The notes under the pieces were generated by a model. The model searched no databases. It was not told the DNA's origin and saw nothing but the letters and a program-made list of their open reading frames with translations. Source: an uncultured bacterium (GTDB lineage Bacteria > Patescibacteriota > Minisyncoccia > Phycocordibacterales > UBA9973). From it: DNA of 64,000 nt. This document shows positions 1 to 64,000 of this stretch, one piece after another. Positions within the stretch are counted from its first letter, which is position 1, and each line of letters starts with the position of its first letter. The stretch covers positions 9,957-73,956 of the forward strand of contig CAITQP010000004.1 in the NCBI GenBank assembly GCA_903894565.1. The letters run 5' to 3'. The position numbers were made by a program, and so were the translations under genes.

Positions 1-97
1 GACAGGCTTCGACCTCGGCAAGTCTCATGGATTAAGGATTACTCCCCTTCCTGCTTGCTTTCTACGGCAAGACCACATTACCGAAAATGTGGCAAAA

Positions 98-256
98 AGT
101 CAACTTTACTTGCCTTGAAGCGATTTGATCACTCCCCCGGCAGTTGGATTACCCGATTGACCGGAGTAATAGTTGGCAACAAAAAGTCCGCCGATACCAA
201 TGACGGCCATGAGGATAAGTCCGAAGAGCATTTTGAGGAAGTGTTTTACGTACATA
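98..256 (-). CDS. possible small membrane protein (~52 aa, MYVKHFLKMLFGLILMAVIGIGG...); not in ORF track because <60 aa
   Basis: Manual minus-strand translation gives an ATG-to-TAA ORF with one clear hydrophobic helix, lying just downstream of the terminator at 275-326. Confidence 0.25.
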
Positions 257-274
257 GGTGCTTATAGTATATAG

Positions 275-326
275 CCCACACAAACAAAAAACCACCCCTT
301 TCGGGGTGGTTTTTTGTTTGTGTGGG
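275..326 (-). terminator. rho-independent terminator (long perfect inverted repeat cccacacaaacaaaaaaccacccc-TTTC-ggggtggttttttgtttgtgtggg)
   Basis: Perfect hairpin with a GNRA-like loop flanked by A/T runs, immediately 3' of the minus-strand gene ending at 340. Confidence 0.7.
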
Positions 327-339
327 CGTTTTTCCAAAC

Positions 340-1341
340 CTATTGAACAACACTGCCGTAAACCAGCTTTGAAATACCACTGATAGTCTCCGTTAAACCA
401 GCCAGATTTTTGCCTCGAGTCATAACACAGAGCAAGTATGGATCTTTTGCCGGATACACGAACCCGCAATCATGAAGCTCAACCGAAGTCACTTGGTCTC
501 CACTTCCAACAACGTGCTCACCATATTTATGCGCCACCACTGTCCCCGATGGGACACCAGCAACAAGACCATCATAGTACGTCGCTTGGCTCAAAATAGA
601 CAAGGCTTTTTCTGAATTTTTGTCAGAGAGATATGTTCCATTGTACAAAACTCGCAAAAAGAGTGAGTAATCTTCTGCCGAAATCATATACAGTGAGTTG
701 TCCGATGGCACTTGTAATCCGAGATTGCGGTACACCATATTGAGATAATTTGGATCAATGTTTGAAATCAACAAATTCATTGCTCCGTTATCTGAATCAA
801 TAATCATAGACCGGATTAGGCTCTCGACAGTGTACGACCTCCCAAACACAAGCGTAGATGGTGATTCAAACGGGATAGACTGCAGTTCTTCAGCAACGTT
901 CGGATTATAGGTCAAATTGGTCCCAAGAATACTTGGGTCGCTGTCTGCTTTTTTTAGATAAGCAACCATGACAACAACTTTCAGCATACTTGCAGGTGCA
1001 TATGCTTCCTTCTCGTTTAAAGCAAACGAACCAGTTTTCTGACCATAATTCACAAAGTAAACCGACGCCGAATCAAGCGATCCTACTTTTTTTTGTGAAG
1101 CAATAAAATCTTTTATTTTATTTAAGAGCGGAACATAAACAGGCGCGGGAATGCTCATGTCGATTCGATTAATAGCAAGTAGCGGATGAATAAATTTATA
1201 ACTCGTATCCTGTTCACGAATACCCATATAGCTATTTGAAGGTGTGATATGAGAATAGTAGCCGACTACAAAACCGGCACTCACACATAGGAGAGCAATC
1301 AGTCCGAGGAGCCAAAATTGTTTTCGCGTGAAGTACTGCAT
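340..1341 (-). CDS. membrane-anchored class A beta-lactamase-like serine hydrolase / PBP-related protein
   Basis: N-terminal TM helix; SxxK-like ASMLK, an SDN motif (IIDSDNGAMN), and a KTG-like HKYG near the C-terminus. Confidence 0.55.
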   Translation of the reverse strand: MQYFTRKQFWLLGLIALLCVSAGFVVGYYSHITPSNSYMGIREQDTSYKFIHPLLAINRIDMSIPAPVYVPLLNKIKDFIASQKKVGSLDSASVYFVNYGQKTGSFALNEKEAYAPASMLKVVVMVAYLKKADSDPSILGTNLTYNPNVAEELQSIPFESPSTLVFGRSYTVESLIRSMIIDSDNGAMNLLISNIDPNYLNMVYRNLGLQVPSDNSLYMISAEDYSLFLRVLYNGTYLSDKNSEKALSILSQATYYDGLVAGVPSGTVVAHKYGEHVVGSGDQVTSVELHDCGFVYPAKDPYLLCVMTRGKNLAGLTETISGISKLVYGSVVQ

Positions 1342-1365
1342 CAGTCGTTAATGGCACCAGTATAC

Positions 1366-1398
1366 AACAAAAAATCCCCTTTCGGGGATTTTTTGTTT
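1366..1398. terminator. bidirectional rho-independent terminator (aaaaaatcccc-TTTC-ggggatttttt)
   Basis: Perfect hairpin flanked by an A-run and a T-run, sitting between two minus-strand genes. Confidence 0.7.
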
Positions 1399-1450
1399 CA
1401 ATTTTAAGTATTGAGATACTCTTTCAATTTACGAACTGTAATCGAAGTGA

Positions 1451-4400
1451 TTACTGGTTGTAAGTTGTAAGAATTGCACCAGTCTCTGCCAATGAACCAT
1501 CAAGAATGTCTGACCATGTGAAACTGGAGCCTGCTCCAAGAGTCAAGTCAACATTTCCAGATGATGTTCCACTGTTAGTTACGTTAGCGTAGAGATCAAA
1601 GAGAACTGTGTCTCCCTTTGAAATCTGGTATCCACTAGCGAATGAGAACCCAGTACCGTTTCCAGTAGGCTGTGTACCTCCGAGTGAAGTGATTGGTGTA
1701 CCGTTAACCTTAACAGTCCATCCTGCGTTTGAAGTAAGGACTGAGTAAGTAACTGGAACCGTTCCAACCAAGATGTCTCCATCATTAGCTGTGATTGCGA
1801 TTGTACCAAACTTTACGTTAGAAGTTGTACCAGTACCAACAGAAGTTGGTGAAGATGTCTTCTTAACTGTAGGTGTAGCACCAACAAGAGTGACTTGGTT
1901 TGAAGTCAATGAAGCACCGCCGTTAAAGGCTGTACCACCGTTTCCAATTGTTCTTGTGACACCACCAGCTGTGTACTTAGCCATGTAAAGATCAATAGCT
2001 GAAGTAGCACCAGAAGTAACACTTGCTGTACCTGCTGTTCCTACTGTTGAGTAAGAAACATAAGCATCAACAGTTGTACCTGTACCACCGTTAGCAACTG
2101 GAATTGCAAGGTTCTGCAACCATGCATATCCTCCAACTACAGGAGCTGAAGTTGTACCAACTTTGATAGAAGTAACAGTGTTTGCACCAGTCACATGGAA
2201 CTTGAGTTCGGTGATTGTTGCAGTTCCTGCTGTAGCGTTGAATACGAAGCGAGCCTTAGTAGCATCAGCCTTTCCGAGCGGTGAAGCAAGGTAAGAAATT
2301 GGTGTTGAGTTTGAAGTCTGGAACGTAGGTGAAGCTGCTGAGTTTGTCAAAAGTCCAGAGTTAACTGTGATTGTTTGACCAGCAACTGCTGTACCTGGAG
2401 CACCGTTCTGCTGAACCGATACGTTTGAACTAATAGCTGTAGCAACGATTGTAGAAATCATTGTCTGACTTGTATTAGAACCAGTAGTAGCAGTTAAATC
2501 GATGATCGCTGTCTGTCCTGGTGTCAACGTGAAGTCAACTGAGAAAGTATTCGTAGTTGAAGGCTGTTGAGGTGTTGTAGGAGCAAAAGCAACTGTTCCA
2601 CCGTTAAAGGTACCAGCAACCTGAAGACCTGAGAGGTCTGTCGTGAGAGCTGTACCAGCACCGATTGGGTTAACAGTAAGTGATGTTACACGTACTGAGT
2701 CAGATGAACTTGTGTTCTGGAAGACGAACGAACCAATCTTAACGTTAGTCGTATTAGGACTGACTGTCTGGTTTGAGTAGTTTCCGTTTGCAGCAACTGT
2801 AAGAGCACCAGCTTGCATAGCAAGAGTGTGTCCTGTACCTGTAGCTGGGCCTGTAGCTACAGCGTGTGAAGAGAATCCTTCACCTACGATAGCAGACAAG
2901 TTTGCAGAAACTGTACCACCTGTGTAAGCAGTACCAGTTGTGTTGCGGAGGTCAGCCTTAACTTCGATCGTACTATCCTGTCCAGCTGTGACCATCATTT
3001 GTGATCCTGGTGTGAATGGGATAGGAGTTCCTACAGTCCAATTTGCTGTACTTGCACCAATCTGTGAACCGTTGAAGAACAAAGTAACGTTCTGGAGACC
3101 AGCTGCGCCACCTGGTGTAACTGTTCCAGCAAGAACTGGAGTTACACTAAGTCCTGTTACTTTTACATCTTCGCCGTATCCGTGGATTGTGTATTTCGCG
3201 ATTGTTGCGTTTGATACACCAGCAGTAACGTTAGACAATGAATTGAATGTCGTATCGTTTGTAAGAGTGTATGAACCAGCACCAATCAAGAATGAAGCTC
3301 CAGTACTTGCTGTGAAGCCAGTGACTGCAAGGTTAACTCCAACCTGTGGATCCATGACCATAAGGTCTGAAGCCTGCTGGAGAGATACCGTGAAGGTGAA
3401 GCTTGATCCCTTTGTGATGTCAGCGCGAACTTCAAGTGTGTGTACGCCTGTTGCAAGAGAAAGTGGAGATGCTGCAAAGTTGAATGACAAGTAGTTTGAA
3501 CCACTCATCATTGTCATTGTAGCGTTGTTTCCAGCTTTGATTCCGTCAACATACAAACCAACGTTTGCCAATGCATCAGCTGGAGCTGAGCCTGAAATAC
3601 GGAAGTTTGCAGCTTTCAATGAGAGAGCGCGAGTATTCACCTGAACAGCTTGTCGCCAAACTGCGTAAGAGTTACTACCAGCATTTACAGAAACGTTTGT
3701 TCCTGTAACCTGCTGTGTTCCAGAGAGAGCCAATGAAGCGAGTGTTGATCCGCCAGCTACGTACATGTCATTTCCCTTAAGTGCTACTGCGTTAACAGAA
3801 GTACCGTTTGTGAATGAAGTAAGAGCTACGTTAACACTGTATGACTGTGTTGATGTCCATACATCCGCCATAACAGATACTGTACGTGAACCGTTAACCG
3901 CGAGGTTAAGATTGTTCATTGTAAGTGTACCTGCTGTGTTGAATGAGTAACCATCTGTGAGGCGAGTTACGCCATCATAGAGGTAAACAGCTGAAAGTGT
4001 ACTTGCATCTGAGATGCCTCCACGAGTAAGAGTAACAGAGTTAACTGTTCCTGTACCTGTGAAAGTAACGTTCAACAAGTTTGCTGTAGCCTGGCCAGCG
4101 ATAACAGTTCCTGCAGCAGGGTTGTTTGCTGAGAGAGCTGCTGTGACTGTTCCAGTCTGAGTTGTTGTACCACCTGTTGTAGTACCACCTGTTGTTGTAG
4201 TAGTTGTACTACTTGTGCATGTACTATTGAGTGATGCGCGAGTAGCAGGACCTACCATTCCTACAGCGGCGAGTTTGTTTGTTGTCTGGTAAGACATAAC
4301 AGCTGCCTTTGTCATGTTACCGAAGTAACCTGTTGCTGGCGAGATGTTAAGTGCGTTCTGAAGAGCAGTAACATCTGCGCCTTTTGAACCAACTGCGAGG

Positions 4401-4654
4401 GTCTTGGTGAACTGGTAGCATGAGCCACTAGTTGTTGTGGTTGTTGTTGCAGGTGTTGCAAGAGCAAGAACCATCTGAGCATTTGCTCCGGTAAGACCGA
4501 GAGCTGCTACGAGAGCCTGTGCTTCTGCAAGTGTCATTGCGCCAGCTGTTGAAGCTACTGCAAGACCTGCTGCAACCAACAATCCCAAACCTGCTTTCGC
4601 AATTTTTGATTTGAGTACGTTAGTCATAGAAGAATGTTTATAAAATAAATGCAC
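1451..4654 (-). CDS. large secreted/surface protein with a PG_binding_1 domain followed by a ~900-aa Thr/Ser/Asn/Gly-rich beta-rich region (S-layer-like or adhesin-like)
   Basis: Signal/TM segment (AGLGLLVAAGLAVAS); poly-Thr linkers; a PG_binding_1 signature (GSKGADVTALQNALNISPATGYFGNMTKAAVMSYQTTNKLAAVGMVGPATRASL). An alternative start is MTNVLKS at 4627. Confidence 0.7.
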   Translation of the reverse strand: MHLFYKHSSMTNVLKSKIAKAGLGLLVAAGLAVASTAGAMTLAEAQALVAALGLTGANAQMVLALATPATTTTTTSGSCYQFTKTLAVGSKGADVTALQNALNISPATGYFGNMTKAAVMSYQTTNKLAAVGMVGPATRASLNSTCTSSTTTTTTGGTTTGGTTTQTGTVTAALSANNPAAGTVIAGQATANLLNVTFTGTGTVNSVTLTRGGISDASTLSAVYLYDGVTRLTDGYSFNTAGTLTMNNLNLAVNGSRTVSVMADVWTSTQSYSVNVALTSFTNGTSVNAVALKGNDMYVAGGSTLASLALSGTQQVTGTNVSVNAGSNSYAVWRQAVQVNTRALSLKAANFRISGSAPADALANVGLYVDGIKAGNNATMTMMSGSNYLSFNFAASPLSLATGVHTLEVRADITKGSSFTFTVSLQQASDLMVMDPQVGVNLAVTGFTASTGASFLIGAGSYTLTNDTTFNSLSNVTAGVSNATIAKYTIHGYGEDVKVTGLSVTPVLAGTVTPGGAAGLQNVTLFFNGSQIGASTANWTVGTPIPFTPGSQMMVTAGQDSTIEVKADLRNTTGTAYTGGTVSANLSAIVGEGFSSHAVATGPATGTGHTLAMQAGALTVAANGNYSNQTVSPNTTNVKIGSFVFQNTSSSDSVRVTSLTVNPIGAGTALTTDLSGLQVAGTFNGGTVAFAPTTPQQPSTTNTFSVDFTLTPGQTAIIDLTATTGSNTSQTMISTIVATAISSNVSVQQNGAPGTAVAGQTITVNSGLLTNSAASPTFQTSNSTPISYLASPLGKADATKARFVFNATAGTATITELKFHVTGANTVTSIKVGTTSAPVVGGYAWLQNLAIPVANGGTGTTVDAYVSYSTVGTAGTASVTSGATSAIDLYMAKYTAGGVTRTIGNGGTAFNGGASLTSNQVTLVGATPTVKKTSSPTSVGTGTTSNVKFGTIAITANDGDILVGTVPVTYSVLTSNAGWTVKVNGTPITSLGGTQPTGNGTGFSFASGYQISKGDTVLFDLYANVTNSGTSSGNVDLTLGAGSSFTWSDILDGSLAETGAILTTYNQ

Positions 4655-5312
4655 TTAATAATCGGCTCGACTCGAGTACCGCTTGCGCGAATACTTGATG
4701 CTGATTGTGTGTGCACCTTTATATGTCTGGCGTTTTTAATCGTCAGACATTTTTGTCTCTTCCCCAAACACATCACTGTGCGAGGTTGAGACGGCTGCCG
4801 TGTCGACATGGCATCTTCCGAGTTTTGCGAGACTGTAATGAGAGACGAAGAATATTTCGTGATCTCGTTTCGCCATCGCACTCCCCAAGAAGTCTTTGCG
4901 ATTGTGACACTGAATTCAGTCGCGCTGTACAAAGTAAAGTTCAAACTATTTCTAGTTTTCGTTTTGCAAAATACAATCGCGTACGTGGGACCATTTCAAT
5001 ATGTTCCACGCTATGCTGTTTTCAATGACCCATCCGCGCGTACTCTTCGAGAGATGCAAAGACGAGAGGCCTATCCTCCGCCCCGCACTTCGAAAAATAC
5101 CGATTTAAACGCAATACCTTCCGCGCACAGAATGCTCGGACAATATTGCGTAACCACATTATATTATTGTGCCCGTATAAGGGCAAAATTTTATCGTGTG
5201 GATAACTGCGACAATAAAGAACGGGAAACAAAAGTTCCGCTCGTCCTCTTTTGATGTCGCAGTTAGATAGCCATCATCTCATATTTTCGTTAAAAAATCA
5301 ATCTCGAACGCG

Positions 5313-6212
5313 CTATGACGCTATGCGATACATACTCCAACGCTTCTCCCCTTCTTTGATTAAGACACCTTCTTTGACGAGTCCGAGAAGCTCGCGCTGG
5401 ATAGTCTTGCCACTCAAATCTTTTAGAAGCGATGTGATGTCGTTGATCGATACACGACCCTTACTTCGAACGACATTAAGGACATCATTTCGGCGTGCGA
5501 TTTTCATTCCAATGTCAGATTTCTTTGGAACAATTTCTGTCCTTTCTGATGGTTCAATTTTTCGAAAAGCCTGTGCTGTATTGATTGAATTCTGTCCGTT
5601 AAAATTGTTCTGTCCTTTATCAAAATTTTCAAGCAATTTTTCGGCTGGCTCTACTTCAAACATTGAACTCGAAAGGAGGATGTTTGCGTAGCCTGGATGT
5701 GTTGAGAAAAGGACAGTCTTACCACCATAGTGATGGTCAATTTCAGTCTTCACTTTTTCAAGTTCACTGATCAAAATTTTGCCATTCATTTCGGAGATCA
5801 AACCAATGGTAGATGCAAGGTTCACAAACACAATAATTTCATCAGCATTTCTTACCACTTCATCAGCAAGTGCGTAATGTGGTTCGGTCGATCGAGCACC
5901 GATTCGGCGAGTACCGGAGACCAGCGCAAGACCAAGTGTCCGTAACTGCGAGCGAAGTGGCTCTGATTCATGGATGAAGTCCGTTACCATATAGATCGCT
6001 GTTGTGATCTTCTCTGTCTTTTTGGCAATAACGGACACCGCTAAATGCTTGTGGTAGAAGTCATTTTGGGCTTGCTGTGTATAGCTTTGTCCTTTTGAAG
6101 TATCAGTATTGTTTTGTGTGTCTTTTTGTTCCATGATTTTTGTTTGGGCAATTTTTTCAAGTTTTTTTCTCGTTAACGGACACCAGTATACGCTACGGAT
6201 TTTCTTTTGCAA
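5313..6212 (-). CDS. hypothetical protein with C-terminal winged-helix DNA-binding domain (putative transcriptional regulator); likely true start MEQKD at 6134
   Basis: C-terminal segment RRNDVLNVVRSKGRVSINDITSLLKDLSGKTIQRELLGLVKEGVLIKEGEKRWSMYRI looks like a wHTH; the N-terminal domain is unassigned. Confidence 0.4.
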   Translation of the reverse strand: MQKKIRSVYWCPLTRKKLEKIAQTKIMEQKDTQNNTDTSKGQSYTQQAQNDFYHKHLAVSVIAKKTEKITTAIYMVTDFIHESEPLRSQLRTLGLALVSGTRRIGARSTEPHYALADEVVRNADEIIVFVNLASTIGLISEMNGKILISELEKVKTEIDHHYGGKTVLFSTHPGYANILLSSSMFEVEPAEKLLENFDKGQNNFNGQNSINTAQAFRKIEPSERTEIVPKKSDIGMKIARRNDVLNVVRSKGRVSINDITSLLKDLSGKTIQRELLGLVKEGVLIKEGEKRWSMYRIAS

Positions 6213-6346
6213 GACCTTTTGCTTCTGATTGCCCTGTCCTTGTTTAGGCCTTTACGTTTCGTTTTTTATCGGACAGCTCCACTGATCTTTTGTTTCTTTT
6301 TCTCGGCCCAAAAAAATGAGCAAAAGAGTGTCTGGGGATAACCCAT

Positions 6347-8599
6347 TTGTATGATAAAATATGCACATCTATGGTACGAAAAAACGAAGAAATTGAAGAA
6401 GAGGAAGACGTCGAAGAGGACGAGAAACCGAAACGAAAATCCTCGCCAAAAAGATCCTCCAAAAATGATAAAAAACGACTCAAAGATGAGACTCGTCAAA
6501 CAGTCCTCGGTGTCGTATTTTTGGCCATCGCAATCTTCTTTGTGATTGCAGGTTTTGGAGCAGGTGGAGTGGTCGGACATTCGACGCGCGAAGCACTCGT
6601 TTATTTGCTCGGCGTTGGCTATATTCTTGCTCCCCTTTTCTTCACGATTCTTGGTATCACTTTCATCCGAACAGGTCGCCCTGAAATCAGATTCGTACAA
6701 GCACTCGGATCAATTTTGTTTCTCACCGGAACGCTCGGACTCATCGATGTTGCGAGTCAGTATTCTCACTCCGCCGGAGTCATCGGAAAATTCTTTGGGT
6801 ACATTTTCTTGGGACCATTCGACACGCTCGGTGCGATCATTTTCTTGGGTGCATTACTCATCATCTCACTTGTCATATTGTTTGATACTCGTCCAACTTT
6901 GACCATCGTCAACAACATCATCAAGCGAGTAGAAAAGTGGTGGGCTGATCGCCAAAAGATGCGCCGTGCATCACGCGAACTCGTAGTGAATGATCCATCC
7001 CAAAACAACGAACCCGCACTGAAACAAAAACCAGAACCTGAGGTCGAGGAATTCGTTGCCGAAGAATTGGAACTTGAAGAGATCGAACCACTCACCAAAA
7101 AGAAAGCTCCGAAAAAACATTCTTCATACGTTCCACCACCAATCGACTTGCTCAAAAAAGATAGTGGTAAACCAAATGTTGGTGACGTAAAAGCAAACGC
7201 CAACATCATCAAACGTGCACTTTCAAACTTCGGTATCGAAGTTGAAATGGATGAAGTCACGATCGGACCATCGGTCACTCGTTACGCACTCAAGCCAGCT
7301 GAAGGAGTCAAACTTGCCCGCATCGTCGGATTGCAAAACGACCTCTCGCTCGCACTCGCCGCGCACCCAATCCGTATCGAAGCACCGATCCCAGGTAAGT
7401 CACTCGTTGGTATCGAAATCCCAAACAAGGGCAAATCTATCGTTGGTCTTGCATCACTCCTTACGGACGAAAAATTCACTCACTCCGACAAACCACTCAT
7501 GGTCGCCCTCGGTCGTGGTATCAATGGATCAGCGCACTTCGCGAACATGGCCAAGATGCCACACGTCCTCGTCGCTGGAGCAACGGGCTCAGGAAAGTCT
7601 GTCACCATTCACTCAATCATTGCCTCACTCCTCTATCGTAATGGTCCAGACGATCTCCGCTTCATCATGATCGACCCAAAGCGAGTTGAGTTGACGCTCT
7701 ATAAGAGTATTCCGCATCTTCTCACTCCCGTCATTACAGATGCCAAGAAAGCCATCCTCGCACTCAAATGGGCAGCCAAGGAAATGGATCGCCGTTACGA
7801 CATCCTTGAAAAAGAGTCAGTACGTGACATCGAGAGTTATCACAAGACAGTATTGACCGACAAGAAGCGCAACAATGAGGATACTCCGCTCGATCCGCTT
7901 CCATATATAGTCATCATTATCGACGAATTGGCCGATATCATGCAAAGCTACCCACGTGAACTCGAAGCCGCAATCGTCCGTCTCGCCCAAATGTCCCGTG
8001 CCGTTGGTATCCATCTTCTCCTCTCCACCCAACGTCCTTCGGTCAACGTCATTACCGGTCTCATCAAAGCGAACGTTCCTTCCCGTGTTGCTCTGCAAGT
8101 TGCCTCACAAATCGACTCTCGCACGATCCTTGACTCAGCTGGTGCCGAGAAACTCCTTGGAGCGGGAGACATGCTCTATGCCGCAGGCGATATGCCTCAA
8201 CCAGAACGTATCCAAAGTGCCTTCGTTTCTGAAGGAGAGCTGAAATCGGTGGTACAATGGATAATAGAGCACAACGAATCAGACGGTGCCGATGAAATTG
8301 TGCTCGCAGGTTCAGTCTCTCCCGACAAAACCATCTTCGATGCTTCTCTTGAAGATACGGGTGATGACGACGACCTGTATGAGGATGCCCGCACGACGGT
8401 CATTGAAGCAGGTAAAGCCTCAACCTCATTCTTGCAACGCAAACTTGGAGTTGGATACGCACGCGCTGCTCGTCTCGTCGATATGCTCGAAGATCGTGGC
8501 GTCATCGGTCCTGGATCAGGTGCGAAACCTCGCGATGTGCTGGTCAGACCTGGCGATGGAATGATGGATGTACCAGCTACTCATCCTGACGGAGAATAA
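6347..8599 (+). CDS. ftsK: DNA translocase FtsK/SpoIIIE
   Basis: Charged N-terminus, about four TM helices, a motor domain with Walker A GATGSGKS and Walker B IIIDELAD, and a C-terminal gamma wHTH (FLQRKLGVGYARAARLVDMLEDRGVIG). The start could instead be MVRKNEE at 6371. Confidence 0.9.
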   Translation: MYDKICTSMVRKNEEIEEEEDVEEDEKPKRKSSPKRSSKNDKKRLKDETRQTVLGVVFLAIAIFFVIAGFGAGGVVGHSTREALVYLLGVGYILAPLFFTILGITFIRTGRPEIRFVQALGSILFLTGTLGLIDVASQYSHSAGVIGKFFGYIFLGPFDTLGAIIFLGALLIISLVILFDTRPTLTIVNNIIKRVEKWWADRQKMRRASRELVVNDPSQNNEPALKQKPEPEVEEFVAEELELEEIEPLTKKKAPKKHSSYVPPPIDLLKKDSGKPNVGDVKANANIIKRALSNFGIEVEMDEVTIGPSVTRYALKPAEGVKLARIVGLQNDLSLALAAHPIRIEAPIPGKSLVGIEIPNKGKSIVGLASLLTDEKFTHSDKPLMVALGRGINGSAHFANMAKMPHVLVAGATGSGKSVTIHSIIASLLYRNGPDDLRFIMIDPKRVELTLYKSIPHLLTPVITDAKKAILALKWAAKEMDRRYDILEKESVRDIESYHKTVLTDKKRNNEDTPLDPLPYIVIIIDELADIMQSYPRELEAAIVRLAQMSRAVGIHLLLSTQRPSVNVITGLIKANVPSRVALQVASQIDSRTILDSAGAEKLLGAGDMLYAAGDMPQPERIQSAFVSEGELKSVVQWIIEHNESDGADEIVLAGSVSPDKTIFDASLEDTGDDDDLYEDARTTVIEAGKASTSFLQRKLGVGYARAARLVDMLEDRGVIGPGSGAKPRDVLVRPGDGMMDVPATHPDGE

Positions 8600-8621
8600 C
8601 GTGTTACTCTATCGCACCCAA

Positions 8622-8987
8622 ATGACACGAGGATTCACCGCAAAAAAAATACTGAGATGGCTAGGCATCGTTCTTCTCTTTGTCGTTATCGTGGGGTACG
8701 CAGTCTTCCGCAGTCGAGACCTTCTCTTTGGCATTCAATTTACGGTGAATGGTCTCACCGACGGGATGACTGTAGACAGTTCGATCCTTGAACTCAAAGG
8801 TGACGCTCGTCATGCAAATGAAATCCGCGTCGACAATCAACCGATCCCCCTTTCTGAAGCTGGTTCGTGGCACGACTCACTCATCCTAATGGAAGGATAT
8901 AATGTTGTGACGATACGAGCGACCGACAAATTTGGAAGAACCATCACCCACGAGTATCGCGTTTATTACAAAAAACAATCATCGTAG
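8622..8987 (+). CDS. hypothetical small membrane-anchored protein
   Basis: Starting at MTRGFTAKK avoids overlap with ftsK; one N-terminal TM helix followed by a beta-rich domain. Confidence 0.4.
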
Positions 8988-9010
8988 TTTATTCATTAGT
9001 TTTTATTTTT

Positions 9011-10069
9011 ATGGCAGGATTCACAAAAAAAGCACCGAAGGAAAAGAAAGAACACGGCATGGCGATTGATGACACCATCAAATCCATCCAAACAAAATTC
9101 GGAGAAGGTTCGATCATGAAGCTTGGCGACGCTCCAAAAGTAGATGTAGACGTCATTCCAAGTGGCAGTATGGGTCTCGACATGGCACTTGGCGTCGGTG
9201 GTATTCCCCGTGGACGTATCATCGAAGTCTTTGGACCAGAATCATCAGGAAAGACAACACTCGCCCTCCACATCGTGGCAGAGGCACAGAAAAAGGGTGG
9301 AGTCTGTGCATATATTGACGCAGAACACGCAATGGACCCCGTCTATGCAAAGAATCTTGGTGTGAATATAAACGAACTGCTCATCGCTCAGCCTGATACA
9401 GGAGAACAAGGTCTTGAAATCTGTGAGTCACTTGTACGCTCGGGCAAAATTGCCGTCGTCGTTATTGACTCAGTCGCAGCACTCACTCCAAAAGATGAGA
9501 TCGAAGGCGATATGGGCGCACAACACGTGGGCAAACAGGCTCGCCTCATGTCTCAAGCACTCCGCAAGCTCACTGCAATCGTTTCAAAATCAAATACTGT
9601 TGTCATTTTCATCAACCAAATTCGTATGCAGATTGGTGTAATGTTCGGTAACCCAGAAACAACTCCAGGAGGTAAGGCGCTCAAGTTCTATACGTCAGTG
9701 CGTCTCGATATTCGTCGCATCGCCCAAATCAAAAAAGGCGAAGAAGTCGTCGGAGGTCGCACACGCGTCAAAGTCGTGAAGAACAAAGTCGCAGCTCCAT
9801 TCAAACAGACTGAATTCGATATCATTTACGGCGAAGGTATCTCATACGAAGGCGAACTTATGGCACTCGGAGAAAAGATTGGCATCGTGGCGAAGTCGTC
9901 CGGTGGCTCATATACCTATACTCCAGAAGGTAAAGAAGAGGTCAAAATGGGTCGTGGCTATGACGCGACTCGTACATTCTTGAAAGAAAACCCAAAACTC
10001 GAAAAAGAAATCGAAAAAACAATCCGCGCTCGTTTCAGCGATATTCAGGTGCCAAGTGCGGCTGAGTAG
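9011..10069 (+). CDS. recA: recombinase RecA
   Basis: N-terminal [11 protein letters not shown], Walker [10 protein letters not shown], and RecA loops L1/L2 ([23 protein letters not shown]). Confidence 0.95.
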
Positions 10070-10143
10070 GAAAAGCTTGAAAAATAACTCTTTTTCGGCT
10101 AGAATCCGAATATTACTATCTTATAACTAGTACGTAGTTCCCT

Positions 10144-10725
10144 ATGGCAAAACTCGAATACAACGAAATCCGCGTCGGAAAAATCATTATTCACAACGAT
10201 GAACCCTGTGAAGTCCTCGACAACCACGTTGCTCGCACACAGCAACGCAAGCCTCAGAACGCGGTTAAACTCCGCAGTTTGAAGAGCGGTAAGGCATACA
10301 ACGAAGTATTCCACGTGTCTGACAGTGCTGATGAGGCCGATCTCGTAAAGCGAGAGGTCAAATTCCTCTTCACCAACAAGGGTGAATACTGGTTTTCGAG
10401 CCCAACAGATCCAAGTGACCGATTCAAGATGGACGCATCTCTCCTTGGCGACAAGGTGAAATTCCTCAATCCAAATGAAATGGTCACCGCTCTCGTTTGG
10501 ACAAACGATGAAGACGAAGAAGAGACTATCGGTGTCTCTCTTCCAGTCAAAATGACCTTTACGGTCAAAGAGGCTCCTCCAGCAATCAAAGGAGACACTC
10601 GTACTGGTGGCTCAAAGCAAGTAATCCTCGAAAACGGTGCGACAATCAACTGTCCTCTCTTTGTGGATGTCGGAGACAAAATCGTAGTCAATACGGTAAC
10701 AAATGAATATGTAGAGCGGGCGTAG
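10144..10725 (+). CDS. efp: translation elongation factor P
   Basis: Three-domain EF-P architecture with VKLRSL and KGDT..GG..A.LENGA...PLFV..GDKI.V.T..Y..R motifs. Confidence 0.85.
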   Translation: MAKLEYNEIRVGKIIIHNDEPCEVLDNHVARTQQRKPQNAVKLRSLKSGKAYNEVFHVSDSADEADLVKREVKFLFTNKGEYWFSSPTDPSDRFKMDASLLGDKVKFLNPNEMVTALVWTNDEDEEETIGVSLPVKMTFTVKEAPPAIKGDTRTGGSKQVILENGATINCPLFVDVGDKIVVNTVTNEYVERA

Positions 10726-10727
10726 CC

Positions 10728-10800
10728 AAATTTTCTGGCGCGCACTAAAAAACACGGAGGACTGGGTCGACCGTGTTTTTTAGTGCGCGCCAGAAAATTT
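10728..10800. terminator. very long perfect palindrome (30-bp arms, 13-nt loop), probable bidirectional terminator or protein-binding site
   Basis: Arm 10728-10757 is the exact reverse complement of 10771-10800; it lies between efp and glnA. Confidence 0.5.
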
Positions 10801-10901
10801 GACTTCCCCTATCTATTTTTTCTATACTTAGGAAACAGCCCTTTCTCATGCGATATTCTGTCGGAGAATTTCGTTTTTATTTTTATACGAAGTAAGACAC
10901 C

Positions 10902-11924
10902 ATGAGCAAACAGCCTGCATTTATCTATACCTATATCTGGCTCGACGGGTACACTCCCGAGCCCAACCTCAGGGGTAAGGACAAAATCCTCGAAGGAGAG
11001 AAGACTCTCAAGGAACTTCCAATCTGGTCGTTCGATGGTAGCTCTACGCGCCAAGCCAAAGGACACTTCTCCGACTGTTTACTCCGCCCTGTACGTATGA
11101 TTCCGGATCCCAGTAGGGAGCGGAGTTTTTTAGTTTTGTGCGAAGTTTTGAATCCAGACCAGACACCGCACATATCAAACTATCGCGCACAACTCGAACA
11201 ATACGACAACAAGGACAATTGGTTTGGATTTGAACAAGAGTACGTGCTCGCCGAAAACGGGCGTCCACTCGGCTTCCCTCTCGACCCGAAGAAATTCCCA
11301 AAACCTCAAGGTGAATATTACTGTGGTGTCGGAACAGAAAATGTCGTTGGCCGAGAGATCATGGAAGAACACACAGAACTCTGTCTCCAAGCGGGCATTA
11401 CACTCACCGGAACAAACGCCGAGGTTTTGCTCGGGCAATGGGAATATCAACTCTTTGGCATGGGCACACTCGCAACTGCCGACTATCTCTGGCTCACCCG
11501 ATATATTCTCATCCGCATCGCGGAGCAATATGGAGTCTCGGTCAATCTGCATCCAAAGCCACTCCAAAAAGGAGACTGGAATGGCTCAGGGCTTCACACG
11601 AATTTCTCAACCAAAAAAATGCGCACAACTGGTGGCAAAGATTTGTTCAACCGTATCTACGCGACCTTTGATAAGAACCGCAAACAGCATATGGAACATT
11701 ACGGATCAGACAATCATTTGCGTTTGACTGGCAAACACGAGACACAGTCTATCCATACATTCTCATACGGAGTCGCTGATCGAGGCGCATCAATTCGCAT
11801 TCCACTCGCCACAGAAAAAAATGGCAAAGGATACCTCGAAGATCGTCGTCCGGGATCAAATGGCGACCCATACCGCATTTTGATTGCGATGAGTCAGTCG
11901 CTCAAGGAGGCGAAGGCTTATTAA
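10902..11924 (+). CDS. glnA: glutamine synthetase type II (eukaryote-like GSII, ~340 aa)
   Basis: WSFDGSSTRQAKG (FDGSST motif), GEYYCGVGTENV, and the catalytic-domain signature NGSGLHTNFSTK. Confidence 0.85.
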   Translation: MSKQPAFIYTYIWLDGYTPEPNLRGKDKILEGEKTLKELPIWSFDGSSTRQAKGHFSDCLLRPVRMIPDPSRERSFLVLCEVLNPDQTPHISNYRAQLEQYDNKDNWFGFEQEYVLAENGRPLGFPLDPKKFPKPQGEYYCGVGTENVVGREIMEEHTELCLQAGITLTGTNAEVLLGQWEYQLFGMGTLATADYLWLTRYILIRIAEQYGVSVNLHPKPLQKGDWNGSGLHTNFSTKKMRTTGGKDLFNRIYATFDKNRKQHMEHYGSDNHLRLTGKHETQSIHTFSYGVADRGASIRIPLATEKNGKGYLEDRRPGSNGDPYRILIAMSQSLKEAKAY

Positions 11925-11996
11925 AATAATTACATAAATGCAAAACAACCCCGGCTATTTGTTAGCTGGGATTGTTTGTTGTTCGGCATTAGCATA

Positions 11997-12494
11997 CTAT
12001 TTTGCGGCGTTCTGGTCTGCCCAGAATGTTTTTCGTGGTGGATTTACCACGCTGATTGCTACTTGCAACAAAGCCATGTTTTTCTTTTCCCTTAAATCTT
12101 TGGCAAAGTAACATTTGTCGCCCTCCACCGAGAGGTAGAGGATTTCAATGTTTCCATTTATGGAGAAAACTAGTTCAATCTGGCCAGTAACACAACTAAC
12201 CTTAACGGTAGTTTGACTGCTCCTAAATTGCCATTCGCCCTCGTTATTATGGTGATACATTTCCACCAAATACGATGATAGCGAATCGGGAACTTCGATT
12301 GTTTCAGTTTCCGTACTAATAGTCCCCTTGATTTGCATATCCTGACTTATTTTTTGCAATGACTGGCTGGTCCGTATGTAGTTGTTGACAGCCTCATCAT
12401 CTGTTGTCGCTTTTTTCCTTCCGGTATTTTTGCTCTGACAGAATGAAGGGAGGACAATAAATAGTGCGAGAAGTACTGTAATTAGCTTTTTCAT
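11997..12494 (-). CDS. hypothetical secreted/lipoprotein
   Basis: Signal peptide MKKLITVLLALFIVLPSFC; no recognisable domain. Confidence 0.4.
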   Translation of the reverse strand: MKKLITVLLALFIVLPSFCQSKNTGRKKATTDDEAVNNYIRTSQSLQKISQDMQIKGTISTETETIEVPDSLSSYLVEMYHHNNEGEWQFRSSQTTVKVSCVTGQIELVFSINGNIEILYLSVEGDKCYFAKDLREKKNMALLQVAISVVNPPRKTFWADQNAAK

Positions 12495-12645
12495 GAGCTT
12501 TGTTTTTGGTTTTGTGAAATTAAAAATGAATTGATTATCAGATATATGATAGCACATATAGAATAAAAAGTCAATACCTAGCCAAAAAACCTTCCTCCTG
12601 AAAGGACCCCATTTAAAATGGCAATTTTAACCGTTCTAAAAGCTA

Positions 12646-13518
12646 TTATTCCAGCTTTCCAGTCAGTATATTGAGTGTGTATGGGGTATCACCGAATACA
12701 AAAGAAACAGTGTGCCCGTTGCTTAGTAAATTTTTTGTTGTTGTGAGACCGGAGAATGTATAGTAATCAGGCTTCAGGATTGAGCGAGCAGTGATCGGTG
12801 CACCATTCAGTGAGATCGCGACAGCCTTTGGATCTCCATTTTCGGTTGGTCCAGCACATGTGACGGAGAAAGCGATTGAATCTTTCCCAAAATGGTACTG
12901 TTCGCTCATGTCGTAACACACATTCGCGGTGAACTCACTGTCGGCTTTTGGATCATGACACGATGAGCCGATCGAGCCTGTCGCAACATTTGCAACTGCC
13001 CCAGTGCGAATATTGTATGTATTATAATTCACCCTCGCACCAGACTGACATCCAGCCCCTTCTCCGTCGATATTACTATAGAGAAGAGTATCTGCGTCCA
13101 CAAAAGTCATCAGCTCTTTTTGATTGTTCGTCGGATATGGATAATACTGTGATCCATAACTATACGAATCAAGGATTGGCTTCACTGTCGCACCGTCTTG
13201 AAGAAACAGTGAATAGTTCTGGTTTTTACTTGCACACCCTTTCGCTGTACCAAGCGCATACTCTCCTTTCACATATGGGTTTTCGACAGCATATGCGACA
13301 TCGCAATTGATTCCATTTGCATTGATTGTTGTCAGTGCCGAGACGCCACCAGCATTTGGTTCGTTATTTGTAGCAGAAGTTTGTGTAAAGGGAAGAGGTT
13401 GAACCGTAGCCTTCTCGAATGGACCCACATGATAGAATCGTGCGACAACGAAATATGTAGCGAGCACGAGCACAATAATAAGAAAAAACTGCTTTAAAAA
13501 TGAGCGAGGGTGTTCCAT
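12646..13518 (-). CDS. hypothetical secreted Cys-containing protein (N-terminal TM/signal anchor)
   Basis: One N-terminal hydrophobic helix with multiple Cys in a beta-rich domain; no recognisable family. Confidence 0.4.
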   Translation of the reverse strand: MEHPRSFLKQFFLIIVLVLATYFVVARFYHVGPFEKATVQPLPFTQTSATNNEPNAGGVSALTTINANGINCDVAYAVENPYVKGEYALGTAKGCASKNQNYSLFLQDGATVKPILDSYSYGSQYYPYPTNNQKELMTFVDADTLLYSNIDGEGAGCQSGARVNYNTYNIRTGAVANVATGSIGSSCHDPKADSEFTANVCYDMSEQYHFGKDSIAFSVTCAGPTENGDPKAVAISLNGAPITARSILKPDYYTFSGLTTTKNLLSNGHTVSFVFGDTPYTLNILTGKLE

Positions 13519-13544
13519 TCAGCAATTATCTCACATGCTACATA

Positions 13545-13585
13545 CAAAAACAAAACACGGCCCTATGGCCGTGTTTTGTTTTGCG
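13545..13585 (-). terminator. rho-independent terminator (aaaacacggcc-ctat-ggccgtgtttt)
   Basis: Perfect hairpin plus a T-run, 3' of rpsR. Confidence 0.65.
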
Positions 13586-13599
13586 GAAATCCGCGAGAA

Positions 13600-13800
13600 C
13601 TACTTCTGAATGTATGGGAGAAGTCCCATGAATCGTGCACGCTTGACCGCGAGCGCTACTTTGCGCTGATTACCAGACGAGAGTCCAGTACGGCGGCGAG
13701 ACATGATCTTCGCAGTTGGCCCAAGGAATTTCTTGATTACCTCAAGATCCTTGTAGTCGACATGCTTGATGTTGTTTGATGAGAAAAAATCTTGTTTCAT
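13600..13800 (-). CDS. rpsR: 30S ribosomal protein S18
   Basis: 66 aa; RRRTGLSSGNQRKVALAVKRARFMGLLPY is an S18 signature. Confidence 0.85.
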   Translation of the reverse strand: MKQDFFSSNNIKHVDYKDLEVIKKFLGPTAKIMSRRRTGLSSGNQRKVALAVKRARFMGLLPYIQK

Positions 13801-13829
13801 TTTCTATAATCGAATACTAGTAATGGTGA

Positions 13830-14294
13830 TTAGAACGGGATGTCTTCAGCATTGATGTCGTCATCGGGATAGTCAATCGTCTCGACATCTTTTCCGCCCT
13901 GACTCATCGGACTGTTGCTCTGTGGATCGTTTGATCCTGCGACAGTCGTACCGCCCGAAGTCGCTCCACCACGAGGTCCAAATTGGACTCGATCAGCAAC
14001 GATTTCTGTACGGTAATTCTTCTTGCCATCTGCACCATCCCACGATCGTGTCTGGATGCGACCCTCAATCATGAGCATCGAACCCTTCTTGATGTATTGT
14101 GCGACAGTCTCAGCTTGGCGACCGAAGACAACGACGTTGTGAAAATCAGTTTGTTCTTTCTTTGCACCAGCTTGGTCTTTCCAGACACGATTGGTTGCAA
14201 CAGAAAGTGAAGTAACTTTTGCACCGGACGGTAATGCTTTGATCTCAGGGTCGCGTGTAACGTTTCCAATGATGATCGCTTTGTTGTAAAACAT
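13830..14294 (-). CDS. ssb: single-stranded DNA-binding protein
   Basis: OB fold (NKAIIIGNVTRDPE), a Gly-rich tail, and the acidic C-terminus DDDINAEDIPF. Confidence 0.9.
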   Translation of the reverse strand: MFYNKAIIIGNVTRDPEIKALPSGAKVTSLSVATNRVWKDQAGAKKEQTDFHNVVVFGRQAETVAQYIKKGSMLMIEGRIQTRSWDGADGKKNYRTEIVADRVQFGPRGGATSGGTTVAGSNDPQSNSPMSQGGKDVETIDYPDDDINAEDIPF

Positions 14295-14298
14295 GTGT

Positions 14299-14802
14299 TT
14301 AGGCTGCAGCCTTATCGTCTACAAGAGCTTCGATCTCGCGATCAATCTCTTCTTTTGACATTTCGGGAGCAGCAGACTCCTTACCTGACTCATCCTTCGT
14401 GCGTCGACGAACGCCGAAGCCCCTCTTGCTAGCAATCGTATTCTCACGAACTGTACTGACGAGAAGATGGCGGATAACGTCGGTGCGAAGACGAAGACTT
14501 GCTTCGAGTTCAGCAACCTTTGCTCCTTCGAGCTCAAACTTGATCCAGCCGAAGTAACCGTTGTTGAAGCGTTCGATCTTGTTGTTGATCGTCTTCTCCA
14601 TCGTGTACGCGAGAGGGATATGCTTAGGGAACTCCTCAGAGATAGCTACCGCGCCACGGGCGAGGATAGAATCTTTGAGTGTACCAAATACTTCAGGAAG
14701 TTTTTCTTCCGTGATATCTGGCACAAGAAGGAAACCGAGTTCGTAAACTCCGTTATCGCTTCCTTCTGTTTGGGTCATTTCTTCCATTGGAATAATCTGC
14801 AA
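14299..14802 (-). CDS. rpsF: 30S ribosomal protein S6 (with N/C extensions)
   Basis: YELGFLLVPDI...LAYTM...DVIRHLLV core, in the conserved rpsF-ssb-rpsR arrangement. Confidence 0.75.
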   Translation of the reverse strand: MQIIPMEEMTQTEGSDNGVYELGFLLVPDITEEKLPEVFGTLKDSILARGAVAISEEFPKHIPLAYTMEKTINNKIERFNNGYFGWIKFELEGAKVAELEASLRLRTDVIRHLLVSTVRENTIASKRGFGVRRRTKDESGKESAAPEMSKEEIDREIEALVDDKAAA

Positions 14803-14925
14803 AAACTTTGTAATAAAAGCCTAAAAATAAGGCTTGTCGTCTTGTTTCGGACCATGGCGATAGAGCTATCAGTGCCCTATCGAACAAGACTCTTTGAGAC
14901 TAACACGAAATCAGAAATTGGGCAA

Positions 14926-15435
14926 TTAGAGCTTCTCTGGGAAGAGAAGGTACATTTGAGCATGATCGTAATAGGTATTCCCTATCTTTGTCGCATTGTG
15001 CAAGACACCCTCTTCGACAAAACCAAAGCTTTTGTAAAGCGCGACTGCATTCGTTTGTAAAACATTCACCCCGAGTTCCACTTTGCTAATTTTGGGATGT
15101 GCTTGAAGATCGGCCAGAACCCGCTCTAGGATTTTACGACCAACACCCTGCCCTCTATAGAATGGATCTACATAAAAACCGACAACATGAGCGACATGTT
15201 CAGTCTTTTTTGTTTTCTCATAGTGCACACCAATGAGACCTACCGGATTCCCACCCACGCGCGCGATATATTTTGGTCCCGCTTCGAATTTCTTGCGCCA
15301 CGCATCTTCATTCAAATCAACGTTCTCTTCGTACGAAGAGCCGTAAGCGATTGAATCACTCTCTAAAGCTGGGAGCCACAAATCTTTCAAAATCTTCCAG
15401 TTGTCGACAGTAAGAATTTCGATTGTTGTATCCAT
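14926..15435 (-). CDS. GNAT family N-acetyltransferase
   Basis: Acetyl-CoA binding motif RGQGVGRKILERV. Confidence 0.7.
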   Translation of the reverse strand: MDTTIEILTVDNWKILKDLWLPALESDSIAYGSSYEENVDLNEDAWRKKFEAGPKYIARVGGNPVGLIGVHYEKTKKTEHVAHVVGFYVDPFYRGQGVGRKILERVLADLQAHPKISKVELGVNVLQTNAVALYKSFGFVEEGVLHNATKIGNTYYDHAQMYLLFPEKL

Positions 15436-15438
15436 ATA

Positions 15439-16041
15439 TTACTTCGTTGCGACAGCTTCAATGAAAGCTGATTTGTAATAATGATATACGGATGAGGTTT
15501 TTCGAATTTTTATGATCGTAAAATTATGAAGCTTTTCGGCCATATACTCCTTTGAGAAAAAATGACGGACATGGTCATCTTTATACATATTTTCTCCAAC
15601 CTTTTTCCCTTTTCCAAATAATGCATCGTCGACAGACTTACATTTTATAAAAATACTGCCTCCCTTTTTAAGCATCTTGTATAAATCCTCAAAAACCTTG
15701 GTCGTCGTTTTGTCATCAAAATAATGCAAACTCAAATGGGCATAAATAACATCGAATGAATTTGATTTGAACTGCATTCGCGATATATCAGAAAGTACAC
15801 ACTCAATATCTTTGTTCTCTGACTGTAATTGCTTGACGCCACTTCCCGCAAAATCAACGGCAGTAACTTTGAGTCCTTTGTTTGCGAAGTACACTGAATC
15901 GCGACCATTACCACACCCAACATCGAGAATCGTTTTGTAACTTTTATTCGCGACTTGCTTATAAACACGCTCCGCAAAATTATTGGCCGGTTCATTTGAA
16001 CGTGACTTCCATTTTGTATTCCAATATGACGCGTTACTCAT
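15439..16041 (-). CDS. class I SAM-dependent methyltransferase
   Basis: Motif I ILDVGCGNGRDSVYFA. Confidence 0.75.
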   Translation of the reverse strand: MSNASYWNTKWKSRSNEPANNFAERVYKQVANKSYKTILDVGCGNGRDSVYFANKGLKVTAVDFAGSGVKQLQSENKDIECVLSDISRMQFKSNSFDVIYAHLSLHYFDDKTTTKVFEDLYKMLKKGGSIFIKCKSVDDALFGKGKKVGENMYKDDHVRHFFSKEYMAEKLHNFTIIKIRKTSSVYHYYKSAFIEAVATK

Positions 16042-16050
16042 ACAGTTTGG

Positions 16051-16896
16051 TTAGAAACCGAACACTCGTTTTGCATTTGCGACGAGCTGGGCACGAACAA
16101 GTTCTTCGTCGAGACCTTTGATGCGGGCGATAGCTTTGACTACTTCGCGTACATGCATTGGCTCGTTACGCTTGCCTCGGAATGGCTTTGGGGTGATGTA
16201 TGGGCAATCTGTCTCGGTGAGCATCATGTCGAGTGGAGTGTTGCGTACAACTTCGTCATAATCGCTCGTGAAGGTAATGACACCAGTGAATGAAAGTGTG
16301 AACCCAAGATCAAGGAAAAGTTTTGCTTCTTCCCATGTGCCGGCGAAGAAATGAATGTCCCCTTTTACTTTGGCATGTTCGCGGAGAATATCGGCGGCGT
16401 CTTTGTAAGCATTTCGAATGTGGCACATGAGTGGCTTCCCAACTTTGTTTGCGACCTCAATATGCTGGATGAAAATCTTTTTTTGTCGATCGATAATTTC
16501 CTGACCAAGAGCAGGATCATTGTCAGCACTTTCCATATGGTAGTAGTCGAGTCCGCACTCGCCGATGGCGCGAACTTTTGGATCCTGTGCAAGTGCATCA
16601 TAAAACGCAGGGTCAAATTCTTCTCCGCGCGAAGTGAATGCCTTACCCTCTTCGCCGAGCTCTTTGACATCGTGGTGAGATTTCGAAGTGTGCACTGGAT
16701 GAAGTGCAATCGCAGCATAGACTCCGTGCTCGTATCGATTTGCAATCTCAACGGCAAACTTCGATGTATCTTGTTGGGTTCCGACGTTCATCACGTGTAC
16801 ACCTGCTTCAAGCGCACGCGCCATAGTCGCCTCTCGATCTTCATCGAAAGCTTTAAAATTCACATGAGCATGTACGTCGCAATATTTTGGATCCAT
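16051..16896 (-). CDS. tatD: TatD-family metal-dependent hydrolase/DNase
   Basis: CDVHAHVN, AIGECGLDY, and a conserved His/Asp pattern. Confidence 0.8.
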   Translation of the reverse strand: MDPKYCDVHAHVNFKAFDEDREATMARALEAGVHVMNVGTQQDTSKFAVEIANRYEHGVYAAIALHPVHTSKSHHDVKELGEEGKAFTSRGEEFDPAFYDALAQDPKVRAIGECGLDYYHMESADNDPALGQEIIDRQKKIFIQHIEVANKVGKPLMCHIRNAYKDAADILREHAKVKGDIHFFAGTWEEAKLFLDLGFTLSFTGVITFTSDYDEVVRNTPLDMMLTETDCPYITPKPFRGKRNEPMHVREVVKAIARIKGLDEELVRAQLVANAKRVFGF

Positions 16897-16899
16897 ATA

Positions 16900-18396
16900 T
16901 TATTCTTTACGCAAAAACAGTGGCGCTTCTGGTTTTTTCTTTTCTTTTATCAAAGTTTGTATTGCCACCGAAGTAGTAGGCATGATTGGCATAAGAAGCT
17001 CTGAGATATCAAACAATTGCTGAGTTGCCTTCTGGAGATCCTTTTTTGCTGTTTCTGGATCAGTTTTTATGAGACGAAATGGTTCACGTCTCTGAATAAA
17101 TTCATCAATCTCTGTAACAATATCCCAGATGTCAGATAACGCATTTTGAATATTAAAGTGCTCCAATTCTTTCGCAACAGCTTCATGTATATTACCGATT
17201 CTGTTGTCTTTGTTCACATTTGAAATATCAACATCATATGAAACAACCATGTTCATAAGACGACTCGTTAAATTGCCAATTCCATTCGCGAGATGCGCGT
17301 TGTAGGAAGCTTTAAATCGCTCTGGCGTAAACGGACTATCTTCAAAACTTGAGATTTCTTTCGCGAGGAAAAATCGAAGGGCGTCAGTGCCATATTCTGC
17401 CACAATATCTTTTGGATCGACGACGTTGCCGAGAGTCTTGCTCATCTTCACCCCACCATCGGCGGTAATGAATCCATTGATGACGATCTGGTGTGAACAA
17501 TATTTTCCAATTTCATTCGGATTTTTCGGATCATCGAAGGCTGCCATGAGCATGGCTTGCCACATTGCAGATTGGAAACGGAGATTGTCTTTGCCACAGT
17601 ACTGCGTTGGCGTGCCTTCAATCCAGAACTTTTTGAAATCGCCATTCGCAACACTTTCAGCATCAGGCCAACCGAGTGTGGAGATATAGTTTGTGAGCGC
17701 ATCAAACCACACGTACATGACATGATTCTCATCCCCTGGCACTGGAATACCCCACGGCATTTTGGTCTTCAAGCGTGAAATAGAAAAATCTTCGAGGCCG
17801 CGCGCGACGAATGCTTTGATCTCATTGAAACGAAAATCTGGTACAACGAAATCAGGGCGCGTAGTATAAAACGCAGTGAGCTTGTCGGTGAATACAGAAT
17901 ATTTGAAGAAATAGTTTTCTTCTTCGATGATCTCAAGTGCACGACCTGGATGCACCGGACATTCCCCATTCACGAGTTCTGAATCGGTCTTTGCTTCTTC
18001 ACAGCCAACACAATATTTCGTTTGGTAATTCTTCTTGTAAATATATCCATTCTTGTCACAACGACTCCAGAATTCTTGCGCGGCTTTCTCGTGACTTGAA
18101 TTCGTTGTTCGTGCGTAGTGGAGAATACTTTCATCGAGGCCGAAAATTTTGACGGAGTCTTGAAAGCGAGCGAAGCTCGCGTCGACGAATTCTTGTGGAG
18201 TCTGTCCATTCGCCACTGCCTTCTCGTAGATCTTCATGCCATGCTCGTCTGTCCCCGTATTGAAAAACACATCATACCCTTCGGCCTTTTTGGATCGAGC
18301 GATAATATCTGCGCGCACAAATTCAAGCGCATGTCCCATATGAAGGTCGGCATTTACATACGGAAGTGTGGTGGTGAGGTAGAAGTTTTTGGACAT
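16900..18396 (-). CDS. metG: methionyl-tRNA synthetase (short form)
   Basis: HIGH motif (PYVNADLHMGHALE), KMSKS motif (KMSKTLGN), and a zinc knuckle CxxC...CPVH. Confidence 0.9.
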   Translation of the reverse strand: MSKNFYLTTTLPYVNADLHMGHALEFVRADIIARSKKAEGYDVFFNTGTDEHGMKIYEKAVANGQTPQEFVDASFARFQDSVKIFGLDESILHYARTTNSSHEKAAQEFWSRCDKNGYIYKKNYQTKYCVGCEEAKTDSELVNGECPVHPGRALEIIEEENYFFKYSVFTDKLTAFYTTRPDFVVPDFRFNEIKAFVARGLEDFSISRLKTKMPWGIPVPGDENHVMYVWFDALTNYISTLGWPDAESVANGDFKKFWIEGTPTQYCGKDNLRFQSAMWQAMLMAAFDDPKNPNEIGKYCSHQIVINGFITADGGVKMSKTLGNVVDPKDIVAEYGTDALRFFLAKEISSFEDSPFTPERFKASYNAHLANGIGNLTSRLMNMVVSYDVDISNVNKDNRIGNIHEAVAKELEHFNIQNALSDIWDIVTEIDEFIQRREPFRLIKTDPETAKKDLQKATQQLFDISELLMPIMPTTSVAIQTLIKEKKKPEAPLFLRKE

Positions 18397-18420
18397 GATG
18401 ATTGATACTACACGGCTTTG

Positions 18421-19479
18421 TTAAATCGGCAAACCTTTTTTCCTTTTGACGTCGGCGAGGAATTCCATGAGAAGCACAGTCGCTGGAATAGCGAGCACGA
18501 CGCCCCAGAAACCTGCTAGTTTGAGTCCTACGAGCAGTGAGAGCACGACCATGAGCGATGAGACGCCCACGACCTTTTGCACGATGAGTGGCGAAATAAG
18601 GTTAAGTTCAAATTGATGCACAATGAGATAAAGTCCTGCGACCTCAAACGCACCTGTCGCACCATGGCTCGAAAATCCAGCCGCTATTGCCGGAATGGCT
18701 GCGAGAATAATACCAAATGGAATGAGCTCCATCACTGCTGCAAGCAAGGCAAGGAGCAACGAGTACTGCACATTAAAAATGAGAAGGCCGAGATAGATGA
18801 GTACGCCAACAAGGAGAGCGAGCAAGAGTTGCCCTTGAAACCACAAACCGATTTTGCGCTCAGTGCGATACCATAAATCGACTGCGTAATCAGAATAGCG
18901 AGATGGCGTAACAATGCGAAGAAATGTCTCAATACCTTTGTCATTGATCGAGAGATAGAATGAGAGCACGATGAGAATGACGAAGTTGAATACTCCACCA
19001 AAAAGCGCTATCGCAGTTTGCAGTGCACCGCCTGTCTCCCCCGATGCGAGTGATTGAAAATTCTGGAAAATGCCTGAGACATTGAATCCATCTGTTGTGC
19101 CGAGCGACGTAGTCGCGGGCAAATATTTGTCGATGAACGAAGAGAATTGTCCAAACTGTGACAAAAATACTGGGATGAAGAGATAGAGCAATCCGCCACA
19201 AATAAGCAGCACGAGGAAGTAAATAATCATCACCGCAATTGTTCGACGGATACCATGCTTGTGAAATCGGCGCACAGCGGACTCAACGAATGAGGCAATA
19301 ACGATCGAAGTGAGGAATACGTAAACAAGCTCGCGCAAATAGTAGAGCATGCCGAGAAATACGATAAAAAGCACGCCATATACGATACTGCGCTCACTTA
19401 CGTGTATTCTTTGGGTTTCGGTCTTGTCCATATATTTATAATAGCATTTCCCAATTCTGGGGGATACCACTATACCCAA
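18421..19479 (-). CDS. AI-2E family (PerM/UPF0118) transporter
   Basis: About eight TM helices with AI-2E topology. Confidence 0.65.
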   Translation of the reverse strand: MGIVVSPRIGKCYYKYMDKTETQRIHVSERSIVYGVLFIVFLGMLYYLRELVYVFLTSIVIASFVESAVRRFHKHGIRRTIAVMIIYFLVLLICGGLLYLFIPVFLSQFGQFSSFIDKYLPATTSLGTTDGFNVSGIFQNFQSLASGETGGALQTAIALFGGVFNFVILIVLSFYLSINDKGIETFLRIVTPSRYSDYAVDLWYRTERKIGLWFQGQLLLALLVGVLIYLGLLIFNVQYSLLLALLAAVMELIPFGIILAAIPAIAAGFSSHGATGAFEVAGLYLIVHQFELNLISPLIVQKVVGVSSLMVVLSLLVGLKLAGFWGVVLAIPATVLLMEFLADVKRKKGLPI

Positions 19480-19571
19480 AACCCTTTAGGGCTAGTTCCA
19501 AGATGTTGAACTTGTACGAGGTATTGACGCAATATATTTAATATGTTTAAATATATACAAACCAATTTAAA

Positions 19572-20117
19572 ATGAAAAAGCTACACAGCATCGTACTTAT
19601 CGCAATCGGCTTGGGATTATTTTCCTGCCAAAACCGCTCAGCCTCGCTAACAAAAGAAGAGGTGGCCAAGATGATTGACTCAATACAAGAAGCTAAATTC
19701 GAGCAATTAACAAGTTGGCAGGTGGAAAGAGATAGAGTTGGAATCTATCTAGATAAACAAACAACAGCAAGGTATTTAACCCTTACTCAAAAAATCATAA
19801 ACGAGAGGGACTCTTCGTTTTACCGTTTAAAAAACGGAAGGGTTGGTAAAAAAGAAAAAATAACGATTGGTGAACACGAGTATCTGTTCACCGCACAGGA
19901 CACGTGTGGTAAGCAGAACGCTCGTCTATGGTTTCACGTTTCCGAGGAGAATAATGAGTTTCCCCGGAAACAAGTCTATTTTGAATACAGTAAAAAACAA
20001 CATCGTGGTTGTTTAGTATCAGTTCTTTTTAGAGAAGCTGGCTATGGTAAGTGCCTTTCCGACAGCGTTACTGTGCACAATGAATTCAAAAGCCTCATAA
20101 AACAGCTTTGTGAATAA
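19572..20117 (+). CDS. hypothetical lipoprotein
   Basis: Lipobox-like signal MKKLHSIVLIAIGLGLFSC. Confidence 0.45.
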   Translation: MKKLHSIVLIAIGLGLFSCQNRSASLTKEEVAKMIDSIQEAKFEQLTSWQVERDRVGIYLDKQTTARYLTLTQKIINERDSSFYRLKNGRVGKKEKITIGEHEYLFTAQDTCGKQNARLWFHVSEENNEFPRKQVYFEYSKKQHRGCLVSVLFREAGYGKCLSDSVTVHNEFKSLIKQLCE

Positions 20118-20138
20118 CAAAAAATTAAGTAATAAGAA

Positions 20139-20170
20139 ATAGGGAAACATCATTGTTCCCCTATTTTTTA
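20139..20170. terminator. bidirectional terminator hairpin (atagggaaaca-tcat-tgttcccctat + T-run)
   Basis: Lies between convergent genes at 20117 (+) and 20187 (-). Confidence 0.55.
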
Positions 20171-20186
20171 TTTACCCTTATTCCAC

Positions 20187-21461
20187 TTAATTCTTGAACG
20201 TGAGATTACTCAAAAACGGCTTTGTGTCCTCAAATGGACCAATGAGAGCGAGGTTGAGGTGCTTGTCGGTAAAGATTGTCTGCGCAATTTTCTGGATATC
20301 TTTGGCTGTGACTTTGCGAATGAGACGCTCTACTTCTTCTGGGGTTTTGATTTTCTTTCGCATGACTTCCTGACCTCCGTAGAAATTGGACCACGCATCA
20401 GATGACTCAAGTTCGAGCTTCATGTTCCCTGCCATGTATTCTTTGGCCTTGGCGAGTTCTTCGGCGCCAACAGGACTCTTGACCATTCGTGCACATTCGG
20501 CGAGAATTTCGCGAATGACTTCATGAACACGATCGTTTGAAACACCTGCGGCTATTTCAAAGAATCCATGATCCGTAGAATTGTCACTTGAAGCACGCAC
20601 ATAATACGCGACACCGAGCTCTTCGCGAAGCTTCACAAAGAGTCGCGAACTCATGCCTCCACCGAGGATGGTTGCAAGCACGGCAAGCGACATATTGCGC
20701 TTGTCGTAGGTATCGAATGTGCGCACACCGAGCACGAGATGTGTTTGGTCTGTCTTTTTGTATTCCAAATGTACAGCAGGTTTCGACTGCGTATCGATGG
20801 TCGCCTTCTTTGTTGATTTTGCGGTCGACTTGAGTGACCCAAACACACGCGCGATTTCTTTGGCGACTTCCTTTTCTTTGACCTTACCTGCGACTATGAC
20901 CGTCGTTGCTTTTGGAACGTAATGAGCCTTTTTGTATGCGACGAAATCATTGCGTGTCATTGCGCGTACATTCTCGCGACTTCCAGCAATATTCCACCCC
21001 GCTGGCTGATCACCGTAGAGAAGTCCTACAAAAAGATCCTGCACATGTCGGTGTGGCATGTCCTCGTACATGTTGATCTCTTCCACAATCACCCCTTTTT
21101 CTTTTTCCATTTCAGCTTCTGGGAACGTTGAGTTGAGGTAGATATCTGACACAACGTCGAAGACTTGTTTGAAATGCTTGGCGTCACTCTTGGCGTAGTA
21201 ACCAGTGTATTCTTGTCCGGTAAAGGCGTTGTATTGAGAGCCGAGTCCGTCGAGCTCGGCACTGATTGAATGTGCGGTTGGGCGTTTTTCTGTGCCCTTA
21301 AAACACATATGCTCAAGGAAGTGCGAGATACCATTCTTTTCCTTGGTCTCATATTTCGAACCAGTCTCAACAAGCACAAGCACAGTGACCGTTGGATTGT
21401 CCTTCATCGGCACAGTGATGACGCGCAACCCATTTTTGAGTTTTGTTTTTGTGTAATTCAT
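20187..21461 (-). CDS. M16 family zinc peptidase (insulinase-like)
   Basis: HxxEH motif HFLEHMCFKGT. Confidence 0.85.
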   Translation of the reverse strand: MNYTKTKLKNGLRVITVPMKDNPTVTVLVLVETGSKYETKEKNGISHFLEHMCFKGTEKRPTAHSISAELDGLGSQYNAFTGQEYTGYYAKSDAKHFKQVFDVVSDIYLNSTFPEAEMEKEKGVIVEEINMYEDMPHRHVQDLFVGLLYGDQPAGWNIAGSRENVRAMTRNDFVAYKKAHYVPKATTVIVAGKVKEKEVAKEIARVFGSLKSTAKSTKKATIDTQSKPAVHLEYKKTDQTHLVLGVRTFDTYDKRNMSLAVLATILGGGMSSRLFVKLREELGVAYYVRASSDNSTDHGFFEIAAGVSNDRVHEVIREILAECARMVKSPVGAEELAKAKEYMAGNMKLELESSDAWSNFYGGQEVMRKKIKTPEEVERLIRKVTAKDIQKIAQTIFTDKHLNLALIGPFEDTKPFLSNLTFKN

Positions 21462-21466
21462 ATTTT

Positions 21467-22819
21467 TTATACAAGTTCTGCGCGAATAGTAGTGATGAGG
21501 TCGGCAATGGGAACACGCTTTTGTGATCCAGTATCACGATCGCGCACAGTCACGGTATCTTTGAAGCTAGCGTTGTCTTCGCCGAGTGTATCGAAGTCGA
21601 TGACGATACACCATGGTGTACCAATCTCATCCTGACGGCGGTAGCGCTTGCCGATATTGCCATTGTCGTCCCACATGACTCGTCCGAATTCAGACTTGAG
21701 CATGCCGTAGACATACTGCGCCTTCTCAACGAGTGCAGGCTTATTTTTGAGGAGTGGACTGACCGCACAAATGACTGGCGCGATTGATGGTTTGAATTTG
21801 AGATACGAACGTGTCTCTCCCTCTTTTTCTTCTTCAGCGTACGCAGACGAGAGCAGAGCGAGCACGCTACGATCAACACCGAACGATGGCTCGATCACGT
21901 GTGGCAGAATTTTTGATTTGGATTCTTCGTCTTGGTATGAAAGATCAACACTTGATCCACGAGAGTGACTACCGAGGTCAAAATCTTTGCGGTACGCGAG
22001 ACCAAACAATTCTTTGCGACCGAATGGGAAATCAAATTCGAAGTCTATCGTGCGATCTGAATAGTGAGCGAGATCTTCTTTTGCAACTTCGAGCTCGTGG
22101 ACTTTCTGCATATCAATACCAACTTCTTCCATCCATTCGAGCATCGAATCTTTAAAATATTCAAAATATTTCTGCCAATCTTCAGGCTTCACAAAATATT
22201 CAATTTCCATCTGCTCGAACTCGCGCACACGAAACACGAAATCGCGTGGAGTGATCTCATTGCGAAACGCCTTCCCTATCTGCGCCATACCAAACGGAAG
22301 CTTCGGATGGAAGCTATCAATCACATTTTTGAAATTCACGAACATGCCAGCGGCAGTTTCTGGACGAAGATATACTGTTGAAGAAGAGTCTTGTACCGCA
22401 CCAATCTGTGTTGCAAACATCATATTAAATTGGCGTGCGGCGCCGAGAGTAGTACCACAATTCGGGCAATCTTTTGTCCCAGGATTTTTTTTCGAATCCT
22501 CGACTTGGTCTTCACGAAAACGATTTTTACATTTTGGGCACTCGACAAGTGGATCAGAGAACCCCGCCACGTGACCACTCGTCTCCCAAACTTTTGGATT
22601 CATCAAGATTGCCGCGTCGACTTCGTACATATCGCTCTTGGATGAGACGAATTTCTTGCGCCATGCGTCTTTGATATTGTTTTTGAGTGCTACACCGAGT
22701 GGACCGTAATCCCATGTACCGGCGAGGCCACCATAGATCTCTGAGCCTTGGTATATAAAGCCCCGACGCTTGGCAAGCGACTGAATCTTCTCCATAAGGT
22801 TGTCTGTAGTTTCATTCAT
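21467..22819 (-). CDS. glyQS: glycyl-tRNA synthetase (alpha2 dimeric type)
   Basis: Class II motifs and overall size/architecture (RRGFIYQGSEIYGG..., FRNE, GLAYR). Confidence 0.85.
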   Translation of the reverse strand: MNETTDNLMEKIQSLAKRRGFIYQGSEIYGGLAGTWDYGPLGVALKNNIKDAWRKKFVSSKSDMYEVDAAILMNPKVWETSGHVAGFSDPLVECPKCKNRFREDQVEDSKKNPGTKDCPNCGTTLGAARQFNMMFATQIGAVQDSSSTVYLRPETAAGMFVNFKNVIDSFHPKLPFGMAQIGKAFRNEITPRDFVFRVREFEQMEIEYFVKPEDWQKYFEYFKDSMLEWMEEVGIDMQKVHELEVAKEDLAHYSDRTIDFEFDFPFGRKELFGLAYRKDFDLGSHSRGSSVDLSYQDEESKSKILPHVIEPSFGVDRSVLALLSSAYAEEEKEGETRSYLKFKPSIAPVICAVSPLLKNKPALVEKAQYVYGMLKSEFGRVMWDDNGNIGKRYRRQDEIGTPWCIVIDFDTLGEDNASFKDTVTVRDRDTGSQKRVPIADLITTIRAELV

Positions 22820-22864
22820 ATATTTTATGTTATGCTTCCTCCTTCAGTTCTACCATACTCTCGA

Positions 22865-24808
22865 CTAGTTTGTAACTATCTGCCCTCCGGCAGGAAATCC
22901 TGGATCGTTTTGCAAGAGAGTCGAAATCGAGAATCGATTCATACTGAGCGCCTCCCCCGTAAACGTATCCTTGGCAGTCACCGTAGCATCAAGTACGAGC
23001 TTCGGTGTGCTTCCGACCTGAGATTTTGATGGATTCAAACGAACTTGAAACGAAACTGTGTGTGGATTTGTTATAATACCAGTGCCCGCAGGAACTTGTC
23101 CGATACTCCAATGAATCGTGCGGGTTGTATCATCATACGTGATCGGCTCACCATTTGGTGAAATAGTACCAACCCAATCTACATAGGTCGGAAGTTGCGC
23201 AATCGCATTTGCGTTCGAGAGAGCATTTGCAGAATTGGTCACCGCCCATGTCACAGTATATGTTGTCGGCTGATTCGCTTTTGGTGGGACAGGACCTGTG
23301 TTTGAAAATGGACCTGAATTGTATGAGGCTTGTGCCGTGAATCCAAGATCAGAACTCACAACGGCAGTCGCAGACGTCGTGTTTGTAATTTCGCTAACCG
23401 CTCCACCTTGGTCGGGTTGTTTGCCCTTCATTGAGAGCGAGAGTTTCACTTGTGGAGATGACAATGTCGTCCCGTTAGCAACGAGAGGGAGAACACTGAA
23501 TGTAAGGTCAAGCTGACCTTGATCCGATGGTTGTAGTGTCCCAAGCGCAGGTTCCGTTGTTGAATTCCATACCACAGTATGATTCGAAGAATTGTAAAAA
23601 CCATTTGGAGCAGTGACAGTAGAACTATCAAGCGCATTTCCAGAAAGTTGTAGAGTGACTTCGGCGTTCGTCACGATCGTTGGAAGATTGTTTGCATACG
23701 ACACTTGAACATTCACCTGACCTGAACTCTTTACCGGCACAGTATCTGCGACAACTCCATTGATTGCAATTTGTGCACCAATGAATGGCTTCACGAGACT
23801 CACGGTATCGAGAAATGAATTATACGTAACACCAATTTTTGTTTTGTCTGCATCACTCGCGGAACCGGTATAGATATGAAATGCACGATCTTCTCCATCC
23901 TGGCCATACACCGTTCCCGTAATTTTGATATCACGTTCAGCGCCGGGTGCAAGATCTCCCAAGTTCCATGTGTTGTTTATGGAGTCCGGAGTTGGATTAG
24001 CCTTGGTAAAATTGAAACCGGTTGGATAATCAATATGGAGCAACATCCCTGAAAGAGTATTTTTGGAATTTGATTTCGTTTTAACAGTGAAGGTTAATTC
24101 TTGGTTCGGCGTAATATTTTGCGGAGCATCTACCGAAAGAGCGACGGGTGCGGAACTAATCGTCACTGGAAAAGTACTCGTCTTTACAAAAATTGCGTTT
24201 GAACCAGATAGACGATATTGAAGTGTGAATGTAATATCCTGCACACTTCCCTCGGTGCCATAGAGCGTTGCGTTGAATGCTTTGGTCGCCGTCTTACCTG
24301 CGCCGATTGTGCCAAGTGAGTTCACGTCACGCACGTGTCCTGAACCACTCGTCGCATCACCACCCTTGTCGTATTCGATAAAGAGATCAGAAAGTTCGAG
24401 CGCGCTTGAATTTTTGTTCACAACCTCGACTTGGAGTGGAAGTTGTTCTCCTCCGGCAACGAATGAATTACCGAGCACATTTATATCAATTTCGTTGTTT
24501 GAGATCGTGTTGCTTCCCGTAAACAAGATGACCAGTGAGAATACAACTGCGAGTCCAGCAAAGCCAAGCGAAAAATAGAAAAATCTACGAAAGATTGATG
24601 GATGCGTAGCAACTTTCTCAACATTTTCTTTGGTGATTGTTTCCTTAACCCAATCTGGGTTCACTGCAAAACGTCGTGCATGCAGTGAGTCGATACGGCG
24701 AGGTTTACGGTCAGCCAAATCGCGACGATACAGACGATCGTTTACATCATCGAGATTGTGAACTTTGTTTTCGTCCTCTCCTCCAGTTCCAAATGGAATG
24801 CGTGGCAT
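22865..24808 (-). CDS. hypothetical type-II membrane protein with large extracellular beta-sandwich repeat region
   Basis: ~75-aa cytoplasmic N-terminus, a TM helix (FFYFSLGFAGLAVVFSLVILF), then ~550 aa of beta-rich repeats. Confidence 0.45.
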   Translation of the reverse strand: MPRIPFGTGGEDENKVHNLDDVNDRLYRRDLADRKPRRIDSLHARRFAVNPDWVKETITKENVEKVATHPSIFRRFFYFSLGFAGLAVVFSLVILFTGSNTISNNEIDINVLGNSFVAGGEQLPLQVEVVNKNSSALELSDLFIEYDKGGDATSGSGHVRDVNSLGTIGAGKTATKAFNATLYGTEGSVQDITFTLQYRLSGSNAIFVKTSTFPVTISSAPVALSVDAPQNITPNQELTFTVKTKSNSKNTLSGMLLHIDYPTGFNFTKANPTPDSINNTWNLGDLAPGAERDIKITGTVYGQDGEDRAFHIYTGSASDADKTKIGVTYNSFLDTVSLVKPFIGAQIAINGVVADTVPVKSSGQVNVQVSYANNLPTIVTNAEVTLQLSGNALDSSTVTAPNGFYNSSNHTVVWNSTTEPALGTLQPSDQGQLDLTFSVLPLVANGTTLSSPQVKLSLSMKGKQPDQGGAVSEITNTTSATAVVSSDLGFTAQASYNSGPFSNTGPVPPKANQPTTYTVTWAVTNSANALSNANAIAQLPTYVDWVGTISPNGEPITYDDTTRTIHWSIGQVPAGTGIITNPHTVSFQVRLNPSKSQVGSTPKLVLDATVTAKDTFTGEALSMNRFSISTLLQNDPGFPAGGQIVTN

Positions 24809-24846
24809 ATGCGCTATTTTATCACGCCCAGGAAATTTTAGCTCGG

Positions 24847-25458
24847 TTACAGTTGACTTGCGGCCAGTGCTTGGTTGATATCTCGAATGAGGCGGTGCTG
24901 ATATGCGATATCTGAAAATTCCTTTGGGATGATGGGGGCAGATTCGCTTTGCCAGAGTTCTGGTTGATCAGGTTCGAGAATAAGCCCTGGGGTCGCGCGA
25001 GAGAGGTAGCCGAGTGCGGTGAGAATACGGGCAACGGCAAGGAGTTCGAGCGCGCGATAATCTTCGACACGGGTGGTGGCGGATTCGAGTAGATCGTAGG
25101 TGCGCGTGAGCGCACCGTATATTTCGGTGTTTGCTTCCTCACCGGTCACAAGACGAATGAGCAGTGCTGCCGTACGCGCAAGAATGCGCTCGCTCTCACG
25201 AGCCTGACGAAGTCGCGCGTATGAATGCACTGGGGTCGCTGTTGTCACACGCCAAATCTCTTTGCCACGGACAAGGTCAACCTGCGCACGCGAAAAATCT
25301 TGCAAGGTGAATCGGAGTTTCGAAGAAATCTTTCGTATTCCTTGCGCGTGAGCATAAATCAATCCAATTTCGCGCGTATACAAAATGAGCAATTTTGAAT
25401 CTTCCCCTTTCGGTCGCGAACCGAGCACAAATGCTTCTGTGTGATGAATGTGGTGCAT
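24847..25458 (-). CDS. recO: DNA repair protein RecO (short, no Zn finger)
   Basis: N-terminal OB-fold pattern (EAFVLGSRPKGEDSKLLILYTREIGLIYAHAQG) and a helical C-domain. Confidence 0.55.
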   Translation of the reverse strand: MHHIHHTEAFVLGSRPKGEDSKLLILYTREIGLIYAHAQGIRKISSKLRFTLQDFSRAQVDLVRGKEIWRVTTATPVHSYARLRQARESERILARTAALLIRLVTGEEANTEIYGALTRTYDLLESATTRVEDYRALELLAVARILTALGYLSRATPGLILEPDQPELWQSESAPIIPKEFSDIAYQHRLIRDINQALAASQL

Positions 25459-25464
25459 GGAAAA

Positions 25465-26040
25465 CTATATCTTCAAAAATTCTTTGAGTGCTGTGAGTGC
25501 TTGTGGCAGTTCGCGCCAACCGCTTGATCCATTCAAATGTCCTCCATTCGGAACTGATACGACAGAACAACCAAGAGCTTTCCCGAACGATTCTGCATCT
25601 GAAAATGGGACAACAGGATCGTTGGCACCGTGGATAACGACAAACTGTTTACATGCGTTTTTGATACGAGTGAAATCAAATGGGGGTACAAAAAAACTTT
25701 CAAGTTTTGTTTTGTATTCATCTTCTGTATTTTGAAATGGTCCTGACACAAGGACCGCTCCGCCGATCTGTTCCCCTATCTTGAGCGATTGGAGATATTG
25801 TAAAATTGCAGGAGATCCAAGCGAGTGTCCGACAAGAAAAATCTGTTCCGAGGGCAATCCAACTGCGCGAGCAATTTCGTTTACCCATTCTTGTGAAGAC
25901 GGATTTTCAGGCGAAGGCATCGCGAGCGAGCACGCAAAAACATCTTTCTGCCCAAGCTGTGCCATGAGCCACGGACGCCATCCACCATTCGGTGTGCCTT
26001 CAAAACCGTGAATTAAAAATACACGTGGATGTGTGCTCAT
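25465..26040 (-). CDS. alpha/beta hydrolase, RBBP9/YdeN-like serine hydrolase
   Basis: GxSxG nucleophile elbow LVGHSLG; ~190 aa. Confidence 0.65.
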   Translation of the reverse strand: MSTHPRVFLIHGFEGTPNGGWRPWLMAQLGQKDVFACSLAMPSPENPSSQEWVNEIARAVGLPSEQIFLVGHSLGSPAILQYLQSLKIGEQIGGAVLVSGPFQNTEDEYKTKLESFFVPPFDFTRIKNACKQFVVIHGANDPVVPFSDAESFGKALGCSVVSVPNGGHLNGSSGWRELPQALTALKEFLKI

Positions 26041-26645
26041 ATTGATACTTTCTTTTCTCCTGTCTGAAGGCGCTCAATGCCTTCTACCAAATCAATATCG
26101 AGACGCACGGCTCGCTCGCCGAGTGCACGAGCAGTTGCAGCCGCGAGGTACAATTCGTCGCGGTCAAACACAATATTCATATCGGTGTGTCCGACTTCTA
26201 TATTTTTTGAATTAAATACATCAAATTCGAATCCAGCAGTTTGGATTGTTTGATACATACGATGTGCGGTGTCAGCAACATCCATTAGATTCCTGTGTAT
26301 CAAAAGTGATTCTTCGAGAAGTTTCGTTCGAACACCTTGATCAGGACCGAGTTTCGGATTTTTGAGTTTGATAGTGCCATTGAGTGCATCATCAGAAAGT
26401 GTCAACATTTTACTCAAATCGCCAAAACTCCCCGCCGTCGGCATTGGTGGAACAACCAATCCATTCGGCAAACTCAAAAAATCTGCCTCCAAATAATCGG
26501 GACATGATGGAATAGACAGTCCTAAATCACGGCGAAATCCTTTGACAGCCGAGAGGAAAAATTCGGTCATGTCAGACACTTTGGTGAGGTGATCTTGTTC
26601 AAGCGCTTTGCCTTCGTTCATGCGATCCGAAAAATCTTCTTTCAT
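26037..26645 (-). CDS. hypothetical protein
   Basis: ORF tightly packed (4-nt overlaps) in the operon; no recognised motif. Confidence 0.35.
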   Translation of the reverse strand: MKEDFSDRMNEGKALEQDHLTKVSDMTEFFLSAVKGFRRDLGLSIPSCPDYLEADFLSLPNGLVVPPMPTAGSFGDLSKMLTLSDDALNGTIKLKNPKLGPDQGVRTKLLEESLLIHRNLMDVADTAHRMYQTIQTAGFEFDVFNSKNIEVGHTDMNIVFDRDELYLAAATARALGERAVRLDIDLVEGIERLQTGEKKVSI

Positions 26646-27268
26646 TCCTCTATTGTACCAGAAAAAAATCCGAGAATACCACTCTCGAGCTCGGCAACTG
26701 ATTCAACGAAAAGAAAGGGTTTTGCGTCAGCCAGTGTGTTGCGACTTTGAAATCCCCACGTCACGGCAATCGAAGAAACACCACACTCATGCGCCTCATA
26801 CACATCGCCGCTCGTATCGGTAATGAATATCGTTTGGTTTGGCTCTACTCCATATTGGTCGAGCATCATTTTGATACGGACAACTTTACTCGAATCTACG
26901 TCGTAGCCAAGTACATCAGAGAAACAATCAGCTACGCCTTCGCGCTCGATGATATCTTTGATCGTTGATGTTTGTGAACCAGAAATAATTGCAAGTGTAA
27001 ATCGCGCCGAGAGTCGCTTGAGTAACTCACGAATATTTTCTGGCACTACAAGCGTGCGTGTCTCCTCTTTATATCGTCCGTGGAAATCTGGATGAAGTTT
27101 TGGCGCAACCATATTTTTGACTGCCTCAGAAATATTTCCATTAAACAACTGCTGATACTCAGGGAGTGATATTTCACTGTTAACCTCAGTCGTAATCCCA
27201 TACGAAATACCGAGCGTATCAACAATGACGCCGTCGAAATCGAACATGATGAGCGGTTTCTCTTGCAT
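26642..27268 (-). CDS. HAD-family hydrolase (PGP/PpaX-like)
   Basis: Motif I MFDFDGVIVDT. Confidence 0.75.
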   Translation of the reverse strand: MQEKPLIMFDFDGVIVDTLGISYGITTEVNSEISLPEYQQLFNGNISEAVKNMVAPKLHPDFHGRYKEETRTLVVPENIRELLKRLSARFTLAIISGSQTSTIKDIIEREGVADCFSDVLGYDVDSSKVVRIKMMLDQYGVEPNQTIFITDTSGDVYEAHECGVSSIAVTWGFQSRNTLADAKPFLFVESVAELESGILGFFSGTIEE

Positions 27269-27269
27269 G

Positions 27270-30200
27270 CTATTTCAAAACACGAGCAAGCACGGTCGCT
27301 CCCGCGACCTCTATCGCCTCTCCGTTCTCGAGTGAATCAACAAACACAATCTCGCGAGTAAGCACAGTCTTTTTCATTTCCGTTTCAAATGAAGCAACAA
27401 TATCTTTTGCATTCATCGAGAGCGTGAGCGTCACCACGTCGCTTGGTGTGAGTCCTTCTTTCTTGCGCAAATCCTGTACACCACGTACGAGCTCGCGGTA
27501 TTCACCTTCAAGTTTTAACACTGGGGTTATAACAGTATCAAGTTCTTGCTTTATTTCTTTTCCAACTGTAAATACAATCTCCTTTACATTTAACTCATCC
27601 TGGGCAATTTTTTTGTAATCATCAGACAAGTTGAGATCAAGAATAGAGAAAACTGAAAATTTTTGAAGTGGCTGTCGAACTTTTATACCCGCTCTCTGGC
27701 GTTCTTCAAGGCCAAGCGTAACAACCTGACGAAGATGTTTCATTTTTTCAATACTATGTAAGTTAAACTCGCTCGATGTTGGCCATTCAGTCAAATGCAC
27801 AGAACTAGCACTGTCTCCATGCTTCAAGCGTTGCCAAATATCTTCGGCGGTAAATGGTGCGAACGGTGCAAGCAATTTCGCGACTGTCGTAAACACAACA
27901 TACAATGTTTTCTTTGCATCGGTTTCGCCATCCTTGATGCGTTCGCGTGAGCGACGCAGGTACCATGTCGAAAGATCATCAACAAACAAATCGAATGGTC
28001 GTGTTGATTCAGTCATATCATATGCCTCCATGCCCTTCGTCACGTCAGCGACCAATTCGCCGAGACGTGAAAGGATCCACACATCGAGTACATTTTTTGC
28101 TTCAAACGAACCAATATCTTTCTCAAGATCCATATCGCGATAGAGCTCGTAGAATGTGAGCACATTTTGCAATCGGCCGATGAGTTTCGAAGCAATATCT
28201 TGCACAGCTTTTTCAGAGAAGTTTGCATCTTCACCTTTCATGAGTGGACTCGACATGAGGTACAAACGAAGTGGGTCTACGCCATATTTGTTGAACAATA
28301 TCCACGGGTCAGGATAATTGCCTTTTGACTTTGACATTTTTTGTCCGTCTTCGGCGAGTAATGTTCCTGTCGTCACGACATGCTTGAATGGTGCCGCGTC
28401 AAAAAGAATCGTCGAAACTGCATGAGTGTAATAGAACCACGTACGTGTTTGAGCAATATATTCAGCAACAAATCCTGCAGGGAAATTTTCTGTCTGCCAG
28501 TTTGGTCGCTCGAACGGATAATGATCTTGCGCGAACGGCATTGAGCCAGATTCAAACCAACAGTCGATGACTTCACTGATACGCGTGTAGAGAGTCCCTG
28601 CTTCATCAACAAGTTTGATCGAGTCAATATATGGTCGGTGCAAATCGAGTTCGTAACTCGCGTTGTGTGGGAGCGGCACGAATGCAAGCTCGCGCACTTC
28701 ACCAGGCTGAATGCGTTTCAAATTGAATACATCAAAGAGAATTTCGAGTGAGCGCGCATTGTCCGCACCTTGAATAAGCGCAGCGGTCGTTTCAAAGAAA
28801 ATGCCGTGCGTTACGATCAGAATTGTTTCATTCGCATACTTCGATTCAAGTTCGTAGAGGAAATCACCAAAACGTTTTTTGGTTTCGAGCAGTGACGACG
28901 CACCGAGTGGTTCGGTATAATCTTTCACATTGTTCTTACGATAGTCGATGAATTCCTGAAATGGTTTTCCATTCCATTCACCAAAATCATATTCGCGAAG
29001 TCGCTCGTCAGTCACGATATCTTCACGTGCGATACCAAGAATATCTGCAACGATTTGTGCAGTCTCTTGTGTTCGAACGAGTGGTGAGGCAAAAATCTTT
29101 GTGACCTTACGCGCCTTCAATTCTTCGGCGCGACTTGTGGCCTCGTTTCTTCCCTGCTCGGTGAGTGGGTACGTATCATTCTCGAGACTCGCCATGACTT
29201 GTGCCACCATATGTTCGGCATGACCATGACGCATTGCGAGATACGTGTTGCCAGATTTTTTGGTCTTGGATTTTAAGTCTTCAACCGATGAGACAAACAA
29301 GAATTTTCCTTCGTTAGACTTCCAAAATGGAAGCGGGCTTGCCCAGTAACGATTGCGTGAGATGTTCCAATCTGGCGCAGATTCCATTGTATTCTTGAAG
29401 CGACCTTCTTTGAGGTGTTCAGGAATCCATGCCATATCTTTGGCAGTCTCAAGCATGCGCGCTTTGGCCTTTTGAATATTCACAAACCAACTTGGCAATG
29501 CGTAATAGAAAAGTGGAGTCTCACAGCGATAACAGTGCGGATATGAGTGCATGATCTTTTCTTTTTTAAAGAGAAGACCTTTGGCCGCGAGATATTTGAT
29601 GATCTCAATATCTGCTTTCATGTGACCATCTTTTTCTGCCGATTTTGGCTTGATCGCCATACCTGCGAAGTCGGTGACCTCCGGAGCGAACTTCCCTTCT
29701 GGCGTGACGTGCACGATGAATGGAATATTTTCTTTCTGGGCGAGTGTGGCATCATCTTCACCAAAGGCTGGTGCTTCGTGTGCGATACCAGTACCGTCAG
29801 TCGTTGTTACGAAATCTGCCGCGACAACGGTCCACGATTTTGGATTCGCGAGGAGCGCCTCACCTTTTGTATAGTAATCAAATGGTGGTGTATATTTTTT
29901 GCCGATGAGTGCTGTGCCAGAAAATTCTTCCACAATCTCAAACGGCTTTTCTTTGAGCACTGCTTCTGCGCGATCCTTTGCGAGCACGTATGATTTGCCA
30001 CTTGAATCACCCGCGATTTTGACTTTGACATAGCGCGCCTCAGCATTGACTGCAAGTACGATGTCTCCCGGGAGCGACCACGGTGTCGTCGTCCATCCGA
30101 TCAAATTCACATTTGGATCTTCCACGAGTGGAAAATTTACGTAGACAGAAATATCAGCAATGTCCTTGTAACTATTGTCCATCGCAATTTCAGATTTTGC

Positions 30201-30764
30201 GATTGGTGTCTCACAGCGCGGACAATATGCGAGCACGCGCACACCTTCATAGATGAGACCTTTTTTGTTGAGTTCGCCAAGCGACCACCAAACACTTTCG
30301 ATGAAACTATTGTCCATCGTCTTGTATGAACCATCAAAATCTACCCAGCGACCAATGCGCTCGACAGTGCGCTTCCAATCGTGCACATACGTGAGCACTT
30401 TGCTTCGTGCATGTTCGACGAATTTTTCTACGCCGAGTGCTTCGATTTCTTTGTGACCAGAGAGTCCCAAATCTTTTTCAACGATGTTTTCAATCGGCAA
30501 TCCGTGACAATCCCATCCCCAGCGGCGTGGCACGCGAAAACCCTGCATCGTTTGGTAACGACCAATTACATCTTTGGCCGTTGAACCGAGAATATGTCCG
30601 TAGTGCGGAAGTCCGGTCGCGAACGGCGGACCATCGTAGAAAACGTAGTTCCCTTTTGGCGCGTCTTTGGTGAGCGACTTTTCAAACGTCTTGTTGTCGC
30701 GCCAAAATTGCATGATCTTTTCTTCTTTTTCTGCGGCTGGGGATTTTTTGATTTCTTCGGACAT
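27270..30764 (-). CDS. ileS: isoleucyl-tRNA synthetase (type 2) carrying an in-frame ~200-aa histidine-phosphatase (PGAM-family) domain insertion
   Basis: GPPFATGLPHYGHIL (HIGH), GWTTTPWSLP (CP1 editing domain), ISRNRYWASPLPFW, LDLHRPYID, KMSKSKGN. Between PLPFW and LDLHRPYID sit RHGHAEH...TEQGRNEA...VTHG motifs. Confidence 0.85.
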   Translation of the reverse strand: MSEEIKKSPAAEKEEKIMQFWRDNKTFEKSLTKDAPKGNYVFYDGPPFATGLPHYGHILGSTAKDVIGRYQTMQGFRVPRRWGWDCHGLPIENIVEKDLGLSGHKEIEALGVEKFVEHARSKVLTYVHDWKRTVERIGRWVDFDGSYKTMDNSFIESVWWSLGELNKKGLIYEGVRVLAYCPRCETPIAKSEIAMDNSYKDIADISVYVNFPLVEDPNVNLIGWTTTPWSLPGDIVLAVNAEARYVKVKIAGDSSGKSYVLAKDRAEAVLKEKPFEIVEEFSGTALIGKKYTPPFDYYTKGEALLANPKSWTVVAADFVTTTDGTGIAHEAPAFGEDDATLAQKENIPFIVHVTPEGKFAPEVTDFAGMAIKPKSAEKDGHMKADIEIIKYLAAKGLLFKKEKIMHSYPHCYRCETPLFYYALPSWFVNIQKAKARMLETAKDMAWIPEHLKEGRFKNTMESAPDWNISRNRYWASPLPFWKSNEGKFLFVSSVEDLKSKTKKSGNTYLAMRHGHAEHMVAQVMASLENDTYPLTEQGRNEATSRAEELKARKVTKIFASPLVRTQETAQIVADILGIAREDIVTDERLREYDFGEWNGKPFQEFIDYRKNNVKDYTEPLGASSLLETKKRFGDFLYELESKYANETILIVTHGIFFETTAALIQGADNARSLEILFDVFNLKRIQPGEVRELAFVPLPHNASYELDLHRPYIDSIKLVDEAGTLYTRISEVIDCWFESGSMPFAQDHYPFERPNWQTENFPAGFVAEYIAQTRTWFYYTHAVSTILFDAAPFKHVVTTGTLLAEDGQKMSKSKGNYPDPWILFNKYGVDPLRLYLMSSPLMKGEDANFSEKAVQDIASKLIGRLQNVLTFYELYRDMDLEKDIGSFEAKNVLDVWILSRLGELVADVTKGMEAYDMTESTRPFDLFVDDLSTWYLRRSRERIKDGETDAKKTLYVVFTTVAKLLAPFAPFTAEDIWQRLKHGDSASSVHLTEWPTSSEFNLHSIEKMKHLRQVVTLGLEERQRAGIKVRQPLQKFSVFSILDLNLSDDYKKIAQDELNVKEIVFTVGKEIKQELDTVITPVLKLEGEYRELVRGVQDLRKKEGLTPSDVVTLTLSMNAKDIVASFETEMKKTVLTREIVFVDSLENGEAIEVAGATVLARVLK

Positions 30765-30780
30765 ATATTTTGATTGCTAT

Positions 30781-31120
30781 CGTTAATAATTGATCGTAAT
30801 GGGTAAATAAAAAACTCGTCTCCGTACAGCAGAATTCTGCCATACAAGGACGAGCTTTCAATCGCATCGTGGTACCACCTTGCTTCCCCTTTCGGGCTTA
30901 TTTATGAGTCTGTGACGGGACATCCCGCTAGGGTCTATATCCGCATATCAGGCGAATTTCTTCCTAGAAGCTCCGAGGTGATGGCCTCATCAACGCTTGT
31001 AATCACAGATTACCACAGCAACATTGACTAATCAAATAAAGGAGAGTAGTTTTATTTATAAGGAATGTTCTTCTAATTACAAAGCGTCTGTCGGACAGAG
31101 AAATGCCGTGATAATAAGAT
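30781..31120 (-). ncRNA. T-box riboswitch leader upstream of ileS
   Basis: The minus-strand RNA carries AAGCAAGGUGGUACCACG, matching the T-box consensus AANNNGGGUGGNACCGCG. Its UGGU bulge is complementary to an ACCA 3' end. A terminator (cucguc...gacgag UUUUUU) follows. Confidence 0.6.
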
Positions 31121-31159
31121 AAGCCCCGCCTCCCAACTCTATTGGAGGCTTTTTTATTA
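31121..31159 (-). terminator. possible weak terminator hairpin after argS (gcctcc...ggaggc flanked by A/T runs)
   Basis: 6-bp stem with a T-run. Confidence 0.35.
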
Positions 31160-32920
31160 CTACATCTTCTCTGGAGTTTCGATACCAAGCAAAGACAAAC
31201 CATTTTTCATGGTTGTGCGGAACGCTTCGGTGAGTGCGAGTTTGTATGGAGATGTTGAGTCTTCAGCATTTACGATTTGTTCTTTGCCGTAGAATGCATT
31301 GAAGAGCGCTGAGAGTTCGATGAGGTATGTTGCGATCGCACTTGGTGCTAGTTCGGCTCCTGCGCGCGACACAATCTCTGGGAATCGATACAAATATTTT
31401 TCAAGATCAGTCGTCTGCCAACCGTCAGGTACCGTGCCATCAAAATCAGCAATTTCCTTTTTGCCTTTTTCAACGACTGATCCCGCGCGCACAGTTGAGT
31501 ATTCAAGATATGGACCCGTGTCCCCTTCGAGTCGAAGTGCGTCGCTCAAATCAAATGCGATATCTGTCATACGTCCTGCTTTCAAAATACCAAAAGCAAT
31601 AGCTGAGTGCGCGAGCATCTCCCCTGTTGATTCAAGCATTGATGCGTCAATTCGATCGCGCATGAGTGCGATTATTTTTTCTTTGGCTTCATCAATAACA
31701 TCGTCGAGATAGATCACATTGCCCGTACGTGAACTCATTTTGCCCTCACCCTTGATGCTCATGTAACCATATGGAACATGGAGGAATTCTGCGCGTTTGC
31801 CGATACCGAGCTGTTCGCAGATAGCGAAGAGTTGTTGCATCGCGAGTGACTGCTCTGGACCGATGATCCAAATCATTTTGCTAGCGTTATGCTTTTTCTT
31901 CTTCATGTCGGTAAGCGCGAGATCTTGCGTGATGTAGAGCGCAGTGCCGTCTTTTTTTACAACAACAGTGTCGGTAAGCCCCATACTTTCGAGATCTGAA
32001 AGAATCGCTCCGTCCTCGAGCTTTTTGAACACACCTTGAGAGAGACCTGTCTCAACAAATTTCTTGCCTTCTTCGTAGTGCTCGTGTTCATGCCAGACAA
32101 AATCAAATTTCGCACCGAGACGTGCAAGTGTTTTTTTCTGACCTGCGTATGCGTACGACAATACTTTTTCCCAGAGCTTCCAGACAGTCGCATCTTTGTT
32201 TTCCCAGCGCACAACGAGATCACGCACGGCAGTTTCATTTTCAGGATTCTCACATTCAGTTGCGCCTTTGACATACAGTTCGTCGACGAAACGATCAGGG
32301 CGCATACCTGCTTCTTCAGGAGTATTCCATTCACTCTCGTGCTCAGCCCAATATGCGATATCGGTGACACGTGTGCCGTCTTTCTTTGCCGAGACGAGAT
32401 AGCCCCACATGAGTTTGGCGATCGCGATTCCGCGATTGTTGTCTACCATTTCGCGAATAACTTTTGCGCCGTTCGCTTCAAGAATCGCACAGAGCGAAAC
32501 TCCAGTAAGCACATTACGCAAATGACCAAGGTGCATTGCCTTGTTTGGATTCGGTGATGCGTACTCTATCGCCCACACTTGATTCTGGAATTGGTTTGTC
32601 TTTCCGTATGATTCTTTGTGTGCGAGAATATCGACTACTGAATCAGTGAAGAATTTTTTTGAGAGATGAAAATTGATAAATCCTGGACCCGCGATTGTTA
32701 TTGATTCAATTTCGGGAACAACATTTTTTGAAATTTCGGCGACAATTTTTTCGGCGAGGGCGCGAGGGTTTGTTTGCGCGGCTTTGGCGTACGCCAAAGC
32801 CGCGCTCGTTGAATAGTCACCATGAGCAAGTTCAGCAGGATGCTCAAGCACAATACCATCGGGCGTGATGCCAAGATTTGTAAGTGCGTCGCGCAGTAAT
32901 GTCTCGATTTTTTCTTTCAT
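31160..32920 (-). CDS. argS: arginyl-tRNA synthetase
   Basis: HIGH-like motif (NKAMHLGHLRN), C-terminal DALR anticodon-binding domain. ORF track begins at 32974, but MKEKIETLLRDAL (32920) fits ArgRS N-termini and avoids overlap with dut. Confidence 0.85.
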   Translation of the reverse strand: MKEKIETLLRDALTNLGITPDGIVLEHPAELAHGDYSTSAALAYAKAAQTNPRALAEKIVAEISKNVVPEIESITIAGPGFINFHLSKKFFTDSVVDILAHKESYGKTNQFQNQVWAIEYASPNPNKAMHLGHLRNVLTGVSLCAILEANGAKVIREMVDNNRGIAIAKLMWGYLVSAKKDGTRVTDIAYWAEHESEWNTPEEAGMRPDRFVDELYVKGATECENPENETAVRDLVVRWENKDATVWKLWEKVLSYAYAGQKKTLARLGAKFDFVWHEHEHYEEGKKFVETGLSQGVFKKLEDGAILSDLESMGLTDTVVVKKDGTALYITQDLALTDMKKKKHNASKMIWIIGPEQSLAMQQLFAICEQLGIGKRAEFLHVPYGYMSIKGEGKMSSRTGNVIYLDDVIDEAKEKIIALMRDRIDASMLESTGEMLAHSAIAFGILKAGRMTDIAFDLSDALRLEGDTGPYLEYSTVRAGSVVEKGKKEIADFDGTVPDGWQTTDLEKYLYRFPEIVSRAGAELAPSAIATYLIELSALFNAFYGKEQIVNAEDSTSPYKLALTEAFRTTMKNGLSLLGIETPEKM

Positions 32921-32924
32921 AGTG

Positions 32925-33347
32925 TTATTGCTTCCCCGTCGAACCAAACCGTCCGTCTCCACGCTCTGATTCACTCAATCTATCAGTTTCTTCGAGTTCT
33001 GCAATAGCTACGGGGAAAATCACAATCTGACTGACCTTGTCTCCGGTCTCCACGGTATATGGTGCATCACCCAAATTCACAAGATGCGTATTGTATTCTC
33101 CTCGATACCCAGCATCATAGACACCACCCATCGTGTGTAGTCCAGCCTTTGAAATACTGCCTTTGTCTTTGACGATAGCAGCAAATCCTTCTGGGAATTC
33201 GAGCGCGAAACCGTGCCAAAATCGGTGATGTGCACCAGGAGCAATCGTGACCGTCTCCATCGCGTACATGTCGAGACCAACGTCACCTGGCCGAGCGTAG
33301 CTCGGCAATTTTGCATCTTCTTTTAATTTTTTGATTTTGATTTTCAT
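32925..33347 (-). CDS. dut: dUTP diphosphatase
   Basis: dUTPase motifs (ARPGDVGLDMYA, GVYDAGYRGE, RGDGRFGSTG). Confidence 0.85.
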   Translation of the reverse strand: MKIKIKKLKEDAKLPSYARPGDVGLDMYAMETVTIAPGAHHRFWHGFALEFPEGFAAIVKDKGSISKAGLHTMGGVYDAGYRGEYNTHLVNLGDAPYTVETGDKVSQIVIFPVAIAELEETDRLSESERGDGRFGSTGKQ

Positions 33348-33352
33348 AGTAT

Positions 33353-33949
33353 TTAAATCCCAAACTTCTCTCGAAAATGTTCCGCGCCTTGTTCAGCATA
33401 ATCATACACGTAACTTGCCCGCTTATCGAGCGCGTTGATGAATGTCAGCATTTCTCCTTGCCCAAACACTGGCAATTTCAAATTACGCGCGAGTACTTCC
33501 AATTTCTGCTTCGCTTCTGTCGCCTCACTCCCCGTCTTCACAAGCATTTCGGCTTCGTAATAAAAAAGGTCTTCGCCCGGATCGACGAGTTTGAATTCTG
33601 CACCACCGTAGCGAGCGTGAAACGATTCGCGGACACACACGAGCGCTTTCATATATCCGAGCGAAGCAAAGAGCTTCACTGCATTTGTAAATTCACCTTT
33701 CTGAAGTGCGACTTCATGTTCCTCACGTACTACAAAGTCGCTAGATTTCCCAGTCTTCACAACGACAACAGGTACATCGTTTTTTTGTTTTAAACTAATC
33801 GCAATCGTGCGTGATTCATACGGCTCACGTGAATAATCAACGACAATGCGCTTCTCTGTGCGCACGCCGTCCCCTGCCGTCTCAAGCAATTTCTTGATAC
33901 GCACATAATCTTTGCGCGCGAGCGGACCACGGATCAGAACTTCGATCAT
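33353..33949 (-). CDS. hypothetical protein, possibly CYTH-like (CyaB/thiamine triphosphatase fold)
   Basis: Weak similarity pattern only. Confidence 0.3.
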   Translation of the reverse strand: MIEVLIRGPLARKDYVRIKKLLETAGDGVRTEKRIVVDYSREPYESRTIAISLKQKNDVPVVVVKTGKSSDFVVREEHEVALQKGEFTNAVKLFASLGYMKALVCVRESFHARYGGAEFKLVDPGEDLFYYEAEMLVKTGSEATEAKQKLEVLARNLKLPVFGQGEMLTFINALDKRASYVYDYAEQGAEHFREKFGI

Positions 33950-34638
33950 TTCGTGATTTGTTTTTTAACCTGCTCATAAATCTGCTCGTGAATGTCTTCG
34001 CGCGGAAGTATCACGCCCGTTGGTGCACATTCAATCTTCTTCCAATTTTTTTCTCGCTCGACGAGCCACAGCGCACTCTTCTGAGAATTTTTCAAGAATG
34101 TCATATCTGTCTCATGCACATCTTTTTTTGTGCCGAGATATGCGCGTGCATGCTCGATGTTTCTCTCTGCGAGCAATTTCTCCACGATCTTCATCGGCAC
34201 GTTGAGATAGAAAACGAGATTTGGTTTTGGAATCTTGAACACATCGTATTCCATTGTCGCAAGCCATTCCATAAACTCAGCGCGCTTTTTTGGATTCGCA
34301 ATTTTGCCTCCCTGATGAATTTGGTTTGCCGAGACGTAGCGATTCGCAAGTACGACATATCCTGCCTTGAGCCATTTCTCAATCTTTGCCTTTGATTCAA
34401 AACGATCTGCCGCGTAGACGATTGAGGCGATCTTTGGATGGATGTTCACCCAATTGTAATACTGCTCACTGAGACAGTGCCCGAGAAACTCGCCAAAGAA
34501 ATTGTCGTAATACTCAGGAAAATCAACGATTTTGACCGAATACCCTTCCTTCGAAAGACGCTTCTTCAAAAGCTCAATTTGCGTAGCCTTGCCTGAGCCA
34601 TCCGTGCCGTCGATAACGATGAGTTTGCCGTGCTTCAT
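33946..34638 (-). CDS. tmk: thymidylate kinase-like P-loop kinase
   Basis: KLIVIDGTDGSGKATQ P-loop typical of dTMP kinase; start placed at MKHGK. Confidence 0.65.
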   Translation of the reverse strand: MKHGKLIVIDGTDGSGKATQIELLKKRLSKEGYSVKIVDFPEYYDNFFGEFLGHCLSEQYYNWVNIHPKIASIVYAADRFESKAKIEKWLKAGYVVLANRYVSANQIHQGGKIANPKKRAEFMEWLATMEYDVFKIPKPNLVFYLNVPMKIVEKLLAERNIEHARAYLGTKKDVHETDMTFLKNSQKSALWLVEREKNWKKIECAPTGVILPREDIHEQIYEQVKKQITK

Positions 34639-34673
34639 ATATACCCCACTGTAGCAGGAAAAGGCAGGTTTTT

Positions 34674-35291
34674 CTACTTCGCCCATGCAAATGTAAAAAT
34701 GTGCTTACGGTACACAGCAATAACCAGAAGAAGATTGACAATCAATAACGAGCCTTGAAAGAATACGTTCTGCACATTCCAAATTGGAATCGCAGGAAAA
34801 ACAAGGAGCGCACTGAGGAGACCGAATGTATAATTTATGCCAGATTCTGTTTCAGGATATTTCCAAGATTTTACAATAGTAGGGAGTGCTGCTGAAAGAT
34901 CTCCAAGTGCAGAAAGGACCACTGCAACACGTGGCGAATCAACGAATAGCCAAGCAATGAGCGCGGCAAGTGAAAAAATTCCACACAGAAAATCAAACGG
35001 AGTAAGTTTCCAATATCCTTGCGGTCGAATCACCACAACAACGAGAAGAATGAGCGGCATGAATCCTGCAAGGAATACGCGCACAAGACTCCATGGATCA
35101 GCATGCGCTGCAAGAGCAGCCGCTGTGCCGAGCAAGGGAGCGATAGTCCACATGGTCCACGTGACCAAATTAGGCTTTATCTTTCCTTGCCATGTGTCAC
35201 GTGTATAGGTTAAAGCACCTGCAATACTAAGGAACGCACTGGCAACGACAAGCCAATGTGCAAACGAGAGCCCAAAATAAATGTGGTTCAT
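34674..35291 (-). CDS. hypothetical polytopic membrane protein
   Basis: About six hydrophobic helices. Confidence 0.45.
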   Translation of the reverse strand: MNHIYFGLSFAHWLVVASAFLSIAGALTYTRDTWQGKIKPNLVTWTMWTIAPLLGTAAALAAHADPWSLVRVFLAGFMPLILLVVVVIRPQGYWKLTPFDFLCGIFSLAALIAWLFVDSPRVAVVLSALGDLSAALPTIVKSWKYPETESGINYTFGLLSALLVFPAIPIWNVQNVFFQGSLLIVNLLLVIAVYRKHIFTFAWAK

Positions 35292-35560
35292 AGTCTTTTT
35301 TCTGCAATTTTATATGCAACTGATCGATGAGCAATGACAAAAATCAAAACCTCTTTTTGTGTCATGCGAAAAATAACACGATAGTCCCCAACCCGAAGCT
35401 TACGATATGCTTTGAGCGCACGCCTCAGTGAAACCCCGTATACCTCAGGGTGTTCAATCAATTTATTGTCGATAGCTTTTTGAATGAGACGCTTCTCTGA
35501 TGTTCCAAGTTTCGGAATATCATTTGTGACAACTCCAATTTGATACCGAATTATATACAT
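35288..35560 (-). CDS. RelE/ParE-family type II toxin
   Basis: 90 aa with GDYRVIFR...VLIFVIAHR, a RelE/ParE signature; directly downstream of the antitoxin. Confidence 0.8.
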   Translation of the reverse strand: MYIIRYQIGVVTNDIPKLGTSEKRLIQKAIDNKLIEHPEVYGVSLRRALKAYRKLRVGDYRVIFRMTQKEVLIFVIAHRSVAYKIAEKRL

Positions 35561-35563
35561 CCG

Positions 35564-35785
35564 TTACTTCCAGGCTTCTTCATGCGAAATAAATTTCGCG
35601 TTCTTTGTATCACGAGACGATGCAAGCATTTCCCAAACGGAATCTTCTTCCACGAGAAGCGCTGCTTCAATAAGCTCTGCAGCTTTTGTAGCTTCAGGCA
35701 TTTTGTCACGCTTTGCAATTGCAGAAAGCGCCCGATTAAGTTCAGGAGAAAGACTAATATTCAAACGTCGTTTTGTTGTTGCCAT
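35564..35785 (-). CDS. ribbon-helix-helix (CopG/ParD-like) antitoxin
   Basis: 73 aa; RLNISLSPELNRALSAIAKRD is an RHH beta-strand/helix pattern; 4-nt gap to the toxin. Confidence 0.75.
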   Translation of the reverse strand: MATTKRRLNISLSPELNRALSAIAKRDKMPEATKAAELIEAALLVEEDSVWEMLASSRDTKNAKFISHEEAWK

Positions 35786-35821
35786 AGATGATTTAAGTGT
35801 ATCAAAAGTGTATCACCTACG

Positions 35822-36553
35822 TCAAGCGCTCGTAATCCCGAGATACGTGAGTACCTGCTCCATGTGAGTTATTACCGGTACTTCTGTTGAGCAAACTTGA
35901 ATTGATGTTTCCGTTGAAGCTGGGCTATAGTACAAAGCTTGAATATCAAATTTGAGTGCGCCCTCGACGTCACTCAGTAAGTTGTCTCCAATCATAACCG
36001 CTTCTTCTTTATTTGCCTGCATTCGCTCAAGTGCTATCGCAAATATTTCAGGAGAGGGCTTCGCAAATCCAACAGCTCCTGACGCAATAAGAACATCGAC
36101 CATTTTTTCAATGCCGATTTCTTTTAACTTTGCAGTCTGATAATCCTCTTCCCCATTCGTAACTACGCCGATTTTGTATCCATGTTCCCGCAATGTTGTA
36201 AGCGTCTTGATCGTACCGGGCGTTGCTCGTCTGTCACTGTCATACGCCAATTTATACAGAGTTATGAATTTCTGTAATTCCTCATCCGAAAGATTCACTC
36301 CAAGTTTTTTAAAAAACACTGCGACCCGTTTTTCTTTGGCTTCCACATACGTTATTTTTTTCGCAAGATAATCAACAAATGTTTCGTCGAGTGATTCACG
36401 ATGTAAGTCCATCAGTACCGGCATTGGTTGAGTTCCTAAAATAGGAAATTCGGACTCAAGCACACGAAATGCCCGCTCGAGCGAGTAACTATGATCAGAC
36501 AATGTCTCGTCGAGATCAAAAAGGATCGTCGTAATTATATTTTTCGTATCCAT
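35822..36553 (-). CDS. HAD-family hydrolase
   Basis: Motif I ILFDLDETL. Confidence 0.7.
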   Translation of the reverse strand: MDTKNIITTILFDLDETLSDHSYSLERAFRVLESEFPILGTQPMPVLMDLHRESLDETFVDYLAKKITYVEAKEKRVAVFFKKLGVNLSDEELQKFITLYKLAYDSDRRATPGTIKTLTTLREHGYKIGVVTNGEEDYQTAKLKEIGIEKMVDVLIASGAVGFAKPSPEIFAIALERMQANKEEAVMIGDNLLSDVEGALKFDIQALYYSPASTETSIQVCSTEVPVITHMEQVLTYLGITSA

Positions 36554-36554
36554 T

Positions 36555-37139
36555 TTATTTTTCCTTCCATCCAATTTCAATCAAAAATTGTTTCGCAAGT
36601 GCGATCGGCATACCCATGAGCGCATCGAGGTCGCCGTCGAGCTTCACCACTTTTGGTGTTATTTCCGGATCCTTGTAACGGAACCCTCCTGCATATTCCA
36701 TATACGTACCACCACTAATATATGCTTCCACCTCTCCAGTCGTGAATGGACCGAGAATAAATTCACCATCACTCGTACCTTCGCGCGTCTCCCCTGTCAG
36801 AGTGTTCGTAACCGTAATCGCTGAAACAAATCCGCACCGATTCACGCCGTTGTATATTCTAAAAAATTCACGCTCCTCATCTGCCGACGCTGGTTTCTCA
36901 AGCAATCGATCTCCATAAAAAAGCACGACGTCACCCGTAATCAAAAAACAGGGGTCGGTGACTTTCCCGAGCAGTGCATCACGCTTTGCTATAGCGAGCG
37001 CCATCGGTAAGGCTCGATAGTCGTTTGTACGAATTGATTTCTCATCGAAATCCGACACGAGCACGCCCGCGATCGGAATACCCGCCTCTTCGAGCAAAAG
37101 TCTGCGCGTCTTTGATGCTGATCCTAAAATAATATTCAT
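36555..37139 (-). CDS. maf: Maf-like nucleoside triphosphate pyrophosphatase
   Basis: MNIILGSASKTRRLLLEEAGIP; the ORF-track N-terminal extension to 37361 overlaps the upstream gene and is an artefact. Confidence 0.65.
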   Translation of the reverse strand: MNIILGSASKTRRLLLEEAGIPIAGVLVSDFDEKSIRTNDYRALPMALAIAKRDALLGKVTDPCFLITGDVVLFYGDRLLEKPASADEEREFFRIYNGVNRCGFVSAITVTNTLTGETREGTSDGEFILGPFTTGEVEAYISGGTYMEYAGGFRYKDPEITPKVVKLDGDLDALMGMPIALAKQFLIEIGWKEK

Positions 37140-37759
37140 AGTTGTATTTCTTCTCCTTCGCCCACAAATGTAGCTACCTCGTCGTCCACGAAAATCGCTT
37201 GTCCGTCCATGAGGATTCGCACAGGATATTTTGTCGTGCTCTTCATCTGGCGAACACGCTCTTCCATCTCCGGCTGATAATGAGCAAACACAAGAAACGG
37301 CACATAGTTGAGTGCCGTAAAATCCGTCACGCCAAAACGATCTTTGTCGTTTGATTTCCACGTCGCTGTCTCGATACTTGGCGCCATAATATATGAGCCC
37401 GCACTACTGCCAGAATAACAAACACCTCTCACAAGTAGTTCCTGAAGCACAATATCAAAACCACTTTCGCGCACAGCTTTCAAAAGATAGAACGCGTTTC
37501 CCCCTTCGACATGCACGATATTTTTGTCGGCAAAAAATGTACGCATCTCGTCGAGCGACTTGCCTTCGATATCAAATGGCTCAGCAGTGTAACCCGCCAT
37601 GCGCATGCTTTTTTTGTAATGATCAATATATGTTTGATCGGACAACCCTTTTGATGCTGTTGTCACATAGCCGATATGAATCTCATTTTTAGGAATACCA
37701 AAATGCGCGAAGCCTTGCTTCCATGCGTAATCTCCGTCGGAACAAAGCAAGAGTTTCAT
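37136..37759 (-). CDS. peptidase S51 (dipeptidase E-like)
   Basis: VHVEGGNAFYLL, and a catalytic Ser context in CYSGSSAG. Confidence 0.65.
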   Translation of the reverse strand: MKLLLCSDGDYAWKQGFAHFGIPKNEIHIGYVTTASKGLSDQTYIDHYKKSMRMAGYTAEPFDIEGKSLDEMRTFFADKNIVHVEGGNAFYLLKAVRESGFDIVLQELLVRGVCYSGSSAGSYIMAPSIETATWKSNDKDRFGVTDFTALNYVPFLVFAHYQPEMEERVRQMKSTTKYPVRILMDGQAIFVDDEVATFVGEGEEIQL

Positions 37760-38185
37760 TTATTTTTCACAAAACAGTTTTAATCCACTCGCAGGATCGA
37801 TTTTCTTTTCAAGTTTTTCTGGGAGCCAATCAATCGCCGTTTCGCCAGTCGCGGAAATAATGAGTCGATTGATATGTCCTCCAAAACAATTGTGATTGTC
37901 GTCACCAAATACTCCGTGCGCATGCACCCATGGTGCGCCATCTATCCATGCGACATTCCCCGTCACCGTAATTACTTCGATATTGCGTGCCGAGTGAGTC
38001 TTTGACGCGTATGCCTTGGTCTCGATATCATAGTACGCAAGCTCCACGTCTGTGCATCCACCAATCATTGAAAAATGAAACGAAAAACCGCGCTCCTCGG
38101 CCAAGGCTGTCAAAAGAGTGACCGGTTCATCCCCCTTCTCGAATTGCACAATTGATTTATTTTTTGAATCAAAAATAATTTTCAT
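37760..38185 (-). CDS. PPC/DUF296 domain protein
   Basis: H.H..FG....GGHL core (VHAHGVFGDDNHNCFGGHINRLIISATGE). Confidence 0.5.
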   Translation of the reverse strand: MKIIFDSKNKSIVQFEKGDEPVTLLTALAEERGFSFHFSMIGGCTDVELAYYDIETKAYASKTHSARNIEVITVTGNVAWIDGAPWVHAHGVFGDDNHNCFGGHINRLIISATGETAIDWLPEKLEKKIDPASGLKLFCEK

Positions 38186-38210
38186 GTAATCTAGCTATAG
38201 ATATCTAGTT

Positions 38211-38828
38211 TCACCATTTTTTAATTGCAGATACATTTTTAAGTCCAGAGTCTAAATCTGACAACAATGAACTCAATTGAATAAACGCTGTTTTATAGAG
38301 TGGCTCGCTTTGTTCGACGAACGAATTATAGATCGAACCTTCTCCTCGCTTGTATTCCTGGAGTGCCGACACGCCGAGTGACCGAGCCTCCTTTTCTTTC
38401 TCACTTCGTAGAGTTTGTATTTTTTCTGTAATTTCGTTTTTTTGTTTTTGTATCTGAGTACTAACCCCCACCCATGCATCCAATATCGCTTCTTTACGAG
38501 AAGAAGTAACGTCGTTCAGCGGACTTGGTAATGTTACAGAATCCAATTTCCTAAACATGAAATTTACAGTATCCATACTACTTGCTTGACCCATCAATAC
38601 AGCAACATCTAAGTCTCTGTTTTGTATATCATCACCGGATTTTTTTTCAACAGCAAGCCCCGAATATCCATGACCAACTTCACTCAAAGCATGGATGAAA
38701 GCCGGAAAAGTACTCACGGTGCAACCATCATAAGCCAAGACCTCGTTGCTTAATTTCGTTGCTTTGTTTTTTTCGTTCTCTTCATCAGAAACCTGAGGTA
38801 TAGGTCCTAGATTGGGATTAAATACCAT
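38211..38828 (-). CDS. hypothetical protein
   Basis: ORF only. Confidence 0.3.
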   Translation of the reverse strand: MVFNPNLGPIPQVSDEENEKNKATKLSNEVLAYDGCTVSTFPAFIHALSEVGHGYSGLAVEKKSGDDIQNRDLDVAVLMGQASSMDTVNFMFRKLDSVTLPSPLNDVTSSRKEAILDAWVGVSTQIQKQKNEITEKIQTLRSEKEKEARSLGVSALQEYKRGEGSIYNSFVEQSEPLYKTAFIQLSSLLSDLDSGLKNVSAIKKW

Positions 38829-38851
38829 AAGATAAAAAACTAACTTATAAA

Positions 38852-40105
38852 TTAGACAAACTGCTCCGGAATTGGGAACTGTGTTGCAAGCGCAACAACT
38901 TCAGCTTTGATGACTTTTTTCTTGGCATCATCATCTTTGTTCTTGAGTGTTTCGATGAGGAGTTCGGCGACGCGAGCACATTCTGCTTCTTTGAATCCAC
39001 GAGTCGTGATGGCTGGTGTACCGAATCGAATACCGGACGGATCAAGTGGCTTGCGTGTGTCTCCTGCGATTGAGTTCATGTTGAGAGTGATACCAACTTC
39101 GTCGAGTGCTGTCTGCGCTTCCTTGCCGGTCACTCCAAGCGAACCGAATACATCGGCGAGAATGAGGTGATTGTCAGTACCGCCACCAATCATGCGTACA
39201 CCTTCGCGCTTGAGGACAGCTTCCATAGCTTTTGCATTCTTGAGCACTTGCTGTGCATATTCTTGAAACGCTGGTGTGAGTGCTTCACCGAAAGCAACAG
39301 CCTTTGCCGCAATCGTGTGCATGTGTGGACCTCCTTGGATTCCTGGGAAAATTGACTTATCGATCTTCTTGGCGATCTCTTCACTCTCACGGGTGAGAAT
39401 AATACCTCCGCGTGGTCCGCGAAGCGTCTTGTGTGTGGTCGAAGTGATTATATCGAATCCATCGTCGAATGGATTGCGAAGTGCCTTACCCGCAATGAGT
39501 CCCGCAATGTGGGCCATGTCGGCCATTGTGATTGCTCCCACTTCATGCGCGATATCGACGAATTTCTTGTAGTCGAGCGTGCGAGGATATGCGGAGAATC
39601 CAGCGATGATGAGTTTTGGTTTGTGTTCGAGCGCAACTTGGCGAAGACCTTCGTAATCAATTTCGCCAGTTTCTGGATCTTTCATCTTGTACGTGACGAA
39701 TTTGTAGATCTTGGCAGGAAGTGTCATTGGGTGACCATGAGTAAGGTGTCCTCCATGAGAGAGATCCATACCGAGCACGGTATCACCTGGTTCGAGAAGA
39801 GCAGCATAGACGGCAAGGTTTGCAGGCGCGCCAGAGTGTGGCTGAACATTGGCGAACTTACAGTTGAAAAGCTGTTTGACGCGCTCAATCGCAAGAGTCT
39901 CGACGACATCTGTATACTCCTGTCCGCCGTAGTAGCGACGTCCCGGGTACCCTTCTGAGTACTTGTTGGTCATGATTGAACCATTTGCAAGAAGCACGTT
40001 TTTGGAAACGTAGTTCTCACTTGGGATAAGTTCAAGACCCTCTGCCTGTCGTTTTGCCTCGCCCGCGATAGCTTCAAACACCTCCGTTTCTTTATATGAG
40101 CTCAT
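38852..40105 (-). CDS. glyA: serine hydroxymethyltransferase
   Basis: PLP-lysine motif TTHKTLRGPRGGIIL. Confidence 0.9.
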   Translation of the reverse strand: MSSYKETEVFEAIAGEAKRQAEGLELIPSENYVSKNVLLANGSIMTNKYSEGYPGRRYYGGQEYTDVVETLAIERVKQLFNCKFANVQPHSGAPANLAVYAALLEPGDTVLGMDLSHGGHLTHGHPMTLPAKIYKFVTYKMKDPETGEIDYEGLRQVALEHKPKLIIAGFSAYPRTLDYKKFVDIAHEVGAITMADMAHIAGLIAGKALRNPFDDGFDIITSTTHKTLRGPRGGIILTRESEEIAKKIDKSIFPGIQGGPHMHTIAAKAVAFGEALTPAFQEYAQQVLKNAKAMEAVLKREGVRMIGGGTDNHLILADVFGSLGVTGKEAQTALDEVGITLNMNSIAGDTRKPLDPSGIRFGTPAITTRGFKEAECARVAELLIETLKNKDDDAKKKVIKAEVVALATQFPIPEQFV

Positions 40106-40190
40106 GGAATAAGGATATAAATAGATTTACACACTAATAACCTTATCCTAGCACGAAATCAGCGAAACGAAAACCGCCCCAAGCTACCTA

Positions 40191-41033
40191 TCAATCATCA
40201 CTTACAACCCAATGAATTGGATACTCGTAGTTACTTTTTCCCACAGTAAAAATATATGCCTCAATCTGTTCTTCTGTGAAATTCATATTTTTTAAAAGAG
40301 GATTCACAACATCAAGTGCCTTATCCCACGCGACATGTTCATCATACAAAATAGTATCAAGTACAGGGGCGTATTCTGGTGCAGTCAAATTTGTAACCAT
40401 TCCCGCTGCAAGAAAAACTTTTCTATCTTTTATAAGACGCTGTTGTTCCTTTTCACTTGCCGAAGAAAAATATTCAGCGTGACCGAGTTCGTGAGTATAG
40501 CCCATCAACTCAGGCAGTGTGCGTGTTGGGCTCGAGAGAACTATATTTTGTGAAGCATTGAATGTTTCACTTTTAAAATTTTTTTGTAGAGACCACAATG
40601 AAATAGTTCCCGTTTCGTTCTTTGGGACAATCACTGTTTCTCCTTCACCAGCCCGAATACTATATTCTTTTATGTAAACATACTCTGACATCTTTCGCTG
40701 ATTCTCCTCACTATTTTCCTTAAACAAAAGCGCGTTACTTAATCGAGCTTTCTGATCTTCGTTCAGTTGAGAAAATATACTCGACAACTGCTCCCACGCG
40801 AATGAAATCTTCCATCCTTCACCCTCAATCACCTCATTTCCTTCCGTCCCATTAAACGCAATGTCCTCATGAGTAAGTGGGACTTCAAGTGCTTTGCTCG
40901 ATACCTTTAATTGTTCAATAATTGCATCTCGATTCGGATTATCAAAAAGATTCTTGGCTTTGTCGGTCTTAAAATAATCACGGGCATAGTTCTCTGGTGT
41001 TGGCTTCGGGAATCCCATTTGTTCCATATGCAT
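40191..41033 (-). CDS. hypothetical protein with HExxH motif (putative zinc metallopeptidase)
   Basis: YTHELGHAEYF. True start is probably MEQMGFP, since the ORF-track extension to 41132 reads through a terminator hairpin. Confidence 0.4.
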   Translation of the reverse strand: MHMEQMGFPKPTPENYARDYFKTDKAKNLFDNPNRDAIIEQLKVSSKALEVPLTHEDIAFNGTEGNEVIEGEGWKISFAWEQLSSIFSQLNEDQKARLSNALLFKENSEENQRKMSEYVYIKEYSIRAGEGETVIVPKNETGTISLWSLQKNFKSETFNASQNIVLSSPTRTLPELMGYTHELGHAEYFSSASEKEQQRLIKDRKVFLAAGMVTNLTAPEYAPVLDTILYDEHVAWDKALDVVNPLLKNMNFTEEQIEAYIFTVGKSNYEYPIHWVVSDD

Positions 41034-41047
41034 ACATAGTATCACAG

Positions 41048-41079
41048 AAAAAAACCGCTCCGAAAGGAGCGGTTTTTTT
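41048..41079 (-). terminator. rho-independent terminator (aaaaaaaccgctcc-gaaa-ggagcggttttttt)
   Basis: Perfect hairpin with a GNRA loop and flanking A/T runs, 3' of the DEAD-box helicase. Confidence 0.7.
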
Positions 41080-41088
41080 ATCGTCTCT

Positions 41089-42507
41089 TTACGCAGGAAT
41101 GAAAGTAAGTGCGATTCCCTTCTTATCTGCACGGCCAGTACGGCCGATGCGGTGAACGTACGTTTCGTAATCGTTCGGGATATCGTAGTTGATCACGTGC
41201 GTGACATTTGGAATGTCGAGTCCGCGAGCAGCGACGTCAGTCGCGATGAGAATTTTGGTTTCGTTTTTCTTGAAACTCTCAAGCATGCGCATACGTTCGC
41301 GGTTGCGCTTGTCACCGTGAATACCGGCGACTTTGAAGCCGAGCGAGCGGAGCTCGCTCTCGAGCTGATCAACACTGCGCTTGGTCTCACGGAAAATGAG
41401 AACTTTGTCCGCACCCTCACCAATGAGAATGTCGTGCAATGTGTTGAGCTTGTCTTCTTTGCGGACACGAACAACGTCCTGATCAATGTTCTTTGAAGTG
41501 TTTCCTGTGACAACTGAAACGAAGAGTGGATCTTTGAGATACATTTCTGTCATCTTCTTGATCTCAGGCGAAAGTGTCGCTGAGAAGAAAAGTGTCTGTC
41601 GTGGTGTCGCACATTTGCCGAGGATGAATGTCATGTCGTCACGGAATCCCATGTCGAGCATGCGGTCTGCCTCATCGAGTACGACAGTACTGAATGTTGA
41701 GAGATCGAGTGCCTTCTGCTTCACGAGGTCGGTGATACGTCCTGGTGTTCCGATGACGAAGTTTACTCCGCGACGGATTTCACTGATTTGGCGATTGATT
41801 GGCATTCCACCAACAACTGAAACAGAGAAGACATGGAGCCATGCGGAAAGATCACGAAACTCAACTTCGATTTGCTGTGCAAGTTCGCGAGTTGGAGCCA
41901 TGATGAGTACTTTCTGCTTTTTATCGCGACTAACGCGATCAATGAGCGGAAGAATGAAGGCACCAGTTTTTCCAGTTCCGGTGTTTGCAAGACCGAAGAA
42001 GTCACGACCACCGAGCACGGTCATGATCGACTGATCCTGAATTGGTGTTGGGTGAACGAAGCCTTTCTTGGCGATATTTTTCTGAAGCTGTTCTCCGAAT
42101 GGAAAATCAGCAAATTTGTGTTTCGCAACATATTTCTTTGCTTCCGTAACAGGCTCTGCCTTTTTTACGAATTTTGAAAAATCGATGCGTTGAGCGAAGC
42201 GTGATCCGCCTCCCCCGCCTCCCGTGCGATTGCGCGCGAAGCTCGTACTTCGGCGACCAGCCCCGAAACCACTTTTACGTGGAGCAGCGCCGAATCGTGA
42301 ACTACTTGATTTAAAACCGCCTGAACGAGCTGGGGCACTTGAAGAAGCGCCGCTCGGACGAGCAGAGTGTGATGGACCTGTATAGCGGAAGCCTGAGCCT
42401 GAACGCGTTACGGGCGATGAATTGAACGAGCGCTTTCCGCCTGATGACGGGCGCGCAGAATGACCTGTGGGCATATAGTTACTTGTTTTGTCATGGATAT
42501 CAACCAT
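41089..42507 (-). CDS. DEAD-box ATP-dependent RNA helicase with N-terminal Arg/Gly/Ser-rich tail
   Basis: Q motif (PTPIQ), Walker A (ANTGTGKTGAF), DEAD (VLDEADRMLD), SAT, HRIGRTGRA. Confidence 0.9.
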   Translation of the reverse strand: MVDIHDKTSNYMPTGHSARPSSGGKRSFNSSPVTRSGSGFRYTGPSHSARPSGASSSAPARSGGFKSSSSRFGAAPRKSGFGAGRRSTSFARNRTGGGGGGSRFAQRIDFSKFVKKAEPVTEAKKYVAKHKFADFPFGEQLQKNIAKKGFVHPTPIQDQSIMTVLGGRDFFGLANTGTGKTGAFILPLIDRVSRDKKQKVLIMAPTRELAQQIEVEFRDLSAWLHVFSVSVVGGMPINRQISEIRRGVNFVIGTPGRITDLVKQKALDLSTFSTVVLDEADRMLDMGFRDDMTFILGKCATPRQTLFFSATLSPEIKKMTEMYLKDPLFVSVVTGNTSKNIDQDVVRVRKEDKLNTLHDILIGEGADKVLIFRETKRSVDQLESELRSLGFKVAGIHGDKRNRERMRMLESFKKNETKILIATDVAARGLDIPNVTHVINYDIPNDYETYVHRIGRTGRADKKGIALTFIPA

Positions 42508-42619
42508 ATGACAACAAGCGTCTAGGTGACTTCCACAATCGTCACTCCCTTATAAATAAGAGGACCTCGTGTGGTCCTTAGTGAGAATGATATTCAGAGA
42601 ATAGCACTATTGTCTTGAT

Positions 42620-43606
42620 ATGTCAATATTCGCCAAAAGTCGGCAAAAAACATATACTCAATACATGAAAGGCAAACACGCGGACGAGCAGTATCTCGAC
42701 TTACTCCAAAAGCTCATCGATCTGGGTACAGAAAAAACTGACCGCACGGGTACAGGCACAAAATCGTTCCTTGGTCATCAAATGCGTTTCGATCTTGAAG
42801 ACGGCTTCCCTCTTCTCACTACAAAAAAAGTACCGATCAAAGCAATCATTCATGAACTGCTTTGGTTTATGCGTGGCGACACCAATCTCAAATATCTCGT
42901 CGACAATAATGTGCACATTTGGGATGAGTGGCCATACAAGGCATATCTCAAACGAAACAATCTCCCGATTCCAGAAATTAATGGTGAAGAATGGAAGACA
43001 GGCATGAACGCTTTTGTCGAACGCATCAAAACTGACGAACAATTCAGAAATGAATACGGCAACCTCGGACCGATCTATGGATATCAGTGGCGTAGTTGGC
43101 CAACACCAAATGGCGGACACGTTGATCAGCTCGCCAAAGTGATTGAACAAATAAAGACAACACCTGATTCACGACGCATGATCGTGTCGGCGTGGAATGT
43201 CGCCGATATTGATGAGATGGCAAAGGCAGGGCTCCCGCCCTGCCACTGCTTCTTCCAGTTTTATGTCGCCGACGGCAAACTCTCCTGCCAACTCTACCAA
43301 CGTTCGTGCGATACATTTCTTGGCGTGCCATTCAACATCGCGTCGTACTCAATCTTCACGATGATCATCGCACAAATCTGTGGATTGAAGGCTGGCGAAT
43401 TCGTTTGGACTGGCGGTGATGTACATTTGTACAAAAATCACATTGAGCAAGCTCAACTGCAACTCACTCGTCGGAGTGATATTCGTCCCCTCCCGACGAT
43501 GAAGATAAATCCCGCAAAAACAAAAATCGAAGATTTCACGATCGACGATTTTGAACTTGTTGATTACAATCCGCATGATGCCATCAAGGCACCAATCGCA
43601 GTCTAA
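42620..43606 (+). CDS. thyA: thymidylate synthase (ThyA, long form)
   Basis: [16 protein letters not shown], and the catalytic Cys in [12 protein letters not shown]. Confidence 0.9.
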
Positions 43607-43611
43607 ATTAT

Positions 43612-44055
43612 TTGTATAAAATCAAAACAATGAAACAAGGTACAGACTATATTGGAACAGGTGTGGGTGCATTCATCCTCAATGACGAGGGTGAACTTTT
43701 TCTCATGAAGCGTGGTCCAGAATCAAAAAATGAGGTTGGTTACTGGACTGTACCTGGAGGCACCGTCGAATTCGGCGAAACACTGAGTGATGCAGTCGTA
43801 CGTGAAGTACGTGAAGAAATCGGTGTCGATATCGAACTCGATGGACAGCTTCCTGCGATTGATCATATTTTACCCAAAGAAAAGCAGCACTGGGTCACCA
43901 CGATCTTTCCTGCGCGCATTATTTTTGGCACACCAGAAATACTTGAACCATCAAAATGTAGCGATATCGGTTGGTATCCACTCGAAGCTCTTCCTGCTCC
44001 CTTGGCCAGCTCACTACAAAAAACAGTGAACACATTTTTAAATATCGAAGAATAA
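43612..44055 (+). CDS. Nudix hydrolase
   Basis: Nudix box GGTVEFGETLSDAVVREVREEIGV. Confidence 0.8.
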   Translation: MYKIKTMKQGTDYIGTGVGAFILNDEGELFLMKRGPESKNEVGYWTVPGGTVEFGETLSDAVVREVREEIGVDIELDGQLPAIDHILPKEKQHWVTTIFPARIIFGTPEILEPSKCSDIGWYPLEALPAPLASSLQKTVNTFLNIEE

Positions 44056-44075
44056 TATTCAACCGAACATTCATT

Positions 44076-45749
44076 ATGGAAAATAAGATCTGCAAACAAT
44101 GTTCGAATCAATTCTCAATTGAACCAGACGATTTTTCGTTTTACGAAAAAATGCAGGTGCCTCCACCAACACTTTGTCCAATCTGTCGTCAAAAGCGACG
44201 CATGTTCATTCGCAATTTCACCACACTCTACAAGCGAACGTCATCAAAATCTGGCAAACCTATTATTGGTATGTATCACGCCGATCAGCCCTTCCCTGTC
44301 TGGAGCACAGAAGAATGGTACGCAGACGATTGGGACGCAATTGAGTATGGACGTGACTATGATTTTTCTCGACCATTTTTTGATCAATATCATGAGCTCC
44401 TGAATGAAGTGCCTCATGCTTCACTCATGGTTACAAACAGTTCAGATTGCGGATACTGTAATGTTTCGCATCGTAGTTCGCATTGCTATTTCGCCTTCGG
44501 AGTTGTCGACAGTGAATATTGTGACTACGGCGGTCATGCAATTTGGAATTCACGAGAATCATCTGACTGCGCGTATCTCTACAAATCAGAATACTGTTAC
44601 GAATGTATCGACGTCCTTGAATCAAACAATCTCCTCTATTCTGAAGAATGTGAAGCCTGTGCTGAATCAATCGGACTCTTTGATTGTCGCGGGTGCGTAA
44701 ATTGTATTGGCTGTGTTGGTTTGCGAAACAAGTCGTATCATATTTTCAACCAACCAGTTTCCAAAGAAGAATACCAACAATTCAAGATTGATCACCCGCT
44801 CCGAGACAGTGCAACACTCGCATACATACAAGAGGAACAATCGAAATTAAAGCTCACTGTTCCGACTCCACACATGTTTGGCTCTCACAATACAGACGTA
44901 TCTGGAAACCATATTTATAACGCGAAAAATATAGCGTGGAGTTTTGATATCAAGAGCGGAGAAAATGGAAAATTTGGATTCACCGTTCGTTCACTCGTCG
45001 AGAGTTACGACTCAATATTCACAACGAATGTTGAACACTGCTATGAAACAGTTTTCTCTCAATCGTACAAACTCATCGCGTGCCACATGGCACAAGATTG
45101 TACCGAAACTTCATATTCTCAATTTTGTCTAAACTCAAACAACTTGTTTGGCTGTGTTGGTCTGCGCAAAAAAGATTATTGTATTTTGAATAAACAATAT
45201 ACCAAGGAAGAATATGAAGCACTCGTGCCAAAAATAATTGAACACATGCGCTCGACAGGAGAATGGGGTGAATTCTTTCCAATCGAGCTTGCACCTTTTA
45301 CTTACAATGAGTCTACCGTAAATGAATACTACCCCCTCGCTCGCGAAGAGGCATGTGCCGAAGGATACCCATGGAAAGACGACATTCCAGCAATGCGCGG
45401 GCAAGAGAACTTTACGATTGACCAAACTGACACCTACGAGTTTGAATTCTTAAAAGATAAAATCTTTGCTTGTGAATCCTGCGAACGAAATTACCGATTC
45501 ATCGATCATGAACTTTCACTCTATAAACGATTCGGACTCCCTCTTCCACGCAATTGTTTCTTCTGCAGACATGCGAGACGAATGCAAAAACGTCTTCCCC
45601 GCACACTTTACGAACGAACCTGTATGTGTGAGCAACATACTCATGCGCACGGGAATGAGCACTGCCAAACCGCATTCATGACCGCATTCAGCCCTGACCG
45701 ACCAGAGCATGTGTATTGCGAAAAATGTTATCAAGCTGAAATTGTCTAA
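44076..45749 (+). CDS. uncharacterised Cys-rich multi-zinc-ribbon protein (557 aa)
   Basis: N-terminal CKQC...CPIC; an internally duplicated C.GC.NC.GCVGLR.K.Y.I.N....KEEY module; C-terminal CESC...CFFC and CMC...HAH...C...CEKC. ORF-track start 43971 overlaps Nudix; MENKICKQC at 44076 preferred. Confidence 0.55.
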   Translation: MENKICKQCSNQFSIEPDDFSFYEKMQVPPPTLCPICRQKRRMFIRNFTTLYKRTSSKSGKPIIGMYHADQPFPVWSTEEWYADDWDAIEYGRDYDFSRPFFDQYHELLNEVPHASLMVTNSSDCGYCNVSHRSSHCYFAFGVVDSEYCDYGGHAIWNSRESSDCAYLYKSEYCYECIDVLESNNLLYSEECEACAESIGLFDCRGCVNCIGCVGLRNKSYHIFNQPVSKEEYQQFKIDHPLRDSATLAYIQEEQSKLKLTVPTPHMFGSHNTDVSGNHIYNAKNIAWSFDIKSGENGKFGFTVRSLVESYDSIFTTNVEHCYETVFSQSYKLIACHMAQDCTETSYSQFCLNSNNLFGCVGLRKKDYCILNKQYTKEEYEALVPKIIEHMRSTGEWGEFFPIELAPFTYNESTVNEYYPLAREEACAEGYPWKDDIPAMRGQENFTIDQTDTYEFEFLKDKIFACESCERNYRFIDHELSLYKRFGLPLPRNCFFCRHARRMQKRLPRTLYERTCMCEQHTHAHGNEHCQTAFMTAFSPDRPEHVYCEKCYQAEIV

Positions 45750-46538
45750 ATGACGACTCAAGCAAAAAATATATACGGTGTTCGCGTTGTGTACCACACG
45801 GCTGGTGACCCAAAGAATCCACCAATCGTATTTCTTCATGCGTGGGGTGCGAGAAATATCAAACGTGTCATCCGAGAATTCGCGTGTGATTTTTATGTAA
45901 TCGTTCCTGAGCTTCCTGCACTCTTAGGTTCAGACACTCCAACAAATCCTTCTTGGTCATACACTGACTACGTCGAACTTGTCCGTGCGCTCATCAAAGA
46001 ACTCAATGTCACCAAACCAACACTCGTTGGGAATTCGTTCGGCGGAAGTATCGCGACAATTTACGCGACGCTCTATCCGAGCGATATGCGAAATCTCGTA
46101 CTTGTTGACTCGGGAACATCGAGTGAATATCCACGAACACCGTACATGCGAAGGTACCATAGACGCTTTTTCTTTTTGCTCACCTCCCCTACAGTTCCCG
46201 CGTTCATCAAAAAATTCGCAGTCTGGTATTACCTAGGCAAGCCGTTTTCACGTATCACAAACCAAGAACTCAAAAACGAAATTCAATTCGCGCAGAATTT
46301 CAACCGCGAATTTATTGTCGACTATTCCAAAATCATCGTGCCAACACTCGTACTCTCAGGCTCGCGCGATACAGTTATTCATCCGCTAGCGGACGCGCGG
46401 AAAATAGCACACATTATTCCAAATGCGCAGTTTTATACTTACTCCGGAAACGTCACAACGATCTACCAGAAGCCTACAAAAATCATCAATCTCATCAAAC
46501 AACACCTTTTTCAAAAAAGTGCTACACTGTCCGCATGA
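45750..46538 (+). CDS. alpha/beta-fold hydrolase
   Basis: GxSxG LVGNSFGGSIA; its start ATG immediately follows the preceding stop. Confidence 0.7.
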   Translation: MTTQAKNIYGVRVVYHTAGDPKNPPIVFLHAWGARNIKRVIREFACDFYVIVPELPALLGSDTPTNPSWSYTDYVELVRALIKELNVTKPTLVGNSFGGSIATIYATLYPSDMRNLVLVDSGTSSEYPRTPYMRRYHRRFFFLLTSPTVPAFIKKFAVWYYLGKPFSRITNQELKNEIQFAQNFNREFIVDYSKIIVPTLVLSGSRDTVIHPLADARKIAHIIPNAQFYTYSGNVTTIYQKPTKIINLIKQHLFQKSATLSA

Positions 46539-47056
46539 TAGTCTCGATGATCGCAGCAATTGGGCGCAATAACGAGCTTGGCAAGGACAATACGCTCCTG
46601 TGGGAGATGCCTCGCGACATGCAGTATTTCCGTGATACCACACGCGGACACACTGTCATTATGGGCCGTAAAACTTTTGAATCAATCGGATTTCCACTCC
46701 CCAAGCGCCAAAACATCGTAGTCACTCGCGACCACTCCTACCGACCCGCCGGCGTCGATGTCGTGCATTCTCTCGAAGAAGGTCTTCGTCTTGCTGCCCT
46801 CGAACAAGGAAAACATTTCGAAGAAAAACAAGAAGAGACAGAAATCTTCATCATCGGTGGCGGTGAACTCTATCGTCAGGGAATGTCTTTCGCTCACAAA
46901 CTCTATATCACCCGCATCGACGGAGAATTTCAAGATGCAGACACGCACTTCCCCGAGATCGGCCCTGAATGGAAAGAAATCTCTCGTGTTGCACACGAAC
47001 CAGATGCGGAGCATAAATTCCCGCATGTGTTTCTCGTTTACAAAAAAACCGCGTAA
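46535..47056 (+). CDS. folA: dihydrofolate reductase
   Basis: MIVSMIAAIGRNNELGKDNTLLW...VIMGRKTFESIG...IFIIGGGELY. Confidence 0.9.
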   Translation: MIVSMIAAIGRNNELGKDNTLLWEMPRDMQYFRDTTRGHTVIMGRKTFESIGFPLPKRQNIVVTRDHSYRPAGVDVVHSLEEGLRLAALEQGKHFEEKQEETEIFIIGGGELYRQGMSFAHKLYITRIDGEFQDADTHFPEIGPEWKEISRVAHEPDAEHKFPHVFLVYKKTA

Positions 47057-47066
47057 GCGGTTTTTT
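47042..47066. terminator. bidirectional terminator (aaaaaaaccgc-gtaa-gcggtttttt)
   Basis: Lies between convergent folA (+) and the giant surface gene (-). Confidence 0.7.
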
Positions 47067-47088
47067 GTAAGTCCTTTTTTACTACACA

Positions 47089-50000
47089 TTAGTAACTACA
47101 AAACGAAGCATCAGAACCCGTAACAAGCACCCCGCTTGCATTTCGTGCCCATGCTTGTAAGTGCCAAGGCGTATTACACGAGATTGCTCCGATCGGAACA
47201 GTAGCTGTAAATGTGCCTGTTCCTGTCATTGTTGGTCCTGGCACAGTGGCATTGACCGAACCAGATGAATACGCGGTCGTTCTTCCATAATAGAAACCGA
47301 CACTCGCGCTTGAAGCTCCTGCTCCGAGCGAGATAAGATTACCCTTCAACAGAGCAGAAGAGGAACTGAGAAGTGCTCCTGAAACAGTCGACACACTTGG
47401 GTTACATACAACAGTGGTAAAGAGTGCATCCGCACCATTCGCTGAGCCTCCAGTATTGGTGGCTTTTGCGCGATAATGATATGTCGTATTACATGCAAGG
47501 CTCGAAACTGAACCAGTGAATGTTCCAGTTGTACTCAACGTACCAGCGGAGACGGTAGAACCATATGATGTCGTCAATCCATATTCAAAACTGACTGTTG
47601 TACTTGAAGCTCCACCGGTACTTGTGAGATTGCCTCCGATGGTCGCACTGAATTGTCCTACCCCACTCGCGCTTGTTGTCGCGACAGTTGGAGCACATGC
47701 GGAGGTTGTGAATGAAGTATCTCCGCCATTCGCTGAACCTCCGGTATTTGTAGCCTTTGCGCGATAATGATATGTCGTATTACATGCAAGACTTGAGACT
47801 GAGCTACTAAATATTCCCGTCGTACTCATTGTTCCTGCTGATATGGTTGAGCCATATGAAGTTGTTGTTCCGTACTCGAAGCCAACTGTTGTACTTGAAG
47901 CTCCACCGGTGCTTGTGAGATTTCCACCAAGAGTGGCCGTCGCTACACCGACAGCACTCGCCGATGTTGTTGCCACTACTGGCAGACCAATCGGGCACGC
48001 ACTTGTTGTGAACGAGAGTGTCGAACCAGCAGCCGAATGACTACCGTTATTTGTCACGGTCGCATTAAATGTATATGTCGTGTTACAAGTAAGGCCTGTT
48101 AGGTTATACGAATATGGTGATGGTGCTAGTGTGATTAAGCCAGTAAGTATGACCGCCGTTCCAAAACTTCCGGCAAATCCTCGAGTTGCACTTGTCGCAC
48201 CCGAGCCAAGAGAAGTGACTGTTCCATTCAATGTTGCTCCTGTTGCAGTGATCCCCGTCGCGGTATTCGTCGTAACCGATGGAGAACCGACTGGACACGC
48301 AGTCGTCGTAAACGTGAGGTCCGCTCCGTTTGCAGGACCCGAACCATTCAACGCGTCAGCTTGGAAATAATATGTCGTTCCACACGTGAGGCCTGAAATA
48401 TTTTCATGAAATGCACCAACCGAAGTTACAACTCCTGAAGTCGAAAGGGTGTAGGCAGTTGATGTATCGTATTGGAAGAATGTTACGGTAGAAGGATCTC
48501 CTCCATTACTGGTAAGATTGCCGTTCAAGACAACACTTGTGCCAGTAACTGATGCCGCACTCACTGTCGTAACTGACGGTCCGCCGGTACACGCGTCGGT
48601 TGTAAAATTCTGGATAGAACCTACGGCTGAAACGCTCGCGTCGTTAACGACTTGAGCTTGATAATAATACGTAGTGCCACACGATAGCCCGTAAAGAACA
48701 GAGAGGTATGTATGAGGAACGGTCGTAATCCAAAGCGGACCACCAACAGCGACAGTCGTACCGAGTGCCGTAGTTGTGCCGTATTCAAAACTCGGTGTGA
48801 CGCTCAACGCTCCAGTACCCAGCGCCGTAACCGTGGCGTTCATGACACCACTTGTAGCACTAATCGTCGTGGCTGTATTTGTGGTGACCAGAGGTGCACC
48901 CGCTGGACACGGAGCTGTTCGAAATACGATTGAAGCACCGCTCGCTGAAAGCGCGACGTTGTTTGTAATTTTTGCAATATAACTATACGAAGAATCACAA
49001 GTGAGCCCAGACACATTTGCCGTGAAGGTGCCAGTTCCAAACGTTCCAGATACGGTGATCGGAGCACCGAAACTTGTGGTAAATCCGCGACTGGTGATAC
49101 TTGTTGCTCCAAGACCAAGCGACGTTACGTTTGCATTCAGGGTTGCAGTTGTTGTCGTGATTGCAGTTGCAGCAACAGTTGTAACAACAGGTGCTCCAAT
49201 CGGACATGCAGCAGTTACAAAAGATATTGTGCCGCCTGAACTTGAGACACTCGCGTTGTTTGTCGCCGTAGCAATAAAATTGTAACCCGTATTACACGTG
49301 AGGCCAGTGATCATCGAGGAGAACGTTCCTGTTCCAAAAGTACCAGTCATCGTGATGGGAACTCCAAAGCTACCAGTAAATCCGCGACTCGTTATGCTTG
49401 TCGCTCCAGTACCCATGCTTGTTACATTTCCGTTAATGGTAGCACTTGTCGTTGTAATCGAAGTTGCGCTTGTTGTTGTAACAACAGGTGCTCCGATAGG
49501 ACAAGCACTTGTGGTAAATGAAAGTGCTGATCCGGTACCAGTCAATCCGGCATCATTTACGGCACTCGCCGTAAATGTATATGTTGTATGACACGTCAAA
49601 CCAACAAGATCTTGAGAAAACGCTGATGGTAGAGTTCTAATCACTGTCATTGTCGTGCCCGAGCCTCCAGAACTTGAAGTCAATGTACGGCTCGTGATTG
49701 ATGTTGCGCTTGTACCAAATGCTGTGACGTGTCCGTTGATTGTTGCGGTGGTTGTTGTTATTGCAGTTGCAGGATCGGTGATTACTGTTGGAGCGGTGGC
49801 TGGGCAGGCTGGTGTGGTGAATGAGACTGGGGTGAGATCAGTCGTTGCTCCCCCACCTGCATTTGTTGCTGTCGCAAAATATGAATATGTGGTGCCACAA
49901 GCGACTGTTGTTGTACCAGAAAAATTGGTAAGCGATGTGAGTGTTGGAGTTGATGAAGCGACAGTTGCACCGCCGAAATTAAATGAGACCGAAGATGAAG

Positions 50001-50112
50001 TGAGGGCCCACTTGCTCCTATTCCGAATGAGTCGAGATGTCCTTTGAGTGTTGCTGTCGTACCGGAAACGGTTGCCGTCACTGTGTGTACTGTTGGCGGC
50101 ACAAGTGAACAC
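47089..50112 (-). CDS. C-terminal ~1000-aa part of giant surface protein: ~11 tandem Fn3-like ~95-aa repeats (same gene as 49782..52028, separated by a frameshift near 50004-50009)
   Basis: Repeated unit ACP.G.P.VTT..AT.IT.T.AT.NG.VTS.G.GATS...GF....G......G....F...++GLTC.T.Y.+.A.A.N..G...G....FTT. Confidence 0.6.
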   Translation of the reverse strand: MFTCAANSTHSDGNRFRYDSNTQRTSRLIRNRSKWALTSSSVSFNFGGATVASSTPTLTSLTNFSGTTTVACGTTYSYFATATNAGGGATTDLTPVSFTTPACPATAPTVITDPATAITTTTATINGHVTAFGTSATSITSRTLTSSSGGSGTTMTVIRTLPSAFSQDLVGLTCHTTYTFTASAVNDAGLTGTGSALSFTTSACPIGAPVVTTTSATSITTTSATINGNVTSMGTGATSITSRGFTGSFGVPITMTGTFGTGTFSSMITGLTCNTGYNFIATATNNASVSSSGGTISFVTAACPIGAPVVTTVAATAITTTTATLNANVTSLGLGATSITSRGFTTSFGAPITVSGTFGTGTFTANVSGLTCDSSYSYIAKITNNVALSASGASIVFRTAPCPAGAPLVTTNTATTISATSGVMNATVTALGTGALSVTPSFEYGTTTALGTTVAVGGPLWITTVPHTYLSVLYGLSCGTTYYYQAQVVNDASVSAVGSIQNFTTDACTGGPSVTTVSAASVTGTSVVLNGNLTSNGGDPSTVTFFQYDTSTAYTLSTSGVVTSVGAFHENISGLTCGTTYYFQADALNGSGPANGADLTFTTTACPVGSPSVTTNTATGITATGATLNGTVTSLGSGATSATRGFAGSFGTAVILTGLITLAPSPYSYNLTGLTCNTTYTFNATVTNNGSHSAAGSTLSFTTSACPIGLPVVATTSASAVGVATATLGGNLTSTGGASSTTVGFEYGTTTSYGSTISAGTMSTTGIFSSSVSSLACNTTYHYRAKATNTGGSANGGDTSFTTSACAPTVATTSASGVGQFSATIGGNLTSTGGASSTTVSFEYGLTTSYGSTVSAGTLSTTGTFTGSVSSLACNTTYHYRAKATNTGGSANGADALFTTVVCNPSVSTVSGALLSSSSALLKGNLISLGAGASSASVGFYYGRTTAYSSGSVNATVPGPTMTGTGTFTATVPIGAISCNTPWHLQAWARNASGVLVTGSDASFCSY

Positions 50113-51050
50113 GCGAGTGTTGTGAACGACATATCTGAACCAGTGCCCATTCCTGTTGTGTTCTGCGCGTACGCACGGAAGTGATATGAGGTCGCGCAGG
50201 AAAGACCAGTGATCGTAAGCGTATACGGACCCGTACTAAATGTACCCACTCCAGAATCAATTGCTGGATCAAGACCGATCGTCGTAAGTGTTGGTGTTGT
50301 GTTATAAGAAAAACCACGTGCAGAGGCACTCGATGCTCCGCCAAGCGACACAATCGTGCCGTTGAAAGTAGCACTCGTACTTCCTGGAGTCACGCTATCC
50401 GTCGTGACGAGTGGTGGCGTCAAACAAATAGACGTTGTGAATGTCATGTCCGCTCCGTTTGTAGTGCCGATGGAATTCGTCGCCCAGGCTCGATAATGAT
50501 AGAGCGTATTACATGTGAGGCTAGCTATGGTGGTATTCACAAATAAAGTTGGAACAGTGTATGGAGCGGACATTGTTACCGTAGATCCATATGCAGTTGT
50601 CGTTCCGTAATTGAATCCAGCAGTCGCGCTTGGTGCTCCACCGAGGTCGGTGAGATTCCCGGTGAGAGTAACTGTGCTCGTGGTAATACTAGTTGCGCTA
50701 ACGGTGAGAACTGTTGGAGAAACAGGTGGGCACGATGACGTCGTAAACGACATGTCTACACCGTGTGCAGACCCCATTGAATTTATAGCTGTTGCCTCGA
50801 AGTGATATCCAGTCGCACAAGTGAGTCCCGTAAGATTTGCAGTAAACGTGCCTGGAGATATTTGTATTCCGGCACTAGCGGTACTTCCGTAGAGACTAGA
50901 AGTACCCCATGAAAATCCAACACTATTAGAAACACCAGCACCCCCCGTATCAGTTATATTTCCAGTAATAGTTGCTGTTGTTTGAGTTATTGCACTGCTA
51001 CTCACCGTAAGCACGGTAGGTGGGACAACCGTATTTTCATAAATAAACTC
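47200..51050 (-). repeat. coding tandem repeat array (~285-nt period, ~15 copies) encoding Fn3-like domains; some adjacent copies are nearly identical
   Basis: Periodic protein repeats; plus-strand antisense ORFs recur with VVTTGAPIGHA-like motifs. Confidence 0.7.
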
Positions 51051-52028
51051 TCCATAATTAGCGGCCGCGTACTTTGTGCCAGTCGCATCTGATGCTGTTT
51101 TATACCAATTACCTATGCCAGCTCCTGTCTCAGCGGTCCAGTGCACCCCACGATCATGAGAAACATATATGTATGTTCCTGAGCTTCCTGCAATAAGAGT
51201 ATTCCCTGACGCATCAGAGGCAACGTCTACCCAATTATGCATCCCCGAAGAACCGCTGTAATCAGTCCAAGTTGCACCATAATTTGTCGACATCCAAATA
51301 TATCCGTATTGATCGGTAGCAGCCAAATACTGCCCTGTTGCGTCAGAGGCGATTCCCGCCCAACTACCACTCGCATGAATACCCGATGATGCAACAGTCC
51401 AGTGAGCACCGTAATCATTCGAGACAGAAATTCCACCTCCACTCCATGCACTCGCAGCTAAATATCTTCCGGTAGAATCGGAAACAATTTTTCTCCAACT
51501 ATTACCACCCGAGGATCCGATTCCATGTGCATCAGGAAAATCGGTCCAGGTTAGCCCCGCATCAGATGATGTCCAGATATATCCACGTTGATCTGTGGCG
51601 GCAAGATGTGATCCGTCAGAAGAAGAAGAAACTCCTCCCCAGTAAATAACACCGGAGGAGCAATTGTGAAGAGACCATGTTACGCCTGCGTCTGTTGAAA
51701 TAGAAATACAACCGGTTGATGTTTGAGAAACAGCAACGAGCTTACTTCCTGTTGAATCGGAGGCAACAGCATACCAGTCTGAAAAACCAGAAGAACCATA
51801 CCCGCGAGCATTCGGAAAATCAGTCCATGTCAGACCGGTATCTGCTGACACCCACACAAATCCTGAACCAACAGCCGCAAGATGGGTCCCATCAGAAGAA
51901 GAAACTATTGAGTTCCAAGTCCCAGCCCCTGAACTCCCTCCATGATTCGTCCACGCTGCAAACGTATGTGGAGTAGCGACGAAAAAAAAGATAGCCGCGA
52001 GAAATCCTATCAAAAGAAATTTTTTCAT
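49782..52028 (-). CDS. N-terminal part of giant surface protein: signal peptide, BNR/Asp-box beta-propeller (~6 SxDxGxTW motifs), then ≥4 Fn3-like repeats; the last ~74 aa of this ORF are out of frame
   Basis: Signal peptide MKKFLLIGFLAAIFFFVATPHTFA; Asp-boxes (SADTGLTWTD, STDAGVTWS, SSDAGLTWTD, SNDYGAHWT, STNYGATWTD, SHDRGVHWT). Confidence 0.65.
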   Translation of the reverse strand: MKKFLLIGFLAAIFFFVATPHTFAAWTNHGGSSGAGTWNSIVSSSDGTHLAAVGSGFVWVSADTGLTWTDFPNARGYGSSGFSDWYAVASDSTGSKLVAVSQTSTGCISISTDAGVTWSLHNCSSGVIYWGGVSSSSDGSHLAATDQRGYIWTSSDAGLTWTDFPDAHGIGSSGGNSWRKIVSDSTGRYLAASAWSGGGISVSNDYGAHWTVASSGIHASGSWAGIASDATGQYLAATDQYGYIWMSTNYGATWTDYSGSSGMHNWVDVASDASGNTLIAGSSGTYIYVSHDRGVHWTAETGAGIGNWYKTASDATGTKYAAANYGEFIYENTVVPPTVLTVSSSAITQTTATITGNITDTGGAGVSNSVGFSWGTSSLYGSTASAGIQISPGTFTANLTGLTCATGYHFEATAINSMGSAHGVDMSFTTSSCPPVSPTVLTVSATSITTSTVTLTGNLTDLGGAPSATAGFNYGTTTAYGSTVTMSAPYTVPTLFVNTTIASLTCNTLYHYRAWATNSIGTTNGADMTFTTSICLTPPLVTTDSVTPGSTSATFNGTIVSLGGASSASARGFSYNTTPTLTTIGLDPAIDSGVGTFSTGPYTLTITGLSCATSYHFRAYAQNTTGMGTGSDMSFTTLACSLVPPTVHTVTATVSGTTATLKGHLDSFGIGASGPSLHLRSHLISAVQLSLHQLQHSHRLPIFLVQQQSLVAPHIHILRQQQMQVGEQRLISPQSHSPHQPAQPPLQQ

Positions 52029-52034
52029 ATACTT

Positions 52035-52532
52035 TTATTTACGCAAGGCAGCGCAGGCTAAGGTGGTAAATTTTTGGGCCGCACCGAAGGTGCGGCCATT
52101 TGGATTTGTCGCAACAGTTCGGTAATAGTATGTCGTGTGGCACGTAAGCCCTGTCGCAGTAGCCGTTACCATCAAACCATCTGGAGACACTGTCCCCTTC
52201 ACTGTTTGTCCGTACGATGGGGTTGTGCCGTACATGAAGCTTGGTGTTGCAGCATTCGATTGATCGGTCGCAGAAATTTTGCCAGTAAACACAGCAGTCG
52301 TTCCTGTGATTTGTGATGGAGTAAGTGTCGTAGAGGCAGGAACACTTGGGGGTGTCTCCTTTACGACTGGTGCTTGAACCGTATTGATGACCTTTCCAGA
52401 GTTATCGAGACTATTCAAATGGAGGTACTTATACGTAAAGAAACCTGCAAGAACCAAAACAACCACAATAATAATAGCCTTGAGAGAATCGTTCTCCGGA
52501 TTGTTCCAAAAATTCATATTAAAATTGTACAA
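52035..52532 (-). CDS. small membrane-anchored protein with a single Fn3-like domain homologous to the repeats of the adjacent giant gene
   Basis: N-terminal TM (AIIIVVVLVLAGFFTY), then ...GLTCHTTYYYRTVATNPNGRTFGAAQKFTTLAC. Confidence 0.5.
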   Translation of the reverse strand: MYNFNMNFWNNPENDSLKAIIIVVVLVLAGFFTYKYLHLNSLDNSGKVINTVQAPVVKETPPSVPASTTLTPSQITGTTAVFTGKISATDQSNAATPSFMYGTTPSYGQTVKGTVSPDGLMVTATATGLTCHTTYYYRTVATNPNGRTFGAAQKFTTLACAALRK

Positions 52533-52559
52533 TGTTTGAAGCGAAATGCAATGCCTCTC

Positions 52560-52892
52560 CTACGGGTCAATGTCTGTTTTGACTCGAATAAAAACATCCT
52601 TACCGTCAGGTGTTTTTTCTTTTATATATTTGCGCTTCTTATTGATTTCAATTTTGCGCGTAAGCTCACTCTCGAGATCGTAGCCAAGCTGTTCGCACAT
52701 ACCGAGCAAAAAAATCGCGACATCGGCAATCTCTTCGGCTACTCCTGGCTGACTCTTACTGAATTTTGAAAATGCTTCTGAGAGCTCTTCATGCGCGCGA
52801 CAAAATTCAAATGCAATATCGGTCGTATTAAAACCTTTTTCGATTTTATTCTGCATCACCTCTTTCTGTAATTGTTTGAGATCTACTGACAT
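52560..52892 (-). CDS. MazG-like nucleotide pyrophosphohydrolase
   Basis: EExxE motifs (EELSEA, EEIADV) in a ~110-aa all-alpha protein. Confidence 0.65.
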   Translation of the reverse strand: MSVDLKQLQKEVMQNKIEKGFNTTDIAFEFCRAHEELSEAFSKFSKSQPGVAEEIADVAIFLLGMCEQLGYDLESELTRKIEINKKRKYIKEKTPDGKDVFIRVKTDIDP

Positions 52893-52898
52893 ATATAT

Positions 52899-53399
52899 TT
52901 ACTGATCTGTATAATTCTCGACTTCGTTACTGAGTATCACCAATTCCACGCAAGCGTCTTTAAAAATTTCTTTGGTACGCCCCGCTGCATGATAGTCCTT
53001 GGCACACACAACACGTGTAATACCCGCATTGATAATCACCTTTGCACAGTTGTAACACGGAACCATTTTGACATAAATTGTCGAGCCATCAATCGCAACA
53101 CCGAATCGTGCCGCGTTCGCAATAGCGTTCGTCTCTGAGTGTGTCGTGCGAATACAATGTCGCGACGTACTACCATCTTCATTCGTGACGGTGTGCATCT
53201 CATGCCCTACTTCATCACAGTGGGCGAGACCTCGAGGTGAACCAGCATAGCCTGTCGCAAGAATTCGTTTGTCCTTCGTAATCACACAACCAACATGACC
53301 GCGGTCACAGGTACCACGCGAGCCAACAAGGTCCGCCATTTGGAGGAAATATTCATCCCATGAAGGTCGAGCCTGTTTAGTTGGAATATTGTCTGACAT
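52899..53399 (-). CDS. dCMP deaminase (ComEB-like)
   Basis: HSETNAI (H[AS]E) and PCYNCAKVI (PCxxC) zinc-binding motifs. Confidence 0.8.
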   Translation of the reverse strand: MSDNIPTKQARPSWDEYFLQMADLVGSRGTCDRGHVGCVITKDKRILATGYAGSPRGLAHCDEVGHEMHTVTNEDGSTSRHCIRTTHSETNAIANAARFGVAIDGSTIYVKMVPCYNCAKVIINAGITRVVCAKDYHAAGRTKEIFKDACVELVILSNEVENYTDQ

Positions 53400-53420
53400 A
53401 CGATGAGTATACTCGCCGGA

Positions 53421-54125
53421 CTACTTTTTACCAATCTTACGGAACATTGGACCATACACGTCCTCTTCGATCGGAATGAGCAATTCTTTTTTGTTCACAC
53501 GATCAGTAAATTCGATTTCTGCGCCAGTAATAATCGCGAGCGGACGGCACTCTTTGCCCTCTCCCATCGGGAGCACTGCGGTCGTAGCAAGTGCGTCAGC
53601 AACGTCAGTACGTGTCATTGTGAGTTTGCGTCCAAAAATATCTGGTGTTCCGCGATAGTCACGAATTCCTTTGAATCCTGCGTAGCCGAGAGCAACACCG
53701 ACAACACCTGCACGAAGTGGGAGCAAGCGTGAATCAGTAATGAGTACCCCGAGCTCCTTCACACCGTAATGCTTCATAAGTTTCTTACGCATCTCACTTG
53801 CAGCTTTGTATGAATCTTTTGGAAGTAGCACAATTTTGCCGTCAGCGTTTGATTCATCCACACCAGCATTCGCCACGAGCATTCCATCTTTGATGGTGAG
53901 CCAGACATATTCAGTCTCGAGGGCGAATTCTGATTCCGAACGAATGAGCGCTTCCTTTTCTTTTTCTGTGCCGAGCTTCGCTGTTCGCCCCTCAGACAAT
54001 GCAACAATTTTTGATGTAATGACAATAACAGAACGCTCGGGAGCTCGTTTAATAAAACGAGTAACAAAGGCAAAAAGATCTTCATTTTCAGCAAATACTT
54101 TTGTGGTGATTGGTTTAATATTCAT
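53421..54125 (-). CDS. CofE-like (F420-0:gamma-glutamyl ligase family) protein
   Basis: LVANAGVDESNA motif, ~235 aa. Confidence 0.55.
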   Translation of the reverse strand: MNIKPITTKVFAENEDLFAFVTRFIKRAPERSVIVITSKIVALSEGRTAKLGTEKEKEALIRSESEFALETEYVWLTIKDGMLVANAGVDESNADGKIVLLPKDSYKAASEMRKKLMKHYGVKELGVLITDSRLLPLRAGVVGVALGYAGFKGIRDYRGTPDIFGRKLTMTRTDVADALATTAVLPMGEGKECRPLAIITGAEIEFTDRVNKKELLIPIEEDVYGPMFRKIGKK

Positions 54126-54129
54126 ACTA

Positions 54130-54660
54130 TTATTTATTACGAACGTATCGAAGCACTATCGTACCATGAGGATTCAATTTTTTCACGGAAACAAGTTTAA
54201 ACTGTGTCCGAAGTTTCCCTTCGGCGAACAATTGTTTCCCTCCTCCAAGAATGACCGGTTCGATGGTAAGGTGCAATTCATCAAACAATCCGAGATCAAG
54301 CATAGTCCGATATGCTTCCGATCCTCCAACAATAGCGACCATTTTATGCTCTGCGCAAAGTGTGCCAATGTCCGTGTGTCGTGGATTGAGAAACGTTACT
54401 GATCCTGTGACTTTTGGTTTTATGACTTTGCTCGTTAGGACGTATGCGACACGTTTGTCGATGTGATCTTGAGCTACACGATAGGTCCGAGAACCGGCGA
54501 CGACCGCGCTCGCTTTCGCGAGCGCGGTCTGAAAGTACTTCCAATCTTCTCCACTCGTCCAATCAGGCATGCGCGAAGTATCGGTGGAAATATACCCATC
54601 AATACTCACAGCGGCATACGCAACGTATCGAGTTCTAGGCTGTCGTTTTTGATGTGTCAT
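54130..54660 (-). CDS. RibD C-terminal domain / DHFR-like reductase
   Basis: YAAVSIDGYIS...DELHLTIEPVILGGGKQLF pattern of the RibD_C family; start placed at MTHQKRQ. Confidence 0.6.
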   Translation of the reverse strand: MTHQKRQPRTRYVAYAAVSIDGYISTDTSRMPDWTSGEDWKYFQTALAKASAVVAGSRTYRVAQDHIDKRVAYVLTSKVIKPKVTGSVTFLNPRHTDIGTLCAEHKMVAIVGGSEAYRTMLDLGLFDELHLTIEPVILGGGKQLFAEGKLRTQFKLVSVKKLNPHGTIVLRYVRNK

Positions 54661-55291
54661 TGTCACGAAGAAGTTTGATTCCGAGATACGAAAGTGGTGT
54701 ATATGCAACGCCCATTAATACTTTGTAAATCCACCACGGAATAATCATCAATATGAGTTTGTGGTTTGAATAAATTCCTGCAAATGCGACAACAGTAAAA
54801 ATAACCGTATCAAACAATTGTGACCAAATATTTGAAAGATTTGATCGCAGCCAAAAATACTTGCTCCCTTGTCGCGCCTTGAAGAAAAAGAATGCGAGCA
54901 CGTCTTGGTATTCTCCGATTGCGAATGCGAGTACTGAGGCGATTGAGATACGAATTGAGACACTATAGAGCGTATTGTACGCATCGTGCGCCCACATACT
55001 CGCGACAGACCACGGCATAAGCATGGAAATAATATTGAACACCATGAATGAGAGCACAGCAAAAAACCCCGCAAAGACGAATTGTCGCGCGAGTTTTTTA
55101 CCATATACTTCTCCGATGATATCGGTCATCAAGAACACAAATGGAAAATAAAAAACAGACACTGATAGGTGCGTCCCAAAAAGAAACGGCATGGTTTTGA
55201 TACCAAGCGTATTTGAGGCAATGAGCGCTGTGATATAGAGCACGAGACACACGAATACTTTCTTCTGATCACGAGGAGCGAGTTGTTCCAT
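54635..55291 (-). CDS. YhhQ/VUT-family (queuosine-precursor-type) transporter
   Basis: Six TM helices with DUF165-type motifs (FPFVFLMTDIIGEVYGKKLARQ). Confidence 0.65.
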   Translation of the reverse strand: MEQLAPRDQKKVFVCLVLYITALIASNTLGIKTMPFLFGTHLSVSVFYFPFVFLMTDIIGEVYGKKLARQFVFAGFFAVLSFMVFNIISMLMPWSVASMWAHDAYNTLYSVSIRISIASVLAFAIGEYQDVLAFFFFKARQGSKYFWLRSNLSNIWSQLFDTVIFTVVAFAGIYSNHKLILMIIPWWIYKVLMGVAYTPLSYLGIKLLRDNDTSKTTA

Positions 55292-55315
55292 TATTATTGT
55301 TTTATATTATAAAAA

Positions 55316-55343
55316 TAAAAACCACCCTTTCGGGCGGTCTTTA
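55316..55343 (-). terminator. terminator hairpin 3' of rplK (accaccc-TTTC-gggcggt)
   Basis: Hairpin with a GNRA loop and flanking A/T runs. Confidence 0.55.
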
Positions 55344-55347
55344 TCGT

Positions 55348-55773
55348 TTAGCCTTTGATTTCGATACCAGCCTGGCGAGCACTTCCAGCAACGATTTTCA
55401 TCGCGCCTTCAATGTCCTTCGCATTGAGGTCCGGCATTTTCTTTTCGGCAATTTCTTTGAGCTGAGCTTTTGTGATACTTCCAGCTTTTGAAGTATTTGG
55501 TTTACCCGAACCCTTCTCGATGCCTGCCGCCTTAAAGAGGAGGCCTGCGACTGGAGGAGTCTTGATGAGGAAATCGTAACTACGATCCTCGTACACAGTA
55601 ATCACGACACCAACGGTGTCACCCATCATCTTTGAAGTTGCTGCATTGAACTTGGTAACGAAGTCACCGATGTTCACGCCAGCCTGACCGAGTGCAGGTC
55701 CAAGTGGTGGCGCTGGTGTTGCTCGTCCCGCTGGGATCTGAACTTTGACTTTCTTTGTAATTTTTTTCGCCAT
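55348..55773 (-). CDS. rplK: 50S ribosomal protein L11
   Basis: [22 protein letters not shown]. Confidence 0.95.
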
Positions 55774-55895
55774 AAATAGATTAGTGAGCTTATAACTAGA
55801 GAGGTTTTAGTAGAAGCCAAAAACACCGACTAGTTCCGATACATTACCAGAAAAGGGTGGTTTTGGCAATTGCCAACAGAACGAGCACAATTTCT

Positions 55896-56444
55896 TTACA
55901 TCTTCTTGATTTGGAGGAAGTCGAGCTCAACTGGAGTTTCGCGACCGAACATTGAAACGAGAACGCGGATTTTGCCACGGTCTTGGTCGACATCGTTGAC
56001 CTTACCTTCAAGGTCTTTGAATGGGCCATCAACGATTGAAACGAGATCTCCGACTGCAACGTCAATCGCATGCTTCGCGTTGTCGTTTGTTCCCATTGTC
56101 TTAAAGAGTGCGTCAACTTCTTTTTGGTTGAGAGGCACTGGGTTTACTCCGGCACCAACGAATCCTGTAACACGAGGAGTGTTGCGAACAACGTACCATG
56201 AATCGTCCGTCACAATCATATCAACAAGGACATATCCAGGGTAGACTTTTTCTTCTACTTCGACACGCTTCCCTGCCTTGATTTTGATCTTCTTCTCCAT
56301 TGGTACGATCACATTAAAAATGCGGTCTTGCATACCGAGAGATTCGATACGCTGTTTTAAGTTACGCGCAACTGCGTTTTCGTAGCCCGCGTATGTGTGA
56401 ATCGCGTACCAACTGCGTTCTGGGGTGATTTCTTGTTTTGCCAT
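55896..56444 (-). CDS. nusG: transcription antiterminator NusG
   Basis: N-terminal WYAIHTYAGYENAV (NGN), KOW domain (GDLVSIVDGPFKDLEGKV). Confidence 0.9.
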   Translation of the reverse strand: MAKQEITPERSWYAIHTYAGYENAVARNLKQRIESLGMQDRIFNVIVPMEKKIKIKAGKRVEVEEKVYPGYVLVDMIVTDDSWYVVRNTPRVTGFVGAGVNPVPLNQKEVDALFKTMGTNDNAKHAIDVAVGDLVSIVDGPFKDLEGKVNDVDQDRGKIRVLVSMFGRETPVELDFLQIKKM

Positions 56445-56492
56445 AGTTTTGAAAAAATAAGACTAGTAATGTGCCCGGAAACGAAAACGCTA

Positions 56493-56711
56493 TTAAAATC
56501 CGAGAAGCTTCGCGAGGCCAAGCTGGAAAAGCTTGTCGAATGCTCCAAGGAGGTAGGCTACAACGAGTGAAATAATGATAACTGCGGCCGAATATGCGAT
56601 AGCCTGACGTCGTGTTGGCCATGTAACATGTTTGAATTCAGCACGTGTTTCTTTGATATATGAAGTGATTCCCATAGTATTTGTTGGGCGAGAACGGAAT
56701 GTTCCAGCCAA
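56493..56711 (-). CDS. secE: preprotein translocase subunit SecE
   Basis: ETRAEFKHVTWPTRRQAIAYSAAVIIISLVVAYLLG. Confidence 0.85.
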   Translation of the reverse strand: MAGTFRSRPTNTMGITSYIKETRAEFKHVTWPTRRQAIAYSAAVIIISLVVAYLLGAFDKLFQLGLAKLLGF

Positions 56712-56769
56712 TTAAAAAAGCCCTGCGGGGCCTTCTATTGATAGAGTACCCTATTTTAAAGATGAAGTC

Positions 56770-56808
56770 AAAAGGGCGGGGGTGGCTTCGCCACCCCCGC
56801 CCTTTTCT
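56770..56808 (-). terminator. rho-independent terminator (aagggcgggggtgg-cttc-gccacccccgccctt)
   Basis: Perfect 14-bp GC-rich hairpin with T-rich flanks. Confidence 0.7.
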
Positions 56809-56820
56809 TTCCTAAACTCC

Positions 56821-57621
56821 TTATTGTATCTGGTACGTAATAGTTACGTTTGAAACATACTTATTCTGTCCGACAGGAAGTGTCGATGCGTCACTTGTAC
56901 TTCCGGTAGCCATATCTGCCTTTGCAAACATAGGCATTGCAGCTCCCCCGCTTTGACCTTCGTTAAAACGAACGATACGAACGAGAGTCACATCAAGATC
57001 TCGAGCAAGTACTCGTGCTTTTGATTCAGCATCTGCGATTGCTTTCTTTCGTGCTTCGGCATTCACTGCATCGGCATTATCAACAGTAAAGTCTGGACCA
57101 GAAAGTCCTGTCACACCGAGTGATCCGAGTCCATCAACAATAGTGCCAACCTTCGCTGTATCGCGAATTTTAACCGTGATTGTCTGAGTCACCGTATAGC
57201 CAACCAATTTAGGAGTGGTGTTTACAGAAGAACATCCTTTGTCGATACATGGAGTTGGATACGTATATTCAGGATATGCACTATAGTTTGTTGTTTGAAT
57301 ATCTTTTTCTTCAATTCCAGATGTTTTCAAATAGGAAACTGCACTATTCACTTTGGATGCAACAGTCGTCTGAGCATCATGAACAGTTGTTGATTTTTGC
57401 TGTACGGTAAAACTTTCTGAGGCGACATCAGGGATCGCGAATGAAGTGCCTGTTCCACTCACATCTATTGTACTCACGTTACTGACATCTTGGCTTCCGG
57501 TACTAAAAATTTTTGTCTCGTTTACAAACTTCATGCCCATATAAAGCACAGTGACGATACCAAGGAAAAGGATCACTTTGCCCATCTGACTTGCACTTTT
57601 TTTATCGAATAGCGTATTCAT
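56821..57621 (-). CDS. SIMPL/DUF541 domain periplasmic protein
   Basis: N-terminal TM helix; SIMPL-like segment LVGYTVTQTITVKIRDTAKVGTIVDGLGSLGVTGLSGPDFTVDNADAVNAEARKKAIADAESKA. Confidence 0.65.
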   Translation of the reverse strand: MNTLFDKKSASQMGKVILFLGIVTVLYMGMKFVNETKIFSTGSQDVSNVSTIDVSGTGTSFAIPDVASESFTVQQKSTTVHDAQTTVASKVNSAVSYLKTSGIEEKDIQTTNYSAYPEYTYPTPCIDKGCSSVNTTPKLVGYTVTQTITVKIRDTAKVGTIVDGLGSLGVTGLSGPDFTVDNADAVNAEARKKAIADAESKARVLARDLDVTLVRIVRFNEGQSGGAAMPMFAKADMATGSTSDASTLPVGQNKYVSNVTITYQIQ

Positions 57622-57624
57622 AGT

Positions 57625-57768
57625 TTATTTTTTTATGCTGGTAATAAATCCGTTCGTATCATCGTCGCCTCCTTCAGCAACTCGAGGGTGCATAAGTTCC
57701 CGCATTCCCCACACTATTGCGACAAGTGCGAGTACAAGAAATAATATTGTCCCAATTTTTTTTGCCAT
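57625..57768 (-). CDS. possible 47-aa small membrane protein (MAKKIGTILFLVLALVAIVWGM...)
   Basis: Manual translation; one TM helix; its stop lies 3 nt before the downstream gene's start codon. Confidence 0.3.
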   Translation of the reverse strand: MAKKIGTILFLVLALVAIVWGMRELMHPRVAEGGDDDTNGFITSIKK

Positions 57769-57776
57769 AGCTTGAA

Positions 57777-57803
57777 AGAGCGCGCGAGCGAAGCTCGCGC
57801 GCT
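57777..57803 (-). terminator. terminator hairpin (agcgcgcgagc-gaa-gctcgcgcgct)
   Basis: Perfect GC-rich hairpin 3' of the FKBP gene. Confidence 0.65.
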
Positions 57804-57809
57804 ACTTTA

Positions 57810-58283
57810 TTACTGATGTTTAATCGAAACAACTTCTACGTCAAAAGTAAGTGTTGCTCCTGGTGGTATAAGTGAGCCAGCGCCACGATCTCCGTATGCA
57901 AGATTCGCAGGAATAACAAGATGGCGCTTCTCTCCAACTTTCATACCAAGTACTCCCTGATCCCATCCTTGAATAACCATTCCTGTACCAAGCGTAAATG
58001 TGAATGGCTGTACGTGACTAAACTTTGGATCAACGTTCGAATCAAAAACTGTTCCGTTCGTAAGTGTGCCCGTGTAATTAACAGTAACTGAATCTCCTTT
58101 TACGGCACCAGTCCCTGCTCCTTCTTTTACTGTTGAAACCTGAAGATTTGTTGTTGCTGTTTGTTGTGTTGTTTCTGGTTGTTGCATAGAAGTATCAGTT
58201 GATGTTGTTTTGTGACCACGAGCGAAAAGCACAATGAGAACGATGATAATAATTCCAACGCCGGCACCAATAAATGTTTTCAT
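57810..58283 (-). CDS. FKBP-type peptidyl-prolyl cis-trans isomerase (membrane-anchored)
   Basis: VNYTGTLTNGTVFDSN...GWDQGVLGMKVGEKRHLVIPANLAYGDRG...LTFDVEVV. Confidence 0.9.
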   Translation of the reverse strand: MKTFIGAGVGIIIIVLIVLFARGHKTTSTDTSMQQPETTQQTATTNLQVSTVKEGAGTGAVKGDSVTVNYTGTLTNGTVFDSNVDPKFSHVQPFTFTLGTGMVIQGWDQGVLGMKVGEKRHLVIPANLAYGDRGAGSLIPPGATLTFDVEVVSIKHQ

Positions 58284-58366
58284 AGATAAATACTTATTTT
58301 TTATAAAGCGACGACATTGTTAGTTCGCTTCAGTGTTGTATAAGCATACTAAAAAACACCGAAAAA

Positions 58367-61009
58367 TCAAAATGAGTGACCCCTCTCCTTTACTTTTTTT
58401 GCGTACCAAAGAAATATTCCAGCGATAAAACTAAAGACACCAATGGCAATACAAAAATACAATACTTCTTTATCCGAAATAATGGCACCGTTTACTGTCG
58501 CAGTAAGCAATGCTCCTGTCTGTTCCGAAGTCTTGTCAGGAGTGATGGATTGTTCCGTAGGTATCACTTCTTTCGCTCGCGACACATGTGTATAAATTGA
58601 AGGTTTCTTTTCTGGAATAATGATGGGTTGTTCGATCTTTTGTGGCGTTTCAATTTGGGGAACCACTACACTCTCTGCTTGCGATGTTTCAAGCAATAAT
58701 CCTCCGCCACTACTTCTTGTATGAGTAGTGCCTGTGTCGCTACTTACTGTATTCGAAGTCAGCGTCTCTCCCTGCGAACCAGAATTTGTACTTGAATTCG
58801 TACGAGCAGAGAATAGAACACTCACCGGATCAGAACCGAGCGAACCAATGGTCGCGACGAACTTATATTCACCCGCACTCGACGCTGTTCCCGTAATTGT
58901 GCCGGCTCCACTCGCGAATAGAATCCCCGAATCGGCGAGTGATCCATTCCCGAAAGTTGGTACAACCTTCGATGAGGCATCAAGTGGTACTGAATTCCCA
59001 AATGAATCAGTTGCCCGAATTGTAAATGTAACAGGAGTATCCACTGTCGCACTTGCGTCACTCGAAACTACTCCAATTTTTTTTATTTGTCCTGGAGAAA
59101 GTGTAATCAATACTTTTGCCGGTACGCTTTCTCCTGAATCACTCTTTACTGTAAACAGAAACGAGTCCTCCCCTGTTTGGCCGAGCGGTGTATAGATAAG
59201 TGATGAACCCGACAACGCGCTCAAAGTTCCCTTTGTCGGTTGAGTCGTTACGAGATAAGTCAGTGATGCACTCAAACTATCTGTGCCTGAAAGACTTACC
59301 GTAAGCGGTGCGTCAACATGCGTGGTTAGAGTTTGCGGTGTTGCAACAGGTGAGGCTGGCACGGCATATGTAACGTCGACACCAAGAAAATCGTATGTAT
59401 TCGTAATGGAATCTCCGCTTATACTTGGTTTCGAAAGAAAGCGAACAACCAAGTTATTCACTTGAGCTACCGACGTCACCAGTGAACTAATATCAATCGT
59501 CTGGTTCGCAAAAGCGGACGTCACAGCATTCAGTGCGAGTGGTTGATCTACGAATCCCGTACCATTCGAAATTTCTAATTTTGAAAAATTTGCTTGTGAT
59601 TGATATCGTGCGGTAAGACTCACTGTCTTGAGTGTGGCATTCGCAGGAACAAGTCCTTGAGCAAAAGCGAATTCAGTATATTGATTTTCATCATAATTTG
59701 TACTTGTTGTAGAACTATATTCAACTAAGGCTTTAAAATTATCTGCAACACCGACACCTGCAATATCTGAATCAGCCAACTGACTCTGCCTTCCCGTCAT
59801 ATTCACATTCCCTCGAACGACTGGTATATGAATTTTCAAGCCATTGCTCGGCTGTTCTGGTGGTGCATAAAATGCGACTTGCGCGGATCCTTGTGCCAAA
59901 CCCGGGGCCGTTACTAAGTATGAAGCAACCCCAGTCGTTGTTTGTGAAAGTGCGCTTGCCGTAAATGTCGCGAGTCCTCCCTTTACGGTGGCACTCGCGG
60001 GAGTAATATTTCCTGTTGAATTTAAAAATGGAGTGAGCGTAACCACAGTTTTTGCGTCATCATCAACTGGATTCCCAAATGTGTCCGTGACCTGCACCGT
60101 GATCAAACTTGTCGCGGTAGAAACCTGAGCGATTGGGTTTTTTGTTGTTTTGCATTTTGCTGGTACTCCGTGGGTAAGCGTTACAGTTATTGTTGCCGGG
60201 GTACTGTACACTTTGCCGTCAAATGCACGTATCAAAAAAGTATCAGTCCCAACGAGCCCACCGTTCGGATTATACATAACCGTATTTCCTGTAACAGACC
60301 CGAGTGTCCCGTTTCGGGGAATCGAAAATACAGAAAACGTTAGTGGGTCACTCTCTGCATCGGTCGCACTTACTGTGACAAGAACAGAAGCATCGACTGG
60401 AGTTGTAATCGCCTGATTGCTTACAACCGGCGCCGTATTCAAAGGAACTGGCAATGTATATGTAACCGAAACTATAATTGAATCATGGCTTGTTTGTGTC
60501 GTTCCACCTACATCACGATACGCAAGAAAACGAATCTTGAGTGATGCGAGTTTGTCCGCAGTGGGAACAACTGACGTTATATCGATAGTATCGGTATGAT
60601 CGACGTTAATCACTCCCGTTGTGAGCGATTCGTCCACAAATGATGCTCCGTTGTATATTTCAAGTTTTGCAGCAGTGAGTGCACCTGTTCGTCGAAACTC
60701 ATTTGCTACACTTACATTCGTAATAGTCGCTCCGACAGGAACCGTTCCCGAAAAATTAAATTCCAGATAAGCGTTTTCGTCATACGCGTTTGTTGTGGGC
60801 CATGAACCATTGCTCTCGATTCTCGTATCGTCGCTCGTTGCAAGCTTCGTGAGGTCAGTCGCTGAAAAAGAAGCGCTCGGACTCATGCTTGCATCAGTAC
60901 CCGCCATTGGTACAAATGTGTTCGTACTCGCAAAGGCATGCGGGGAACATATTCCAGCACCTATAATAATACCCACGCCCAAAAGGAACTGAATGATTTT
61001 TTTGTTCAT
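58367..61009 (-). CDS. large surface adhesin-like protein with C-terminal TM anchor
   Basis: Signal MNKKIIQFLLGVGIIIGAGICSPHAFA; an internally duplicated ~80-aa module (TNAYDENAYLEFNF... / TNYDENQYTEFAF...); cadherin-like domains (PRNGTL...YNP..G..GTDTF...DG...S; PTKGTLS...YTP..TGEDSF.F.V.SD.G.S); Big-like domains; a Ser/Thr linker; C-terminal TM plus KKVKERG. Confidence 0.6.
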   Translation of the reverse strand: MNKKIIQFLLGVGIIIGAGICSPHAFASTNTFVPMAGTDASMSPSASFSATDLTKLATSDDTRIESNGSWPTTNAYDENAYLEFNFSGTVPVGATITNVSVANEFRRTGALTAAKLEIYNGASFVDESLTTGVINVDHTDTIDITSVVPTADKLASLKIRFLAYRDVGGTTQTSHDSIIVSVTYTLPVPLNTAPVVSNQAITTPVDASVLVTVSATDAESDPLTFSVFSIPRNGTLGSVTGNTVMYNPNGGLVGTDTFLIRAFDGKVYSTPATITVTLTHGVPAKCKTTKNPIAQVSTATSLITVQVTDTFGNPVDDDAKTVVTLTPFLNSTGNITPASATVKGGLATFTASALSQTTTGVASYLVTAPGLAQGSAQVAFYAPPEQPSNGLKIHIPVVRGNVNMTGRQSQLADSDIAGVGVADNFKALVEYSSTTSTNYDENQYTEFAFAQGLVPANATLKTVSLTARYQSQANFSKLEISNGTGFVDQPLALNAVTSAFANQTIDISSLVTSVAQVNNLVVRFLSKPSISGDSITNTYDFLGVDVTYAVPASPVATPQTLTTHVDAPLTVSLSGTDSLSASLTYLVTTQPTKGTLSALSGSSLIYTPLGQTGEDSFLFTVKSDSGESVPAKVLITLSPGQIKKIGVVSSDASATVDTPVTFTIRATDSFGNSVPLDASSKVVPTFGNGSLADSGILFASGAGTITGTASSAGEYKFVATIGSLGSDPVSVLFSARTNSSTNSGSQGETLTSNTVSSDTGTTHTRSSGGGLLLETSQAESVVVPQIETPQKIEQPIIIPEKKPSIYTHVSRAKEVIPTEQSITPDKTSEQTGALLTATVNGAIISDKEVLYFCIAIGVFSFIAGIFLWYAKKVKERGHSF

Positions 61010-61100
61010 ACAAAATAATTTACAAAGAGCTAATGTCGCCATTGTAAAATCACCTGTGCTTGAACACAATCAAATCTGTGGAGTCATCTTTGCAAAAACT

Positions 61101-61970
61101 TTATTTTTTGAGAAAACGTGCAAACACACCAGCTGGCAACAACCGTGTTGTGTGTTCTTCTGTGAGCGCAAGCTCTCCAGAATCGGTCACTCCTCCAAAT
61201 GCATCCGCCAACCGCGAAACATTATTCAAAAGCGAGAGTGGAGAATATCCAGCCGTATATCCATTAACAATTACCGCGAGTGGATCATCACTCAATACTT
61301 TTTCAACCAACGAAAAGAGTTCATAAAAATCACGTTCGATTTTCCAGAGTGCTCCCCCACTTCCGTGACCGAATGCAGGCGGATCCATGATGACCACATC
61401 ATATTTGTTGCCACGTTTTAATTCGCGACGAAGAAACAAAAGTGCGTCGTCTTCAATCCATCGGATTGGAGCACTCGCGAGTCCGGAAAGTTCCGCATTC
61501 TTTCGTGCCCATTCAATTGCGACTTTTGATGAATCCAAGTGCGTTACCTCAGCACCAGCGCGTGCAGCAGAAAGCGTCGCTCCACCTGTGTACGCAAACA
61601 AATTGAGTACTTTTATTGTCTTTCCTTTTTTTGAATGAATGGCCTCTTCTAGCCACATCCAATGAGACTTTTGTTCTGGGAAAATACCCACGTGTTTAAA
61701 TGACGTCGGTCGAAGTTCAAATGTGAGGCCGGCATATTCAATATTCCATGCTTTTGGAAACGCTGTACCTTTCTTCCATGATCCAGTCGCTCCAGTGCGC
61801 GTAAATGCTGCGTCAGCTTTTTGCCATTCTGTTTCAGGAAGTTTTTTGAGCCATAACGCTTCAGGATCAGGACGAGCAAGTACGTACGCTCCAAAACGCT
61901 CAAGCTTCATTCCTTCGCCCGAATCAAGCAACGCATAGGATGATTCCTTTTCTGTAATTACTGTGCTCAT
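61101..61970 (-). CDS. RlmI/RlmK-like class I SAM-dependent rRNA methyltransferase
   Basis: LNLFAYTGGATLSAARAGA...HLDSS...DPPAFG motifs. Confidence 0.65.
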   Translation of the reverse strand: MSTVITEKESSYALLDSGEGMKLERFGAYVLARPDPEALWLKKLPETEWQKADAAFTRTGATGSWKKGTAFPKAWNIEYAGLTFELRPTSFKHVGIFPEQKSHWMWLEEAIHSKKGKTIKVLNLFAYTGGATLSAARAGAEVTHLDSSKVAIEWARKNAELSGLASAPIRWIEDDALLFLRRELKRGNKYDVVIMDPPAFGHGSGGALWKIERDFYELFSLVEKVLSDDPLAVIVNGYTAGYSPLSLLNNVSRLADAFGGVTDSGELALTEEHTTRLLPAGVFARFLKK

Positions 61971-62308
61971 CGATGTTTTCGCAAATGGTCAAAACGTTTT
62001 CGGACCTGCTCTTTAATAATAAAAAATCGGCGAAGAATAATCGTCACCACCACAGCAAAAATCGTAATGACAATAGTGTAGGTCATTTTGCGAGAAAGAC
62101 TTGTCAGTGGCCCAAAAAAATGGGTGAAGACATCTTCAAGCGTGCGATCCCAAGCAAGTGCGGTAATAAGACCGAGTGCAGCAACAATGATTGTCACCAA
62201 TCGTCCAGCAAAATCAGTCTTGATATCAAGAAGATGCTGACTATCCAAAAATTCCTCCGCTCTATCCGAGTTGACCCTATCGCTCATTTTTGATGTTTCT
62301 CCTGTCAT
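61967..62308 (-). CDS. hypothetical small membrane protein
   Basis: Two TM helices; the start is uncertain (62308 or 62335). Confidence 0.35.
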   Translation of the reverse strand: MTGETSKMSDRVNSDRAEEFLDSQHLLDIKTDFAGRLVTIIVAALGLITALAWDRTLEDVFTHFFGPLTSLSRKMTYTIVITIFAVVVTIILRRFFIIKEQVRKRFDHLRKHR

Positions 62309-62319
62309 ATAGATATAGC

Positions 62320-63000
62320 CTACCCGAGTGGGCAAATGATGTCAAAAGTTTTCATAGCATCACGAAGCGTTGCGATTGATTGCTCAGTGATTGCTTCTGG
62401 ACGAATTGAGGCGTTTGTGAATAATTCTTTTTCGATATCGTAGATAGCTTCCCTGTTTTTTACCGTCATCGGTTCATCTTTTGGATGTTGATCGCTATAT
62501 CGTTCATGCATATCAGTCATACGCTCCTCGAGTGAGGCAACTCCGTTTGGCACCACGCGACTGTCTGCGTACACTGCAATTTTCGTAAGCACGTCACCAT
62601 GCTCTTTTGTGTCTGCATTTTTTAAAAACCCAATCGAGTCAATCATATCTCGTACGCGGCTTGAGACGCCGAGCTCATCGAGAATAGTGAGTGTCGCCCT
62701 ATGTTCATCCCGTCCATAGCGAGCAATCATATCGCTTCGTACTGTTTCCCAGTGATCACGTTCAGTACGGACCGGAGACGGTAGTTTGTCTAAATCAAAT
62801 TTAATGATGTTGCCCATGTCGTGCAAAAGACACGCCATAATAAGTTCGGCTCGTTCATTCTCTCCGCCAACGCTTGGTGTCTGTGCATCAAAAAGCATAA
62901 CTGCGACAGATGCAACTCGATACATATGAAGTGCAAGCCATGGTGGAATGCGATAGCGTTCATATATTTCAGCAATATTCTTTTTGAGTGGAGTTCCCAT
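62320..63000 (-). CDS. HD-domain phosphohydrolase
   Basis: H...HD motif (LLHDMGNI). Confidence 0.7.
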   Translation of the reverse strand: MGTPLKKNIAEIYERYRIPPWLALHMYRVASVAVMLFDAQTPSVGGENERAELIMACLLHDMGNIIKFDLDKLPSPVRTERDHWETVRSDMIARYGRDEHRATLTILDELGVSSRVRDMIDSIGFLKNADTKEHGDVLTKIAVYADSRVVPNGVASLEERMTDMHERYSDQHPKDEPMTVKNREAIYDIEKELFTNASIRPEAITEQSIATLRDAMKTFDIICPLG

Positions 63001-64000
63001 TACTCTACTGTAACACTTTTCGCGAGATTGCGTGGTTTGTCTATTGGCAATCCTTTGTGGTGAGCGACATAATATGCAAAAAATTGGAGTGGAATAATTG
63101 CAAGAACTGGTGTGAGATACTCACTCGTCCTTGGAATATAAAAAACATCATCTGCACGCTTTGCCGCTTCCGTATCACCTTCTGAAAGAATCGCAAATAC
63201 TTTGCCGCTGCGAGCTTTGATCTCCTCAATATTTGAAATCATTTTTTCATAGACACTGTCCTTTGGAGCGATCGCAACTGTCGGAAAATCTGCGTCGATC
63301 ATCGCAAGTGGTCCATGCTTCATCTCCCCTGCGCCATATCCTTCAGCGTGAATGTAGGAAATCTCTTTGAGCTTGATTGCTCCTTCGAGCGCTGTCGGAT
63401 AATTGAGCTTGCGTCCGATAAAAAGAAAGTCTCGCACGCTCGCATATTTTTGAGCAATCGCTTCAATTTGTGAACGAGTTTCTTGAATGGTACGAACCTG
63501 GTTTGGTAATTCAGAGAGTGCATTAATGAGCGACTGTCCGTCTTCGAGAGTCATATCACGCTCACGTCCAAGATGGAGAGCAAAAAGGGCAAGCACGATC
63601 AGTTGAGAAACAAACGCTTTGGTTGATGCGACGCCAATTTCAGGACCTGCATGGTTATAGACTCCGGCGTCAGTTTCGCGCGCGATGGTTGAACCAACAA
63701 CATTCACAATACCGAGAGTAAGTGCTCCGCGACGTTTGCCTTCACGCATTGCTTCGAGAGTATCAAGCGTCTCACCACTTTGAGTGACAGCAAGCACGAC
63801 CGTGCCTTCTTCAATGACAGGATTACGATAACGAAATTCAGATGCAAGTTCTACTTCGACGGGGACTCGAGCAAGTGATTCGATGAGATATTCACCAACG
63901 AGACCTGCGTAGTATGCAGTGCCACAGCCAACGATTATGATACGCTTTACGCTCTTTAATTTTTCAGCAACATCAATGAGTCCTCCAAGCTTCGCTCTCC
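63000..64000 (-). CDS. glmS: glutamine--fructose-6-phosphate aminotransferase, C-terminal SIS domains (5' end beyond window)
   Basis: Ends ...LAKSVTVE (canonical GlmS C-terminus); SIS motifs are present and the reading frame continues to the window edge (…IIVGCGTAYYAGLV…). Confidence 0.9.
   Translation of the reverse strand, partial: RAKLGGLIDVAEKLKSVKRIIIVGCGTAYYAGLVGEYLIESLARVPVEVELASEFRYRNPVIEEGTVVLAVTQSGETLDTLEAMREGKRRGALTLGIVNVVGSTIARETDAGVYNHAGPEIGVASTKAFVSQLIVLALFALHLGRERDMTLEDGQSLINALSELPNQVRTIQETRSQIEAIAQKYASVRDFLFIGRKLNYPTALEGAIKLKEISYIHAEGYGAGEMKHGPLAMIDADFPTVAIAPKDSVYEKMISNIEEIKARSGKVFAILSEGDTEAAKRADDVFYIPRTSEYLTPVLAIIPLQFFAYYVAHHKGLPIDKPRNLAKSVTVE

Follow-up and report, generated by a model that had tools for sequence, protein, structure and literature searches.

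A histidine phosphatase domain nested in the isoleucyl-tRNA synthetase of Patescibacteria

The reverse strand of the window (the whole 64-kb stretch of DNA analyzed here) carries an ileS gene in which a phosphatase domain is nested within the coding sequence of an isoleucyl-tRNA synthetase (IleRS). Listed in the order of the protein, the gene and its main parts are:

27270..30764, reverse strand: ileS, type-2 isoleucyl-tRNA synthetase with a nested phosphatase domain (ORF, 1164 aa)
30594..30605, reverse strand: HIGH motif, here HYGH, aa 54-57; adjoining residues invariant in alignment A2
29250..29363, reverse strand: CP2-3 linker and N-terminal half of CP3, aa 468-505, consisting of ISRNRYWASPLPFW, a hairpin remnant and the junction DLKSKTKKSGN
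28668..29249, reverse strand: histidine phosphatase domain (PGAM-like, branch 1; PF00300), aa 506-699, apparently an exchangeable cassette
28617..28670, reverse strand: conserved C-side junction PHNASYELDLHRPYIDSI, aa 699-716, leading back to CP3 and the Rossmann fold
28326..28340, reverse strand: KMSKS motif, aa 809-813; K809, S811 and K812 invariant in alignment A2

The ORF passed the equivalog HMM TIGR00392 (ileS) with 832 bits against a cutoff of 621.4, and its Pfam matches comprised tRNA-synt_1, which is split, Anticodon_1 and, at the C-terminus, DUF5915. The CP1 editing motifs (Thr-rich WTTTPW and GTG-H-P-G-DD) are present, with W224-T227, P228, G324, G326, H329 and D338 invariant in alignment A2, and the CP1 domain matches the editing domains of solved IleRS structures. 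The HMM score and these motifs bear out the original prediction of a normal type-2 IleRS with HIGH, CP1 and KMSKS. An AF2 model of the full enzyme (pLDDT 89.2) found its best PDB matches by Foldseek in the type-2 structures 8c8v (TMt 0.83) and 1ile (TMt 0.92), and phmmer against type-2 IleRS returned E = 8e-211. The top matches in both sequence and fold were IleRS2, yeast and Thermus enzymes, with the type-1 enzymes 1ffy and 8c9e scoring far below type-2. Type-2 bacterial IleRS is the eukaryote-like, mupirocin-resistant type of the enzyme.

The whole enzyme body resembles Priestia megaterium IleRS2 (8c8u/8c8v) and Thermus thermophilus IleRS (1ile), with which it shares the Rossmann fold with HYGH and KMSKS, the CP core, CP1, CP2, CP3, the anticodon-binding domain and a C-terminal DUF5915-type domain. 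Purifying selection on the body, which is intact, is very strong. Unlike the window protein, no solved or described IleRS has an enzyme domain of ~195 aa in CP3; 8c8u has ~10 residues at this place. The remaining large ORFs of the window were also scanned for synthetases with inserts, revealing only a normal ArgRS. Within the 64-kb window, 27270..30764 probably encodes the cell's working type-2 IleRS, a housekeeping status suggested by the conserved Ile-specific T-box and by synteny with relatives. The T-box also points, indirectly, to aminoacylation of tRNA(Ile) by the enzyme. The leader that lies upstream of the gene is made up as follows:

30809..31002, reverse strand: atypical T-box leader of ileS (RF00230 permissive scan, conservation)
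30975..30988, reverse strand: AUC-A specifier in the hairpin loop of a truncated Stem I
~30868..30882, reverse strand: T-box sequence AAGGUGGUACCACG
30809..30858, reverse strand: terminator hairpin and U-run

A T-box leader in front of ileS had been part of the original prediction, and conservation among related leaders indicates that it is real, but it is atypical and scored 44.1 bits against RF00230, below the Rfam gathering score of 93 (local E = 1.7e-8, permissive scan). Its atypical form explains why it is missed at default thresholds: an Rfam scan at the gathering threshold returned no T-box in the window or in 11 related loci. The fold of the leader, terminator hairpin included, had a z score of -3.4 (RNAfold); a simple terminator scan missed this hairpin, probably because stem and loop exceed the limits of the scan. 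The leader is conserved in two syntenic loci (L084 and L081), and its terminator shows a compensatory change; in all three orthologous leaders AAGGUGGUACCACG is invariant and a hairpin loop presents the AUC-A specifier. The conserved T-box sequence with its UGGN bulge, the specifier codon and the terminator/antiterminator alternatives are all present, whereas the full-length Stem I with its distal platform is not, 76 model positions being reduced to 6 nt. The distal Stem I platform is the element that stacks on the tRNA elbow.

Actinobacterial ileS T-box leaders likewise have a shortened Stem I. The window leader shares with them the Ile (AUC) specifier, a truncated Stem I without the distal platform and a canonical T-box UGGU that pairs with the NCCA end, but differs in its expression platform, which is an intrinsic terminator, in its CPR organism and in its sub-threshold Rfam score. 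Not every relative has such a leader: in the closest one in GTDB (L001), ileS is preceded by a gap of only 47 nt.

The match to Pfam PF00300 (His_Phos_1) is nested within the match to tRNA-synt_1, which falls into two parts, and is highly significant (E = 1.1e-29, 104 bits against a gathering score of 21.7, aa 511-675). The original prediction had described an in-frame PGAM domain at 28650..29255, corresponding to aa ~504-705, and had proposed an HMM search and structure prediction as checks, both of which agreed with it. The reading frame is continuous, and the signatures RHGHAEH (aa 512-518), TEQGRNEA (aa 535-542) and VTHG (aa 651-654) all lie, as described, between the two IleRS blocks ISRNRYWASPLPFW (aa 468-481) and LDLHRPYIDSI (aa 706-716). 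Modeled alone, the insert folds as a PGAM domain of the alpha/beta type (AF2 pLDDT 93.7, pTM 0.91), with Foldseek matches at a probability of 1.00 to PspA, PhoE, HFP and Rv2419c (TM 0.69-0.76, identity 22-26%). A complete branch-1 histidine phosphatase domain is therefore nested in a type-2 IleRS.

The insert has the fold and the ~200-aa size of PhoE/YhfR (1h2e, 1ebb), PspA (4ij5, a metal-independent phosphoserine phosphatase), HFP (9mmh, of the riboflavin pathway) and Rv2419c (4qih, a glucosyl-3-phosphoglycerate phosphatase), and shares with these branch-1 enzymes the RHG His, two Arg, the Glu and the second His. In contrast to these free-standing phosphatases, it is nested in a synthetase and has Met at the position of the pocket Asn. 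An intein, which the original prediction had dismissed, was also rejected here: no Hint or intein family was found by Pfam, the fold is that of PGAM and the junction has no conserved N-terminal nucleophile. The C-junction does carry 'HN' (PLPHN), and the next residue is Ala in the window and mostly Glu, Asp or Ala in relatives.

The insertion point lies in the variable and peripheral CP3 subdomain, at the tip of what in relatives is the Zn-knuckle hairpin. The original prediction had placed the insert inside the catalytic core, which holds insofar as it falls within the catalytic-domain insertions, but it occupies a CP3 surface loop and not the active-site core. The cassette borders, KKSGN-Y and PLPHN--YELDLHRPYID, are sharp and conserved, with an entropy of 0.64 bits for the N-side junction DLKSKTKKSGN and 0.68 bits for the C-side junction PHNASYELDLHRPYIDSI, which is common to all cassette types. 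Thermus thermophilus and some relatives (28/121) keep the CP3 Zn-knuckle cysteines, whereas the window IleRS has lost them.

A survey of ileS orthologs, also proposed originally, recovered the nested PF00133+PF00300 architecture of the window in 120/120 closest relatives. Matches at E<=1e-30 comprised 76 representatives of 50%-identity clusters, and, in addition to the 120 closest relatives, at least 78 such representatives had the phosphatase between both IleRS landmarks. Among identifiable loci with full coverage, all but three were labeled as Patescibacteria lineages or unclassified bacteria. Overall, the nested architecture is present in hundreds of independent assemblies (ENA, JGI, NCBI, Logan) at 31-94% identity, on contigs that in some cases reach 719 kb. 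This recurrence, together with a syntenic ortholog of the window ileS locus, a smooth composition over both junctions and the conserved junction motifs, leaves an assembly chimera or gene-fusion artifact at 28650/29255 a negligible probability, in agreement with the original view that the continuous frame is no fusion artifact. In Patescibacteria, the nested design is both ancient and widely distributed.

The residues expected to carry out catalysis are located as follows, with counts given for 76 divergent and 121 closer sequences:

29226..29231, reverse strand: R512-H513 of RHG, the His being the predicted phospho-acceptor; invariant (76/76 and 121/121)
29208..29210, reverse strand: M519, replacing the usual Asn of RHGxxxxN; sub-clade substitution
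29073..29075, reverse strand: R564, phosphate-pocket Arg; invariant (76/76 and 121/121)
28992..28994, reverse strand: E591, predicted general acid; 73/76 (D in 3) and 121/121
28806..28808, reverse strand: H653, second catalytic His in VTHG; invariant (76/76 and 121/121)

Because R512, H513, R564 and H653 are invariant and E591 is nearly so in ~195 sequences, the insert is predicted, with very high probability, to be an active enzyme. Going by the chemistry established for histidine phosphatases, it would be a phosphomonoesterase that acts through a phospho-His513 intermediate with E591 as general acid. At two positions that the family usually conserves, the window copy differs from the consensus (N519M and E623S). 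Position 519 is N in 63/76 divergent and 103/121 closer sequences and M in 16/121, where M519 is always accompanied by E623S ('HM/SS type', 16/121). The phosphate-pocket Asn of RHGxxxxN, which is replaced by Met519 in the window, is not universal in the superfamily and its loss therefore does not exclude membership, although the two substitutions could mean that the window type has an altered or reduced activity.

Relatives bear the phosphatase in at least three different IleRS sites, in some cases in tandem copies, and it also occurs in a ValRS-like protein. The insert evolves differently from its host: mean identity is 0.40 for the insert versus 0.81-0.86 for the Rossmann halves, and relatives with cores that are 93-97% identical have inserts only 33-47% identical. 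Where body identity is 80-90%, insert identity ranges from 28% to 93%, with the C-terminal control following the body (binned medians), and the nearest neighbor of an insert is often found in a distant host. The compared genes are saturated at synonymous sites, so part of the low insert identity reflects weak constraint; as weak constraint alone could explain it, low identity was dropped as proof of exchange. The Spearman correlation between body and insert identity (0.16) is likewise uninformative alone, since the C-terminal control reaches only 0.30 in what is a star-like radiation.

The argument for exchange rests instead on bootstrapped four-taxon tests and a region-by-region control. Body and PGAM topologies conflict in these quartets, with a support of 73-100/100 for the body (>=95 in 28/30 quartets) and 97-100/100 for the insert, although the quartets are distance-based, and long-branch artifacts are something of a risk with a domain that evolves fast. 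In the control, PGAM flipped the topology in 6/7 quartets, compared with two isolated discordances in other regions. Since the phylogeny of the insert conflicts with that of the host gene, the tests show it behaving as a semi-autonomous cassette, one that has evidently been replaced between lineages independently of ileS. Most of the variability within the insert falls in the loops and cap that give the substrate pocket its shape, making the recognition surfaces hypervariable.

The insert could be a passenger, either a selfish or neutral insertion for which precise excision is unlikely, or a structural replacement of the CP3 Zn-knuckle; its much faster evolution than the host, its horizontal movement, the several permissive surface sites and the loss of the Zn-knuckle cysteines at its base in most close relatives, window included, would all fit. 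However, ~195 sequences whose inserts are only 25-45% identical retain all five catalytic residues with little or no variation, which is not expected without selection for catalysis. The tandem copies of one relative (P0040) likewise keep the five catalytic residues in each copy, and stand-alone homologs with matching motifs exist (38-44% identity to the insert). We therefore regard a non-catalytic passenger as very unlikely.

We consider it probable that the locus encodes a two-enzyme polypeptide, a T-box-regulated IleRS with a nested and exchangeable histidine phosphatase. The host would be a Nomurabacteria-like CPR bacterium, with the phosphatase (aa ~506-699) placed at the tip of the CP3 hairpin. 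The tolerance of different insertion sites and copy numbers leads us to infer that the insert is a tethered module, one that has to be near the synthetase but needs no fixed geometry.

The insert reached no NCBIfam equivalog cutoff among the characterized PGAM families, with scores of 85 bits versus a cutoff of 225 for dPGM_arch, 72 versus 163 for the CobC alpha-ribazole phosphatase, 54 versus 350 for PspA, 43.5 versus 261 for GpmB and 34.7 versus 74.5 for SixA, and hence no substrate can be transferred to it by homology. Its closest structures and HMMs are PspA, PhoE, HFP, GpgP and CobC-type enzymes, it has free-standing homologs, and the inserts tend to be acidic (net charge averaging -6, with a range of -15 to +4), all of which make us lean, tentatively, toward a small phosphorylated metabolite or nucleotide as substrate. 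Hydrolysis of a mis-activated adenylate, one of the activities suggested in the original prediction, would be a further candidate. A small-molecule role alone leaves two observations unexplained, namely the repeated nesting in class Ia synthetases, as opposed to a separate gene or a terminal fusion, and the hypervariable, exchanged recognition surfaces.

Alternatively, the phosphatase could take part in tRNA 3'-end repair. On this reading, tRNAs blocked by nucleases or toxSAS-type toxins are bound by the synthetase, and the phosphatase reaches the CCA end and strips a 2'/3'-phosphate or (pyro)phosphate from A76, restoring aminoacylation. The insert directly follows the CP2-3 linker; the ISRNRYWASPLPFW linker of the window is equivalent to yeast 453-ARDWNVSRNRYWG-465, a segment lining the pocket for tRNA A76. 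Charging is blocked when the CCA end of a tRNA is pyrophosphorylated, and dedicated hydrolases, encoded by phages in some cases, undo this modification. The phosphatase is associated specifically with tRNA-binding class Ia synthetases, where it occupies different sites and can be present more than once, and hypervariable, exchanged surfaces fit an arms race. Against this, none of the closest structural or HMM relatives among histidine phosphatases acts on RNA ends, acidic inserts are unexpected for an RNA-contacting module, and one of the insertion sites (site C, where the anticodon-binding domain begins) is presumably far from the acceptor end, judging from class I synthetases in general. Neither the insert nor either of the two genes downstream matched any defense-system family in PADLOC-DB. 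On balance, end repair appears rather unlikely.

The phosphatase could also act on protein, dephosphorylating the synthetase itself or a partner and thereby countering or regulating inactivation by a kinase. As an analogy, the HipA/HipT kinase toxins phosphorylate the class I synthetases GltX and TrpS. The superfamily includes SixA, to which the insert has a weak NCBIfam match, the range of tolerated sites and copy numbers on one polypeptide suits an enzyme acting in cis or on a neighbor, and surfaces that diversify while the chemistry stays conserved suit a conflict in which the protein partner itself evolves. However, the match to SixA is far under the cutoff (34.7 versus 74.5 bits), the closest relatives are small-molecule phosphatases, and HipA/HipT-type kinases were not seen in the window or in the neighborhoods of relatives examined, which leaves this role doubtful.

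A broader proposal is that the insert is a conflict counter-measure, a cassette swapped among CPR lineages that erases phosphorylation-based attacks on tRNA charging, which we judge to be unlikely. Its targets would be (pyro)phosphorylated tRNA CCA ends or the phosphorylated synthetase, and lineages would swap cassette alleles by recombination across the conserved junctions, with the cassette residing in IleRS, sometimes in ValRS and sometimes in several copies. If true, it would represent a novel form of immunity, one incorporated into a housekeeping enzyme.

Few enzymes are as conserved or as well studied as aminoacyl-tRNA synthetases, whose accessory domains have repeatedly exposed new functions such as editing, signaling and resistance. 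Here, an intact and apparently active phosphatase lies inside the essential IleRS and is spread over a large part of the Candidate Phyla Radiation, with part of an essential gene evolving as a mobile, hypervariable unit. The architecture offers a handle on CPR physiology, namely which phosphorylated molecule matters beside tRNA charging, and illustrates in nature at which sites a class I synthetase tolerates an inserted domain.

The original prediction had called the architecture undescribed, which holds for the searchable literature and the aminoacyl-tRNA synthetase domain catalogs examined, where no description of a nested phosphatase-IleRS design was found, but not for public databases, which hold hundreds of such sequences with this Pfam architecture already precomputed. 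They are named 'class I tRNA ligase family protein' or 'isoleucyl-tRNA synthetase', the former being a downgrade that annotation pipelines make because of the nested insert.

Two NCBIfam families, judged by their names, provide precedents: NF040702 ('isoleucine--tRNA ligase, N-acetyltransferase domain-containing') for an IleRS with an unrelated enzyme domain, and NF005567 ('bifunctional RNase H/acid phosphatase', Rv2228c type) for a PGAM-type phosphatase joined to a nucleic-acid enzyme. The window protein is a member of neither, scoring far below both (318 versus 1999 bits and 83 versus 326 bits, respectively), and we know of no CP3 nesting, multiple insertion sites or cassette exchange in these families. 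A single, weak case of an HD domain, located at the C-terminus, was observed in P0275.

The isoleucyl-tRNA synthetase gene (ileS) is an ORF of 1164 aa at 27270..30764 (-), and each IleRS and phosphatase motif quoted in the original prediction was found where it had been stated:

aa 54-57: HYGH, IleRS
aa 468-481: ISRNRYWASPLPFW, IleRS
aa 512-518: RHGHAEH, insert
aa 535-542: TEQGRNEA, insert
aa 651-654: VTHG, insert
aa 706-716: LDLHRPYIDSI, IleRS
aa 809-813: KMSKS, IleRS

The HMM search proposed with that prediction gave a significant Pfam match to PF00300 (His_Phos_1) at aa 511-675 (E=1.1e-29; 104 bits versus a gathering score of 21.7), flanked by a tRNA-synt_1 match in two pieces and accompanied by Anticodon_1 and a C-terminal DUF5915. 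The NCBIfam ileS equivalog TIGR00392 scored 832 bits, well above its cutoff (621). Together with the motifs, these matches confirm a histidine phosphatase (PGAM-family) domain nested in-frame in IleRS. The HIGH, KMSKS and editing-site motifs are intact and conserved among relatives, and at the level of sequence the synthetase body is shown to be intact; with the T-box leader described below, this is probably the cell's working ileS.

The claim that the insert is no artefact was borne out by recurrence, synteny and base composition, which is smooth across both junctions and without discontinuity. An exhaustive phmmer search of 1.84 billion cluster representatives with aa 468-716 (the insert and both IleRS flanks) yielded 76 proteins with E<=1e-30, and 669 with E<=1e-10; the whole query is covered by most of the best 150, and the full-length proteins among them measure 1127-1200 aa and carry the insert at the equivalent position. 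Using a custom HMM and IleRS landmark motifs, we located the PGAM domain exactly between ISR-R-W and HRPYID in at least 78 representatives. PF00133 and PF00300 were both precomputed in 120/120 of the closest full-length relatives (57-94% identity). These were drawn from assemblies in ENA, JGI, NCBI and Logan, in some cases on contigs of 200-719 kb, and their annotation goes no further than 'class I tRNA ligase family protein', 'isoleucyl-tRNA synthetase' or 'hypothetical protein'. On the contig of one relative, P0161, the gene order matches that of the window throughout (argS, ileS-PGAM, HAD, unknown, Ser_hydrolase, RecO, DUF11). An assembly mis-join at the insert is ruled out by the same nesting across independent assemblies and on this contig.

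The proposed ortholog survey, with one representative genome per GTDB species, revealed the insertion to be widespread in Patescibacteria/CPR, with loci matching both flanks and the insert in Nomurabacteria (the closest, 65% identity), Paceibacteria, Yanofskybacteria, Wolfebacteria, Spechtbacterales and Peregrinibacteria/Peribacteria; three MAGs had other labels and several loci were unclassified. In a Saccharimonadales locus the match was confined to query residues 1-33, in the N-terminal flank, as expected of an insert-free IleRS.

The window segment APDWNISRNRYWAS is the counterpart of the yeast IleRS 'CP2-3 linker' (453-ARDWNVSRNRYWG-465), which lines the pocket taken by the tRNA CCA end or reveromycin A and is followed by CP3 (residues 459-526; PMC7955072). 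CP3 is a small peripheral subdomain of variable topology among IleRSs; in T. thermophilus it bears a Zn motif (PMC7191050), and in human IARS1 it forms a protein-protein interface (PMC13439101). The relatives' consensus has W-C--C ahead of the insert and L-C--CG behind it; these Zn-knuckle cysteines are retained in 28/121 close sequences and all four are absent in the window. The linker equivalence and the flanking cysteines place the phosphatase at the tip of the CP3 (Zn-knuckle) hairpin, adjoining the active-site core and outside it. Of the original 'inside the catalytic core', the in-frame nesting within catalytic-domain insertions holds, but the site is peripheral CP3 rather than the active-site core. 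The full-length AF2 model (pLDDT 89.2, pTM 0.82, the insert confident too) superposes on type-2 IleRS structures (8c8v, TMt 0.83; 1ile, TMt 0.92), neither of which has the insert, and P. megaterium IleRS2 (8c8u) has ~10 residues where the window enzyme has ~200. In place of the knuckle cysteines the window reads WKSNEGK ... LVDEAGT (29289..29321 and 28590..28610 (-); aa 482-492 and 719-725). Cysteine loss is coordinated, with Cys at all three tallied positions in the 28 relatives and at none in the others.

Folded alone by AF2, the insert adopts a PGAM-type fold (pLDDT 93.7, pTM 0.91) and aligns structurally with small histidine phosphatases (TM 0.69-0.76, 22-26% identity), including PspA (metal-independent phosphoserine phosphatase), E. 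histolytica PSP, PhoE/YhfR, HFP (riboflavin pathway) and Rv2419c (glucosyl-3-phosphoglycerate phosphatase). Among single-insert relatives that have diverged to 31-49% identity with the window, R512, H513, R564 and H653 are kept in 76/76 and E591 in 73/76, the other three having Asp; all five are kept in 121/121 closer sequences. Such invariance, where inserts otherwise share 25-45% identity, is strong evidence of selection on catalysis and makes it very unlikely that the insert is purely structural or a passenger. Histidine phosphatases act through a phospho-His intermediate with Glu as general acid, and by this superfamily chemistry the insert would be an active phosphomonoesterase module.

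No NCBIfam equivalog cutoff was reached by the insert, so that no substrate is assignable by homology. We tentatively favor a small molecule or nucleotide: the characterized relatives are all small-molecule phosphatases, stand-alone homologs exist (~190-200 aa, 38-44% identity; for example, P0006 and P0131, plausible donors of the insert) and the average insert is acidic (net charge -6, against -8 in the window and extremes of -15 and +4), although such a substrate explains neither why nesting in class Ia synthetases recurs nor the diversification. The window insert belongs to a sub-type (HM/SS; 16/121) with N519M, in which the pocket Asn is Met, and Ser for the Glu of GGES. PADLOC models gave no match to the insert. 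The phage family phrog_12933, of unknown function, matched aa 506-699 (E=1.4e-22), indicating that related small histidine phosphatases are phage-encoded too.

Four relatives (P0160, P0161, P0165 and P0170) have IleRS cores 93-97% identical to that of the window but inserts just 33-47% identical, while P0162-P0169 and P0180-P0184, with more distant cores, carry HM/SS inserts 57-64% identical to the window's. Because synonymous sites are near saturation (third-position identity ~0.5 in the conserved core) and weak constraint alone could give low insert identity, topology was tested instead, in 30 bootstrapped, distance-based four-taxon quartets. The body grouped the window with canonical-type relatives (73-100/100; >=95 in 28/30) and the insert grouped it with HM-type relatives (97-100/100 in the 30 quartets). 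In a region-by-region control on seven quartets (Ros-N, CP1, CP2, Ros-C, ABD and C-ter versus PGAM), the PGAM region flipped the topology at 95-100% in six and gave no resolution in the seventh. Across those six quartets the other regions backed the host topology in 32/36 comparisons, about two-thirds of these at >=88%; of the remaining four, two were split and two clearly disagreed with it (Ros-N in one quartet, C-ter in a different one).

Among all pairs compared, those with bodies 80-90% identical had inserts 28% to 93% identical (median, 41%), and the similarly fast C-terminal domain followed the body (medians 0.46, 0.50, 0.54, 0.67 and 0.90 across body-identity bins). In 37% of sequences, the closest insert belonged to a protein ranking beyond tenth in body similarity; for example, the body neighbor of P0193 shares 82% body and 33% insert identity, and its insert neighbor 73% and 74%. 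Clustering at 50% identity gave 21 insert clusters versus one body cluster. The insert thus appears to evolve as an exchangeable cassette, long-branch effects being possible with distance quartets on a fast domain; we prefer replacement because reversion to canonical at many positions, or convergence to 60% identity, is less parsimonious. Its breakpoints are the conserved junctions DLKSKTKKSGN-Y (0.64 bits) and PLPHN--YELDLHRPYID (0.68 bits). Variability peaks at 2.86 bits in the post-RHG loop, with 2.63 in the cap and 2.6-2.8 in the helices beyond the second His, all regions that shape the substrate pocket in this superfamily, and the catalytic strands are conserved (1.1-1.2 bits), showing hypervariable, exchanged surfaces with a putative role in recognition. 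Separately, the closest relative, P0158 (locus L084), is 98-100% identical to the window over the first ~850 aa, then 84% in the ABD and 75% in the C-terminal domain (27270..28200 (-); aa ~855-1164), pointing to another recombination breakpoint within ileS that has no connection to the phosphatase cassette.

Pfam and IleRS landmark motifs mapped PGAM copies in relatives to three IleRS sites:

Site A: CP3, as in the window; mostly one copy per relative, two in tandem in P0080, P0087, P0117 and P0147
Site B: between WFESG and DQTRGWF (after WFESGSMPYA); P0060, P0127
Site C: between KMSKS and the anticodon-binding domain; P0060, P0121, P0127, P0141, P0150

IleRS relatives with extra-site or tandem copies reach 1379-1468 aa. 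Copies group weakly by site and position across proteins and not within one protein; recent internal duplication is therefore not their origin. The insertion also reaches beyond IleRS: the ValRS-like P0040 has four His_Phos_1 copies at two sites, one ahead of CISRQIWWGHRIP and three in tandem behind, all keeping the catalytic motifs where visible in sequence, and a further few ValRS fragments combine PF00133 with PF00300 (P0279-P0281 among the ValRS-like relatives noted). From the three sites, the tandem copies and the ValRS-like cases, it is therefore linkage to a class Ia synthetase that has been repeatedly selected, not exact geometry, and we infer that the phosphatase needs tethering without a fixed arrangement. 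Two conflict-type readings would account for both this nesting and the diversification. In one, the insert would clear the tRNA CCA end of phosphate or pyrophosphate, for which toxSAS toxins and the hydrolases that serve as their antidotes offer a precedent; in the other, it would dephosphorylate the synthetase itself. Both seem unlikely to us, and equally so.

Class I synthetase fragments of 137-270 aa lie on 80-230 kb contigs (P0280, P0285, P0286, P0290, P0293, P0301), and some of these genomes may have ValRS genes that are interrupted, split or frameshifted, or that are translated with another genetic code. In a single case, the 1323-aa IleRS-PGAM P0275 (L085, 1810..5781), a C-terminal extension with a weak HD match (PF01966, E=8e-7) takes the place of part of DUF5915 and could be a gene fusion or read-through.

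Upstream of ileS, Rfam at gathering score found nothing, nor any family elsewhere in the 64 kb, but a permissive scan recovered a leader that is also present in syntenic relatives:

30809..31002 (-): T-box leader, window
2750..2922: T-box leader, L084
5826..5950: T-box leader, L081

The window leader spans the full RF00230 model at 44.1 bits (local E=1.7e-8), and those of L084 and L081 score 45 and 34 bits; default annotation misses them because the gathering score is 93. In Stem I, 6 nt stand in for 76 model positions, and the distal platform is missing. The hairpin GAGG-CCAUCA-CCUC presents AUC-A (the Ile codon and the usual purine) in a loop of 6-7 nt, followed by the invariant AAGGUGGUACCACG with its UGGU bulge complementary to ACCA, and by a strong hairpin then U6, a classical intrinsic terminator. 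Specifier and T-box are conserved in L084 and L081, with a compensatory change in the terminator. The predicted T-box is supported by these features, as an atypical, sub-threshold leader. The ileS of L001, the closest GTDB genome, lacks such a leader.

The two parent families are well established, and public databases already contain the sequences with this architecture computed. The claim that a phosphatase in IleRS is undescribed holds for the literature searched, which yielded no histidine phosphatase domain in IleRS or any synthetase, and for the AARS Online domain-superfamily table, which lists none; the nested position, multiple sites and copies, and cassette-like exchange likewise appear undescribed. 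PGAM-IleRS should be of high interest to the aminoacyl-tRNA synthetase and CPR fields.

A HAD_2-family hydrolase gene (26642..27268 (-)) overlaps ileS at its stop codon; the two are presumably transcribed together behind the T-box. The hydrolase gene is present in syntenic L081 (9485..10120) and absent from the closer relative L084, and L085 has a metallo-beta-lactamase-fold gene at its position. ARAGORN found no tRNA or tmRNA in 1..64000. A normal ArgRS gene lies directly upstream of ileS, and the window also encodes FtsK and several large, apparently surface-associated proteins (1067 aa, PG_binding_1; 1007 aa, PhoD_N/fn3; 900 aa, Big_9; 748 aa, BNR/Fn3; 647 aa, DUF11).

Follow-up and report, generated by a model that had tools for sequence, protein, structure and literature searches.

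The window, that is, the whole stretch of DNA analysed (64,000 nucleotides, or 64 kb), carries gene X within the following string of genes.

42620-43606, + strand: thyA (Pfam Thymidylat_synt, E 1e-118; alternative start at 42665)
43612-44055, + strand: Nudix hydrolase (Pfam NUDIX, E 1e-20; alternative start at 43630)
44076-45749, + strand: gene X, the orthogroup A zinc-ribbon/double β-solenoid protein of 557 aa (TAA stop at 45747-45749)
45750-46538, + strand: α/β-hydrolase, a strain-specific insertion (Pfam Abhydrolase_1)
46535-47056, + strand: folA, DHFR (Pfam DHFR_1, E 2e-53; alternative start at 46547)

This gene order had been proposed by the sequence-only reading, and was borne out by Pfam. 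Upstream of gene X there is a gap of 20 nt. The start/stop overlap described for the last three genes held for the hydrolase and folA genes, which overlap at ATGA with the folA start at 46535 (with the start at 46547 they lie 8 nt apart), but not for gene X, whose TAA stop abuts the ATG of the hydrolase gene. In this genome gene X belongs to an operon-like run of genes together with thyA and folA, and this run lies inside a larger dNTP/folate island, containing Tmk/dNK, Maf, SHMT, ThyA, Nudix, DHFR, MazG-like, dCMP deaminase, CofE-like and RibD_C proteins.

The open reading frame at gene X extends from a TTG start over 43971-45749 (+ strand). Translation from the ATG at 44076 yields a protein of 557 aa, MENKICKQC…, and the orthologs begin at the same residue. 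The protein has a pI of 5.4 and a net charge of −23 (ZnF1, +3; ZnF2, +7), and contains 33 Cys and 21 His; neither a signal peptide nor a transmembrane segment was detected by reading its sequence. Exactly the same protein is present on 5 public contigs. Family HMMs run against the 64-kb window scored gene X at 865 and 679 bits, and no second family copy was found there. Comparison with the 93 %-identical ortholog in locus L001 gave a dN/dS of 0.028 (dN=0.039, dS≈1.4). With this low ratio and at least 7,692 homologs detected, gene X is a real and functional gene under strong purifying selection. The protein was divided into the following parts.

44082-44210, + strand: ZnF1, treble-clef finger, residues 3-45 (C6/C9…C34/C37, then an Arg-rich helix with R38, R41 and R42)
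44226-44321, + strand: decayed zinc ribbon, a β-hairpin pair, residues 51-82 (CxxC…CxxC changed to Ser/Thr/Glu in orthogroup A)
44313-44336, + strand: acidic Trp motif EWYADDWD, residues 80-87 (family consensus EWWxDxWD)
44427-44753, + strand: β-solenoid 1, residues 118-226 (about nine 12-residue coils, Cys ladder, cap GCVGLRNKSYHIFN…KEEY)
44754-44861, + strand: two helices after solenoid 1, residues 227-262 (AF2 helices 230-239 and 245-261)
44862-44957, + strand: conserved loop, residues 263-294, FGSHNTDVSGNHIYNAKN… (AF2 pLDDT <50 for 269-293)
44958-45191, + strand: β-solenoid 2, duplicate of solenoid 1, residues 295-372 (ends in FGCVGLRKKDYCILN)
45192-45461, + strand: cap helix (KQYTKEEYEAL…) and acidic 'YNE' region, residues 373-462 (GEWGEFFP…FTYNESTVNEYYP…GYPW)
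45462-45611, + strand: ZnF2, second treble-clef finger, residues 463-512 (C466/C469…C494/C497, basic helix, net charge +7)
45612-45746, + strand: ZnF3, residues 513-557 (C516…C530…C548/C551, His-rich insert MCEQHTHAHGNEHC)

All the motifs quoted earlier were found in the protein (CKQCSNQF…CPICRQ; FDCRGCVNCIGCVGLRNKSYHIFNQPVSKEEYQQF; FGCVGLRKKDYCILNKQYTKEEYEAL; CESCERNY…CFFCRHARR; CMCEQHTHAHGNEHC…CEKCYQ), and its three CxxC…CxxC modules agree with the description as a multi-zinc-ribbon protein with predicted zinc sites. These modules resemble zf_Tbcl (PF13451) and zf_Tbcl_2 (PF23477), the 'probable treble clef' zinc-finger modules of Pfam, with which the N-terminal and the two C-terminal fingers share the CxxC…CxxC spacing and the signatures F-x-I…FYxK…PxPxxCPxCR or …RPxxVYCxxCY. 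Both ZnF1 and ZnF2 carry the zf_Tbcl signature (CxxC pairs about 25 residues apart, F-x-[IV]…[DE]xxFYxK…PxP, C-P-x-C-R). Against zf_Tbcl, ZnF1 scored 21.2 bits (E 2.8e-4; gathering score 24), and 39 of 47 orthologs matched this model (best E 2.7e-8), several of them carrying a precomputed assignment. Against zf_Tbcl_2, ZnF3 scored 15.1 bits (E 0.019; gathering score 27), with matches in 24 of the 47 orthologs (best E 8e-7). The gene X protein stays below both gathering thresholds, and the two models, which have no assigned function, are only about 40-48 residues long; about 400 residues of the protein, including the two solenoids, the loop and the YNE region, lie outside. The finger could be superposed with isolated 'zinc-ribbon domain' proteins of viruses, about 40 residues fitting at 0.6-0.8 Å.

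The Cys ligands of ZnF1 are at least 93 % conserved in all paralogs (AF2 pLDDT 83-87), C516, C530, C548 and C551 of ZnF3 at least 97 %, and R498 and P491 of ZnF2 100 %. Only some members of orthogroup A carry the His-rich insert of ZnF3. For the decayed ribbon, AF2 predicted strands at 52-55 and 62-65, and the consensus of the non-A paralogs has Cys at the positions equivalent to residues 56/59 and 77/80 of gene X. Within the Trp motif, E80, W81 and W86 are invariant in orthogroup A, and D84 and W86 are conserved in 95 % and 91 %, respectively, of the non-A paralogs. An HNH or His-Me nuclease was rejected as the identity of the treble-clef fingers: HNH matches in BFVD were found only at E>1, and inspection of the sequence revealed neither a general-base His in the first strand nor universal conservation of H499. 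An Fe-S cluster at C204-x2-C207-x2-C210-x2-C213 was rejected because the paralogs keep only C210 and partly C207.

The internal duplication of a Cys-rich module, also proposed earlier, proved to be statistically real. By BLASTP, residues ~153-245 align with residues ~301-394 (33 % identity over 95 aa, E=1e-11), and ZnF1 (residues 6-43) aligns with ZnF2 (466-503; E=3e-8). Maxima of the profile autocorrelation were observed at lags of 12 and 24 for residues 118-226 and 295-372. In the AF2 model, solenoid 1 shows a 4-residue strand every six residues with pLDDT of 84-98; solenoid 2, also with a periodicity of 12, was modelled at a lower pLDDT of 57-70, and the cap helix/YNE region at 81-95 in the full model. 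A cap common to both, GCxGLRxKxYxIxN…KEEY, closes each of the solenoids. Both solenoids are homologous and acidic, with 12 residues per coil, and are framed by three intact fingers and one decayed finger.

Profile, PDB-sequence and fold searches assigned nothing to the core, in agreement with the view of an uncharacterised protein outside known families. The core of about 400 aa is covered by no Pfam, NCBIfam, PADLOC or PHROGs model, and the PDB gave no sequence or fold match to it. Viral folds matched neither the whole protein nor its C-terminal 185 residues, and no fold match was obtained for these 185 residues when modelled alone (best E 1.1). PADLOC defence profiles gave 0 matches to the gene X protein and the best PHROGs match (E 0.0018) covered 50 residues of the Cys repeat; identity as a defence-system or phage protein was rejected on these grounds. 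Except for the fingers, the gene X protein, the 47 orthologs and 10 divergent paralogs showed no domain of known type, catalytic or other. The sole parts recognised, and these weakly, were the terminal treble-clef zinc fingers of about 40 aa.

Two classes of known proteins show likeness to the solenoids. The β-solenoids of beetle antifreeze proteins (Pfam AFP, PF02420) have the same 12-residue coil with Cys in register, and a few orthologs carry precomputed PF02420 matches; for the gene X protein no match was detected at E≤1. Unlike the antifreeze proteins, the gene X protein has neither a signal peptide nor a Thr-Cys-Thr ice-binding face in its sequence, and is cytoplasmic and flanked by zinc fingers, with cysteines largely dispensable in the paralogs. 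The likeness most probably reflects convergent repeat geometry. In the structural search, solenoid 1 came closest to left-handed β-helix hexapeptide proteins (γ-carbonic anhydrases, GlmU, LpxA), although without significance; these proteins share with it short strands at six-residue spacing. The coil period is, however, 12 in solenoid 1 against 18 in these proteins, and Foldseek comparison with left-handed β-helices gave E≥0.024, TM≤0.23 and an rmsd of about 12 Å. No hexapeptide Pfam match was found in the gene X protein or the 47 orthologs, and the catalytic residues of acyltransferases or carbonic anhydrases had no alignable counterpart in the gene X protein. A hexapeptide acyltransferase or γ-carbonic anhydrase was rejected from the insignificant Foldseek scores.

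As representatives, taken as clusters at 50 % identity, the family comprises 4,843, 3,403 and 2,008 members at E≤1e-3, 1e-10 and 1e-30, respectively, the last being a lower bound. All the 80 genome loci collected and all the named homologs belong to Patescibacteria (CPR), which are ultra-small bacteria, and no description of the family was found in the literature searched. When cluster members were looked up for the taxonomy of divergent representatives, hardly any names were obtained. Its taxonomic profile is that of the Parcubacteria-enriched hypothetical families described in the main text of Méheust et al. 2019 (PMC6744442), in which zinc or cysteine-rich families are not mentioned. The main feature of gene X, its membership in a massive multi-paralog family of Patescibacteria, had been overlooked by the sequence-only reading.

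The family was not detected by tblastn among 72,556 plasmid and 50,697 phage records, and the single match in IMG/VR was of low complexity (L081, a short phage peptide of (CxxCxx)n repeats). An origin from plasmid, phage or IMG/VR sequences was rejected, this low-complexity match being the only one. These searches bear on the idea that gene X is selfish or mobile, inserting repeatedly into operons, as might be supposed from the one to three copies found inside the otherwise contiguous pairs purL|purQ, mur|mur and Nudix|folA. Apart from the absence from these records, the gene X protein, the 47 orthologs and the 10 divergent paralogs showed no domain of a transposase, integrase or nuclease, and strong purifying selection and long-term orthology also argue against mobility, which we regard as hardly credible.

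Orthogroup A, to which gene X belongs, is represented once per locus and is the best conserved of the orthogroups. The 80 loci were chosen via this orthogroup, and the view of the other paralogs is therefore biased. At least two copies of the family were found in 45 of the 80 loci, with up to at least 12 per locus, all co-directional, and 100 of the 120 adjacent pairs in these arrays overlap or are separated by 60 nt or less. For 95 % of the non-A copies, a closer counterpart exists in another genome than among the neighbours in their own array. The paralogs are ancient and separately conserved.

Such tandem arrays of co-directional, often overlapping (translationally coupled) genes would be expected if the paralogs joined as subunits into a single cytoplasmic hetero-oligomer, with a structural role or as a large machine, the constant modules serving as contacts. 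Eight ancient paralogs form one assembly in eukaryotic CCT. The ancient and non-redundant nature of the paralogs, their near-constant length of 550-600 aa and the common oligomerisation of β-solenoids agree with this model. Against it, both the copy number (1 to at least 12 per locus) and the make-up from dozens of subfamilies vary widely, and the A gene stands without other copies in 33 of the 80 loci and in the 64-kb window, copies elsewhere in those genomes being possible. The helical caps predicted by AF2 at the solenoid ends would also argue against end-to-end polymerisation. Altogether, we consider a hetero-oligomer improbable.

When the zinc modules were used as probes for partners in the 80 loci, only more copies of X and a TrwB-like ATPase were detected. 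This TrwB/VirD4-like ATPase, carrying a C-terminal zf_Tbcl_2 finger and often located beside ComEC, was found in about 15 of the 80 loci and in about 10 of the 24 array loci. The family could be effector-like proteins, translocated or secreted, or cargo adaptors of a machinery of this coupling ATPase and ComEC, with the C-terminal zf_Tbcl_2 finger as the shared recognition module; multi-paralog arrays are typical of effector repertoires. Highly conserved orthologs and ancient paralogs are, however, unlike the products of effector arms races, signal peptides and transmembrane segments are absent as judged from sequence, and tightly folded zinc fingers are generally poor secretion substrates. 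Neither a TrwB-like gene nor a further zinc module was found elsewhere in the 64-kb window, and the co-location with the ATPase may be mere lineage synteny. This role is thus very improbable.

The high Cys and His content and the several predicted zinc sites might suggest a buffer or storage protein for zinc or thiol redox, and in some arrays CutA1 and the metallo-aminopeptidase M17 are interspersed. Most cysteines of the core 'Cys ladder' are, however, not conserved in the paralogs, and the Cys-less variants P0208 and P0266 retain the core motifs. Furthermore, a buffer has no need for the approximately 35 non-Cys positions conserved family-wide or for orthogroup-specific invariants. We give this explanation very little credence. 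A Rosetta-stone fusion in P0266, a variant of 808 aa, was rejected, its C-terminal extension carrying no Pfam domain.

The gene neighbourhood was then compared among the 80 loci. The arrangement thyA–Nudix–X–folA was shared by only three (L001, L012, L046), all close relatives by flanking genes, in which the Nudix gene is kept upstream of X and folA follows X directly. The neighbourhood is thus conserved in these three relatives, a point on which the earlier proposal of a linked function in nucleotide or folate metabolism had been made to depend; the proposal itself was not supported, as other contexts dominate. The α/β-hydrolase gene is absent from these three loci, and because it is missing even from L001, the two hydrolases and X do not form a unit that was inserted together. 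In about 16 loci orthogroup A is located between purL and purQ (purL–X–purQ–purF–purN–purD), in about 10 inside strings of mur ligase genes, and elsewhere after rpoBC, L13-S9-GrpE, L21 or RuvX, in a pgk context, or within long paralog arrays. Nucleotide-related contexts account for 2 of about 10 independent ones, within chance by a rough estimate (P≈0.2-0.6). The position of X between thyA and folA appears from these comparisons to be a lineage-specific accident, and not a family trait. For annotation this calls for caution: the tight slot in a thyA/folA 'operon' hints at a metabolic role that the comparative context does not back.

The fingers, the caps and the EWWxDxWD and YNE motifs stay constant throughout the paralogs, and the cap helix/YNE region is the best-conserved stretch over all of them (0.66-0.73; Y410 100 %, N411 97 %). 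The difference between conservation within orthogroup A and that across paralogs was +0.33 for solenoid 1 and +0.36 for loop 263-294, and ranged from −0.04 to +0.09 for ZnF1, ZnF3, the WWxDxWD region and cap 2. The loop shows a mean conservation of 0.78 within orthogroup A, and its G277 is conserved in 99 % of all paralogs. Residues that are invariant in A but differ in other paralogs are found mainly in solenoid 1, in loop 263-294 and at the start of solenoid 2: of 29 such residues, 11 are in solenoid 1 and 6 in the loop, and 21 fall within the two solenoids and the loop, a region of 31 % of the length (binomial P=5e-6). Examples of the 29 are residues 142, 153, 154, 157, 166, 167, 170, 179, 186, 191 and 193 and others within 269-298. 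The polar residues conserved universally are D84, Q104, D164, D312, N372, K373, Y375, Y410, N411, E479 and R498.

A constant scaffold with a paralog-specific surface is just as compatible with a family of enzymes that differ in substrate, and the universally conserved polar residues could be an active site; enzymes with a β-helix fold exist. Each ancient paralog would then have its own substrate (for example, a nucleotide or cofactor, or a site of RNA or protein modification), bound in a pocket formed by solenoid 1, loop 263-294 and the YNE region, and an earlier version of this main rival had placed gene X, as a possibility, in nucleotide or folate metabolism or its regulation. Consistent with an enzyme are the very strong conservation, with a floor of about 50 % identity across classes; the conservation of D84, D164, D312, K373, Y375, Y410, N411 and E479 in all paralogs; the conserved loop that AF2 cannot place, as is typical of substrate-gated loops; and the specialised, separately conserved paralogs typical of enzyme families. 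In addition, orthogroup A lies within two nucleotide-biosynthesis operons, the thyA/folA string of the window and three loci and the pur string, and gene X within a full dNTP/folate island. However, the searches revealed no fold or motif that could be recognised as catalytic or as binding a cofactor, and the universally conserved residues are mostly located in the duplicated cap motifs and the zinc fingers, suggesting a structural role. The mur, rpoBC, ribosomal-protein/GrpE, RuvX and pgk contexts, the chance-level frequency of nucleotide contexts and the limitation of the thyA/folA arrangement to close relatives also speak against it. We consider an enzyme family rather unlikely, and binding, as an adaptor, assembly factor or regulator, was judged more likely than catalysis.

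Our tentative explanation, one we hold with less than even confidence, is that the gene X protein is a zinc-stabilised recognition or adaptor protein, cytoplasmic and modular, with a housekeeping role. The diversity of the housekeeping operons that host orthogroup A is in line with this explanation. The constant parts would provide a common scaffold and docking surface, and the Arg-rich helices that follow ZnF1 and ZnF2 would touch a common partner, possibly nucleic acid, while the surface of solenoids and loop would set the target of each paralog. The zinc sites would be structural, because the core is retained in natural variants that have lost most of these cysteines. Orthogroup A would perform a housekeeping task and be transcribed with whichever constitutive operon hosts its gene; in the lineage of gene X, this operon would be thyA–Nudix–X–folA of the dNTP/folate island, without a dedicated role in the pathway.

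A large part of bacterial diversity belongs to Patescibacteria, whose genomes are tiny and whose lineage-defining proteins are in many cases 'hypothetical'. The present family comprises at least 2,000 clusters (50 % identity), and its core has no family model and no solved or viral structural relative in the searches made. Genomes that shed most biosynthetic pathways retain up to at least 12 ancient paralogs of this family, and its partner or activity, once found, would probably reveal a cellular function specific to the radiation. Taken as a whole, it is possible, though doubtful, that the family marks a core cellular process of Patescibacteria, in which specialised proteins (adaptors or subunits of one machine) act jointly on a conserved partner, with no counterpart outside the radiation and with a new core fold. 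If so, imported DNA or nucleotides, RNA maturation and host-dependent housekeeping would be the candidates for this partner, and the repertoire of about a dozen ancient paralogs would occupy about 20 kb, or 2-3 % of a genome of about 0.6-1 Mb.

X, the 557-aa Cys-rich protein encoded at window positions 44076-45749 (+), is a real gene under constraint. The ORF list has a + strand ORF at 43971-45749; translation from its ATG at 44076 yields the 557 residues of X with every motif quoted in the sequence-only reading, and this start was assigned because orthologs begin at the same residue. Against the 93 %-identical ortholog of locus L001, we obtained dN=0.039, dS≈1.4 and dN/dS=0.028. Two internal duplications were statistically supported. 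The Cys-rich halves of the core, marked as a duplicated module in that reading, align with each other over 95 residues at 33 % identity (E=1e-11), and a second alignment pairs the N-terminal finger with the first finger of the C-terminal end (E=3e-8). By family HMM search X is single in the 64-kb window, and nothing beyond it was detected there, isolated modules included.

Pfam matches on X were confined to the protein ends, zf_Tbcl on residues 5-42 (21.2 bits, below the gathering score of 24) and zf_Tbcl_2 on residues 529-554 (below threshold). X matched nothing in NCBIfam, PADLOC or PHROGs, nor in PDB sequences queried with X alone and with a 47-sequence profile, and 47 orthologs and 10 divergent paralogs likewise showed no recognised domain in their cores. 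The earlier failure to assign a known family was thus borne out for the core. AlphaFold2, supplied with a 47-sequence alignment, gave a model confident overall (pLDDT 82.8, pTM 0.81), with the following parts in order.

N-terminal: treble-clef finger
β-hairpin pair; by paralog alignment a fourth CxxC…CxxC ribbon in other paralogs, decayed to Ser in X
Short helical region with the EWWxDxWD motif
Residues 118-226: β-solenoid 1, 4-residue strands every six residues
Two helices
Residues 269-293: conserved loop, left unplaced
Second solenoid, lower confidence
Cap helix
Acidic 'YNE' region
C-terminal: two more fingers

Profile autocorrelation had maxima at lags 12 and 24 in both solenoids, indicating 12-residue coils, the same coil geometry as in beetle antifreeze proteins; precomputed PF02420 matches exist on a few orthologs. 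The treble-clef fingers and the Cys-ladder 12-residue solenoid are kinds of module already known. X is acidic (pI 5.4, net charge -23), with two basic fingers, ZnF1 (+3) and ZnF2 (+7). It carries no known catalytic domain. We infer that it binds rather than catalyses, that it is cytoplasmic and that its Arg-rich helices would contact a partner.

A word-indexed search gave at least 7,692 homologs of X. Of these, the 120 top-ranking ones mostly span the full length (about 550 aa), are 49-95 % identical to X and are annotated only as 'hypothetical' or 'zinc-ribbon domain containing'; they come from Nomurabacteria, Liptonbacteria, Paceibacterota, Minisyncoccia and 'Patescibacteria group'. When 1.84 billion representatives were searched exhaustively with a profile, 4,843 proteins passed E≤1e-3, 3,403 passed E≤1e-10 and 2,008 passed E≤1e-30. 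Nearly all of 80 species-level genome loci (designated by L numbers) carry Patescibacteria labels, among them Staskawicz-, Kuenen-, Harrison-, Peregrini- and Peribacteria; a single 'Gammaproteobacteria' label and the many automated 'Saccharibacteria' labels are not trustworthy. Parcubacteria-enriched families have been described as 'primarily hypothetical proteins', with nothing further noted (Méheust et al. 2019, PMC6744442). We found no description of the X family in the literature, and as far as could be found its architecture, its core of ~400 residues and its paralog repertoire are undescribed. It is conceivable, though doubtful, that the core fold is new and that the family is the mark of a process specific to this radiation.

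No family member was found in plasmid records, phage records or IMG/VR except one low-complexity IMG/VR match; that X is a selfish gene is hardly credible. The match lies on a phage contig (L081:498-1078, IMG/VR UViG_3300023301_000041) with two adjacent small proteins of 88 and 105 aa, both largely (CxxCxx)n repeats, such as CMNCIDCFNCIFCRDCTNCTDCTDCGHCKNCIDCIGCVGC, resembling the final coils of solenoid 1.

ORFs throughout the 80 loci were called with ATG starts only under genetic code 11, leaving aside alternative starts and code 25, and clustered by BLASTP with single linkage and 50 % coverage required. The family comprised 238 members, with two or more copies in 45 of the 80 loci; the loci had been fetched by patterns specific to orthogroup A, X's own orthogroup, so that prevalence and paralog composition are biased. 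Co-directional tandem arrays reached 11 copies (L005), or 12 with one cut at the locus end, and 100 of 120 adjacent family pairs overlap or lie within 60 nt. Copies of the same array are mutually 30-50 % identical, and exactly one per array, with 50-66 % identity to X, belongs to orthogroup A (61 members, one per locus). Among non-A copies, 95 % are closer to a copy in another genome than to one in their own array (median 56 % vs 42 %); Peregrini-/Peribacteria-type loci alone still supply the closer relative for 79 %. Judged from these identities, the family duplications are ancient. Tightly packed, co-directional copies might also encode the subunits of a hetero-oligomeric assembly, which we regard as improbable.

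The longest array, L005:198-21946 (contig JANBVK010000001.1, 621 kb), has at least 12 co-directional family genes over about 22 kb, interrupted solely by an M17 aminopeptidase gene, and continues past both fetched ends.

Conservation of at least 90 % across 148 non-A paralogs was seen for the finger ligands and for about 35 further positions, for example D84, W86, Q104, P113, Y138, D164, N225, G277, D312, Y347, N372, K373, Y375, Y410, N411, E479, P491 and R498; many family-wide conserved positions fall in the duplicated cap motif GCxGLRxKxYxIxN…KEEY. The core 'ladder' cysteines C125, C149, C174, C204 and C213 are mostly unconserved in paralogs, and two variants, P0208 (574 aa) and P0266 (808 aa), preserve the core motifs although most zinc-ligand cysteines are missing from all three of their fingers. 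For these reasons the metal sites of X look structural, and a metal or thiol buffer, to which a Cys-rich protein might be suited, is highly improbable. P0266 also has a C-terminal extension of ~250 aa without Pfam match.

Positions at least 95 % invariant within orthogroup A, with the top residue below 40 % in paralogs, numbered 29; solenoid 1, loop 263-294 and solenoid 2, together 31 % of the length, account for 21 of these (P=5e-6). The conservation gap (within A minus across paralogs) was largest in the same parts (+0.33, +0.36 and +0.20, respectively) and about zero in the fingers, the WWxDxWD region and cap 2. Such a split would be expected if the paralogs had a scaffold in common and each carried its own recognition surface or pocket. 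We tentatively favour X as an adaptor or recognition protein stabilised by zinc. A scaffold and docking surface common to the paralogs would be built from the fingers, the caps and the EWWxDxWD and YNE motifs; each ancient paralog would owe its own target to the surface of solenoid 1, loop and solenoid 2, and orthogroup A would serve a conserved housekeeping task. The main rival, an enzyme family with paralog-specific substrates, would equally employ a variable pocket and is less probable; it includes the nucleotide or folate function hinted at in the sequence-only reading, on which the genomic context bears.

Pfam confirmed the neighbours proposed for X, namely thymidylate synthase, a Nudix hydrolase, an α/β-hydrolase and DHFR; the genes from thyA to folA are tightly packed, and no convincing terminator was found between them. 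The thyA/folA context is real and larger than stated, forming part of a dNTP/folate island on both strands (window ~33946-55291, about 34-55 kb).

Members of the island (precomputed gene calls of the source contig)
33946-34686: Tmk/dNK
HAD, Maf, S51 peptidase and PCC
38852-40105: SHMT
DEAD helicase, ThyA, Nudix, X and DHFR
52560-52892: MazG-like
52899-53399: dCMP deaminase
53421-54125: CofE/F420-ligase-like protein
54130-54660: second DHFR/RibD_C
54635-55291: Vut_1

De novo nucleotide synthesis is reported missing in most Patescibacteria (Méheust et al. 2019, PMC6744442), and such an island is unusual for them. The context is also lineage-specific: the order thyA–Nudix–X–folA occurs in L001, L012 and L046 only, and the island block is kept in L012 and L046. 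None of the three has the α/β-hydrolase, which makes it a strain-specific insertion, so that the two hydrolases were not inserted with X as a linked set.

Besides the α/β-hydrolase (45750-46538, +), a ParE-like toxin gene and two hypothetical genes, at ~35288-35560 (-), ~38211-38828 (-) and ~40191-41033 (-), have no counterpart in these loci; all four are recent strain-specific insertions. Two giant Thr/Ser/Gly-rich repeat proteins (47089-52028, -; about 853-1007 aa and 748 aa) with faint fn3/BNR matches split the island between DHFR and MazG; they are shared with L001 only (about 75 % identity), not with L012 or L046, and their gene boundaries are uncertain, ORF 47089-50112 overlapping ORF 49782-52028 by about 330 nt. 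The DEAD-box helicase (41089-42507, -) has an N-terminal Ser/Gly/Arg-rich low-complexity extension of ~100 residues, and its 3' end overlaps the start of the downstream ORF in its long form (40191-41132) by 44 nt.

X is only 50-51 % identical to its counterparts L012:3299-4948 and L046:10001-11650, the lowest value of the shared island genes, most others of which reach 65-93 %. The dip is symmetric (ThyA 86-87, Nudix 65-75, X 50-51, DHFR 67-75, MazG 80-85). X groups instead with L002 (66 %) and L003 (64 %), whose contexts differ; this could reflect in-situ replacement by the copy of another lineage or a burst of divergence.

Elsewhere, orthogroup A lies between purL and purQ of the purine operon in ~16 loci (Pfam-verified), between Mur-ligase genes in ~10, and in others after rpoB-rpoC, after L13-S9-GrpE or after L21, between genes for RuvX and a tRNA-binding protein, or within arrays also holding M17 aminopeptidase, CutA1 and PGK. 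Their common theme is constitutive housekeeping operons, not a single pathway. Two of roughly ten independent contexts are nucleotide-related, which under rough assumptions is not above chance (P≈0.2-0.6), and the contexts do not support the hinted nucleotide or folate function. Orthogroup A also occurs near a TrwB/VirD4-like ATPase bearing a zf_Tbcl_2 finger and near ComEC; that family members are cargo or effectors of this machinery is very unlikely.

The finger of the TrwB/VirD4-type coupling ATPase adjoining X arrays is C-terminal and of the same type as the X C-terminus. This ATPase was seen in L006, L019, L027, L028, L032, L038, L042, L043, L047, L048, L054 (14125-16035), L069, L072 and L078, often with ComEC following it.

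What the first reader, a model, noticed from the sequence alone, without database searches (positions are those of the whole stretch)
47089..52532. Locus encoding a ~1650-aa surface protein with an Asp-box beta-propeller and ~15 tandem Fn3-like repeats, plus an adjacent single-domain paralog
ORFs 49782..52028 and 47089..50112 are two pieces of one gene. The piece has a signal peptide, then six S-x-D-x-G-x-T-W Asp-box/BNR motifs. After that come ~15 consecutive ~95-aa repeats with a conserved Cys pair and an Fn3-like Y.F.A.A.N..G core (…GLTC.TTY.Y.A.A.N..G…FTT.ACP…). Several neighbouring repeats are near-identical (for example the two …NLTSTGGASSTTV.FEYG.TTSYGST.SAGT.STTG.F..SVSSLACNTTYHYRAKATNTGGSANG… copies). 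This indicates recent tandem duplication and a recombination-prone, rapidly evolving surface structure. Immediately upstream in the same orientation, 52035..52532 encodes a TM-anchored protein with one copy of the same domain. A BNR propeller fused to a long Fn3 stalk suggests a cell-surface carbohydrate-binding or host/partner-attachment fibre. Such proteins are typical of episymbiotic small-genome bacteria.
Basis: partly seen in the sequence, partly recalled or inferred. Interest (0 to 1): 0.6.

Follow-up and report, generated by a model that had tools for sequence, protein, structure and literature searches.

The report
Frameshifted giant surface fibre and its anchor
A small-genome (CPR/Patescibacteria) bacterium encodes an ordinary kind of long, secreted surface fibre, a seven-bladed propeller head on a stalk of 13 fibronectin-type-III domains. 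In this assembly the gene is broken by a one-base deletion, and it is always preceded by a small membrane-anchored gene that probably tethers the fibre to the cell.

Summary
The two minus-strand ORFs (49782..52028 and 47089..50112) are one gene, split by a 1-nt deletion at GGGCCC (50004..50009). Adding one base gives a 1646-aa protein.

It has a signal peptide and a 7-bladed propeller with six Asp-boxes (AF2 pLDDT >90). The best fold matches are Ycf48 and GH74 xyloglucanase. Then come 13 Fn3 domains, not about 15 (AF2 pLDDT 96; the top 50 Foldseek hits are Fn3-containing proteins). Each domain carries a co-occurring Cys pair.

The "near-identical, recent duplication" claim is overstated. The best repeat pair is 80% identical in protein and 71-77% in DNA, with 37 synonymous differences. 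The longest exact DNA repeat is 35 nt, so an assembly collapse is unlikely.

The Fn3 subtype is very common: 65,049 cluster representatives match it.

Two things are new here. An intact 1972-aa ortholog has 16 repeats. And the anchor-less Cys-type giant genes of this family are directly preceded by a gene for an envelope anchor (TM helix or PG_binding_1). In all but one locus that protein ends in a single Fn3 domain. The giants paired with such a partner end in a conserved C-terminal cap, CN.PWH…FC. This suggests a fibrillar adhesin anchored in trans.

The ligand and any role in episymbiosis are untested. Verdict: an ordinary kind of protein, with a modest new variant.

The parts
52035..52532 (-). 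Small partner gene. The ORF runs from a TTG at 52532, but gene callers and the orthologs start it at the ATG at 52517 (160 aa). It has a conserved N-terminal motif MNFWNNPENDSLK, one hydrophobic TM helix, a Pro/Ser/Thr linker, and a single C-terminal Fn3 domain with the Cys pair.
   Evidence: Orthologs at 85, 60 and 57% identity. Where the downstream DNA is held, a giant Fn3-array gene always follows.
50007..52028 (-). 5' part of the giant gene, in frame 1 (residues 1-674). The ORF as it stands runs on out of frame to a stop at 49782.
   Evidence: The exact 748-aa product is on record in NCBI, ENA and Logan.
51957..52028 (-). Predicted Sec signal peptide (residues 1-24, MKKFLLIGFLAAIFFFVATPHTFA).
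   Evidence: Read from the sequence. Homologs have the same N-terminus. No signal-peptide predictor was available.
51024..51956 (-). Seven-bladed Asp-box beta-propeller (residues 25-335). It contains six S-x-[DN]-x-G-x-x-W motifs.
   Evidence: pLDDT mostly >90; Ycf48, GH74, 7-blade WD40. (sortilin, E 3e-5). (462 homologs carrying PF15902, PF15899 or PF14870).
50004..50009 (-). Frameshift site GGGCCC. One base is missing relative to the intact reading frame (for example GGGG>GGG).
   Evidence: Homologs are contiguous at this point. The DNA is identical in an ENA and a Logan assembly.
47089..50006 (-). 3' part of the giant gene, in frame 2 (the rest of R4, then R5-R13, then the stop at 47089..47091).
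47092..51023 (-). Stalk of 13 tandem Fn3 domains (R1-R13, 97-106 aa each). Each has a Cys pair. The stalk is 22% Thr and only 3.6% charged residues.
47404..47994 (-). R11-R12, the most similar repeat pair (80% protein identity, 71-77% DNA identity). This pair was the AF2 target.
47092..47403 (-). R13, a divergent C-terminal cap domain ending ...SCNTPWHLQAWARNASGVLVTGSDASFCSY. The same ending is conserved in the other giants that have an upstream anchor-plus-Fn3 partner.

Best explanation
The locus is a two-gene cassette for an extracellular fibre in a Patescibacteria (Paceibacteria-like) bacterium.

**Gene 1** (52035..52517) encodes a bitopic membrane protein. It has a short conserved cytoplasmic N-terminus, one TM helix, a flexible linker and one disulfide-clamped Fn3 domain outside the cell.

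**Gene 2** starts 6 nt later and encodes a Sec-secreted 1646-aa protein. An N-terminal seven-bladed Asp-box propeller is the ligand-binding head. A stalk of 13 disulfide-clamped Fn3 domains follows, roughly 45-50 nm long if extended at ~3.5-4 nm per Fn3 domain (established knowledge). The last domain is a conserved C-terminal cap.

The giant protein has no anchor of its own. I infer that its C-terminal cap docks non-covalently on the Fn3 domain of the small membrane protein. The stalk would then project the propeller away from the cell, as in a fibrillar adhesin whose anchor is supplied in trans.

In this assembly a 1-nt deletion at 50004..50009 truncates the protein after the propeller and about 3.4 Fn3 domains. 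Either the consensus carries a single-base error, or this population has a disabled allele that cannot be tethered.

**Shown:** gene structure, frameshift, folds, repeat count, Cys-pair co-occurrence, the conserved gene pairing, lineage.
**Inferred:** membrane topology, disulfides, docking of the cap on the anchor, adhesive role of the propeller.
For: - **One gene, and where it breaks:**
- **Propeller:** AF2 pLDDT >90 over residues 25-335 with seven 4-stranded blades. Foldseek top hits are Ycf48, GH74 and 7-bladed WD40. There are 462 homologs with Sortilin-Vps10, BNR_6 or PSII_BNR Pfam hits.
- **Fn3 stalk:** AF2 pLDDT 96.4. All 50 listed Foldseek hits are Fn3-containing proteins. A profile of the repeats hits titin, DCC and neogenin Fn3 sequences. 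Pfam fn3 and PhoD_N are above their cutoffs.
- **Cys pair:** across 22 related proteins, 103 domains have both Cys, 80 have neither and 18 have one, by a crude regex. The Cys count is even, with 26 in the stalk (composition; sequence) and 2 in the propeller, so no free Cys is left over.
- **No cis anchor:** no LPXTG and no C-terminal hydrophobic segment.
- **Conserved pairing:** seven Cys-type giants were looked up starting from the giant gene itself (L013, L095, L096, L097, L099, L100, L101). In all seven the gene 5-33 nt upstream encodes a partner of this kind. The anchor is a TM helix in L013, L095, L100 and L101, and a signal peptide plus PG_binding_1 in L097 and L099. In L096 the N-terminus is cut off by the contig end. 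In six of the seven the partner ends in a single Fn3 domain with the Cys pair.
- **Pairing survives rearrangement:** in L005 the same pair sits among entirely different neighbours.
- **C-terminal cap:** giants whose partner ends in an Fn3 domain end in ...CN.PWH...FC(x). P0139 (L099) has a looser variant of this ending. P0189, whose partner lacks an Fn3 domain, lacks the cap.
- **Cis-anchored relatives:** the Cys-free relatives P0147, P0153 and P0167 end in a C-terminal TM helix followed by Arg residues, and P0210 ends in a PG-binding-like domain. The one Cys-free giant whose locus was examined (P0156, L102) has no partner gene.
- **Head diverges faster than stalk:** between the window and L005 the propeller is 41% identical, against 54-88% for positionally matching Fn3 domains. 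This fits a specificity-determining head.
- **Lineage:**
Against: - No experiment or complex prediction links the small protein to the giant one.
- The pairing sample is small (about 10 loci), comes from related CPR lineages, and half of it was found through the small protein itself.
- Charged residues flank the TM helix on both sides, so the N-in/C-out topology is not clear from the sequence.
- In L097 the propeller sits on the anchor protein, and in L014, L097, L099 and L100 the giant has no propeller. The propeller is therefore an optional module, not always a distal head.
- No Dsb-type oxidase gene lies in the 64-kb window.
- The frameshift means the fibre may not be made at all in this organism.
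- Nothing identifies the ligand.
Confidence: 0.6

Rival explanations
1. Pseudogene. The 1-nt deletion is real and the gene is decaying in this genome. At most a truncated secreted propeller with about 3 Fn3 domains is made, and there is no surface fibre. This is compatible with the best explanation for the intact family.
For: The frameshift is present with 100% identical DNA in an ENA megahit assembly and a Logan assembly. NCBI carries the 748-aa product. GGGCCC is not a canonical slippery heptamer, and G3/C3 runs are too short for classical phase variation (inference).
Against: The 970 codons downstream remain completely open and are 54-88% identical, domain by domain, to the intact ortholog. 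Any inactivation must therefore be very recent. The two assemblies may derive from the same reads, so they are not independent. A consensus indel error cannot be excluded.
Confidence: 0.35
2. The propeller is an enzyme (a sialidase- or GH74-like glycoside hydrolase). The Fn3 array would then be a spacer or substrate-binding linker, as in many secreted carbohydrate-active enzymes.
For: Asp-box propellers occur in GH33 sialidases and GH74 xyloglucanases. GH74 structures are among the top Foldseek hits, and a weak GH33 sequence hit exists (4fj6, E 0.18).
Against: There are seven blades, not the six of sialidases, and no [FY]R[IV]P motif. GH74 needs two tandem propellers forming a cleft, and here there is one. 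The best match is the non-enzymatic Ycf48, and no glycoside hydrolase Pfam or NCBIfam family is hit.
Confidence: 0.1
3. The giant protein is a released or self-associating matrix or S-layer-like protein. The small TM-Fn3 protein would be an independent surface protein that merely shares an operon.
For: There is no cis anchor. The stalk is nearly uncharged and rich in Thr and Ser, which could favour self-association or glycosylation. The MNFWNNPEN anchor module also occurs on unrelated ectodomains.
Against: The tight gene pairing persists through rearranged neighbourhoods. The C-terminal cap co-occurs with an Fn3 domain on the partner. Relatives that lack a partner have cis anchors.
Confidence: 0.2
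4. Assembly artefact. The repeat array is collapsed, expanded or chimeric, and the frameshift marks a mis-join.
For: The Logan contig ends inside R11/R12 at window 47761. The closest relative's contig ends inside the propeller. So assemblers do struggle at this locus.
Against: The longest exact repeat in the locus is 35 nt, and repeats are at most 77% identical in DNA. Two assemblers give identical sequence over 9 kb. The domain order is collinear with an independently assembled ortholog. The frameshift lies in unique sequence within R4.
Confidence: 0.05

Closest known systems
Fibrillar adhesins (Monzon/Bateman class; PMC9210967)
   Same: A large secreted protein with an N-terminal globular non-stalk domain, a long rod of tandem Ig-like/Fn3 stalk domains, a Thr-rich composition, and a repeat number that varies between lineages.
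   Different: It has no cis anchor (no LPXTG, TM helix or PG-binding domain). The anchor appears to be supplied by the adjacent gene. The head is an Asp-box propeller, which I did not find discussed as an adhesive domain in that paper (no occurrence of 'propeller', two of 'BNR'). Adhesion is untested.
Periscope proteins (SasG, Rib, Sgo_0707; PMC8201768)
   Same: The architecture is head plus a variable-length stalk. One ortholog (L005) has a 97%-identical repeat pair, and there are 16 repeats there against 13 here.
   Different: Periscope stalks consist of highly identical DNA repeats that vary between strains. Here adjacent domains are mostly below 50% identical, the best pair is 71-77% identical in DNA, and the longest exact repeat is 35 nt.
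Ycf48/HCF136 (PSII assembly factor; PDB 5oj3, 5ojp)
   Same: A seven-bladed Asp-box propeller, the top Foldseek match (E 4e-13, TM 0.70-0.75 on the target). JGI names homologs 'photosystem II stability/assembly factor-like'.
   Different: Only 14-18% identity. This protein is fused to a 1300-aa Fn3 stalk and secreted, in a Patescibacteria lineage, a group not known to be photosynthetic (general knowledge). The resemblance is of fold, not of function.
Sortilin/Vps10 and GH74/GH33 Asp-box (BNR) propellers
   Same: They share the S-x-D-x-G-x-T-W Asp-box in a beta-hairpin of each blade. Sequence hits to sortilin reach E 3e-5, and GH74 is among the top fold hits.
   Different: Sortilin has 10 blades, GH74 has two propellers, and GH33 has 6 blades plus a catalytic RIP/Arg triad. 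None of these features is present here.
Fn3-domain surface proteins of cultivated CPR epibionts (e.g. S. epibionticum SEML1_0890, Tn-seq essential; PMC10633639) and the >1,500-aa adhesion-domain proteins of Absconditicoccaceae (PMC13059738)
   Same: Large envelope-associated CPR proteins with Fn3 domains, proposed to mediate host contact.
   Different: No sequence comparison with those proteins was made here. Those lineages (Saccharibacteria, Absconditabacteria) differ from this Paceibacteria-like genome. No host is known for this organism.

Membership tests
Fibronectin type III domain (Pfam PF00041, E-set clan) | ~90-100-aa seven-stranded beta-sandwich with the Fn3 fold | tested here: met
   The AF2 model of R11-R12 has pLDDT 96.4, with 7-8 strands per domain. 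All 50 listed Foldseek PDB hits are Fn3-containing proteins, at E 1e-8 to 2e-7 and probability 1.00.
Fibronectin type III domain (Pfam PF00041, E-set clan) | Sequence match to the family HMM above the curated cutoff | tested here: met
   fn3 scores 34.2 bits against a cutoff of 25, and PhoD_N 34.2 against 30, for the whole protein. Only one partial stretch passes on its own. A profile of the repeats hits titin at E 5.5e-9 and DCC and neogenin Fn3 at E 3e-4.
Fibronectin type III domain (Pfam PF00041, E-set clan) | Conserved F-strand tyrosine-corner motif (L.P.T.Y.[FV].V.A.N..G) | tested here: met
   The motif L.C.T.Y.[YF]..A.N..G is present in all 13 repeats, with Cys in place of the usual Pro.
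Asp-box (BNR) beta-propeller (Pfam sialidase clan) | Repeated S-x-D-x-G-x-T-W Asp-box motifs | tested here: met
   Six motifs, at residues 61, 111, 154, 203, 247 and 290.
Asp-box (BNR) beta-propeller (Pfam sialidase clan) | BNR-type Pfam HMMs above the gathering score | tested here: not met
   BNR_6 scores 22.6 and BNR 14.8 bits against a cutoff of 27. These models are only 12-14 residues long. Homologs carry precomputed PF15902, PF15899, PF02012 and PF14870 hits.
Asp-box (BNR) beta-propeller (Pfam sialidase clan) | Beta-propeller fold | tested here: met
   AF2 pLDDT is mostly above 90 for residues 25-335, with seven four-stranded blades. Foldseek hits Ycf48, GH74 and WD40 at E ~1e-12.
GH33 sialidase | Six-bladed propeller with a catalytic [FY]RIP motif and Arg triad | tested here: not met
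   Seven blades, no [FY]R[IV]P motif, and only a marginal sequence hit to a GH33 candidate (E 0.18).
GH74 xyloglucanase | Two tandem seven-bladed propellers forming the catalytic cleft | tested here: not met
   There is a single propeller of 311 residues. Foldseek covers only about half of the GH74 targets (TM on target 0.34-0.36).
Ycf48/HCF136 | Stand-alone seven-bladed propeller acting in photosystem II assembly, in a photosynthetic organism | tested here: not met
   The fold matches best. However, the protein is fused to a 13-domain Fn3 stalk, is only 14-18% identical, and no photosystem genes were seen in the parts of the window and related loci that were annotated. The lineage is Patescibacteria.
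Fibrillar adhesin | Large size and a rod of tandem stalk domains | tested here: met
   1646 aa with 13 tandem Fn3 domains.
Fibrillar adhesin | Cell-surface anchor (sortase motif, TM helix, PG- or S-layer-binding domain) in the same protein | tested here: not met
   No LPXTG-like motif in the last 60 residues and no C-terminal hydrophobic segment. The candidate anchor is encoded by the adjacent gene.
Fibrillar adhesin | Adhesive (ligand-binding) domain with demonstrated binding | not testable with these tools
   The propeller head is only a candidate. No ligand can be inferred from the sequence.
Periscope protein | Tandem stalk repeats highly identical at the DNA level | tested here: not met
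   The maximum is 77% (TRF) or 71% (global alignment) DNA identity for R11/R12. The longest exact repeat is 35 nt, and adjacent-domain protein identity is mostly 32-51%.
Periscope protein | Repeat-number variation between closely related strains | tested here: inconclusive
   Repeat numbers range from 7 to 16 among related proteins, and 13 against 16 for the ortholog, but these lineages are only ~40-60% identical. No strain-level data were available.

The most novel reading that the evidence does not exclude
CPR/Patescibacteria of this clade may use a previously undescribed two-component way of mounting surface fibres. A small bitopic protein carries a conserved N-terminal membrane-anchor module (MNFWNNPEN..[LI]K, a TM helix ending ...AGFF, then YKY.H). 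A PG_binding_1 domain replaces it in some lineages. This protein presents a single disulfide-clamped Fn3 'socket'. The conserved C-terminal CN.PWH...FC cap of an otherwise anchor-less giant Fn3 fibre would dock on that socket. The same anchor module is reused on several other ectodomains, so it could be a lineage-specific sorting or anchoring signal, comparable in role to LPXTG/sortase in Firmicutes.
Probability: 0.3. Interest if true: 0.6.

Novelty: new variant of a known kind. Interest (0 to 1): 0.35.

Why it matters
CPR bacteria are thought to live attached to other cells, but how their surface proteins are mounted and what they bind is largely unknown. This locus gives a well-defined example: a head, a stalk, and a conserved candidate anchor gene.

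If the in-trans anchoring is real, it would explain how the many anchor-less giant Fn3 proteins of CPR genomes stay on the cell. It would also give annotators a rule for pairing such genes.

On the practical side, public annotation of this assembly lists the gene as two proteins (the 748-aa product is on record in NCBI, ENA and Logan; a gene caller lists an 853-aa second ORF). They should be merged or flagged as a frameshifted gene.

The fibre itself is otherwise an ordinary member of a very large family, with 65,049 cluster representatives carrying the domain.

Tried and rejected
1. **A third conserved partner.** A Cys-rich ~557-aa protein with treble-clef-like zinc ribbons (window 44076..45749) lies next to the cassette in the window, L005 and L013, which looked like a functional link. 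A metagenome scan found more than 530 homologs. Only 1 of the 80 fetched loci had an Fn3-subtype ORF in up to 10-kb flanks. The association is rejected as lineage-specific synteny.

2. **Programmed -1 frameshifting.** The site (AGT GGG CCC TCA) is not an X XXY YYZ heptamer, and the orthologs are contiguous there. Not supported.

3. **Intermolecular disulfide between anchor and fibre.** Both proteins have even Cys counts, all in intradomain pairs. Not favoured.

4. **A Dsb oxidase near the locus.** L013 has a DsbB gene and a thioredoxin-like gene about 3 kb away. tblastn of both against the window found nothing.

5. **Promoter and terminator scan of 46900..53000.** No more sites than in shuffled sequence, and none at sensible positions.

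6. **tRNA and Rfam scans of the whole window.** Nothing found.

8. **Saccharibacteria assignment.** It was suggested by the record titles of loci that share the anchor module. NusG points instead to Paceibacterota/Nomurabacteria-like relatives. I therefore claim only 'Patescibacteria'.

Full report
**1. What is in the sequence**

On the minus strand, the ORF listing gives a 748-aa ORF (49782..52028) and a 1007-aa ORF (47089..50112). They overlap by 331 nt in different frames. The first ORF's translation is repeat-like up to ...GHLDSFGIGASG and then degenerates. The second becomes repeat-like from ...ALTSSSVSFNFGG. The two meet at AGT GGG CCC TCA, window 50004..50009.

Adding one base there gives an uninterrupted 1646-aa protein. 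A homolog reads ...GHLDSFGSGMSGVATSAHVEFNFGG... through the same point, and an intact 1972-aa ortholog exists. So the window carries a 1-nt deletion relative to the ancestral frame.

The same DNA, 100% identical, is found in an ENA megahit assembly and in a Logan assembly. The 748-aa product is also on record in NCBI. These assemblies may share reads, so I cannot tell a real truncated allele from a consensus error. The site is not a canonical slippery heptamer.

**2. Anatomy of the giant protein**

*Signal peptide.* Residues 1-24 look like a Sec signal peptide. This is read from the sequence only.

*Propeller.* Residues 25-335 contain seven W..[IV]AS..DG..L.A units. Six of them are followed by an Asp-box, S-x-[DN]-x-G-x-x-W.
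- AlphaFold2, run with a 92-sequence alignment, predicts seven four-stranded blades, mostly at pLDDT >90.
- Foldseek against the PDB ranks Ycf48 first (E 4e-13). GH74 xyloglucanases and generic seven-bladed WD40 propellers follow.
- phmmer against PDB sequences finds sortilin at E 3e-5.
- The Pfam BNR models stay below their cutoffs. They are only 12-14 residues long.
- The 462 sequence homologs carry Sortilin-Vps10, BNR_6 or PSII_BNR hits, and JGI calls many of them 'photosystem II stability/assembly factor-like'.
- There is no sialidase [FY]RIP motif, the blade number is wrong for GH33, and there is only one propeller where GH74 has two.

So the head is an Asp-box propeller with no sign of being an enzyme.

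*Stalk.* Residues 336-1646 are 13 repeats of 97-106 aa, not about 15.
- An AF2 model of R11-R12 has pLDDT 96.4.
- All 50 listed Foldseek hits are Fn3-containing proteins: neogenin, NCAM, titin, DCC, LAR.
- Pfam fn3 (34.2 bits against 25) and PhoD_N (34.2 against 30) pass their cutoffs.
- Every repeat has a Cys in the E-F loop (L.C.T.Y) and a second Cys 26-31 residues later, just after strand G.
- Across 22 related proteins, 103 domains have both Cys, 80 have neither and 18 have one, by a crude regex. In the Fn3 topology both positions lie at the same pole of the domain (my inference). This points to an intradomain disulfide clamp.
- The stalk is 22% Thr and only 3.6% charged residues.
- There is no LPXTG motif and no C-terminal hydrophobic anchor.

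**3. How similar are the repeats?**

Pairwise protein identity is 23-67%, except for R11/R12 at 80%. At the DNA level R11/R12 are 77% identical by TRF or 71% by global alignment. They differ at 37 synonymous and 19 non-synonymous codons out of 97. The longest exact repeat in the whole locus is 35 nt.

The duplication is therefore old and has been under purifying selection. The array is not especially prone to recombination, and collapse or expansion during assembly is unlikely.

Compared with the 1972-aa ortholog, the domains are collinear at 54-88% identity, with whole-repeat insertions and deletions (13 against 16). That ortholog has a 97%-identical R2/R4 pair, a genuinely recent duplication there. 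The propeller is only 41% identical between the two, so it diverges faster than the stalk.

**4. The domain family is very common**

A profile of the window's 13 domains (12 stalk repeats plus the small protein's domain) matches 65,049 of 1.84 billion cluster representatives at E <= 1e-3, and 5,621 at E <= 1e-30. Many are giant proteins with 10-41 matched stretches. Several have the same signal peptide, propeller and Fn3-array layout with 7-15 repeats.

**5. The small upstream gene is a conserved partner**

The gene at 52035..52517 encodes MNFWNNPENDSLK, a hydrophobic helix, a P/S/T-rich linker and one Fn3 domain with the Cys pair. It ends 6 nt before the giant gene's start. It has orthologs at 85, 60 and 57% identity. 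Wherever the downstream DNA is held, a giant Fn3 gene follows. In L005 this happens among entirely different neighbours.

I then looked up seven Cys-type giants starting from the giant gene itself.

| Locus | Giant | Upstream partner: anchor | Partner ends in a single Fn3 domain? |
|---|---|---|---|
| L013 | P0151 | TM helix | yes |
| L095 | P0144 | TM helix | yes |
| L096 | P0170 | N-terminus cut by contig end | yes |
| L097 | P0128 | signal peptide + propeller + Fn3 + PG_binding_1 | yes |
| L099 | P0139 | signal peptide + PG_binding_1 | yes |
| L100 | P0143 | TM helix | yes |
| L101 | P0189 | TM helix (MNFWNNPEN type) | no (small Cys-rich domain) |

In all seven, the gene 5-33 nt upstream is a partner of this kind.

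The C-terminal ends of the giants fit this pattern.
- Giants whose partner ends in an Fn3 domain end in ...SCN.PWH..AWA.N..G..V.G.D..FC(x). P0139 has a looser variant.
- P0189, whose partner lacks an Fn3 domain, lacks this cap.
- The Cys-free relatives P0147, P0153 and P0167 end in a C-terminal TM helix followed by Arg residues.
- P0210 ends in a PG-binding-like domain.
- The one Cys-free giant whose locus I examined (P0156, L102) has no partner gene.

I read this as an anchor supplied in trans: the C-terminal cap would be cell-proximal and the N-terminal propeller distal. [quoted passage not shown] It remains an inference from about ten loci.

**6. Context and lineage**

The flanking genes are housekeeping: folA, an alpha/beta hydrolase, a NUDIX gene and thyA on one side; a MazG-like gene, dCMP deaminase, an F420-ligase-like gene, a RibD_C gene, a Vut_1 transporter, rplK, nusG and secE on the other. 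Nothing there suggests a functional link.

The closest named relatives of NusG are Candidatus Paceibacterota and Nomurabacteria MAGs, at 76-81% identity. The closest genome is an unclassified 'MAG: bacterium ELA106'. The lineage is therefore Patescibacteria/CPR. Episymbiosis of this particular organism is not shown.

**7. Comparison with known systems**

The protein works like a fibrillar adhesin: head, stalk and anchor. It fails the cis-anchor criterion, and its head is not an established adhesive domain.

It is not a Periscope protein in the strict sense, because those have highly identical DNA repeats (PMC8201768).

Fn3-containing envelope proteins are already implicated in host interaction in cultivated CPR epibionts (SEML1_0890 in PMC10633639; large adhesion-domain proteins in PMC13059738).

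**8. Verdict**

The kind of protein is common. The modest novelty lies in the conserved anchor-partner gene and the matching C-terminal cap. Interest 0.35.

Noticed in passing
window 52479..52517 (-); also L009:10001, L010:10001, L012:6596 and 7705, L100:1579 and 5364, L101:38: A conserved ~45-aa N-terminal module: M(N)FWNNPEN..[LI]K, a TM helix ending ...AGFF, then YKY.H.N.L..G.V. It heads at least five different ectodomain types: a single Fn3 domain, a propeller plus 2 Fn3 domains, a ~230-aa beta-rich domain, a small Cys-rich domain, and a Thr/Gly-rich tail. A regex found 11 distinct ORFs with it in the 1.25 Mb of loci fetched. It looks like a lineage-specific membrane-anchor or sorting signal.
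   Followed up: partly
window 44076..45749 (+): A 557-aa Cys-rich protein of unknown function, with treble-clef-like CxxC zinc ribbons at both ends (zf_Tbcl 21 bits, below the cutoff) and an invariant C-terminus ...VYCE.CYQAEI. It is very widespread (more than 530 metagenome loci). It neighbours the cassette in three related genomes but not in general (1 of 80 loci).
   Followed up: yes
window 58367..61042 (-): A second large predicted surface protein (891 aa) with Big_9 and a weak Cadherin_5 hit, about 6 kb upstream of the cassette. It is conserved in the closest relative (895 aa in L003).
   Followed up: no
L012:10338..11030: In a MAG labelled Saccharibacteria, a 230-aa protein inside a type IV pilus cluster (pilB, pilT, pilC, a pilin gene and a prepilin peptidase downstream) carries a C-terminal Cys-free copy of the same FEYG-type Fn3 domain. 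In L005 and L100 the cassette lies a few kb from pilM- or pilO-like genes.
   Followed up: no
L096:4771..5298 and L097:8244..8861: In two loci the giant gene is followed by a conserved ~175-205-aa protein. It has an N-terminal TM helix, a His-rich linker and a conserved domain (...VVYVPDAHA..RQAIG.AG.G.IGNY.FC.FSSLGTGRYLPGPGANP...). No equivalent follows the giant gene in the window.
   Followed up: no
L013:13000..14026 (-): A DsbB gene and a thioredoxin-like CxxC gene lie about 3 kb downstream of the cassette in one related genome. This is relevant to forming the 2 x 13 stalk disulfides. No homolog was found in the 64-kb window.
   Followed up: partly
window 1..64000: There are no tRNA genes and no Rfam family at gathering score anywhere in the 64 kb, including no r-protein leader upstream of rplK.
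   Followed up: yes
window 47500..50050 (+): A series of 60-130-aa ORFs lies antisense to the stalk (for example 49655..50047 and 48080..48370), rich in Val, Pro and Ala. They mirror the Thr/Ser/Gly/Ala codons of the repeats and are most likely not genes.
   Followed up: no
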